A DNA stretch of 32,000 nucleotides from Coprobacillaceae bacterium (lineage in GTDB: Bacteria; Bacillota_I; Bacilli_A; Erysipelotrichales; Coprobacillaceae): the NCBI GenBank assembly GCA_963675515.1, contig OY776328.1, positions 1,350,001 to 1,382,000 on the forward strand, written 5' to 3'. A program made the position numbers and the translations under genes. Shown here piece by piece: positions 1 to 32,000 of this stretch. How positions within the stretch are numbered: position 1 is the first letter of the stretch; every line of letters starts with the position of its first letter. Below the pieces are notes generated by a model that was not told the origin of the DNA, ran no database searches, and saw only the letters and a program-made list of their open reading frames with translations.

Positions 1-372
1 GTTTTGCTGCCCCTCCCGGGGCTGGTCCAGTTCGCGGAAAGGCTGGAGTTCAACAGCGACGAAGTCAAAGAGTATTTGCGCACCGAGCTTTTCAAGTGCG
101 ATCTTGAAAACTGCGACACCATCGTGCTTGGCTGCACCCACTTCCCTTATTTCAAGGACACCATCAAGGAGCTGGTGCCCGGAACCATCGGAATCATTGA
201 CGGCAGCCTGGGGACCGCGCGAAACCTCAAGGCGATAATGGAGCAAAACAAGGACTTGTCCAAAGGCGACCATACAATCACCTTCTACAATTCCGGAGAA
301 AAGGTAAGCGGGGATGAACTGCCCAAATTCAAGAAACTGTTCGCCAGGCTTGAAATGCTTGAAAAGATCTAA
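1..372 (+). CDS. murI: Glutamate racemase, C-terminal part (5' end lies outside the window)
   Basis: Reading frame is open from base 1. The translation contains 'IVLGCTHFPYF', the second catalytic-Cys motif of Asp/Glu racemases, followed by a MurI-like C-terminus. Stop at 370-372. Confidence 0.85.
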   Translation, partial: VLLPLPGLVQFAERLEFNSDEVKEYLRTELFKCDLENCDTIVLGCTHFPYFKDTIKELVPGTIGIIDGSLGTARNLKAIMEQNKDLSKGDHTITFYNSGEKVSGDELPKFKKLFARLEMLEKI

Positions 373-443
373 GCAGTTTGGGATTATTAAAAAGGCGGAG
401 TTTCTTTAAATACTGATCAACAGCGCCATTGAAGCGCAAACTA

Positions 444-471
444 AAACAGGCTGGATAATTCAGCCTGTTTT
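444..471. terminator. Bidirectional rho-independent terminator between convergent murI and the yjzC-like ORF
   Basis: Perfect 11-bp stem AAAACAGGCTG (444-454) / CAGCCTGTTTT (461-471) with a 6-nt loop. A/T runs on both sides would give a U-tail on either strand. Confidence 0.7.
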
Positions 472-476
472 AGCGT

Positions 477-644
477 TTATTTGTGTTCCCACTTGTTGCC
501 ATGTTTAGACGTAGGCGGTAAGCGGTCACCCTTGTCGATGTGTACAACACGGGGTTTGTCTAGTTTGCCACCACGAGGTCCTGTTTCAACCCATTCACCA
601 GGTTCAACATTATCAGTACCAGGAGTCGCTAGATTTCTTTTCAT
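477..644 (-). CDS. YjzC-like small protein (55 aa), absent from the supplied ORF track because it is under 60 aa
   Basis: Manual translation of the minus strand gives MKRNLATPGTDNVEPGEWVETGPRGGKLDKPRVVHIDKGDRLPPTSKHGNKWEHK*. A strong SD AAAGGAGG (complement of 651-660) lies 6-7 nt upstream of the ATG (642-644). The composition and 'PG.Y/W.E.G..G...' pattern match the Bacillus YjzC family as I remember it. Confidence 0.65.
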   Translation of the reverse strand: MKRNLATPGTDNVEPGEWVETGPRGGKLDKPRVVHIDKGDRLPPTSKHGNKWEHK

Positions 645-1038
645 AAAGATGACCTCCTTTTTATGGTCCTTTTATCTACTTTCATTATACACCTAAATAT
701 AAAAAAAGCTCATAAAAAGAGAGTATTTTCAAAACTATGAAAATGTTTTTCACATTATGTATAACATGTTTTTTGTAAATGCAATAATTATTTTAATGGG
801 TTTCATCAGTAAAATAACTATGATAAGTATCTTTAACAAGACAATGTGATTGCCCATATGGCAAGGATCTGGCTCTTGCAATGACCCCCTTGAATCATGT
901 TTTTGAATGTCTTCTGGTTTAATATCCAGGGCTAAAGAGTCCGGATTTTGGATTTTTTTCAAAATATAAAATTATGGCATATCGTGTTTGGATTCGGTTA
1001 TAATCACCATAAGTTAAACAAATCAAAGGAGCTTTGGC

Positions 1039-1740
1039 ATGGATTTCAAGATAGATCTGACCCTAAACAAAAACAATTACCCACGGAAGGTTTTCTTCTG
1101 CATTTTTGGCCTGTTCATCTCGGCCTTTGGGATGAGCTTGCTGATAAAATCGGCCCTGGGGCAAAGCACGGTTTCAGCCCTGGCATACAACATTTCCATG
1201 GTTTCTAACATCAAGACCGGGACTATAGTCGCCTATGTGAACTACCTTTGTTTGATCGGCCAGGTCATCCTGCTTAAAAGGGATTTCAGACCATTCCAGC
1301 TCTTGCAGCTGGCGATAACCTTCCTTTTTGGAGTGATGGTGAATTTCTTTCTCTATGATTTTCCATTCACCACCAATTTGACATTGCCTGGCTACCCGCT
1401 CCAGGCGGTTGCCTTCCTGGTTGGAATTGTCATCATGTCCTTCGGGGTGGCTTTTGTCTTCGTTGCCGATTTTGTCTTTTTGCCTTTCGAGGGATTCTGC
1501 AAGCTGCTTGCCAGCCATTTCAGCCTGCCCTTTGGCAAGCTGCGAGTGGGGATCGACTCGTCATTGGTTGTCATCTCGCTGGTACTCATATACATCCAAA
1601 ACCTGCCCAACACCTCGATCAGGGAAGGGACCATTCTCTACGCCCTGGCCTTTGGCTTTTTGATCAACTTTTTTACAACCAATCTCAACAAGCTCAAGAT
1701 CTTCCAGCAACTCAATCTAAGCAAAAGCAGCCAACCGTAA
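1039..1740 (+). CDS. YczE/YitT-type integral membrane protein
   Basis: 233 aa with about 6 hydrophobic helices. The N-terminus 'RKVFFCIFGLFISAFGMSLLIKSALGQSTVSALAYNIS' resembles YczE/DUF6198-type membrane proteins. SD AAAGGAG lies 6 nt upstream of the ATG. Confidence 0.55.
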   Translation: MDFKIDLTLNKNNYPRKVFFCIFGLFISAFGMSLLIKSALGQSTVSALAYNISMVSNIKTGTIVAYVNYLCLIGQVILLKRDFRPFQLLQLAITFLFGVMVNFFLYDFPFTTNLTLPGYPLQAVAFLVGIVIMSFGVAFVFVADFVFLPFEGFCKLLASHFSLPFGKLRVGIDSSLVVISLVLIYIQNLPNTSIREGTILYALAFGFLINFFTTNLNKLKIFQQLNLSKSSQP

Positions 1741-1757
1741 GGAAAGCTGCTTTTATC

Positions 1758-2654
1758 TTATTTGGCAATTGTCCAATAACCTTTGTTGCTATTGCTGTAA
1801 GTGGCATAAGGATTGTTCTCATTGATGGCTGTGAGCAAAGCATAGTCAGAACCGTCAGCGGAAACGTTAATGTTTGATATGGCACCTTGGTAGCCGGCAT
1901 CTTTGTCGTGGTGGGTGTAGTAGACTCCCTCAATGTATATCAGACTGGTCTGAACGTCGCCACCAGTCTTGTTGTCGCTGGTATAAGCGGCAAAATAGAC
2001 ATGGTCGGTGTCGGCTGAAACTATCGGGACCCACCAAAGATTTTCGCTGGATTTAATCAGGGCTTTTTCCGTTTCTGTTACATCCTGGTATTCTCCATTG
2101 GCCAGAACGAACTCCCTTAAATTCTTGGTAGTATTGTTGTTGACTACCAGCTCATCCTTGTTGGCTTGGTATTGCTGGCTGATGCTTGAAAAATCGAAAT
2201 ATGTAGCGGCCGGTGCTTCACTGTCGAAGATGACAACCTGCTTGTTGACCTTGATCAGGGCGACCTTGGCTTTCCCGTCGAGGGCGGTGAAGTCGAACAG
2301 GAACGAGTTGGCTGGCACATCTTCATCCTTGTAGATGTCGGCTTCGCTGTAATACGCGAGGGTGTTAAGGTTCAGTTCGCTTTTTAGCTGGTCATTGACC
2401 TGGGTGATGATGGCCTCATTGACCGATTCATCCTGGTATGTCAATGACGGACTGGCCAGATTGTTGTCAATGGCATAGCGGGCCTGTTCTACCTGGAGAA
2501 CCGAATAGATGCTCTGGGCCTGCTGGATGTATTTGGCATTGAGCGCATCTGAAACGTAGCTTAAAACAACTGGGAAAGACAGCGCCGCAAGGATCGCCAT
2601 GATCAGGATGACAACGATTATTTCCACCAGGGTGAAACCTCTAATATTTTTCAT
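1758..2654 (-). CDS. Prepilin-type N-terminal cleavage/methylation domain protein (type IV pilin/pseudopilin-like, 298 aa)
   Basis: N-terminus MKNIRG|FTLVEIIVVILIMAILAAL is a class III signal: G-F cleavage site, Glu at +5 and a hydrophobic helix. SD AAGGGAG lies upstream. The C-terminal ~260 aa have no motif I recognise. Confidence 0.8.
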   Translation of the reverse strand: MKNIRGFTLVEIIVVILIMAILAALSFPVVLSYVSDALNAKYIQQAQSIYSVLQVEQARYAIDNNLASPSLTYQDESVNEAIITQVNDQLKSELNLNTLAYYSEADIYKDEDVPANSFLFDFTALDGKAKVALIKVNKQVVIFDSEAPAATYFDFSSISQQYQANKDELVVNNNTTKNLREFVLANGEYQDVTETEKALIKSSENLWWVPIVSADTDHVYFAAYTSDNKTGGDVQTSLIYIEGVYYTHHDKDAGYQGAISNINVSADGSDYALLTAINENNPYATYSNSNKGYWTIAK

Positions 2655-2691
2655 ATAATCAGCTCCCTTTGACTATAATTATACAGGCGTT

Positions 2692-2968
2692 GAGTGAAAT
2701 ACACAACAATTTCGTTACATTGGCAACAAAAAAAAGAGTGATGACTCCTTTTTGTTTAATTTGATTGTTTCTCGTGGTGAAGACCGCTGTTTCTTTTGAG
2801 CATTGCTACCTCGTCTGGTGTCTTGGCAGGGTCGAAATCGGTTGTCCCTTCATCGTAGGCTGTCTCGTAGAACCAGCATTTATACAATATCGCATTGTAT
2901 GTCCTTTCCATCTGGGCCATCTGGGCTTCCATCTGGGCTTTCTGGCGTCGAAACATGTCCCGTCTTTC
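2692..2968. repeat. 277-bp direct repeat, copy 1 (identical to 4992-5268), left flank of the IS1634-family element
   Basis: Position-by-position comparison at a 2300-bp offset found no mismatch across 277 bp. Identity breaks at 2691/4991 and at 2969/5269. Confidence 0.95.
2756..2968 (-). pseudogene. Duplicated 3' fragment of the merR-family gene (C-terminal 70 codons only)
   Basis: Identical to 5056-5268. The track ORF 2756-2956 translates to the same C-terminal 66 aa as the intact gene at 5056-5508. There is no HTH-encoding 5' part. Confidence 0.85.
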
Positions 2969-3102
2969 GGACGTTTTACACTTGCTATACTATACATAAT
3001 CGATAACGCCCTAAGGTAGGCGCTTTTTTTGTCAAATTTTATCAAATTTATATTCGTACTATTGGGTACTATATGGTATAATATACATGAGGTGATATTC
3101 CC

Positions 3103-4917
3103 ATGGCTAAACGCATAAAAATTTCCAAGTCAAAGAACTCTGAATCGTTTTCTGTTATTGACGACTTTACCGATCCTAAAACTAAAAAACGATCGACTTT
3201 TGTTGTCGAACGTCTCGGTTCTCTGGATTCACTATTGAAAAAATACGATACCGACTCTCGCGATGTCGTAATTGAAAGCCTTAATCTCTATGTTTCTAAG
3301 CTACGCGATCAGGATAAGGAAAACAAAGCTTTAATCCCCATCCAATTATCCCCGTCCAAGCTAATTCCTTTAGACGAAGAAAGATTGTTCAATCTAGGCT
3401 ATCTATATCCTAAAAATATAATTTCATCACTTGGAATAAAAGATATCTGTAATAAAATCCAGAATGATCGGAAGTTCAAGTTTGATCTCTATCGGATTGT
3501 TTGTGATTTGGTTTGCACCCGCATAATATACCCAGGGTCTAAACGTTCCTCTTTCAGGGATGCCCATCACTTTTTTGATGCTCCGCAATATCAGCTGGAG
3601 GACGTGTATCGATCTTTACCAATTTTAGCGGAAGAGAGATATTTTTTTGAAAGTGAATTATACAAGAACAGCACCAATATCATGGAAAGAAACAACAGTA
3701 TTCTATACTATGATTGCACCAACTTCTATTTTGAAGTTGAAGAAGAAGACGATTATAAAAAATACGGGAAAAGTAAGGAAAACCGGCCAAACCCCATTGT
3801 TCAATACGGCTTATTTATGGATGCGGATGGGATCCCGATTGCGGACATCACTTTTGAAGGCAATAAGAACGAACAATTTTCCTTAAGAGAGCTAGAGCAG
3901 CAGATTGAAAAAGACTTCGAGTTCAGCAAGTTTATTGTGTGTGCTGATGCCGGACTTAATGGTTGGGAAAAAAAGATCTATAACGACCGAAAAGCTCATG
4001 GCGCTTATATAGTTACCCAGCCGGTAAAAAAATTGAATAAAACTTTGAAGAAATGGGCCACAGACCCCAAAGGATGGAAAATCATTGGTCAGCCGGGATT
4101 ATTCGATATAAGCAAGCTCGATGACACTATAATAATAGATGGCAAAGAACACAATATTAGAGATGTGGTGTTCTACAAGGATAGATGGGTAAAGACAACC
4201 AAAAAATCAGAACAAACCGAAGACAAATACACCCTGGAAGAACACTTGATTGTTTCGTTCAGCTACAAATTCAAACAATATCAAAGCCATATCCGGGAAA
4301 AGAAATTGGAAAGAGCGCGGAAGCTATTGAAAAATCCCGGGAAAATTAAAACCAGTAATCCACGGGATCCAAAATATTATATCAAGAAGATAGAGGCAAC
4401 AGAAAATGGCGAAGTAGCCGATAAGACATATTATTCAATTGACGAAAGCAAGGTTGAGGAGGATGCCAAATACGACGGATTTTATGCGGTCACAACCGAC
4501 TTGACGGATGATAATATGTCCTTAATCATTAGCGCGAATAAGCGCCGTTGGGAGATAGAAGAGAGCTTCGAAATAATGAAGAGCGAACTTAAAACCAGAC
4601 CAATCTATGTATCAAGAAAAGACGCAATCAATGGTCACCTGCTTATCTGCTTCATGGCGTTACTGGTATATCGAATATTGGAAAAAGAATATTTGAAAAA
4701 CAAATATACATGCAGCGAAATCATAGAGACGCTGAGAAAATTAAACGTTACCCATGTAGGTGGAAACAACTATATTCCATCATTCAAACGAACGTTGGCA
4801 ATTGATAAATTGGGCGAAGTATTTGGCTTTCAACCATCGAGAGAAATATTGACGCAAAAATATTTAAAAAAATTCATACAAGTAGCAAATTCAAGAAATA
4901 GTACGAAAATGAAATAG
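3103..4917 (+). CDS. IS1634-family DDE transposase (604 aa)
   Basis: DDE-type blocks 'ILYYDCTNFYFE', 'FIVCADAGLNG' and the IS4-like Y-R-E-K signature 'NKRRWEIEESFEIMKSELK'. N-terminus and length are typical of IS1634-group transposases. SD GAGGTGA (3089-3095). Extended -10 TGGTATAAT at 3074-3082. Confidence 0.8.
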   Translation: MAKRIKISKSKNSESFSVIDDFTDPKTKKRSTFVVERLGSLDSLLKKYDTDSRDVVIESLNLYVSKLRDQDKENKALIPIQLSPSKLIPLDEERLFNLGYLYPKNIISSLGIKDICNKIQNDRKFKFDLYRIVCDLVCTRIIYPGSKRSSFRDAHHFFDAPQYQLEDVYRSLPILAEERYFFESELYKNSTNIMERNNSILYYDCTNFYFEVEEEDDYKKYGKSKENRPNPIVQYGLFMDADGIPIADITFEGNKNEQFSLRELEQQIEKDFEFSKFIVCADAGLNGWEKKIYNDRKAHGAYIVTQPVKKLNKTLKKWATDPKGWKIIGQPGLFDISKLDDTIIIDGKEHNIRDVVFYKDRWVKTTKKSEQTEDKYTLEEHLIVSFSYKFKQYQSHIREKKLERARKLLKNPGKIKTSNPRDPKYYIKKIEATENGEVADKTYYSIDESKVEEDAKYDGFYAVTTDLTDDNMSLIISANKRRWEIEESFEIMKSELKTRPIYVSRKDAINGHLLICFMALLVYRILEKEYLKNKYTCSEIIETLRKLNVTHVGGNNYIPSFKRTLAIDKLGEVFGFQPSREILTQKYLKKFIQVANSRNSTKMK

Positions 4918-4921
4918 CAAA

Positions 4922-4965
4922 AAAACAGGCAGAAATCCCTTATTTATAGGGACTTTTGCCTGTTT
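4922..4965 (+). terminator. Stem-loop terminator inside the right end of the IS, downstream of the transposase
   Basis: AAAACAGGCA...TGCCTGTTTT outer stem with an inner AATCCCT/AGGGACTT helix, followed by a T-run (4962-4965). Confidence 0.6.
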
Positions 4966-4991
4966 TCATGTATTGCAACTGTAAAACGAGA

Positions 4992-5268
4992 GAGTGAAAT
5001 ACACAACAATTTCGTTACATTGGCAACAAAAAAAAGAGTGATGACTCCTTTTTGTTTAATTTGATTGTTTCTCGTGGTGAAGACCGCTGTTTCTTTTGAG
5101 CATTGCTACCTCGTCTGGTGTCTTGGCAGGGTCGAAATCGGTTGTCCCTTCATCGTAGGCTGTCTCGTAGAACCAGCATTTATACAATATCGCATTGTAT
5201 GTCCTTTCCATCTGGGCCATCTGGGCTTCCATCTGGGCTTTCTGGCGTCGAAACATGTCCCGTCTTTC
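4992..5268. repeat. 277-bp direct repeat, copy 2 (right flank of the IS1634-family element)
   Basis: Identical to 2692-2968. Contains the merR 3' end (5056-5268) plus 64 bp downstream of it. Confidence 0.95.
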
Positions 5269-5508
5269 CTCGATGGTATCATCGCCCATCAGCGTCCAGT
5301 CGACAAACTGCTTGATGTCCTTGATTGAAAGTCCCGATGACTTGAGGCATTGAACAAGACGCAGCAGGCTCAAGTCGTCCTGGTTGAAGGTCCTGATGCC
5401 ACTGGGAGTGCGGTTGACCAAAGGCAACAATCCTTCCTTGTCGTAGTAACGCAGTGTTGACGGGTTGATATCTAAAATTTTCGCTACTTCTCCGATTGAA
5501 TATTCCAT
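5056..5508 (-). CDS. MerR-family transcriptional regulator (150 aa)
   Basis: N-terminal HTH 'YSIGEVAKILDINPSTLRYYDKEGLLP' plus a coiled-coil dimerisation helix. I place the start at ATG 5506-5508, preceded by GGAGGA (complement of 5513-5518), rather than at the track start 5550. Confidence 0.85.
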   Translation of the reverse strand: MEYSIGEVAKILDINPSTLRYYDKEGLLPLVNRTPSGIRTFNQDDLSLLRLVQCLKSSGLSIKDIKQFVDWTLMGDDTIEERRDMFRRQKAQMEAQMAQMERTYNAILYKCWFYETAYDEGTTDFDPAKTPDEVAMLKRNSGLHHEKQSN

Positions 5509-5991
5509 ATTGTCCTCCAAACTTAAAGTTAACTTTAATGTATCTGCCATTTATTTTACCATTTCCAGCACCAATGTCAAGAACGGAATAGTCAAGTAAG
5601 TTGTACTAAAACTGATCTGTATCCTCAAAATCAAGATGTCACTTCGATCTTGGATTGGCATGTCGTTAACATTGCCAAGGGTGCAGGTTGCAATATTGTC
5701 AACGGGTGGTAATCAATATTGCCAAAGGAAACCGGAGCATTTTTTTACAACAGTCACAAGCAATTTTGGCACAGTCATGAAAATCATTGTTCTGCCTTGA
5801 ATTTTGGCAGATCGCCATGTCGGACCAGTTTTTTAATCGAAAAAGGAAGTAAAGTTCAATATTTCACAAGCACATGTGGAAATAGTGAACTTTATCTCCT
5901 TAACGGCCTGAAAGCATTTTAATGGGATGGAAATATGTTATCATTTGTTTGCCAGGGAGGTTAACCCTGAATAAAACACGGAGGGACAACA

Positions 5992-6063
5992 ATGGAGTTT
6001 AAAAGCATCATGCACGTTTCATTCTTCACTGACCAGATGGATGTAATGCGTGATTTTTATTAA
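5992..6063 (+). pseudogene. 23-codon N-terminal remnant of a VOC/glyoxalase-family gene, cut off by the IS200/IS605 left end
   Basis: MEFKSIMHVSFFTDQMDVMRDFY* follows the beta1-alpha1 pattern of VOC proteins ('H..f.v.D.d.....FY'). SD GGAGGGA (5980-5986). The frame ends exactly where the IS left-end sequence begins. No continuation is present after the IS right end. Confidence 0.45.
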
Positions 6064-6229
6064 CTGGTCGAGAACACTCGCGACTTTAGTCGTGGAGATG
6101 AATCGACTTTTTTGTGACTCTTTTCAACTGTGTTCTATTGGCTACATATATTGTTAAAGTTATGGACTAAAAGTGCTTTAAAGCTGTAATTTTTTGCAAC
6201 CATATGTTAAAATGTATATGAGGTGATAA

Positions 6230-6634
6230 ATGATGGCTGATATTAATTACGGACGTGGTTACGTCTATTCGATTCAATACCATCTGGTATGGTGTGTGAA
6301 ATACCGTCAAGATATTCTGACTGGTCAAGTTGGTGATGATGTTAAGAAATTGTTGACTAAGATTGCAGCTGATAATGACATAAATATCGTTGAAATGGAA
6401 TCGGATAAGGACCATATCCACTTGCTTATCGATTGCAAGCCCCAACACCATATTCCCAGTACGGTAAAAGCATTCAAAGGGTTATCTGCAAGATTCCTCT
6501 TCAAGCAACATCCTGAGCTCAAGAGTCGTCTTTGGAAAGGTCATTTGTGGAATCCTAGCTACTTTGTTGCTACCGTCAGTGATAATACTCAAAAGCAGAT
6601 AATAGAGTATATAAAAACTCAGAAGAAGAAATAA
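6230..6634 (+). CDS. tnpA: IS200/IS605 Y1 (HUH) single-strand DNA transposase TnpA
   Basis: 'YHLVWCVKYR', HUH motif 'DHIHLLI' and a C-terminal catalytic Tyr in 'IIEYIKTQ'. SD AGGTGA at 6221-6226. The second ATG (6233) has the better spacing. Confidence 0.9.
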   Translation: MMADINYGRGYVYSIQYHLVWCVKYRQDILTGQVGDDVKKLLTKIAADNDINIVEMESDKDHIHLLIDCKPQHHIPSTVKAFKGLSARFLFKQHPELKSRLWKGHLWNPSYFVATVSDNTQKQIIEYIKTQKKK

Positions 6635-6635
6635 G

Positions 6636-7784
6636 GTGATGATGATGTTGCACCATAAGGCATACAAGTTCAGGATCTACCCTGATAGGGAACAGGAGAT
6701 GTTGATCTCTAAAACAATAGGGTGTGCACGTTTTGTCTACAATCATTTCCTGGATCTTTGGAATGAGACATATGCGAGTACCGGTAAAGGTCTGAGCTAC
6801 AATTCCTGCTCCGCCATGTTACCGCAAATGAAACGGGATGATAATACGGAATGGCTAAAGGAAGTAGACAGCATCGCCCTCCAATCATCGGTGAAGAATC
6901 TTTCCGATTCTTTTTCAAGGTTCTTCACTAAGCAAAACAGCCACCCGCGATACAAGAGCAAGAAGAATCCGGTTCAAAGCTACACGACCAAGAATGTGAA
7001 CAACAGTATTGCCGTAATCGGCAAATCAATCAAGCTGCCTAAGCTAGGTATGGTAAGGTTCGCCAAGAGCCGGGAGATCAAGGGAAGGATAATTAAGGCG
7101 ACCATCCGGAAAAATCCCAGTGGCAAATACTTCATTTCTGTTGTCGTTGAAGAAAAGATCGAACAATTGCCCAAAACGAATTCGATTATCGGTATTGACC
7201 TTGGCATCCGTGACTTCGCGACATTTTCAAATGGCAGAAAAGTCGCAAACCATAAATTCACCAGCCAGATGGAAAAGAAACTAATCCGCGAACAGAAAAA
7301 GCTGTCCAGACGGGCTCTCCTTGCCAAAAGCAAAGGAATCAATCTTCTTGAAGCAAAGAACTACCAGAAACAAAGACGCAAAGTAGCATTGCTTCATGAA
7401 AAGATAATGAACCAACGCAATGACTTTTTGAACAAGTTGACAACCCAGATCATCAAAAACCACGATGTCATCTGTGTCGAAAACCTGAACACAAAAGGAA
7501 TGTTGCGTAATCATAGACTGGCTAAAAGCATATCTGATGTTTCCTGGGCATCATTTGTGGATAAGCTCATCTACAAGGCTGAATGGTATGGCAGAGAAAT
7601 CATCAAGGTGGACCGCTGGTATGAGTCCAGCCAGATATGCAATAAATGTGGCCACAAGGATGGCAAGAAACCACTCCACATCAGGGAATGGACTTGTCCT
7701 AATTGTGGCAGTACCAATGACCGGGACATAAATGCAAGCAAGAACATCCTGAAAGAAGGACTGCGCATAATAGCATCAACATAA
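6636..7784 (+). CDS. tnpB: TnpB (IS605 OrfB) RNA-guided endonuclease
   Basis: 'KAYKFRIYP' N-terminus. RuvC triad candidates 'IGIDLGIRD', 'ICVENLN' and 'NDRDINASKNI'. Zn-finger 'CNKCGH...CPNCG'. The start is ambiguous among GTG 6636 and ATGs at 6639, 6642 and 6645. Confidence 0.9.
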   Translation: MMMMLHHKAYKFRIYPDREQEMLISKTIGCARFVYNHFLDLWNETYASTGKGLSYNSCSAMLPQMKRDDNTEWLKEVDSIALQSSVKNLSDSFSRFFTKQNSHPRYKSKKNPVQSYTTKNVNNSIAVIGKSIKLPKLGMVRFAKSREIKGRIIKATIRKNPSGKYFISVVVEEKIEQLPKTNSIIGIDLGIRDFATFSNGRKVANHKFTSQMEKKLIREQKKLSRRALLAKSKGINLLEAKNYQKQRRKVALLHEKIMNQRNDFLNKLTTQIIKNHDVICVENLNTKGMLRNHRLAKSISDVSWASFVDKLIYKAEWYGREIIKVDRWYESSQICNKCGHKDGKKPLHIREWTCPNCGSTNDRDINASKNILKEGLRIIAST

Positions 7785-7932
7785 ACAACAACTAAACCGT
7801 AGGGACTACGGGGATAGCTTGGTAAAGAAGAGAAACCGCTGATTATGGTGGATGCACCATAATCAAGTAAGCTCTGTTCCCAAGAATCCCGTGACTTTCA
7901 GTCATGGGAGGTTCAAAAATATAAATTTTTGT
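7700..7932 (+). ncRNA. Predicted TnpB omega/right-end RNA scaffold plus ~16-nt guide (boundaries approximate)
   Basis: By analogy with characterised TnpB systems, the RNA overlaps the tnpB 3' end and the right end. Structured segments are visible, including CCATAATCAGCGG/CCGCTGATTATGG-type pairing at about 7836-7866 and the right-end hairpin at 7888-7908. The guide would be the flank 7917-7932 (AAATATAAATTTTTGT). Confidence 0.35.
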
Positions 7933-7958
7933 GTTAGAGTTTAATCAGGAGGGATATT

Positions 7959-8882
7959 ATGGCTGTATCGTATAACAGACTATTTAAGATGCTTGAACAA
8001 AAGAGTATTTCCAAAATTCAGCTTAAACAACAGTTAGGAATTTCCTCTACGACCCTGGCTAAATTCAAAAAGAATGAATATGTTTCTTTGAAGGTCATAG
8101 ATGAAATCTGCGCCTTGTTGAAATGTCAGCCAAGCGATATCATGGAGATAATCAATCCGGTGGACACCCCGCTGCTTGACAAGCTTAAAGAAGAAAAGGA
8201 AATGAGACTCAAGGGTGGAATATACCACCAGACTCAGATCAAGCTGGCATACAACTCGAACCGGATTGAAGGAAGCCGCCTGAGCGAGGATCAGACTAGA
8301 TACATCTATGAGACAAATTCGATTGTCACCGAAAACAACGAGACGGCGTCCATTGATGACATTATGGAAACAATCAACCACTTTGCCTGTTTTGACTATA
8401 TGCTTGAAATTGCCAACCTTGATTTGAGCGAGGAAATAATCAAGGAATTCCATCGGATATTGAAAACCAATACCACCGACAGCAAAAAAGACTGGTTCAA
8501 CGTAGGGAACTATAAAGGCAAACCAAACATGATTGGCGACAAGGAGACGACAGCACCATCAAAAGTCAAAGGCGAGATGGCCAAGCTGCTTGCTGACTAT
8601 CAAGAATTGGCCAAGATCGATTTCGAGGATATTGTTGAATTCCACTACCGGTTTGAAACAATCCATCCATTCCAAGATGGCAATGGCCGGGTAGGACGGA
8701 TGATAATGTTCAAGGAATGCCTGAAAAACAATATCGTCCCATTCATCATAGACGAGCAACACAAGCTGGTATATCACCGTGGGCTAAAGGAGTTTGGGAC
8801 CAAGAGAGGATATCTTATCGAAACTTGTCTGTCGGCCCAGGATCGCTATCAAGCTTTGATGGATTATTTCAACCAAGATTAA
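7959..8882 (+). CDS. XRE-type HTH / Fic-domain fusion protein (class II Fic, putative AMP-transferase)
   Basis: Canonical Fic motif HPFQDGNGRVGR (nt 8664-8699). Inhibitory-helix motif S-N-R-I-E-G, i.e. [ST]xxxE[GN] (nt 8256-8273), lies N-terminal to the core. The first ~65 aa, 'ISKIQLKQQLGISSTTLAKFKKNEYVSLKVIDEICALLKCQPSDIME', look like a Cro/C1 HTH. SD GGAGGG. Confidence 0.85.
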   Translation: MAVSYNRLFKMLEQKSISKIQLKQQLGISSTTLAKFKKNEYVSLKVIDEICALLKCQPSDIMEIINPVDTPLLDKLKEEKEMRLKGGIYHQTQIKLAYNSNRIEGSRLSEDQTRYIYETNSIVTENNETASIDDIMETINHFACFDYMLEIANLDLSEEIIKEFHRILKTNTTDSKKDWFNVGNYKGKPNMIGDKETTAPSKVKGEMAKLLADYQELAKIDFEDIVEFHYRFETIHPFQDGNGRVGRMIMFKECLKNNIVPFIIDEQHKLVYHRGLKEFGTKRGYLIETCLSAQDRYQALMDYFNQD

Positions 8883-8922
8883 GCACAAATGAAGGATGTT
8901 CATTTAGAAAGGCTTTTTCCAA

Positions 8923-9102
8923 ATGGCTGCAATTACATTTGCGAAACATATCATCATTTCTGATATCTCGGCTTTGAAAAAAATCGATGACATGCTTAGT
9001 CATTCTTCAGTCCATTATTATCGAGCACCGATAAGAAAAGCTGATGTCATCAATCCCCATGGCAAGAAGTATGTGGCAGACAAATTGACTGCAAAATTTT
9101 AA
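8923..9102 (+). CDS. Hypothetical 59-aa ORF downstream of fic (weak call)
   Basis: Manual translation: MAAITFAKHIIISDISALKKIDDMLSHSSVHYYRAPIRKADVINPHGKKYVADKLTAKF*. Only a weak SD (GAAAGG, 10 nt upstream) and no recognisable motif. It may be a gene relic. Confidence 0.2.
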   Translation: MAAITFAKHIIISDISALKKIDDMLSHSSVHYYRAPIRKADVINPHGKKYVADKLTAKF

Positions 9103-9172
9103 GAGTTGATATCAGCTGATTGATTATTGAATCTTCAGCATCGCAATCCGTTTGAATTAACTGTTTAACATG

Positions 9173-9217
9173 AAAAAAGTATCCTGAGGAACTGAAATGT
9201 CTTGGGGATACTTTTTT
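9173..9217. terminator. Possible bidirectional terminator downstream of rpiR-like (minus strand) and the fic region (plus strand)
   Basis: AAAAAAGTATCC (9173-9184) pairs with GGATACTTTTTT (9206-9217), but the loop is long (21 nt). Confidence 0.4.
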
Positions 9218-9236
9218 AGCTATGACTGGAATTCGG

Positions 9237-9986
9237 TTATAGAAGCTTGCTGATATGCGATGTCAGCACATCGATATAGAGGAAAAACACGATCTGGTTT
9301 TCCAAATACTGGTCGAAATTCTGGTTCGATGAAGAGGGAACCCAGATGTAGTTGTCACAGCGGTTCTTGATGGAAAGCTTGTTGTTCATGGTGATGACTG
9401 TCAGGTTGAAATTGATCTTCTCCTTGGCCTCCTTCAAGGTAGCTTTGAAGGCTTCAAGCCCGTTGCCGCTGTTGGTAAAGATCAATACCAGATCGTTCTT
9501 GGTGGCGATATGGGGCATTTCCTGCATTTCGTCATTGGATATGAAGATAGCCTTTTTGCCGATCTTGAACAGGTTGTATTGCATCATCTTGGCAGGCAGG
9601 GAGCTTTTATGGGCACCGGTTACTATGACGCTGTCAGCCTTGATGATATCGCCTGCGAGCTTGTTAATCTTGTCGTAATCCAGGGTGTCGTCGAGGATGG
9701 ATATCAGCTGGCTGTAGCTGCTAAGCAGAGTGTCGTTTTCAATCTTGTCCTCGCTGCCCTGTTTCTCGAAGCGGAAGACATCAAACTTGAATTCGTTGAA
9801 ACCGTCATAACCAAGTTTCTGGCAGAATCTGGTGATGGTCGATTGCGACACCTTGTACTTTTTCGAGATGGAACTCAATGAACCCCGCAAGATAAGGTCA
9901 GGATTGTCTTTAAGGATATTATAGATGATCAGCTCCTTTTTGGTAAAGGTGTCCTTCTGGATTTCAATCTTGTCAAATGGATTCAT
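9237..9986 (-). CDS. MurR/RpiR-family transcriptional regulator (HTH_6 + SIS domain)
   Basis: 'LSSISKKYKVSQSTITRFCQKLGYDGFNEFKF' is the RpiR HTH signature. The C-terminal half has a SIS-like fold pattern ('VIVTGAHKSS...LVLIFTNSGN'). Confidence 0.85.
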   Translation of the reverse strand: MNPFDKIEIQKDTFTKKELIIYNILKDNPDLILRGSLSSISKKYKVSQSTITRFCQKLGYDGFNEFKFDVFRFEKQGSEDKIENDTLLSSYSQLISILDDTLDYDKINKLAGDIIKADSVIVTGAHKSSLPAKMMQYNLFKIGKKAIFISNDEMQEMPHIATKNDLVLIFTNSGNGLEAFKATLKEAKEKINFNLTVITMNNKLSIKNRCDNYIWVPSSSNQNFDQYLENQIVFFLYIDVLTSHISKLL

Positions 9987-10036
9987 TGGTCTTCCCCCTC
10001 TAATAATACAACTATTATATCAAAAATAATGGTATT

Positions 10037-11236
10037 TCAAAACTGTTTTAATTCTTTTGCTACATGAATCACCTGGTCGATAAAATCATCTCCATTGCCT
10101 TTTTCCAGGCGGCTGATGTATGTTTCGAAGTATTTTCCATAATCATCTTCACTTACGAAATAGTTCGAATAGTTTTCACTGTAACCGACAATTATGACCA
10201 ATTTGTCATTGAAGGCGTCCTTGATCTTCTTGCCTAAAGAAGATGTTATGTCCCCGGGCAGGGAGACAAACATCAATTCGCCCAGAAAGAGAATATTGCT
10301 TGTAAGTTTCAGTTTCATCGGGCTCTTTTTTTGCTTTAGTTTAAGTGCGCGCAAGAGGGTGGCCTCGTACTTTGGATCACTCAAGGCTTCAATCCGTTTG
10401 ATTTCACTGTTGGTGAATTCATCCTGGCCGTAAAATTCGTATTCTTCAACTACCTGGGCTGACTGGATATCATCAATTTTCAAAGGTGTATCTTTCATGT
10501 TTGAAAATTGGTTGAACAGTTCGTTTGTGAAACGGACAACCTCTTCGACTCCCTCTTTTTGGCGGTAGAAGCGGGTCGATACATCGCCGGCGGCACCGTT
10601 GACGATCATGCAGGGAATGCCGGATGTTGCCTGGTATTTCTGGCGGATGGCGCCGAAGATGTCGGCTGAAAGCTTTGTATTGGTTCCATTGAGGATTGTG
10701 GGATGGCAGGCCAGGGCCAACATGGTGCAGATTGTCCCGTTGTCATTGCAAAAATCAAGTTTGGTCAGCATCTTGTCTGAATAGCCATTCATTTCGTTGC
10801 GGTTTCCATAGAGACCTTCGATTTCAACCTGGCTGATCCTTACGCCTGACTCTTTAAGGCTTGCAAAGGCGTTATCGATGCTTGTTACAAACTGATCTTT
10901 CAACTTATCGTGCAATTCTTCTTCCACTTCGACTTCTTCGAAAAATGGCTTGAAGTAGGCGGGCGCCGAGTGGGTGTGGATGCACCCGATAATGATATTT
11001 TGATCGGGCAGCCTGTACTTTTCCTTGATTATCTCTTTTACTGGCAAGATTACGCTATCCTCGATTATGATTGAATCAAGCATGGAGATGACCATGCTTT
11101 TTTCACCTGTTTTGATGATCAATGTATTGATTTCGATGGGATCGAGGACCCCGGTTGATTTTTCCTTACGGCTATATCCTGCAATTGCGACACTGTGGTC
11201 GGGTGTGATGTTCATTTTATTATATCCTATTTCCAT
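10037..11236 (-). CDS. Neutral/alkaline ceramidase-like amidohydrolase (N-terminal ceramidase domain family)
   Basis: 'ITPDHSVAIAGYSRKEKSTGVLDPIEINTLII' and 'IIGCIHTHSAPAY' resemble the N-terminal domain and His-x-His-Ser zinc site of non-lysosomal ceramidase-like proteins. The start is moved to ATG 11234-11236, which has GGAGGT 6 nt upstream. Confidence 0.5.
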   Translation of the reverse strand: MEIGYNKMNITPDHSVAIAGYSRKEKSTGVLDPIEINTLIIKTGEKSMVISMLDSIIIEDSVILPVKEIIKEKYRLPDQNIIIGCIHTHSAPAYFKPFFEEVEVEEELHDKLKDQFVTSIDNAFASLKESGVRISQVEIEGLYGNRNEMNGYSDKMLTKLDFCNDNGTICTMLALACHPTILNGTNTKLSADIFGAIRQKYQATSGIPCMIVNGAAGDVSTRFYRQKEGVEEVVRFTNELFNQFSNMKDTPLKIDDIQSAQVVEEYEFYGQDEFTNSEIKRIEALSDPKYEATLLRALKLKQKKSPMKLKLTSNILFLGELMFVSLPGDITSSLGKKIKDAFNDKLVIIVGYSENYSNYFVSEDDYGKYFETYISRLEKGNGDDFIDQVIHVAKELKQF

Positions 11237-11411
11237 AATGCTACCTCCGCCATTGATTATAGCATGGCTCACCTTAAAATGAAAGACAATTCAAAAAAAT
11301 AAAATTATTCTTGCAAAGTGATTCTTTTATATGCTATGCTTAGTTTGTCAAATGAAACCGGTTAGCACATATGACAACAAAAACTACAAATATTTAGAGA
11401 GGGAGGCAATT

Positions 11412-12785
11412 ATGTCATCTACCAAAAAAGGCTTCATGCAAAGGTTCCAGGAAATCCTTGAAACCTATGTAGTACCCGTAGCAACAAAAATTTCCCAACA
11501 ACGACATCTGGCTTCAGTCCGCGACGGACTGACCATCCTGGTTCCAGTAACCATCATCGGAGGTTTCGCCATCCTGCTGGCGATGCCACCAGTCAACGCT
11601 TCTTTGGAAGCTACCAATTTCATCTATTCGATCCTGGTCGGTTGGCGCAACTGGGCGTCTGCCAATATGGCGACTTTGCTGATACCATACTATCTGACCA
11701 TTGGAATCATCTCGATTTATGTGGTCCTGGGTGTTTCTTATCAGCTTACCAAGTTCTACAAGATGGACACCATCTCGAATGTGATTTCAGTACTGCTTGT
11801 CTACCTATGCGTGGCAGGCGTTCCCCAATCGCTTACAAGCGGTGAAACTGTTGTAACTGCGATCCCGATGACCAACCTTGGCGCTTCGGGGATGTTCATG
11901 GCGATGATCATAGCGATCCTTGTCGTGGAAATCAATCATTTCTTTGTAGCGAAAAAACTGGTTATCAAGCTTCCGGACTCGGTTCCCCCAAACGTGGCCG
12001 CTCCGTTCAATGTCCTGATTCCCGGTATCGTCAACCTGATTCTTTTCATGGTATTAAATGGTCTTAGCACTTCAATCCTGGGAGTAGGCCTGCCAAGACT
12101 CATTTACTCGGCATTCCAACCTTTGCTTAGCGCTACTGGTTCATTGCCTTCGATCATCCTGATCAATGTCCTGATGACTATCTTCTGGTTTTTCGGGATC
12201 CATGGGGCGAACATGGTCGGTGTTGTAACGACACCATTGGTGACTCTTGGTCTTACCTTGAATGCCGAAGCTTACGCTTCTGGACAGGAGCTTCCTGCGA
12301 TTTTCGCCGGTGCTGTCAACTCGGTTTATGGCGGATGGATTTCTTATTTCGCCGTGGTTCTGGTCATCCTGCTTTTTTGCAAATCAACCCAGGCCAAATC
12401 GGTGGCTAAAATCGCCGTCGTTCCGGCATTCTTCAATATCAATGAACCATTGATTTTCGGTTTGCCGACCGTATTGAACCCGTTCACTCTGATCTGCTTT
12501 TTGATCTGTAACAACCTGAATTTCACGATTGTCTATTTCCTGATGAAAAGTGGATTCCTGGGTAAATTCTTCGTCCAGCTGCCTTTTACCGTACCCGCAC
12601 CTTTGCAGGCCTGGCTGGCGTCAATGGATATCAAATCCATCCTTGTCTGGGCCGGTCTTCTTGTCCTGGATATGGTCATCGCCCTGCCATTCTTGAAGGC
12701 TTACGACAAGCAGCTGGTGTCGCAAGAAAAACTGGAAGAACAAGAATCCCTGGTTGGACAAGAAATGTTGAAGAGTGCTGATTAA
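11412..12785 (+). CDS. PTS EIIC component, lactose/cellobiose (chitobiose) family
   Basis: 'FMQRFQEILETYVVPVATKISQQRHLASVRDGL' is the typical CelB/ChbC N-terminus. About 10 TM segments. 'FFNINEPLIFGLP' motif. The start is moved to ATG 11412, preceded by GAGGGAGG. Confidence 0.85.
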   Translation: MSSTKKGFMQRFQEILETYVVPVATKISQQRHLASVRDGLTILVPVTIIGGFAILLAMPPVNASLEATNFIYSILVGWRNWASANMATLLIPYYLTIGIISIYVVLGVSYQLTKFYKMDTISNVISVLLVYLCVAGVPQSLTSGETVVTAIPMTNLGASGMFMAMIIAILVVEINHFFVAKKLVIKLPDSVPPNVAAPFNVLIPGIVNLILFMVLNGLSTSILGVGLPRLIYSAFQPLLSATGSLPSIILINVLMTIFWFFGIHGANMVGVVTTPLVTLGLTLNAEAYASGQELPAIFAGAVNSVYGGWISYFAVVLVILLFCKSTQAKSVAKIAVVPAFFNINEPLIFGLPTVLNPFTLICFLICNNLNFTIVYFLMKSGFLGKFFVQLPFTVPAPLQAWLASMDIKSILVWAGLLVLDMVIALPFLKAYDKQLVSQEKLEEQESLVGQEMLKSAD

Positions 12786-12804
12786 TCAGTACTCTTTTAC
12801 TTAG

Positions 12805-13503
12805 ATGAAGATAATATTCAACGCTGACGATTTCGGGTACACCAAGTCAGTAACCGATGGCATCATCTTTGCCTGCAAGAACGGTGTTGTCAAGTCGACG
12901 ACCGCTCTTGTCAACACGCCTTATCTGGAATACAGTTTTCAGGAATCACTGGGCTGTCCCGATCTGGGTGTGGGAGTCCACCTTAACCTGACAATCGGAA
13001 AATCGTTGACCAAAAACAAAACGCTGAGTGATAAGGCCGGCAACTTTTACAAGCCAGCCCAGCTAAGGGATAAGGAAATAGACCTTGATGAGGTATATCT
13101 CGAGTTCAAGGCCCAGATTGAAAGGTTCATCGAAGTGTTCGGCCGCTTGCCCAGCCATCTCGACAGCCATCATGGGATGCATGATTTCAGGGACAATCTA
13201 ACAGTGACCATGGCTCTGGCCAAGGAATATGGCCTGCCGGTGCGCCGTTATGGCAGCTATAAGTTTGTCGGGGGCTTTTTCAATGACACGGTGACCGTTG
13301 AGGCACTAAGTAAACTTATCGAAAGCCATTACGGAGAGAATATCGAGATCATGACCCATCCCGGGGCCTGCGATCTCGAACTTTATATGAACAGCTCGTA
13401 TTCATGGCAGCGCGTCAGGGAACTGATGGTTCTATGTGATGGAAGACTTAAGGAATATCTCGATGGGATGGATATTGAAGTGACAAACTATTTGGAGGAT
13501 TGA
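12805..13503 (+). CDS. YdjC/ChbG-family carbohydrate deacetylase
   Basis: 'MKIIFNADDFGYTKSVTDGI' (the DDFG metal-binding motif), 'HLDSHHGMH' and 'THPG' are the YdjC signature blocks. Confidence 0.85.
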   Translation: MKIIFNADDFGYTKSVTDGIIFACKNGVVKSTTALVNTPYLEYSFQESLGCPDLGVGVHLNLTIGKSLTKNKTLSDKAGNFYKPAQLRDKEIDLDEVYLEFKAQIERFIEVFGRLPSHLDSHHGMHDFRDNLTVTMALAKEYGLPVRRYGSYKFVGGFFNDTVTVEALSKLIESHYGENIEIMTHPGACDLELYMNSSYSWQRVRELMVLCDGRLKEYLDGMDIEVTNYLED

Positions 13504-13504
13504 A

Positions 13505-14866
13505 ATGAAAGAAATTAGAATAGGATCCGGGGCCGGATACGGCGGAGACCGGATCGAACCGGCCATCGACCTGATGCAAAACGGCAAGCTCGACTATATG
13601 ATATTCGAGTGCCTGGCGGAAAGGACGATCGCCCTGGCCAATCTTGAAAAGGCCAAGGACCCCGCCAAGGGTTACAACCACCTGTTCGAGTATCGCTTCG
13701 AAAAGGTGCTTGATGAATATGGAAAAAACAACCGGATCAGGATTGTGACAAACATGGGGGCGGCCAACCCGGCCAAAGCGGCCCTTAAGCTTGTGGAGAT
13801 GGCCAAAAGCCGCAATATGAATATCAAAGTTGCTGCGGTTGTCGGCGACGATGTTCTTGACAAGCTTGATAAGTACCAGGATGAAAAAATCCTGGAGACC
13901 GGCCAGCCCCTGGCTTCAATCATGCCCCAGGTCATTTCCGCCAATGCCTATATCGGGGCAAAGGGCATTGCAGAAGCGCTGGCAAACGGGGCCGAGGTGG
14001 TAATCACCGGCCGGGCGGCTGATCCGTCATTGACCTTGGGAATCCTGCTCCATGAATTCAACTGGAGTATGGATGACTACGATCGCCTTGGCCAGGGGAT
14101 GATTGCCGGCCATCTGCTTGAATGCGCCGGTCAGGTCACCGGGGGCTACTTTGCCGATGGGGCGACCAAGACGGTTCCGGATCTTTGGAATCTGGGATTT
14201 CCAATCGCGATAGTCAAGGAAGACGGCTCTCTGGAAATCACCAAGACGCAAACATCAGGCGGTCAAGTCAGCGAGATGACTTGCCAGGAGCAGACAATAT
14301 ATGAAATCCAGGATCCTGAAAATTACTACACGCCTGATTGCATCGCCAATTTCAGCGGGATCAAAATCGACCAGACTGGCCATGACCGGGTGGCAATCGC
14401 CAATGTCAAAGGCAAACCATCCAATGGCAAATACAAAGTCAGCGTCGGTTACCAGGACTGTTACATCGGTGAAGGCCAGATATCCTATGGCGGTTTCAAT
14501 GCCTACAAGCGCGCAGTTATGGCCAAAGAAATCCTGGAAAAGCGGTTCGAACTTACCGGAATGGAAATAGATGAAGTCCGCTTCGATTTGATCGGCTGTG
14601 ACAGCCTGTTCAAGAAGACCCTGCCTGAACCAAAAGAATACAGTGAAATCCGGCTGCGGGTCGCCGGACGGACAAAAGACAAAAATACGGCGATCCGGAT
14701 TGGACAGGAAGTTGAATCGCTCTATACCAACGGTCCCTTCGGCGGGGGCGGAGTTTCCATGAATGTCCAGGAGGTCGTCTCAATCGCTTCAATACTGATC
14801 GACCAGAGCGATATCGAAGTTGAAGTAGAATATTTTAAAAGCGGGGTAGAAGATGAAACTGCATGA
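13505..14866 (+). CDS. DUF1446 / AtuA-like protein (acyclic terpene utilisation family, function unknown)
   Basis: 'IRIGSGAGYGGDRIEPAIDLMQNGKLDYMIFECLAERTIALA' and 'VITGRAADPSL...GHLLECAGQVTGGYFAD' match the AtuA/DUF1446 pattern as I remember it. The start lies 1 nt after the ydjC stop, with GGAGGA upstream. Confidence 0.75.
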   Translation: MKEIRIGSGAGYGGDRIEPAIDLMQNGKLDYMIFECLAERTIALANLEKAKDPAKGYNHLFEYRFEKVLDEYGKNNRIRIVTNMGAANPAKAALKLVEMAKSRNMNIKVAAVVGDDVLDKLDKYQDEKILETGQPLASIMPQVISANAYIGAKGIAEALANGAEVVITGRAADPSLTLGILLHEFNWSMDDYDRLGQGMIAGHLLECAGQVTGGYFADGATKTVPDLWNLGFPIAIVKEDGSLEITKTQTSGGQVSEMTCQEQTIYEIQDPENYYTPDCIANFSGIKIDQTGHDRVAIANVKGKPSNGKYKVSVGYQDCYIGEGQISYGGFNAYKRAVMAKEILEKRFELTGMEIDEVRFDLIGCDSLFKKTLPEPKEYSEIRLRVAGRTKDKNTAIRIGQEVESLYTNGPFGGGGVSMNVQEVVSIASILIDQSDIEVEVEYFKSGVEDETA

Positions 14867-15152
14867 AATAGCCCATTGCCGCACCGGCGACAAGGGCAAC
14901 ATCTCGGTGATTTCCGTGATCGCCTATGACAAAAAAGACTATGAACTGATCAAAGCAAAAGTGACCGAGGCCAAGGTTCAGGATTTCTTCCAGGACATCG
15001 TGAAAGGGACTGTTGCCCGTTACACCCTCGACAACATCGCTTCCTTGAATTTCGTGATGGAAGATGCCCTGGGCGGCGGAGTGACCAGGTCCCTGGCCCT
15101 GGACAAGCATGGCAAGACGCTTAGCGGTGCTTTGCTGGAAATGGAGATCTAG
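14853..15152 (+). CDS. Small DUF4387-like protein (corresponds to the C-terminal extension of full-length AtuA proteins)
   Basis: 99 aa: 'MKLHEIAHCRTGDKGNISVISVIAY...LNFVMEDALGGGVTRSLALDKHGKTL'. It overlaps the DUF1446 stop by 14 nt, suggesting translational coupling. The family assignment is from memory only. Confidence 0.55.
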   Translation: MKLHEIAHCRTGDKGNISVISVIAYDKKDYELIKAKVTEAKVQDFFQDIVKGTVARYTLDNIASLNFVMEDALGGGVTRSLALDKHGKTLSGALLEMEI

Positions 15153-15153
15153 G

Positions 15154-16071
15154 ATGGAGACAATAGTCATTGCCGGTGCCGGAACGATGGGGGCATCAAT
15201 GGCTCTGGCCTTCGCCCGTTTCAACTTCCCGGTCCATGTTTACGACATAGCCAAGACTGCTTTGAAAAAAGGCAGTGAATCGGTGGATATCGCCCTTGAG
15301 GGACTGGTGAGTGCGGATGTGGTTTTACAGGCTGATGTTCCATCTATTATCGGCAATATTTCCTACACAACTGATTTGAAAGTGTTTGAAAAGGCTGATG
15401 TGGTCATCGAATCGATTGTCGAGAAACTTGAAATCAAGGAGAGTTTCTACCGTGACATTTCCAAACTGGTCAAACCGGAATGTGTCATCTGTTCGAACAC
15501 CTCGGCGATACCGATATCCACAATGGCAGATTATGTCGAGATTCCAGAACGGTTCTTGGGAATGCACTGGTTCAATCCGTCCCATCTTATCCCCCTGATT
15601 GAAATCATCAAGGGTGAAAAGACCGGCCAGAAATATGTGTATTTCATCTATGATCTGGCGACAAGAATCGACAAGCAGCCGGTCGTCATCAACAAGGATG
15701 TGAAGGGATTTGTCGCCAACCGGATCCAGTTCGCTATCCTAAGAGAAGCCTTGCATCTGGTTGAAAACGAAGTGATCTCAGCCAAAGACCTCGACAAGGT
15801 AGTCCAATATTCCCTGGGAATACGCCTGGCTTCATATGGACCGCTTGCGATAGCTGATTTTGGCGGTCTGGACACCTTCTTGCATATCTCGAAGTTTTTG
15901 AATCCCGACTTGTGCGACTCCCATGAGGCTTCACAATTGCTTGAAGAGTTGGTTTCGCAAAACAAGATGGGGTTGAAAACCCGGGGCGGATTCTATGAAT
16001 ACGATGAATTGGAGGCAAATGAGGCCATAAAAGTCCGTGATATGAAATTGGCTGAACAATTGGGTTCATGA
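15154..16071 (+). CDS. 3-hydroxyacyl-CoA dehydrogenase-family NAD-dependent oxidoreductase
   Basis: Rossmann 'IVIAGAGTMGASMALAFA', then 'ESIVEKLEIKESFY', 'SNTSAIPIS' and 'GMHWFNPSHLIPLIEII', typical of the 3HCDH N- and C-domains. The start is moved to ATG 15154, 1 nt after the preceding stop. Confidence 0.8.
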   Translation: METIVIAGAGTMGASMALAFARFNFPVHVYDIAKTALKKGSESVDIALEGLVSADVVLQADVPSIIGNISYTTDLKVFEKADVVIESIVEKLEIKESFYRDISKLVKPECVICSNTSAIPISTMADYVEIPERFLGMHWFNPSHLIPLIEIIKGEKTGQKYVYFIYDLATRIDKQPVVINKDVKGFVANRIQFAILREALHLVENEVISAKDLDKVVQYSLGIRLASYGPLAIADFGGLDTFLHISKFLNPDLCDSHEASQLLEELVSQNKMGLKTRGGFYEYDELEANEAIKVRDMKLAEQLGS

Positions 16072-16123
16072 TTAAGCCAAGCTTATGCATTCCAAGAAAT
16101 TGAAATAGACTCACATAAAACAT

Positions 16124-16156
16124 AAACCCGGAAAGTGCATTTTGCCTACCGGGTTT
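16124..16156 (+). terminator. Operon-end terminator
   Basis: AAACCCGG (16124-16131) pairs with CCGGGTTT (16149-16156), followed by TTAT. The loop is 17 nt. Confidence 0.6.
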
Positions 16157-16536
16157 TATCATGGCAATAGGAATAAGTAGAATGTGGAAGACGCCTTGGC
16201 TAATTATTTGTAATGGTTAATATTTTTGGAAATTCACATGCAAATGTATGGATATGGAAGAAAAGACATAAGATTACAGTCGCTACAAAATCCTCCAAAT
16301 GTGAATTTTAGATTTTGATATTTCCCAAATATTTTGAATTTATTCCTCATGCAAAGGGAAACGTCTATAGCCTATTCACAAATCGAATTGACGGCCATAT
16401 ATGACAAGATTATACTTTACTTAGAGGGAAATTCAAATTATTTTATAAGTTTTCTTAATTAACCATCAAATACATGTGAGTTCGATATTTGATTATCGTC
16501 GCTTTTGAAAAACTACCAAACATCGGCTTTTTAGAT

Positions 16537-16554
16537 CTAAGTAATATTACTTAG
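16537..16554. promoter_or_regulatory. Perfect 18-bp palindrome CTAAGTAATATTACTTAG, candidate operator
   Basis: Read directly from the sequence. It ends 66 bp upstream of the SGNH hydrolase start codon in an AT-rich 460-bp intergenic region. Confidence 0.4.
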
Positions 16555-16620
16555 GTACCAACTATAAACTCCAAGATGTATCTGGTGGCCAATTAAGTAA
16601 GTTTTTGAGAAGGTGAAAGT

Positions 16621-17484
16621 ATGAAAAAGACATTTAAATTCATCACTATTTGGTTTGTAAGCTTTTCATTTTTGTTTCTGGGAATAACTCCGGTGGCTGC
16701 AGCACCAACCAAGTTGCCAACTTATGATTATGTTGCTATGGGCGACTCGGTGGCTGCGGGAGTTCGGGCTGTTTATGGTCAATTGCCGGGTTGGGAAACA
16801 AGTTCCGATTATGGCTACACTGATCTGGTGGCTGGCTGGTTGGATAATTTAGGCCTTTTGGGAACATTTGATGAAACTTACGCCATTTCCGGACAAACTT
16901 CGGCCGACTTGCTTGGGGTAACTGAAAGTAAAACCGTAAGTAAAAGCTTGAAAAAGATAGAAATAGTGACTATAACAATTGGGGGCAATGATTTCTTGGG
17001 GCCGCTCTATGCTTTTTTAAGTTATTGTGTGCAAAATGGAATTGATTTTGATCTCACTGATCCTGACTTCTATGCTGACATCACTGATGTTCTTAATGGA
17101 ATTATCTTAAATGGACCATCAACAGGAGCAGCTTTGCAACAAAACCTGACCGAAATCATTCAAAACATATACAAGGCAAATCGAAAAGTCCAAATATATG
17201 TAATGGGTTATTACAATCCAATCCCAGATATTATCTATGACCCTACTTTCAATACGTTAGTTAATTCTTACATTGAAGCAGCAGTTAATGGGGCTGATCC
17301 TGATGGATCTAATGTAACCTATGTCCAAACAATAACCCATATCACTCAGTTGAATTCTTACAGTATGGGATATTTACTCGATGATACTGGATTTGGTGTA
17401 CCGGATATTCACCCGACTGAAGTTGGTTACGGTGTTATAGCCAATAGATTTGAAAATGCGATAGCTGTGGATTTTGGTATTTAA
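16621..17484 (+). CDS. Secreted SGNH/GDSL-family hydrolase (lipase/esterase-like)
   Basis: Signal peptide MKKTFKFITIWFVSFSFLFLGITPVAAAP. Block I 'VAMGDSVAAG', block II/III 'TIGGND', block V 'DIHPT'. SD GAAGGTGA. Confidence 0.8.
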   Translation: MKKTFKFITIWFVSFSFLFLGITPVAAAPTKLPTYDYVAMGDSVAAGVRAVYGQLPGWETSSDYGYTDLVAGWLDNLGLLGTFDETYAISGQTSADLLGVTESKTVSKSLKKIEIVTITIGGNDFLGPLYAFLSYCVQNGIDFDLTDPDFYADITDVLNGIILNGPSTGAALQQNLTEIIQNIYKANRKVQIYVMGYYNPIPDIIYDPTFNTLVNSYIEAAVNGADPDGSNVTYVQTITHITQLNSYSMGYLLDDTGFGVPDIHPTEVGYGVIANRFENAIAVDFGI

Positions 17485-17516
17485 TTTGTATTTACTTTGA
17501 ATTTTCCAACCCATAG

Positions 17517-17541
17517 GGGTCATCCAATGATGGCCCTTTTT
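17517..17541 (+). terminator. Rho-independent terminator after the SGNH hydrolase gene
   Basis: GGGTCATC-caat-GATGGCCC stem (one G-T wobble) followed by TTTTT (17537-17541). Confidence 0.65.
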
Positions 17542-17958
17542 GATATGACAATAAATTCGACTACGATACTGACAGCAGCATCAAAACAGCACAAAATTGA
17601 AGCAAGGTTAATACAAATTTTTTGAAACTTATGCAAATATGCCTCCCGGTTATTCAAAAAATTTCTCTGTTGCATAATTGTGAATTACTTATCGGAATAT
17701 AGAGGGACATGCCTATAAAGCAACCATTGCTTGAGTTGGTCCTGTATTTCTTATCATAATCTTCCTAAATTGTAAGTACTTGAGACTGCTGAAAGATCAT
17801 GATGTTCATTATGGCAGGATAGCTGTTATATTAGCATAATATTATTAGTGGGTTAAAGCTTTTGTTGAGGGTCTGCAAGGCGCCCACTCTCAATCCCTGA
17901 ATTAAATAGCAATTATGTTGTTTTGTTTACTTTGATTGAAATTATATCGTTCACGCAC

Positions 17959-17990
17959 CAGGAACATTATTTTACAGGAACATTATTTTA
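17959..17990. repeat. Perfect tandem duplication, 2 x 16 bp (CAGGAACATTATTTTA)
   Basis: Read directly from the sequence: 17959-17974 equals 17975-17990. It lies about 70 bp upstream of the predicted eut promoter. Confidence 0.9.
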
Positions 17991-18003
17991 CCAAATTGGG
18001 GCC

Positions 18004-18051
18004 AAATAATAGTTCTATTCGTTCTAGACCAATTAATAGTTATATTTGTTC
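18004..18051. repeat. Two 21-bp imperfect direct repeats (AAATAATAGTTCTATTCGTTC / AATTAATAGTTATATTTGTTC) abutting the -35 element
   Basis: 18004-18024 versus 18031-18051, 18/21 identical, 27-bp period. Confidence 0.6.
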
Positions 18052-18055
18052 ATCA

Positions 18056-18083
18056 TTTACATGAATTGTATATATGATATAAT
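18056..18083 (+). promoter_or_regulatory. Candidate sigma-A promoter for eutA-eutBC
   Basis: TTTACA (18056-18061), 16-nt spacer, TATAAT (18078-18083), about 77 nt upstream of the eutA ATG. Confidence 0.4.
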
Positions 18084-18159
18084 ATCATAAATGTGTATTT
18101 ATTATTGGGTCGATAAATTATTATCGGAGATGATTCTTAATGCAATAAAGGGGATTTCT

Positions 18160-19563
18160 ATGGAAACTATTTTAAGTGCAGGTATCGATATAGGGACAAC
18201 TACCACCCAAGTGATATTTTCGGAGCTTAAAATTGTCAAAAAGGGCGGTTTTGGCGAAGTTCCGAGATTTGAAATCGCGGATAAACATATCATTTATCGC
18301 AGCCCAGTGTTTTTCACACCGCTTGATGGTGAAAATATCGATGCTTTGGGCGTCAAGGCCCTTGTTGCAAATGAATATAAGAAAGCAGGTTTTTTGCCTG
18401 AGGATATGGATTCGGGTGCGGTCATTGTCACTGGTGAATCGGCAAGAAAAGAAAACGCAAAGACCGTGGTAGAGGAGCTGGCTTCATTCGCAGGAGATTT
18501 TGTAGTTGCAATTGCAGGTCCGGAACTGGAAAGCGTATTGGCTGCCAAGGGGGCTGGTGCTCTTGATTTGTCAACCAGAACAGGAAATATTGTCATAAAT
18601 TACGATATAGGTGGCGGTACTACCAATGTTTGTGTCTTCAAAGATGGCAAGATGGTGGATAATGCCTGTCTCGACATTGGCGGAAGACAGATAAGATTCT
18701 TGGATAGTAGAGTCTCCTATATTTCCCCAAGCATGAAAAGGTTGATAGCGAAAAAGAATCTGAAAATTGCTGAAGGAGATTCAATCGGCGACGATGATTG
18801 TCGTAGAAATATCGATAAGCTACTTAATATTGTCGTCAATTTGCTTGAAAAGCTGATATGGGATCCGGAGAATAACGAGCTCGAGCTGGTAGTCACCAAT
18901 CATCTGCTGACCAAAAGAATGATTCCGGATATTGTCACATTCTCCGGCGGGGTTGGAGCCTGCATGGATAAACTTCACCAGGATGACTTTCAATTCGGAG
19001 ATATTGGCGTCCTGATGGGGAAAAAACTGGCTGAAGTGGAATATTTCAAAAATGTCAGACATGTTTCCAAGGAAACTTTGAATGCCACTGTGATTGGAGC
19101 CGGTAACTATTCAATGGATATTTCTGGAAGCACAATCGAGTATGGCAATATTTCATTTCCGTTGAAAAGACTGTTGGTCCATGAGATTTATTTCAATTGC
19201 GGGAAAAATATTCACACACAGATAGAATCTTTCTTGGATAATGAGGATGAGCATTTGGGCGGCCCGTTTGCGTTTTATGCAAAAGGATTGCAAAATCCCA
19301 ATTTTGCCACGATTGAATCCTTTGCAACGGAAATAGTTCAAGGGATGAGGGATTATTTTGTGGAAGGCAACCCTTGCGTAATCATCGTAAAAGAGGATAT
19401 GGGAAAAGCGTTGGGACAGGCAATCAAGCGCCGAATCCCGGAACATCCTATTATATGTATTGATGGAATCGAGTGTCACAGCGGCGATTTTGTGGATATC
19501 GGGGTGCCATTAAGCAAAGGCAAGGTCATACCGGTGATGGTGAGGTCATTAGTGTTCGGTTGA
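18160..19563 (+). CDS. eutA: Ethanolamine ammonia-lyase reactivating factor EutA
   Basis: 'ILSAGIDIGTTTTQVIFSEL' and a second ASKHA-type phosphate loop 'INYDIGGGTTNVCVF'. The length (467 aa) and the position upstream of eutB are typical. The start is moved to ATG 18160, with AAAGGGGA upstream. Confidence 0.85.
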   Translation: METILSAGIDIGTTTTQVIFSELKIVKKGGFGEVPRFEIADKHIIYRSPVFFTPLDGENIDALGVKALVANEYKKAGFLPEDMDSGAVIVTGESARKENAKTVVEELASFAGDFVVAIAGPELESVLAAKGAGALDLSTRTGNIVINYDIGGGTTNVCVFKDGKMVDNACLDIGGRQIRFLDSRVSYISPSMKRLIAKKNLKIAEGDSIGDDDCRRNIDKLLNIVVNLLEKLIWDPENNELELVVTNHLLTKRMIPDIVTFSGGVGACMDKLHQDDFQFGDIGVLMGKKLAEVEYFKNVRHVSKETLNATVIGAGNYSMDISGSTIEYGNISFPLKRLLVHEIYFNCGKNIHTQIESFLDNEDEHLGGPFAFYAKGLQNPNFATIESFATEIVQGMRDYFVEGNPCVIIVKEDMGKALGQAIKRRIPEHPIICIDGIECHSGDFVDIGVPLSKGKVIPVMVRSLVFG

Positions 19564-19584
19564 GAAATTAAGGAGGGTCATAAT

Positions 19585-21651
19585 ATGTTGCTTGCTGACG
19601 ATGTGAACGGAAGGATATACGATTTTAAAAGTGTCAAAGAAGTATTGAATAAGGCGTCTGAGCCAAAATCGGGGGACCGTTTGGCTGGTCTTGCCGCAAA
19701 ATCAAAGGAAGAGAGGATTGCGGCAAAGAAAGTCCTGGCCCGTTTGACGGTGGAGGAAATAGTGGAGAATCCATCAGTTCCTTACGATATGGATTTTGTG
19801 ACCAGGATAATTGTTGACGATATTGATGAAGTCAGTTTCAGTATATGGAAGGATTGGAAACTCGGTGAAATAAGAGAATGGCTGTTGGATAATGCAACAG
19901 ACTCGGACATGATCATGGATTTTTCAAAAGGTGTCACAAGCGAAGTTATTTCAGGGCTGTCGAAGCTGATGGGCAATTTGGATCTAGTTCTTGTCAGTGG
20001 CAAAATCAAAGTTGAAGCGACCTGCAATACGACAATCGGGAAGGATGGGGTATTTGCGTGCCGCCTTCAGCCAAATCATCCGACAGATGATCCTAAAGGA
20101 GTAATTGCCTCAACTCTTGAGGGCCTTAGCTACGGGGCTGGGGATGCTGTTCTTGGATTGAACCCAGCTGTGGATACGGTGGAAGCCACATTGAGCATAT
20201 GGAAAACACTCAATGAATTGAAAGATAAATATGAAATACCCACCCAGACATGTGTATTGTCCCATATTACAACCCAGATGGAAGCGATCAGACAGGGCGG
20301 GAAAGCCGACCTGTGCTTTCAGTCCATTGCGGGATCCCAGAATGCCTGCCGGGCTTTTGGGATAACGGACACCATGATTGGTGAAGCTAGAGATCTGTTT
20401 ATGGAAAAAGGATCAGCCAAAGGCCCTAACGTCATGTATTTTGAAACCGGGCAGGGGTCGGAGCTGTCATCTTCATCCCATCATGGAACCGACCAGGTCA
20501 CCATGGAATGCCGCTGTTATGGGTTGGCTCGCCACTTCGAACCGTTTTTGGTAAATACGGTGGTGGGTTTCATCGGGCCTGAATATATTTACGACACCAA
20601 AGAGCTGATTCGAGCAAGTCTGGAAGATGTGTTCAATGGGCACATGCATGGTCTGCCTATGGGGTGCGATATCTGCTACACGAATCATATGCCTGTGGAT
20701 CAAAACGATGTCGAGACGCTCATAGTCCTTCTGGCAAATGCCGGTTGTCATTTTGTGATGGGTTTGCCACAAGGCGATGATGTCATGCTTATGTATCAAT
20801 CGACCAGCTTTCATGACGTGGCGGCGGTAAGACAAATCACCGGAAAAAGGCCGATCAAGGAATTTGAAGACTGGCTTGTTAAATGGGGATTCTGGTCAAA
20901 TGGACGTCTGGGACGTCAAGCTGGCATTATCGATGGGTTTATTGAAGATTTGGAACGTAAAGATTCCTTAAGAAAAAAAACTCCGGCGCGGGTGGGAATT
21001 GGCCATTCCGGACCGAGATATCTTACAGAACCAGAATTGGATTTTGTAGCCGATCAAGGCGCTGCATCGGATGCGGTTTTTACTGAAGTTTCCCAAGAGA
21101 CAATCGAAAGATTGCAACTTTTAGAAATCAAGACAAAGTGCAAAAATAAGGAAGAAATGGTTCTGCGTCCCGATTGGGGCCGGATCATCGAGGATGATCA
21201 GAAAAACAAATTGTTGGACCATTGTATTATGAACCCGCAGGTACAAATCTATTTCGGTGACGGTTTATGTTCTCCTGCCATCGAAGCCAATGGCGAGGAT
21301 TTGCTCCAGGGTATCAAAGCCGGACTGGAATTTGAAGGGATAAGTGTCGGAACCCCGTTTTTCGTGAGATACTGCAGGGTGAATACAGCGCGTACGATAG
21401 GACCATTGCTGGATGCGGAGGTTGTTTGCGTGCTGATTGGCGAAAGACCAGGTCTGCTTACCTCTGAAAGCATGTCGGCATATATCGGTTACCGACCTCA
21501 TCCAGCGATGCAGGAATCGGAATACACAGTTATATCGAATATCAGCCGACATGGATTCACTCCCGTGGAAGCGGCGGCACACATTGTCGACTTGATTAAA
21601 GAAATATTGGATAGAAAACAGAGTGGAATTTCAATTGGAAATTTCGAATAG
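19585..21651 (+). CDS. eutBC: Ethanolamine ammonia-lyase, fused large (EutB) and small (EutC) subunits in one 688-aa polypeptide
   Basis: Residues 1 to about 455 are EutB-like ('ASEPKSGDRLAGLAAKSKEERIAAKKVLA', 'GLNPAVD', 'FETGQGSE'). Residues from about 460 to 688 align with my recollection of E. coli EutC ('TPARVGIGHSGPRY', 'GTPFFVRYCRV', 'IGERPGLLTSESMSAY', 'ISNISRHGFTPVEAAAHIVDLIKEIL'). SD AAGGAGGG. Confidence 0.9.
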   Translation: MLLADDVNGRIYDFKSVKEVLNKASEPKSGDRLAGLAAKSKEERIAAKKVLARLTVEEIVENPSVPYDMDFVTRIIVDDIDEVSFSIWKDWKLGEIREWLLDNATDSDMIMDFSKGVTSEVISGLSKLMGNLDLVLVSGKIKVEATCNTTIGKDGVFACRLQPNHPTDDPKGVIASTLEGLSYGAGDAVLGLNPAVDTVEATLSIWKTLNELKDKYEIPTQTCVLSHITTQMEAIRQGGKADLCFQSIAGSQNACRAFGITDTMIGEARDLFMEKGSAKGPNVMYFETGQGSELSSSSHHGTDQVTMECRCYGLARHFEPFLVNTVVGFIGPEYIYDTKELIRASLEDVFNGHMHGLPMGCDICYTNHMPVDQNDVETLIVLLANAGCHFVMGLPQGDDVMLMYQSTSFHDVAAVRQITGKRPIKEFEDWLVKWGFWSNGRLGRQAGIIDGFIEDLERKDSLRKKTPARVGIGHSGPRYLTEPELDFVADQGAASDAVFTEVSQETIERLQLLEIKTKCKNKEEMVLRPDWGRIIEDDQKNKLLDHCIMNPQVQIYFGDGLCSPAIEANGEDLLQGIKAGLEFEGISVGTPFFVRYCRVNTARTIGPLLDAEVVCVLIGERPGLLTSESMSAYIGYRPHPAMQESEYTVISNISRHGFTPVEAAAHIVDLIKEILDRKQSGISIGNFE

Positions 21652-21666
21652 ATCTTATACAAGACT

Positions 21667-21709
21667 AAAATCCCCATTTTCTTTGGCTTACAAAGAAAAT
21701 GGGGATTTT
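21667..21709 (+). terminator. Strong rho-independent terminator after eutBC
   Basis: Perfect 19-bp stem AAAATCCCCATTTTCTTTG / CAAAGAAAATGGGGATTTT with loop GCTTA and a T-rich tail. Confidence 0.85.
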
Positions 21710-21803
21710 ACCATTATCCACCTTCAATAAACACAAGTATTTGGGAATTTCAAAATTGAACCACTTATTAATACACTCTATCTTGATGTGATATTCAAGT
21801 TTA

Positions 21804-21811
21804 GGAAATTA
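21804..21811. repeat. 8-bp target-site duplication GGAAATTA (left) of the IS256-family element
   Basis: Identical octamer at 23179-23186, immediately outside both inverted repeats. Confidence 0.8.
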
Positions 21812-23178
21812 GGTAGTGTCAATATTTTTGTGTAAATTTGTAAAATTAGTTCTTACTGATCATCTTGGTTATTCTTCTTCTAGCAGGAACCAACGTTCGT
21901 AAGATATTCCTTTGAATCCCTTATGGGTATGGTTCATGAATTTTTGGTTATATTGTTCAAATTGCGAAACGATGTATTTCTCCACAGCTTCCTCATTTGG
22001 GAATTGTTCTTTAGCCTTGATTTTCCGCTTGAGCTGTTTATTGAAACCTTCGATCAGGTTTGTTGTATATATGCTCTTGCGTACCGATTCAGGGAACAAA
22101 TAGAAAGTGAATAGATTTGAATTCTCTTCAAGTGATTTTGCCACTTTTGGGTATTTTTGCCCCCATTTGGTGATGAACTCCTTAAGCTCTTCACTCGCCG
22201 CTTTTTCAGTTTCGCAATTGTAAACTCGCTTAAAATCCTGTGCAATCTCACTACGGTCTTTCACTCTTGCTTTGGCTGTAATGTTTCTTGAAACATGCAC
22301 CAGGCAACGTTGGATTTTGGCCATCGGAAAAGTGTCTTCAATGGCGTTCTCAACACCGGTTAGCCCGTCGGTACAGAATAACGCAACCGCTTCCAAACCG
22401 CGTGTTTTGAACTCTTCAAACAGTTCCCGCCATGTTGTTGCGGATTCGGTTGGCGCAATTGAATATCCTAGTATTTCCTTTGTTCCCTCTAGAGTCACTC
22501 CTATAGCGATATGAACCGCCTCTTTAGACACGGTATCGCGCCGCAAAGGAATAACTGTAGCGTCGGTATAAACAACTGCGTATTGCTTGTTTAACGGGCG
22601 ATTTTTAAAGGCTTCAACATGGGCAACTATTTCCTTAGTAATATTGGAAACTGTCTGTCTGGAGTATTTCTTGCCGTAGATTGATTCAACAGTTTTTACA
22701 ATGTCGCTGTTGGTCATCCCTGAATTAAATAGATCGATGACAGTGTTGGTGGTAGCTAGATCGTTTCGCTGATATTTAGGGACCAGCGGTGAATCAAAGT
22801 CCCCTTGACGGTCACGTGGTATGCGCAGGTTCAACACACCATATTTAGTGTTGTAATCGCGGTTGTAATAGCCATTTCTTGAATTCGAATTCTCAGATCG
22901 GTCATATTTCTCATAATCAAGAAAAACGGTAAGTTCGGACTTCAAAATATCGTTGATGGCATTCTCCAATTCGCTCCGGAAAAGTTCTGAGACTACTTGC
23001 TCAAAAGCTGGCAGATTATTATCATTTGATATTAGACTTCTAAGTAAAGTTGTTGTAAAATAGTTCATGGGTGTAATCCTCTCGTAAATTGTTTTCGTCG
23101 AACTAATTTTACAAGGGTTGCACCCTTTTTTCTACTTAAAAGTTGAAATCCTATTTACACAAAATATTTTACACTATC
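21812..23178 (-). mobile_element. IS256-family insertion sequence (1367 bp)
   Basis: Imperfect ~26-bp terminal inverted repeats, GGTAGTGTCAATATTTTTGTGTAAAT (21812-) versus the reverse complement of the right end, GATAGTGTAAAATATTTTGTGTAAAT (-23178). Single Mutator-type transposase ORF. 8-bp target duplication. Confidence 0.85.
21869..23068 (-). CDS. IS256-family (Mutator-like) transposase
   Basis: 399 aa with 'VVYTDATVIPLR', 'LFCTDGLTGVENAI', 'QRCLVHVSRNI' and 'TTNLIEGFNKQLKR', the conserved IS256 DDE and C-terminal blocks. Confidence 0.9.
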   Translation of the reverse strand: MNYFTTTLLRSLISNDNNLPAFEQVVSELFRSELENAINDILKSELTVFLDYEKYDRSENSNSRNGYYNRDYNTKYGVLNLRIPRDRQGDFDSPLVPKYQRNDLATTNTVIDLFNSGMTNSDIVKTVESIYGKKYSRQTVSNITKEIVAHVEAFKNRPLNKQYAVVYTDATVIPLRRDTVSKEAVHIAIGVTLEGTKEILGYSIAPTESATTWRELFEEFKTRGLEAVALFCTDGLTGVENAIEDTFPMAKIQRCLVHVSRNITAKARVKDRSEIAQDFKRVYNCETEKAASEELKEFITKWGQKYPKVAKSLEENSNLFTFYLFPESVRKSIYTTNLIEGFNKQLKRKIKAKEQFPNEEAVEKYIVSQFEQYNQKFMNHTHKGFKGISYERWFLLEEE

Positions 23179-23186
23179 GGAAATTA
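23179..23186. repeat. 8-bp target-site duplication GGAAATTA (right) of the IS256-family element
   Basis: Matches 21804-21811. Confidence 0.8.
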
Positions 23187-23410
23187 AAGGACACAACGGT
23201 ATGGTACACGAAATTCAAGGCCAAGTGTTTGCTTATGTTGTCATAAAAGAGTTTTGAAAGTCAAACACCTACCTATTTAGTCCATTGGTAAATATTATTG
23301 ATCCATACATAGGCAAATCCGATTTATTGCTATTGGTGATTTATGAATCCGGCACAAAATATTTGTTTTTTTATAGTCCCGAGTACAAAGATTTTCGTCC
23401 TTACGCCTCA

Positions 23411-23439
23411 TTGACAATAATTTGTTATTGCGATAATAT
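23411..23439 (+). promoter_or_regulatory. Candidate sigma-A promoter of the ABC importer operon
   Basis: Consensus TTGACA (23411-23416), 17-nt spacer, TAATAT (23434-23439). It leaves a leader of about 170 nt before the ATG at 23615. Confidence 0.5.
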
Positions 23440-23614
23440 TATGGCATCACATAGGGGCGGCGAAATATAATCAAGTCAATTAGAGCACTTTATTATATGA
23501 CCATAAGTAATTGTGATGAATATTACCGTTAAAGCGGTGAATGCAAAAGTGATATATTCTATCCATTGCAAATTTTCAAAGCTTTATCATTCAAAAAGAG
23601 AAAGGAGTATTATT

Positions 23615-25195
23615 ATGAGATTTAAGAAATTTATGGCAGTGGCTATGACGTTTGCAACGTCTTTATCGTTGGCAGCGTGTGCAAACAGTGGAGACTCTAC
23701 TGACACTGGTAGCACTGGTGGAGAGCCGGTACAATCTGAAGTATTAAAGGTAGGTTTAAACGCTGACCCACCAACACTTGATCCACTGATGTCGACTGGG
23801 GCGATTGTTCGTGACGTCACCAAGTACATTTTTGAAGGTTTGTTTGAAATGGATGAGAACTATGAACCGTCATTACAACTTTGTGAATCTTATGATGCAA
23901 ATGAAGATTATACCGAATTTACTTTCAAACTAAGAGAAGGTGTGTATTTCCATAATGGAGATGAACTGACCGCTGATGACGTTGTAGCATCATTAAATAG
24001 ATGGCTTGCAAAGAACAACGCGATCAAATCATTGATTACAAGTGGTGAACAATTTGTAAAGGTAGATGATTACACAGTAACAATCAGCCTGGAAAAACCA
24101 TGTTATACATTGCCTGCTGCAATGTGTGCGCCAGCGCAATTCGCGGCAATCATGCCTGAGGAAGTTGTTGACGCAGCTACTGAAGACAGTGGTATTTCGG
24201 AATATATCGGTACTGGACCAATGGAATTTGGTGAATGGGTACAGAACCAATATGTCCTGTTAGAAAAGAATGAAGAGTATGAAGGACCAGGATATGAACT
24301 TACTGGTGAAGCTGGAGACAAAACAATTTACTTTGATGAAGTATATATGTATTTTGTGACTGACGCGACTATGCGTACAGCAGGTATCCAATCTGGAGAA
24401 TACGATATCGTGAGCAACGTTAGTTATGATGATGTTGACATGCTAAGTGCGGATTCAAACGTAAAACTTGATAAATCCCTGATGGGTTATACTACAGTTA
24501 TCATGGATAAAGTGGAAGGAACTCTGGGAACAAACGAAACTTTAAGAGCTGCAATCACTTATGCTCTTGATGTTGATGAAATCATGAATGCCGCATATCC
24601 AACAGAAGGCTATGCAGAAGTATACGCTAGTATGATGCCAGAAGGAAGCAAATGGTATTCAGAAGTGGGAACTGAATCGGTTAACACTAAAGATATGGCT
24701 AAAGCAAAAGAACTATTGGCCGAATCAGGATATGACGGAACTCCTATCAAAGTAATCACTAACCAAGTTTATCCACAACATTACAACGGAACTCTTGTAA
24801 TGGTACAGCAATTAGAGGCATTAGGTCTTACGGTTGATCTGCAAGTAGTTGACTGGACAACAATGTTGGAATACAAGAAAACAAAGGGAACATATGATTT
24901 GTACTACATGGATTACCCTGCTGTCACAACACCAACATCTTTAAGAACTATCTCTCAGACAGATGAAGGGTGGACAGTATGGCCTGAATTCTTGGAACTT
25001 CTTGATAAAGTTACAGCTGCAAAAAGCGATGAGGAAGCTGTAGCCGCATGGGAAGCTTGTCAAGAATATGTACTTGGAAGATATTCTTATGTTCCAATGG
25101 GATATAGCTACTATTGCAACGCTACAAGTGCGGACATTGAAGGATACCATTCAATCAGCTGCCAAAGCATTTATGGAGCATATAAAGTATCATAA
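23615..25195 (+). CDS. ABC transporter substrate-binding lipoprotein, family 5 (Opp/Dpp/Nik type)
   Basis: Lipoprotein signal MRFKKFMAVAMTFATSLSLAAC (lipobox LAAC). 'LKVGLNADPPTLDPL' and an overall length of 526 aa are typical of SBP_bac_5. The start is moved to ATG 23615, with AAAGGAG upstream. Confidence 0.85.
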   Translation: MRFKKFMAVAMTFATSLSLAACANSGDSTDTGSTGGEPVQSEVLKVGLNADPPTLDPLMSTGAIVRDVTKYIFEGLFEMDENYEPSLQLCESYDANEDYTEFTFKLREGVYFHNGDELTADDVVASLNRWLAKNNAIKSLITSGEQFVKVDDYTVTISLEKPCYTLPAAMCAPAQFAAIMPEEVVDAATEDSGISEYIGTGPMEFGEWVQNQYVLLEKNEEYEGPGYELTGEAGDKTIYFDEVYMYFVTDATMRTAGIQSGEYDIVSNVSYDDVDMLSADSNVKLDKSLMGYTTVIMDKVEGTLGTNETLRAAITYALDVDEIMNAAYPTEGYAEVYASMMPEGSKWYSEVGTESVNTKDMAKAKELLAESGYDGTPIKVITNQVYPQHYNGTLVMVQQLEALGLTVDLQVVDWTTMLEYKKTKGTYDLYYMDYPAVTTPTSLRTISQTDEGWTVWPEFLELLDKVTAAKSDEEAVAAWEACQEYVLGRYSYVPMGYSYYCNATSADIEGYHSISCQSIYGAYKVS

Positions 25196-25213
25196 TTGAT
25201 TAGTGTGATTTTA

Positions 25214-25246
25214 TTGAGCTGCTATGTTGAACATATAGCAGCTCAA
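25214..25246 (+). promoter_or_regulatory. Intercistronic stem-loop between the binding-protein and permease genes
   Basis: Perfect 12-bp stem TTGAGCTGCTAT (25214-25225) / ATAGCAGCTCAA (25235-25246), 9-nt loop, no U-tract after it. Confidence 0.6.
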
Positions 25247-25274
25247 AACATATTAGATGGAGGTGCCAAAAGGT

Positions 25275-26228
25275 ATGGTAAGATTTATAATTAAAAGAAT
25301 TATTGGTGTACTAATAACATTGTTCATTTTGTCGCTGGCCATATTTGCAATTACGCATATCATGGCGGGTGATCCGGCACTAGCGATGCTAGGTTCGGAC
25401 GCATCCATGGAACAGGTGGAAGCGTTACGTGAGGAAATGGGATTGAATCTGCCACTTTTGACACAATACCAATCATGGGTTTTGGGTGCCTTAAGTGGAG
25501 ATTTGGGTGAATCTTATTTCAGACATCAGACAGTAATCGAGTCTTTAGCAGAACGTATCGGACCATCAGCAGAATTGGCGTTGCTATCTGAGACAATCGC
25601 ATTGGCTATTGGAATTCCTTTGGGAATATTGGCCGCTAAAAGAAAGGGAGAAACTGCGGACGTGCTGGCAAGTTCTACCGCTATTCTTGGAATGTCGATC
25701 CCTGCGTTTCTTTTGGGGCTGTTGTTCATCCTGGTATTCGGCGTCAATCTGGGAATACTTCCGGTATCCGGTTTTGTACCGATTGCTAAGGGAGGGTTTG
25801 TGAAGCACATATCCTACATGGTGATTCCCTGCGTTACGATGGGGCTGATACAGTCGGCTTTGATTACACGTATCACAAGATCGTCGTTTGCCGAAGTCAT
25901 GGGCAGTGATTATATCAAGACGGCTAAGGCGAAAGGCTTGAAACAAAAGGCTATTCTGTATAAGCATGTATTTAGAAATGCGGGAGCGTCAATTGCAACG
26001 ATTCTAGGACAAAGCTTCGGTTCGCTTATTGCCGGTGTTGCAGTGCTTGAAACGATGTTCAGCATTCCTGGAATGGGACAGCTGATTGTCGATTCGGTGT
26101 TGAAACGGGATTATCCGGTAATTCAAGGGGCAGTATTGTTTGCAAGTGTTTTGTATGTAATTATCAATCTTATAGTCGATGTTTCATATGGATTCATAGA
26201 TCCTCGTATCCGTATAACAAATAATTAG
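25275..26228 (+). CDS. ABC transporter permease (DppB/OppB-like)
   Basis: 'FIIKRIIGVLITLFILSLAIF' N-terminus and the EAA loop 'YIKTAKAKGLKQKAILYKHVFRNA'. The start ATG 25275 is preferred over 25257 because GGAGG lies at 25259-25263. Confidence 0.85.
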   Translation: MVRFIIKRIIGVLITLFILSLAIFAITHIMAGDPALAMLGSDASMEQVEALREEMGLNLPLLTQYQSWVLGALSGDLGESYFRHQTVIESLAERIGPSAELALLSETIALAIGIPLGILAAKRKGETADVLASSTAILGMSIPAFLLGLLFILVFGVNLGILPVSGFVPIAKGGFVKHISYMVIPCVTMGLIQSALITRITRSSFAEVMGSDYIKTAKAKGLKQKAILYKHVFRNAGASIATILGQSFGSLIAGVAVLETMFSIPGMGQLIVDSVLKRDYPVIQGAVLFASVLYVIINLIVDVSYGFIDPRIRITNN

Positions 26229-26244
26229 AAAGGAAGAAATAGTA

Positions 26245-27123
26245 ATGAATATGGTGAATGATCTAGACACTCTAAAGGTGGCAAAACTCGCTATCAAGGA
26301 AAATAGAAGAATTAGGATGCTTTCCTTTCTAAAAAATAAGATGGCAGTAACTGGTTTCGTTATTATGCTTGTAATGATTATAGCTGGATTGCTGGCCCCG
26401 ATTTTGTTCCCGGAAGGACCAATATTGATGAACAATGCCGACCGATTCCTGGAACCTTCATTGCAACACTTGTTTGGTACAGATGAATTCGGCAGGGATA
26501 TCCTCAACAGACTGTTGTACGGTATCAGGATTTCATTTTATATCGGTGGAATTACCGCGCTGATTACGTTTGTTTTTGGAATGATTTTTGGATTGCTGGC
26601 GGGATATTTCTCTTTCCTTGATAATGTGATTATGAGAATCAGTGAAGGAATGATGTCAATTCCCCCGGTTCTACTTGGAATAGCATTGATGTCGGCATTG
26701 GGCGGCAGCGCTCGAAACGTAATAATCGCATTAAGTATTGTATATGTTCCAGTCGTGGCCCGCGTGGCTAGGGCATCCACGTTATCTGTCAAAGAGATGA
26801 CATATATTGAAGCAATCAAATCACAGGGAGCTGGTCCCATTAGAATCATATTTGGCCATATCGCGCCCAATATTCTTTCACCGGTAATTGTGCAGGCAAC
26901 AAACATATTCGCGACCACAATCATTCTGGAAGCGTCATTGAGCTTTTTGGGAGCCGGAATACCAGCGCCCGAACCGAGTTTGGGAAATATATTAAGTGAA
27001 GCAAAACAGTACGTTTTCAAATCCTGGTGGTTAACACTGTTTCCAAGTATTGTAATGATATTTATGGTAATGGGAATCAATATACTCGGTGACGGTATCC
27101 GGGACGTTCTGGATCCTTCGTAA
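26245..27123 (+). CDS. ABC transporter permease (DppC/OppC-like)
   Basis: 'HLFGTDEFGRDILNRLLYG' and the EAA loop 'YIEAIKSQGAGPIRIIFGHIAPNILSP'. SD AAAGGAAG. Confidence 0.85.
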   Translation: MNMVNDLDTLKVAKLAIKENRRIRMLSFLKNKMAVTGFVIMLVMIIAGLLAPILFPEGPILMNNADRFLEPSLQHLFGTDEFGRDILNRLLYGIRISFYIGGITALITFVFGMIFGLLAGYFSFLDNVIMRISEGMMSIPPVLLGIALMSALGGSARNVIIALSIVYVPVVARVARASTLSVKEMTYIEAIKSQGAGPIRIIFGHIAPNILSPVIVQATNIFATTIILEASLSFLGAGIPAPEPSLGNILSEAKQYVFKSWWLTLFPSIVMIFMVMGINILGDGIRDVLDPS

Positions 27124-27150
27124 AAATATGTAAAGAGGAAGGTGATTGCA

Positions 27151-28134
27151 GTGGAAGCAACAAACGATATTTTATTGCAGGTTAATAATTTGAAAACAAC
27201 ATTTACTACATTGCGCGGAAAGGTGGTTGCCGTGGATGGGGTGAGTTTCACAATAAATAAGGGCGAAATCGTAGGTATAGTTGGCGAGTCCGGTTGTGGA
27301 AAAAGCGTTACAAGCCAATCCATCATGAGACTATATGACGAGAAAAAGCTTGTAAAATATGACGGTGAGATTATCTTTGATGGAAAAAATCTCCTTGATT
27401 TGAAAGAATCGGAGATGGAGAGTATCCGTGGAAATAATATCTCCATGATATTTCAAGATTCTCTAAGTTCTTTGAATCCGGTATTCAAAGTTGGTTACCA
27501 GATCGCTGAAGCATTGATCGTCCATCAAGGGATGAGCAAGAAAGATGCATGGAAAAAGGCGGAAGAAATGCTTCGTGTTACAGGGATTCCGGCCCCGGAG
27601 AAAAGAATCCACAATTATCCCCATGAGATGAGTGGGGGTATGAGACAGCGTGCCATGATTGCAATGGCTCTGGCTTGTAAACCAAAACTTCTGATTGCGG
27701 ATGAACCGACAACTGCTTTGGATGTTACGATCCAGGCGCAGATAATGCAGCTGATAAAGAATCTGAATAAGGAACTGGACACTGGAATCATGCTGATCAC
27801 CCACGATTTAGGTGTGGTTGCCCAGACATGTAAAAAAGTCATAATCATGTATCTGGGACAAATTGTGGAAGAAGGCCTGGTGGAAGATATTTTTGACAGA
27901 CCGCAACATCCATATACGATGGGGCTCATCAAATCAATTCCCACATTAAAAACAGACAAGAATGAAAAACTGTATACCATCAAGGGAACAGTTCCGGCAC
28001 TGACGGAAATCGGTGAAGGGTGCAGATTTTATGAAAGATGCCCGCATGCAATGGATAAATGCAAAATGCGAGCGATTGAACTTACCAGGGTCAATGAGAC
28101 TCAAAGAGTCCGTTGCGTTTTAAGAGAAACCTGA
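27151..28134 (+). CDS. ABC transporter ATP-binding protein (DppD/OppD-like) with a Cys-rich C-terminal domain
   Basis: Walker A 'GESGCGKS', signature 'MSGGMRQR', Walker B 'LLIADEPTTALD', 'HPYT' oligo_HPY region. GTG 27151 is preferred (AGAGGAAGG 8 nt upstream). The track start 27142 is an alternative. Confidence 0.85.
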   Translation: MEATNDILLQVNNLKTTFTTLRGKVVAVDGVSFTINKGEIVGIVGESGCGKSVTSQSIMRLYDEKKLVKYDGEIIFDGKNLLDLKESEMESIRGNNISMIFQDSLSSLNPVFKVGYQIAEALIVHQGMSKKDAWKKAEEMLRVTGIPAPEKRIHNYPHEMSGGMRQRAMIAMALACKPKLLIADEPTTALDVTIQAQIMQLIKNLNKELDTGIMLITHDLGVVAQTCKKVIIMYLGQIVEEGLVEDIFDRPQHPYTMGLIKSIPTLKTDKNEKLYTIKGTVPALTEIGEGCRFYERCPHAMDKCKMRAIELTRVNETQRVRCVLRET

Positions 28135-28154
28135 TGGAAGGCGAGGGAATATTC

Positions 28155-29177
28155 ATGGAAGCAAAAGAATCAAGAGAAATTATATTGGATGTTAGAAATC
28201 TGACAAAAGAGTTCCCTGTAAAAGGTGGATTTAGAAAAGATGCCAAAAGTGTCAAAGCTGTTACAGATGTATCATTCAAAGTTTACAAGAATGAAACATA
28301 CAGCCTGGTAGGAGAATCAGGCTGTGGTAAAAGTACGACAGGCCGGGCCGTGTTGCGACTGCTGGAACCTACCAGCGGCGAAGTCATTTACCAAGGAGAA
28401 GATCTGGTAAAACTTCCCAAAAGTGAGATGAAGAAAAGACGCACAAATTTACAGATGGTGTTCCAGGACCCTTACTCTTCGCTAAATCCAAGAAAGACGA
28501 TTGGAGCCATTGTCGAAGAGGCTATGAAAATCAATCATATCGGTTCATCCCATGCTGAACGCACCCAAAAGGCAATGGAAATGCTGACAAAAGTCGGTAT
28601 CCGCGGCGACCAGTATTTCCGCTATCCCCATGAATTTTCAGGTGGACAAAAACAAAGGATCGGGATTGCAAGAGTGCTTGTATTGAATCCGGAAATCATC
28701 ATCTGCGACGAACCGGTTTCGGCTCTTGATGTTTCGGTACAGTCCCAGGTATTGAATTTGTTGAATGATCTGAAAAAAGAGATGAACATTTCCTACTTGT
28801 TCATTTCCCATGATATGAGCGTTGTAAGATATATCTCGGATCGCATCGGAGTCATGTATCTTGGTTCCATTGTGGAAGAGGCTGAAACTGAAGAACTGTT
28901 TTCTAATCCATTGCATCCATATACAAAAGCATTGTTATCGGCGGTTCCCGAAGCGGATCCACATGTCAACACGCAAAGGATAGAACTGATCGGAGAAATA
29001 CCATCACCCATGAATCCGCCAAGTGGATGTAAATTCCATAACCGCTGCCCTTATGCAAAAGAAGAATGTTCGCTAAGGGTGCCGATAAGAAAAGAGATCT
29101 CGGAAGGGCACTTCGTTTCATGCCGCATGTATGATGGAAACAGGGAAGATTACTGGGAAATTAATGAAGGTTTTTGA
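28155..29177 (+). CDS. ABC transporter ATP-binding protein (DppF/OppF-like) with a Cys-rich C-terminal domain
   Basis: Walker A 'GESGCGKST', signature 'FSGGQKQR', Walker B 'IIICDEPVSALD', 'HPYT'. ATG 28155 has GAGGG 7 nt upstream. ATG 28134, which overlaps the previous stop, is an alternative. Confidence 0.85.
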   Translation: MEAKESREIILDVRNLTKEFPVKGGFRKDAKSVKAVTDVSFKVYKNETYSLVGESGCGKSTTGRAVLRLLEPTSGEVIYQGEDLVKLPKSEMKKRRTNLQMVFQDPYSSLNPRKTIGAIVEEAMKINHIGSSHAERTQKAMEMLTKVGIRGDQYFRYPHEFSGGQKQRIGIARVLVLNPEIIICDEPVSALDVSVQSQVLNLLNDLKKEMNISYLFISHDMSVVRYISDRIGVMYLGSIVEEAETEELFSNPLHPYTKALLSAVPEADPHVNTQRIELIGEIPSPMNPPSGCKFHNRCPYAKEECSLRVPIRKEISEGHFVSCRMYDGNREDYWEINEGF

Positions 29178-29542
29178 TCCTGCTGATCTGATCGGCTCTG
29201 GTAGTGGTTGATAGACATTTTCATTTATTATGTTTTGTACACTATGGTTGGATAAGGCAAAAATAGATGGAAATGGCCACCTGGCCATAGTCCGGCATAA
29301 TCATGAATTGAAGTTGGCTGTATTGTCGGACTCATTAGCGGTTTTTTTTAAGGGCTATCAGGATATGATATCTTCCAGCACTGGTTCTCCCTTTTTGGAT
29401 AATTCAAAGAATGACTGGTCAATATGAAACATGGCTGACGATGGTCAAACTTCTTTAAAAGGCTATGTTTGGCTCATATGGGTGCAAATGGTCTACAAAT
29501 TTAATGGATGTTAAAATATTATTTGAAAGATGGTGTGTCAAA

Positions 29543-31186
29543 ATGCACGACAAAATATTTGCGGATGTGGCATTTATTAATGCAAAGGTAATAACAGTTT
29601 CCAATGAAGACGAAATGGCGCAAGCCGTCTGCACAAATGGAAGTAAAATATTGTACGTCGGCAGCAACAAAGGCGCTGCGCAGTATATCTCAAAAGAAAC
29701 AAAAGTCATAGATGCGACCGGGAAAACGGTGATGCCGGGGATTATCGATGCCCATATCCATTTTGTCATGTATGGGTTGCTTGACCATGGAATTATCAAT
29801 GTGGATTATAAACATGTGAATTCAATTCATGATATTTTAATGTTGATTAAAGAGGAAACAACAAGAAGAAAACCAGGTGAATGGATTGTTCTATCGGGAT
29901 ACGACCACAACAAATTGGAGGAAAAGCGACATCCGTTAAAAGAAGAGCTTGATGAGGTGGCGCCTGATAATCCGGTCCAGTGTATCCGGTGCTGTGCGCA
30001 TATGGGTGTTTATAATTCTTGTGCATTGGACATTGGCAACATTGCATCTATGGATCAGTTCGCTTCAGGCGAGGTTGTGGTAGATGAAAAAGGGAATCCG
30101 GTCGGGCTTTTAAAGGAAACTGCGCATATGAGTCTAAGCAAGCTGGTTTTGGTTCCTGATGACGTGTTGATGAAGGGGATTCAAAATGCGAATGCGATAA
30201 TGCTCGAAAATGGCATAACTTCAGTTCACGATGCTGGAAGCTATGGAAAGACAGCGATGCGGCTGTTGCAAAAAGCAAGCAAGGAGAAAAAAATCCAGGT
30301 TAAAGTCCGCCCGATGATATTTGATATGTATGGCAAGGAATCAAACATCGGTCTAATTGAAGATTACTTAAGAATGGGAATTCACACAAACTTCGGGGAT
30401 GACCATTTTAATCTCGGTCCCATTAAAATAATGATGGATGGAAGCACAAGCGGTCCATCATGCGCAACAATCGAGCCATATTCCCATGACGAGAATTTAA
30501 GAGGTATCCAGGTGTGGCAGCAGGAGGAAACGGATGTGGTTGTGTCCAAAGCCCATCACTGCGGTTTTCAAATGTCGGCTCATGCAGTAGGTGACAAGGC
30601 TGTGACCGTCTTGCTCAACAGTTACGAAAAAGTATTAAAGGAGCAACCTAGAGATAATCACCGTCATCGGATTGAACATTGTGCGCTGACCAATGAATCA
30701 ATACTTCAAAGGGTTAAGGATTATTCGATTGTTCCGGTATCCAACCCTGCATTTATTTCTCTCAATGCTCCCGATTACAACAGATTCTATGGCAATCGGG
30801 TTAAACACATGTTTCCATTGAAGGATTATCTTGAAAGAGGAATCGTCACCGCTATTGGGTCCGATGCACCAGTTACGGAAGCCAATCCCATGTTCAGTTT
30901 GTTTGGAGCAGTTAACCGCTGTGACGTCAAAACAAGGGAATTATGCGGAGAAAACCAGAAAGTCAGTGTTTTGGATGTCGTAAGAATGCTGACATATAAC
31001 GGAGCATACGCGGCATTCGAAGAAGATATCAAAGGCAGTCTTGAACCGGGAAAAATGGCGGACATTGTCATGCTTTCAAAAGATATTCTGGAATATCCCA
31101 AGGAAGATCTGATGAAGGTGAAAGTAATGCTGACAATGGCAGATGGTCAAATAGTTTATGAAAGTAGAAATTTAAGAGGTAAATAG
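29543..31186 (+). CDS. Amidohydrolase_3-type metal-dependent hydrolase (YtcJ-like)
   Basis: 'KTVMPGIIDAHIHF' (HxH metal site), 'HAVGDKAV', 'HRIEHC' and 'GSDAPV' are the TIM-barrel amidohydrolase ligand blocks. The start is moved to ATG 29543 ('MHDKIFADVAFINAKVITV'). Confidence 0.8.
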   Translation: MHDKIFADVAFINAKVITVSNEDEMAQAVCTNGSKILYVGSNKGAAQYISKETKVIDATGKTVMPGIIDAHIHFVMYGLLDHGIINVDYKHVNSIHDILMLIKEETTRRKPGEWIVLSGYDHNKLEEKRHPLKEELDEVAPDNPVQCIRCCAHMGVYNSCALDIGNIASMDQFASGEVVVDEKGNPVGLLKETAHMSLSKLVLVPDDVLMKGIQNANAIMLENGITSVHDAGSYGKTAMRLLQKASKEKKIQVKVRPMIFDMYGKESNIGLIEDYLRMGIHTNFGDDHFNLGPIKIMMDGSTSGPSCATIEPYSHDENLRGIQVWQQEETDVVVSKAHHCGFQMSAHAVGDKAVTVLLNSYEKVLKEQPRDNHRHRIEHCALTNESILQRVKDYSIVPVSNPAFISLNAPDYNRFYGNRVKHMFPLKDYLERGIVTAIGSDAPVTEANPMFSLFGAVNRCDVKTRELCGENQKVSVLDVVRMLTYNGAYAAFEEDIKGSLEPGKMADIVMLSKDILEYPKEDLMKVKVMLTMADGQIVYESRNLRGK

Positions 31187-32000
31187 ATGGAACTACCAAT
31201 CATTGAAGTGGAAGGTAATCCGCACAATATAGGATTTATGCATGGAAGCCTTGCAAAAGAGCAGATCGGTATCAACATTGAAATGTACAAAGCGATGTTC
31301 ATGGAATATGCGAATATATCATGGGAAGATGCAAAAAAGATCGCCAGGAGTTTTGAAAAATCAATCAACGACTTCAACCCCAAATTCATTCAAGAGATTC
31401 AGGGAATAGCTGAGGGCTCTGGATATGAATATGAAGAAATACTGGCGCTTAACGTAAGGAGTGAGCTGGTATTTCAGGGAACAAGTTTGACGATGGATGG
31501 CTGCACGTCATTGGCGATCACAGCCGACAGGACAGAAAACAATAAGAATTACATTGGTCAAAACTGGGACTGGAAGGTAAAAGTATCGGGCGGTGTGATT
31601 CTTTTGAAAATCAAACAGGACAATTTGCCGGATATTGCAACAATGACCGAAGCCGGGATTGTCGGTAAAATCGGCTGCAATTCGGCTGGAATCGGGCTGT
31701 GTTTCAATGCATTATCCATCAATGCGACACCTTATGGCGTTCCAATTCATATCGTCCTCCGGGCCATTTTGGAACAGGATGACTTCCTGAAAGCGATGAC
31801 GGTGGTATCTGGTACGCGAATCGGATGTCCGGCGAACATCATGATTGCCAGCAAATACGGGGAAGCGATCGATTTTGAAGTGGGCATCGATGATTTTGAC
31901 GCCATATATCCTACAGACGGAGTACTTACCCATACAAATCATTATAAGAGCATGAGAGTGCCAAAGTACAATCAAAATGACATTGCCAAATACAAGTTCC
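31187..32000 (+). CDS. Peptidase C45 / acyl-CoA:6-aminopenicillanic-acid acyltransferase-like Ntn hydrolase (3' end outside the window)
   Basis: Not in the ORF track because no stop falls in the window. Manual translation starts MELPIIEVEGNPHNIGFMHG... and contains 'LTMDG|CTSLAI' (Gly105-Cys106) and 'GQNWDW'. The ATG directly follows the amidohydrolase TAG. SD AAGAGG at 31174-31179. Confidence 0.75.
   Translation, partial: MELPIIEVEGNPHNIGFMHGSLAKEQIGINIEMYKAMFMEYANISWEDAKKIARSFEKSINDFNPKFIQEIQGIAEGSGYEYEEILALNVRSELVFQGTSLTMDGCTSLAITADRTENNKNYIGQNWDWKVKVSGGVILLKIKQDNLPDIATMTEAGIVGKIGCNSAGIGLCFNALSINATPYGVPIHIVLRAILEQDDFLKAMTVVSGTRIGCPANIMIASKYGEAIDFEVGIDDFDAIYPTDGVLTHTNHYKSMRVPKYNQNDIAKYKF

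Follow-up and report, generated by a model that had tools for sequence, protein, structure and literature searches.

The 32-kb stretch of DNA analysed here (the window) contains a sugar-uptake island of seven genes that is conserved among gut bacteria. The cluster is a variant built from known parts. The combination of a sugar importer, two de-acylating enzymes and a recently recognised type of C-C lyase implies that a sugar bearing an unusual organic acid as an acyl group is probably degraded. The locus is best explained as a horizontally mobile catabolic island, and we consider it an even prospect that its sugar and organic-acid modules act jointly in the catabolism of a PTS-imported sugar carrying an organic-acid (acyl) substituent.

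Families were assigned with Pfam, with scores judged against gathering cut-offs, and equivalogs were called by NCBIfam cut-offs; all families named in an earlier note on this DNA were confirmed. Five genes lie on the plus strand: EIIC (11412-12785; PTS_EIIC 151 bits), preceded by the ribosome-binding site GAGAGGGAGG, YdjC (12805-13503; Pfam YdjC 169 bits), AtuA (13505-14866; PF07287, 511 bits), a small subunit with the AtuA ferredoxin-like domain, DUF4387 (14853-15152; PF23544, 125 bits), and a 3HCDH dehydrogenase (15154-16071; 3HCDH_N 182 bits, 3HCDH 78 bits). Re-checking the open reading frames reproduced their spacing exactly (gaps of 19 and 1 nt, a 14-nt overlap and a further 1-nt gap), and this close packing argues for fusion of the sugar and acid modules into a single, coupled operon. 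The ceramidase-like gene CerL (10037-11236, 399 aa; Ceramidase_alk 60.1 bits, cut-off 32.1) and, after a 50-nt gap, RpiR (9237-9986; HTH_6 62.5 bits, SIS 28.8 bits) are on the minus strand and, exactly as the earlier note had it, diverge from a 175-nt control region between CerL and EIIC (11237-11411).

Alignment of 10 orthologous intergenic regions places the predicted EIIC promoter at a -35 element TTGCAA (11311-11316) and an extended -10 element TGcTATGCT (11332-11340), with TTG.A and TA...T, respectively, as the invariant columns. The candidate operators are palindromes of the form TGAA-N6-TTCA, located both over the -35 element and at about 11280-11295; a TTGAAT-N4-ATTCAA-type palindrome over the -35 element is also present in L002, L034, L036, L054 and L083-L086. 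The leader contains an inverted repeat (11345-11354/11368-11377) that includes AACCGGTT. The CerL-RpiR transcript is predicted to end at a strong intrinsic terminator (9173-9217, minus strand; 12-bp stem then U6), with a minimum free energy of -14.5 kcal/mol and z = -4.78 (0/200 shuffles fold equally well). The five-gene operon had also been said to end at a terminator. The hairpin is real (16124-16156, plus strand; stem AAACCCGG/CCGGGUUU), but its support as a terminator is modest (-14.5 kcal/mol, z = -1.59, 13/200 shuffles fold equally well), and a consensus terminator scan did not pick it up.

The PTS and RpiR genes point to a phosphorylated sugar derivative, supporting that part of the earlier proposal in outline. 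RpiR, a member of the RpiR/MurR family, is a probable phosphosugar-sensing repressor; it reached no NCBIfam equivalog cut-off and adjoins CerL in every PTS-linked relative. The earlier description of EIIC as chitobiose-type was too specific, as the generic Lac/Cel subfamily model was the only one passed (TIGR00410 lacE, 287 > 236; chitobiose equivalog NF007634, 122 < 760). YdjC belongs to the carbohydrate de-acetylase/de-acylase family, slightly under the ChbG equivalog cut-off (NF002559, 207.9 < 227), and is an accessory, dispensable member of the cluster. It is present in 3/7 of the closest metagenomic loci and missing in 4/7, and is also missing in L015 and in L002, which has a downstream BD-FAE esterase instead. 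Characterised YdjC relatives are N-deacetylases of GlcNAc, which favours an amino sugar over a plain glucoside and counts against our preferred reading.

These genes recall the Escherichia coli chb operon (ChbBCARFG), which likewise combines a Lac/Cel-family EIIC with a YdjC-family de-acetylase and deals with a PTS-imported, N-acylated beta-glycoside. RpiR-type regulators such as MurR also control amino-sugar PTS systems. It is nevertheless highly improbable that the locus is a canonical operon for chitobiose or GlcNAc oligosaccharides in which the unusual genes are minor or detoxifying. Beyond the equivalog shortfalls, ChbA, ChbB, ChbF (GH4) and ChbR are lacking and the regulator is RpiR-type, while CerL, the AtuA pair and the dehydrogenase have no counterpart in chb. 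We found no homologues of EIIA, EIIB, GH1 or Mem_trans across the 32-kb window (tblastn; Pfam of its other large ORFs), and no GH4 glycosidase, NagA or NagB among those large ORFs (Pfam). The EIIC is therefore an orphan within the window, and the absence of canonical partners noted earlier was borne out there. The odd enzymes do not replace these partners, however, since EIIA, EIIB and GH1 coexist with them in relatives L031, L034, L054 and L085. Within the cluster, YdjC is also conserved least, whereas CerL, AtuA, the small subunit and the dehydrogenase are constant. A second likeness is to MurR-MurQ-MurP, the RpiR-family-controlled PTS catabolism of N-acetylmuramic acid, in which an RpiR/SIS regulator diverges from a PTS operon importing an organic-acid-bearing sugar whose substituent is removed in the cytoplasm. 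That system uses another PTS family and the etherase MurQ rather than CerL/YdjC, has no lyase or dehydrogenase module, and its MurR equivalog models score the window RpiR far below cut-off (42.5-46 versus 378-408).

Modelling suggests that CerL is a cytoplasmic, catalytic-domain-only Zn hydrolase with the neutral-ceramidase fold. Foldseek matched its AF2 model (pLDDT 95.4) best to 2zws, 4wgk and 2zxc (E ~1e-25, TMq 0.77-0.80), the neutral ceramidases of P. aeruginosa (2ZWS/2ZXC) and human (4WGK). Across 27-30 homologues, HTHS 87-90, GNRN 144-147, HPT 178-180, D192 and Y352/356/359 are kept and GDVS(T)R 217-222 is conserved, with T221 nearly invariant in A3; in PGD/E 327-329, P327 is invariant and G328 and D329 are nearly so (E in L031). 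These motifs align with those of human neutral ceramidase and are of the His/His/Glu(Asp)/Tyr type. With the full catalytic fold and the metal and catalytic motifs conserved, the de-acylase role suggested earlier is credible. Unlike the neutral ceramidases (630-670 aa, 17% identity), CerL lacks the C-terminal domain, has no signal peptide by eye, and has its genomic ties with sugar PTS genes, not with lipid metabolism. It belongs to a small family, with 210 matches at E <= 1e-5. On high-GC gut contigs, CerL occurs in a unit of BglG antiterminator, EIIBC, CerL and Mem_trans without a glycosidase, which suggests a conjugate-splitting enzyme.

AtuA is predicted, at family level, to be the larger of two subunits that form a C-C lyase. 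The sole strong PDB match of its AF2 model (pLDDT 85, pTM 0.81) is 9evf_A (E 2e-24, TM 0.70/0.69, 14% identity), titled 'Citramalate lyase - ADP - pyruvate complex', and a profile match links it to 9erq_A (E 6e-4); both entries carry the name 'AtuA family protein / citramalate lyase subunit A'. The ADP in 9evf hints at a nucleotide requirement, which counts against our preferred reading. The view that AtuA/DUF1446 lacks an assigned chemistry no longer holds. CmlAB of Raoultella planticola (PDB 9erq/9evf) splits citramalate directly into pyruvate and acetate (bioRxiv 10.64898/2026.01.16.699985), without CoA or ACP, and the 'AtuA-like lyase' ThnQS of anaerobic naphthalene degradation performs C-C cleavage at a tertiary carbon that bears a hydroxyl group and lies beside a free carboxylate, giving a 3-oxoacyl product (PMC12016498). 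The two-subunit enzymes of the AtuA family, these two included, are C-C lyases whose target is a hydroxylated carbon positioned beta to a free carboxylate. For the 'unknown step' formerly ascribed to the DUF1446/DUF4387 pair, splitting of the freed acid is most likely, rather than a sugar step.

The small subunit appears to be translationally coupled to AtuA through the 14-nt overlap and adjoins it in 81/82 loci. AHxRxGDKG, R56, GGxT, D84 and GK are invariant, and its single Cys is not conserved, arguing against an Fe-S cluster; we found no PDB relative. As here, CmlAB pairs an AtuA-family large subunit of the same overall fold with a second subunit, but it serves the enterobacterial methylaspartate pathway (PMC4682846), which is absent from the window locus. 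With just 14% identity between AtuA and CmlA, only family-level chemistry transfers. The substrate of the window enzyme is almost certainly not citramalate. ThnQS is likewise two-subunit, and the thiolase that acts on its 3-oxo product has counterparts in L036, L085 and L080. However, ThnQS and Pseudomonas AtuA (acyclic terpene pathway) belong to Proteobacteria and Desulfobacterota and use acids that derive from hydrocarbons and are present as CoA thioesters, whereas the window pair sits in a sugar PTS context in a fermentative gut member of the Bacillota, without acyl-CoA dehydrogenase, carboxylase or hydratase genes.

The dehydrogenase is a 3HCDH-family NAD enzyme, apparently of the FHMPC-dehydrogenase-like (non-CoA) branch. 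FHMPC dehydrogenase is its best PDB and NCBIfam relative (4om8, E 1.7e-63; NF042925, 266 < 500), ahead of 3-hydroxybutyryl-CoA dehydrogenases (E 2e-47; 219 < 408). The catalytic motifs GMHWFNP...IEII and GFVANR are common to both it and FHMPC dehydrogenase (PDB 4OM8), whose substrate is not a CoA ester, although the equivalog cut-off is not reached and the locus has no vitamin B6 degradation context. Alternatively, the enzyme could use a CoA-ester substrate or act upstream of the lyase.

Surveys from two independent starts, AtuA (80 genome loci) and CerL, revealed a functional unit conserved across phyla, in line with the gene-neighbourhood expectation. RpiR, CerL, Lac/Cel EIIC, AtuA and DUF4387, accompanied in some cases by YdjC and followed by 3HCDH or by CoA-transferase (alone or with thiolase), recur in Erysipelotrichales, Collinsella and Clostridium intestinale. 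From AtuA, the full set was found in L001/L003, L002, L015 (Faecalibacillus), L036 (Anaerorhabdus), L034/L053/L054 (Collinsella) and L031 (C. intestinale). From CerL at >=50% identity, RpiR, EIIC, AtuA, the small subunit and the dehydrogenase occur in 7/7 long loci; in the 35-49% band, EIIC and RpiR occur in 9/13 and AtuA with its small subunit in 8/13. In Collinsella and C. intestinale the genes are reshuffled in order and strand, and PTS-linked AtuAs spread over at least five clades of an unbootstrapped NJ tree, indicating repeated recruitment and not one inherited accident. These genes do not neighbour one another by chance.

AtuA-DUF4387 is itself a portable module. Elsewhere it adjoins esterases (CocE/NonD S15 in 26 loci; also PF00756 esterase, BD-FAE and MBL), citrate-type transporters and sugar genes (Lac-family PTS, Glc-family EIIBC, sugar ABC transporters, GH1 and GH13); these neighbours speak for an acylated sugar as the common theme. 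Acetoacetate CoA-transferase A/B follows the pair in ~15 loci, the A subunit passing the AtoD equivalog (321 > 315) and B being 3-oxoacid CoA-transferase B, with acetyl-CoA C-acetyltransferase-type thiolases or butyrate-pathway genes also nearby. In PTS-linked clusters, the slot after the pair holds the dehydrogenase, or CoA-transferase, alone or with thiolase (L036, L085, L086). This context in relatives points to an acid yielding acetoacetate rather than to the earlier idea of a 3-hydroxyacylated N-acyl amino sugar.

Such portability would also suit two unrelated modules co-travelling on mobile DNA without a common substrate, namely a chitobiose/beta-glucoside-like PTS unit (RpiR, CerL, EIIC, YdjC) and an organic-acid unit (AtuA, DUF4387, 3HCDH). 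The pair has many unrelated contexts, with no PTS/CerL partner in 70/82 loci, and some CerL-PTS loci lack AtuA (L084, L112-L119). A separate LacI regulator precedes AtuA in L015, L024, L034, L054 and L086, so each module can be under its own control, which speaks against joint action. IS and TnpB elements flank the window block, whose GC3 is island-like. We nonetheless find this explanation distinctly unlikely, given that co-localisation recurs in three phyla with differing gene orders and in all seven loci of the closest CerL group, that a 1-nt gap joins the modules in one operon here, and that the PTS/CerL link persists while the partner of the AtuA pair switches between dehydrogenase and CoA-transferase.

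From the gene identities, folds, catalytic motifs and recurrent co-localisation we infer an order of steps for joint catabolism. The Lac/Cel-family EIIC, served by EIIA and EIIB from elsewhere, would import and phosphorylate the conjugate, and CerL, with YdjC where present, would strip its acyl group(s) in the cytoplasm, leaving a hexose or hexosamine phosphate for glycolysis. The sugar phosphate or phosphorylated conjugate may lift RpiR repression at the palindromes overlapping the EIIC promoter. AtuA-DUF4387 would then cut the released beta-hydroxy carboxylic acid at its hydroxylated carbon to acetate and a keto acid; the most economical candidate acid is 3-hydroxy-3-methylglutarate (HMG), which would give acetoacetate and acetate. 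The dehydrogenase, in the place of the relatives' acetoacetate CoA-transferase with thiolase, may reduce or interconvert the keto product, for example acetoacetate with 3-hydroxybutyrate. Neutral ceramidases hydrolyse amides and plant 3-hydroxy-3-methylglutaryl sugar conjugates are esters, so the bond type expected of CerL and the HMG idea are an imperfect match.

A rival reading, essentially the earlier note's version, takes the substrate to be an N-(3-hydroxyacyl) amino sugar, for instance a GlcN derivative of the N-3-hydroxybutanoyl or lipid-A-like kind. CerL and YdjC would remove the N-acyl groups, the dehydrogenase would oxidise the freed 3-hydroxy acid, and AtuA-DUF4387 would act on the 3-hydroxy or 3-oxo acid. 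The amidase fold of CerL with its intact ceramidase motifs and the closeness of YdjC to the ChbG N-deacetylase model are consistent with this, as are the substrate classes, 3-hydroxy acids for 3HCDH and beta-hydroxy acids for AtuA-type lyases; the relatives' CoA-transferase with thiolase also suits 3-oxoacid handling. We regard this version as rather unlikely, because characterised AtuA-type lyases use tertiary alcohols, which are not oxidisable, and a dehydrogenase and a lyase acting on one secondary 3-hydroxy acid would be redundant. NagA and NagB are absent from the window and from every relative locus examined, and the commonest neighbours of the AtuA pair are esterases, not amidases.

We identified a compact locus of seven genes, best regarded as a PTS operon for the catabolism of a substituted sugar; it encodes an unusual hydrolase and a lyase of a newly understood type. 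An RpiR regulator (9237-9986) and a ceramidase-like protein, here called CerL (10037-11236), are encoded on the minus strand, and a divergent region of 175 nt separates CerL from five genes on the plus strand. These encode an EIIC (11412-12785), YdjC (12805-13503), AtuA (13505-14866), a small subunit of the DUF4387 type (14853-15152) and a 3HCDH-family dehydrogenase (15154-16071), with spacings of 19, 1, -14 and 1 nt. The seven ORF positions and the spacings match those of the earlier note exactly, and its family calls were borne out by profile-HMM searches, in which every family scored well over its Pfam gathering score. The terminator it placed at the end of the plus-strand operon is present as a hairpin at 16124-16156 (+), although its folding support is modest (z = -1.6); a terminator with strong support (z = -4.8) closes the RpiR/CerL pair at 9173-9217 on the minus strand. 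A consensus scan missed both hairpins because of their loop length, and folding was used instead. The locus is real and conserved, and its components are clear members of known families; its sugar substrate is a guess.

The EIIC scores 151 bits against PF02378 and exceeds the cut-off of the lactose/cellobiose subfamily model TIGR00410 (287.1 > 236), the only model passed, while it remains well under the chitobiose equivalog NF007634 (122 < 760). Of its previous description as chitobiose-type, the generic lactose/cellobiose part stands and the chitobiose part does not. YdjC lies slightly below the ChbG equivalog NF002559 (207.9 < 227). No homologues of EIIA, EIIB, GH1 or Mem_trans were detected in the 32-kb window (tblastn; Pfam of the other large ORFs), nor any phospho-glycosidase of GH1 or GH4 among the other large ORFs (Pfam), as had been reported for EIIA/EIIB and the glycosidase. 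Compared with the E. coli chitobiose operon (chb), the locus thus fails both equivalog tests and its operon lacks EIIA, EIIB and a phospho-glycosidase. On these two grounds we conclude that the locus does not belong to the chb type, and we consider a plain chitobiose operon a very improbable reading. The regulator contains an N-terminal HTH_6 domain (62.5 bits) and a C-terminal SIS domain (28.8 bits) by Pfam, and reached no NCBIfam equivalog cut-off.

The EIIC promoter is conserved in an alignment of ten orthologous intergenic regions, with a -35 element TTGCAA at 11311-11316 and an extended -10 element TGcTATGCT at 11332-11340. Palindromes of the form TGAA(T)-N4-6-(A)TTCA, located both upstream of the -35 element and across it, are candidate RpiR operators. 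The EIIC leader carries an inverted repeat at 11345-11377 (TTGTCAAATG / CATATGACAA) that surrounds a conserved ATGAAACCGGTTA, which in turn holds the palindrome AACCGGTT. Among the relative loci retrieved with AtuA or CerL (numbered L001 to L128), the repeat is also found in L001 and L083, and partially in L002. ATGAAACCGGTTA was rejected as a called cre site, as it has more than one mismatch from the cre consensus, which shows no enrichment across the window (20 matches versus 19.3 expected).

CerL matches PF04734 with 60.1 bits (gathering score 32.1). The ceramidase signatures HTHS, GNRN, HPT, GDVS(T)R, PGD/E and the Tyr cluster are kept invariant or nearly so across 27-30 CerL homologues; specifically, HTHS, HPT, Y352/356/359 and P327 are invariant and the remainder of PGD/E nearly so. 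The predicted model is very confident (pLDDT 95.4), and its only strong structural relatives are the neutral ceramidases of P. aeruginosa and human (E ~1e-25, TMq 0.77-0.80). The TMt is 0.49-0.51 because the C-terminal domain of neutral ceramidases is absent: CerL stops at 399 aa, about half of the 630-670-aa targets. Its family is small, with 210 matches at E <= 1e-5, all of ~400 aa. No N-terminal hydrophobic signal was seen by eye in the CerL sequence. The model, the fold match and the conserved motifs therefore make CerL a credible active Zn hydrolase, by eye cytoplasmic. It shares the N-terminal catalytic domain, motifs and fold of neutral ceramidases but differs from canonical members in its missing C-terminal domain, its cytoplasmic site and its sugar gene context. 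Given its PTS context, a soluble sugar conjugate is a likelier substrate than ceramide.

AtuA matches PF07287 over residues 4-442 of 453 (511 bits versus a gathering score of 22.8), and the small subunit, whose gene overlaps AtuA by 14 nt, matches PF23544/DUF4387 (AtuA_ferredoxin) with 125 bits. The AtuA model is good (pLDDT 85, pTM 0.81) and has a sole strong PDB match by Foldseek, 9evf_A (E 2e-24, TM 0.70/0.69, 14% identity), all remaining matches having E >= 2e-5. The entry is titled ‘Citramalate lyase - ADP - pyruvate complex’, and the depositors name the matched chain ‘AtuA family protein / citramalate lyase subunit A (cmlA)’. By sequence, the relationship to CmlA is recovered with E 0.18 (phmmer) and E 6e-4 (profile); as the phmmer value alone is too weak, we accepted the link on the structural match. 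AtuA had been considered to have no assigned chemistry, a view that no longer applies, given that family members such as citramalate lyase subunit A are C-C lyases. Enzymes of the family cleave a C-C bond at a carbon that bears a hydroxyl group and lies beta to a free carboxylate, which yields a ketone (bioRxiv 10.64898/2026.01.16.699985; PMC12016498), and in the Cml reaction the second product is acetate (bioRxiv 10.64898/2026.01.16.699985). A DUF1446 gene adjoining methylaspartate ammonia-lyase was noted earlier and was unexplained at the time (PMC4682846).

The window AtuA shares the large-subunit fold of citramalate lyase (CmlAB), but it is not a citramalate-lyase orthologue: identity is 14% and the methylaspartate-pathway context is missing, with no mal, glutamate mutase or fumD in the window or in the relative loci. 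At this identity, no more than family-level chemistry is transferable. The presence of ADP in 9evf suggests that a nucleotide plays some role, and nucleotide binding by the N-terminal region of AtuA proteins is possible; the best structural matches of the model after 9evf are aspartate kinases, with low TM. The small subunit has invariant polar residues (AHxRxGDKG, R56, D84 and GK) and a single, non-conserved Cys. ‘Ferredoxin-like’ therefore refers to a fold and not to an Fe-S cluster, and an electron-carrying ferredoxin is ruled out. No PDB relative of the small subunit was found, either by single sequence or with a 15-sequence profile.

The dehydrogenase contains 3HCDH_N (182 bits) and the 3HCDH C-terminal domain (78 bits) by Pfam, and its motif GMHWFNP...IEII, which includes the catalytic His/Glu, aligns with 4om8 and 4kug. 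Its best NCBIfam model is FHMPC dehydrogenase, below the equivalog cut-off (265.8 < 500), and it scores 219 (< 408) against the 3-hydroxybutyryl-CoA dehydrogenase (Hbd-type) model; the PDB ranking agrees (4om8, E 1.7e-63; Hbd, ~2e-47). Among Hbd, FadB, FHMPC dehydrogenase and carnitine dehydrogenase in NCBIfam, there is no equivalog-level assignment. A literature search for an (S)-3-hydroxybutyrate dehydrogenase within the 3HCDH family yielded nothing of use.

Conservation of the cluster was examined from two independent starting points, AtuA and CerL. From AtuA, a 27-sequence alignment led to 80 genome loci, in which ORFs were called and compared with the window proteins by BLAST. The small subunit adjoins AtuA in 81/82 loci. 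The recurring set consists of RpiR, CerL, EIIC, AtuA and the small subunit, in some cases together with YdjC, and a further enzyme encoded downstream. The whole set occurs in two 83%-identical contigs (L001 and L003), a Coprobacillaceae MAG (L002), Faecalibacillus faecis (L015), Anaerorhabdus (L036), three Collinsella genomes (L034, L053 and L054) and Clostridium intestinale (L031), and shortened versions are present on short contigs of Thomasclavelia and Erysipelotrichaceae. Gene order and strands are changed in Collinsella and C. intestinale, where Lac-family EIIB and EIIA genes are found; EIIA, EIIB and GH1 occur in some relatives (L031, L034, L054 and L085). Protein identity to L001/L003 is patchy (EIIC 97%, RpiR 94%, AtuA 83%, CerL 81%, YdjC 78%, dehydrogenase 70%), CerL being encoded between the two most similar genes, a pattern that recombination inside the cluster or strongly uneven constraint could explain. 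L003 (JAQVCV010000051.1) has the gene content of L001 and comes from a MAG labelled ‘Bacteroidales bacterium’, probably a binning error, as the contig resembles the Erysipelotrichales-type cluster.

From CerL, one of four distant homologues examined (52% identity) lies in the same seven-gene cluster. Another (38%) is encoded with RpiR divergently from AtuA, the small subunit, a family-III CoA-transferase, thiolase, an S15 hydrolase, YdjC, EIIB, GH1 and EIIC. In [Eubacterium] hominis (37%), CerL and RpiR are likewise divergent from the genes for a CoA-transferase, the small subunit, AtuA, LacI, YdjC, Mem_trans and EIIC, and the homologue with 43% identity has the sugar unit only. A metagenome scan with a CerL alignment retrieved 80 loci, mostly from the human gut, and partners were counted only in loci long enough to judge. 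At CerL identities of at least 50%, RpiR, EIIC, AtuA, the small subunit and the dehydrogenase are present in 7/7 loci, and YdjC in only 3/7. In the 35-49% band, EIIC and RpiR occur in 9/13, AtuA and the small subunit in 8/13 and Mem_trans in 12/13, and below 35% no cluster partner is present. DUF1446 and DUF4387 genes recur beside EIIC, a co-localisation that the earlier note proposed to test; YdjC is a variable companion. PTS-linked AtuAs were not found to be monophyletic but are scattered over at least five separate clades of an NJ tree without support values, which we read as probable repeated recruitment. The link between PTS and AtuA recurs and outlasts rearrangement and partner swapping; we therefore consider it a signature of functional coupling and not a single inherited accident. 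In several relatives the acid module (AtuA, small subunit and dehydrogenase in the window) keeps a separate LacI regulator of its own, as would be expected of two unrelated modules, a reading that we consider decidedly unlikely. Literature searches on DUF1446/DUF4387, on AtuA with YdjC/PTS and on a free-acid HMG (3-hydroxy-3-methylglutarate) lyase uncovered no paper on this gene combination.

Clustering of the neighbours in 82 AtuA loci, with annotation of the frequent clusters, shows that AtuA and the small subunit form a portable two-gene module with three recurring settings. The first, a free-acid transporter setting, comprises a sigma-54 activator, a CitMHS citrate-type transporter, AtuA, the small subunit and CoA-transferase A/B, in some loci joined by thiolase. 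In the second, an esterase setting, a LacI or PAS-HTH regulator accompanies AtuA, the small subunit and a CocE/NonD (S15) hydrolase, often with an Opp-type or sugar ABC transporter, GH13, a PF00756 esterase or butyrate-pathway genes. The third is the PTS setting, with either Lac-family EIIC and CerL, as in the window, or Glc-family EIIBC and an MBL-fold hydrolase. The latter arrangement, in Lacrimispora and Paenibacillaceae (L011, L012, L016 and L027), runs LacI, Glc-family EIIBC, metallo-beta-lactamase-fold hydrolase, AtuA and small subunit. The first setting, with an AtoD/A-type CoA-transferase, is seen in Clostridium, Enterococcus and Fusobacterium (L018-L020, L022, L030, L044, L046, L076 and others); a dCache chemoreceptor comes next in loci of the C. 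beijerinckii type. These units look like a free-acid utilization operon leading to acetoacetate. The neighbouring CoA-transferase A subunit scores above the equivalog cut-off for AtoD (acetoacetate:acetyl-CoA transferase), its B counterpart is a 3-oxoacid CoA-transferase B and the thiolases are of the acetyl-CoA C-acetyltransferase type. Thus, the commonest downstream chemistry is acetoacetate activation and thiolysis.

High-GC human-gut loci (L112-L119, L122, L123 and L128) encode a BglG-type antiterminator, Glc/Bgl-family EIIBC, a CerL homologue (37% identical) and Mem_trans, for example at L115 7327-12173, and these units contain no glycosidase and no AtuA. CerL there fills the usual slot of phospho-beta-glucosidase. 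Mem_trans, an organic-anion-type carrier, is the most constant partner of CerL in the 35-49% identity band. Both the slot and the constant carrier support CerL as a conjugate-splitting enzyme.

We propose that a sugar module (RpiR-CerL divergent from EIIC-YdjC) and the acid module are fused into a single operon. EIIC would import and phosphorylate an acylated sugar, with EIIA/EIIB supplied from elsewhere, and CerL, with YdjC as an accessory, would strip the acyl group(s). The sugar phosphate would enter glycolysis and probably also relieve RpiR. The freed beta-hydroxy acid would be split by the AtuA-type lyase, and the keto product handled by the FHMPC-dehydrogenase-like 3HCDH enzyme or, in relatives, by CoA-transferase and thiolase. 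The earlier note proposed an N-acylated, possibly 3-hydroxyacylated, amino sugar or glycoside, and a ceramidase-type amidase and the N-deacetylase relatives of YdjC do favour an amide-linked acyl group on an amino sugar; however, the esterases that neighbour AtuA in other genomes, together with the HMG proposal, suggest esters, and we regard the N-(3-hydroxyacyl) amino-sugar version as rather unlikely.

Within the two-module proposal, cleavage of HMG to acetoacetate and acetate would be the most economical lyase reaction, because it combines the reaction of the family with the acetoacetate-type downstream genes. HMG is a methyl analogue of citrate and would thus suit the CitMHS carrier. In loci with a family-III CoA-transferase before the thiolase, a CoA or sugar monoester might instead be converted to the acetoacetyl ester. 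In view of the amide/ester conflict, the 14% identity to CmlA, the separate LacI and the possible role of ADP, we hold the general acylated-sugar model to be evenly balanced between right and wrong, and HMG as the specific substrate, suggested by gene context, to be tentative and clearly less likely than not. Equally tentative is an unrecognised acylated-sugar route of gut anaerobes in which the short CerL replaces the phospho-glycosidase and a CoA-independent AtuA lyase splits an HMG-like acid to acetate and acetoacetate. The loci are mainly found in human-gut Erysipelotrichales and Collinsella contigs, which makes a dietary or host-derived conjugate the probable substrate, one whose breakdown by microbes is so far undescribed.

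The comparative data predict that AtuA and the small subunit form a heteromeric lyase producing acetate and a keto acid, that CerL cleaves a phosphorylated acyl-sugar and that RpiR controls expression. If the unrecognised route proved true, three groups would receive their first role in physiology: the large AtuA/DUF4387 subfamily of Bacillota, the short CerL family and a free-acid HMG lyase. Two families, both widespread, would gain physiological context, AtuA/DUF4387 (at least 8000 relatives scored) and the small cytoplasmic ceramidase-like family (~210 relatives). A lyase acting on free HMG or a similar acid would amount to a counterpart of HMG-CoA lyase that works independently of CoA.

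The cluster is surrounded by mobile elements identified by Pfam: a DDE_Tnp_1 IS element (3103-4917), an IS605-type TnpB (6636-7784) and a Mutator/IS256-type IS element on the minus strand (21869-23068). An HTH (Cro/C1-type) and Fic-domain protein (7959-8882, +) lies directly upstream, and a Fic protein is upstream of the cluster in L001 too. GC3 is 0.54-0.70 in TnpB, Fic and the seven cluster genes (6636-16156) versus 0.31-0.47 downstream (16621-31186), and the block resembles an island gained by horizontal transfer. The L083 copy of the cluster lies directly beside ISL3 transposases and the reverse transcriptase of a group II intron. Further downstream in the window, no eut or microcompartment genes were identified among the large ORFs beyond EutA (18091-19563) and the ORF it precedes, a 688-aa fusion of EutB and EutC, the large and small subunits of ethanolamine ammonia-lyase (19585-21651, +). 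The fused ORF is directly followed by the IS256-type transposase.
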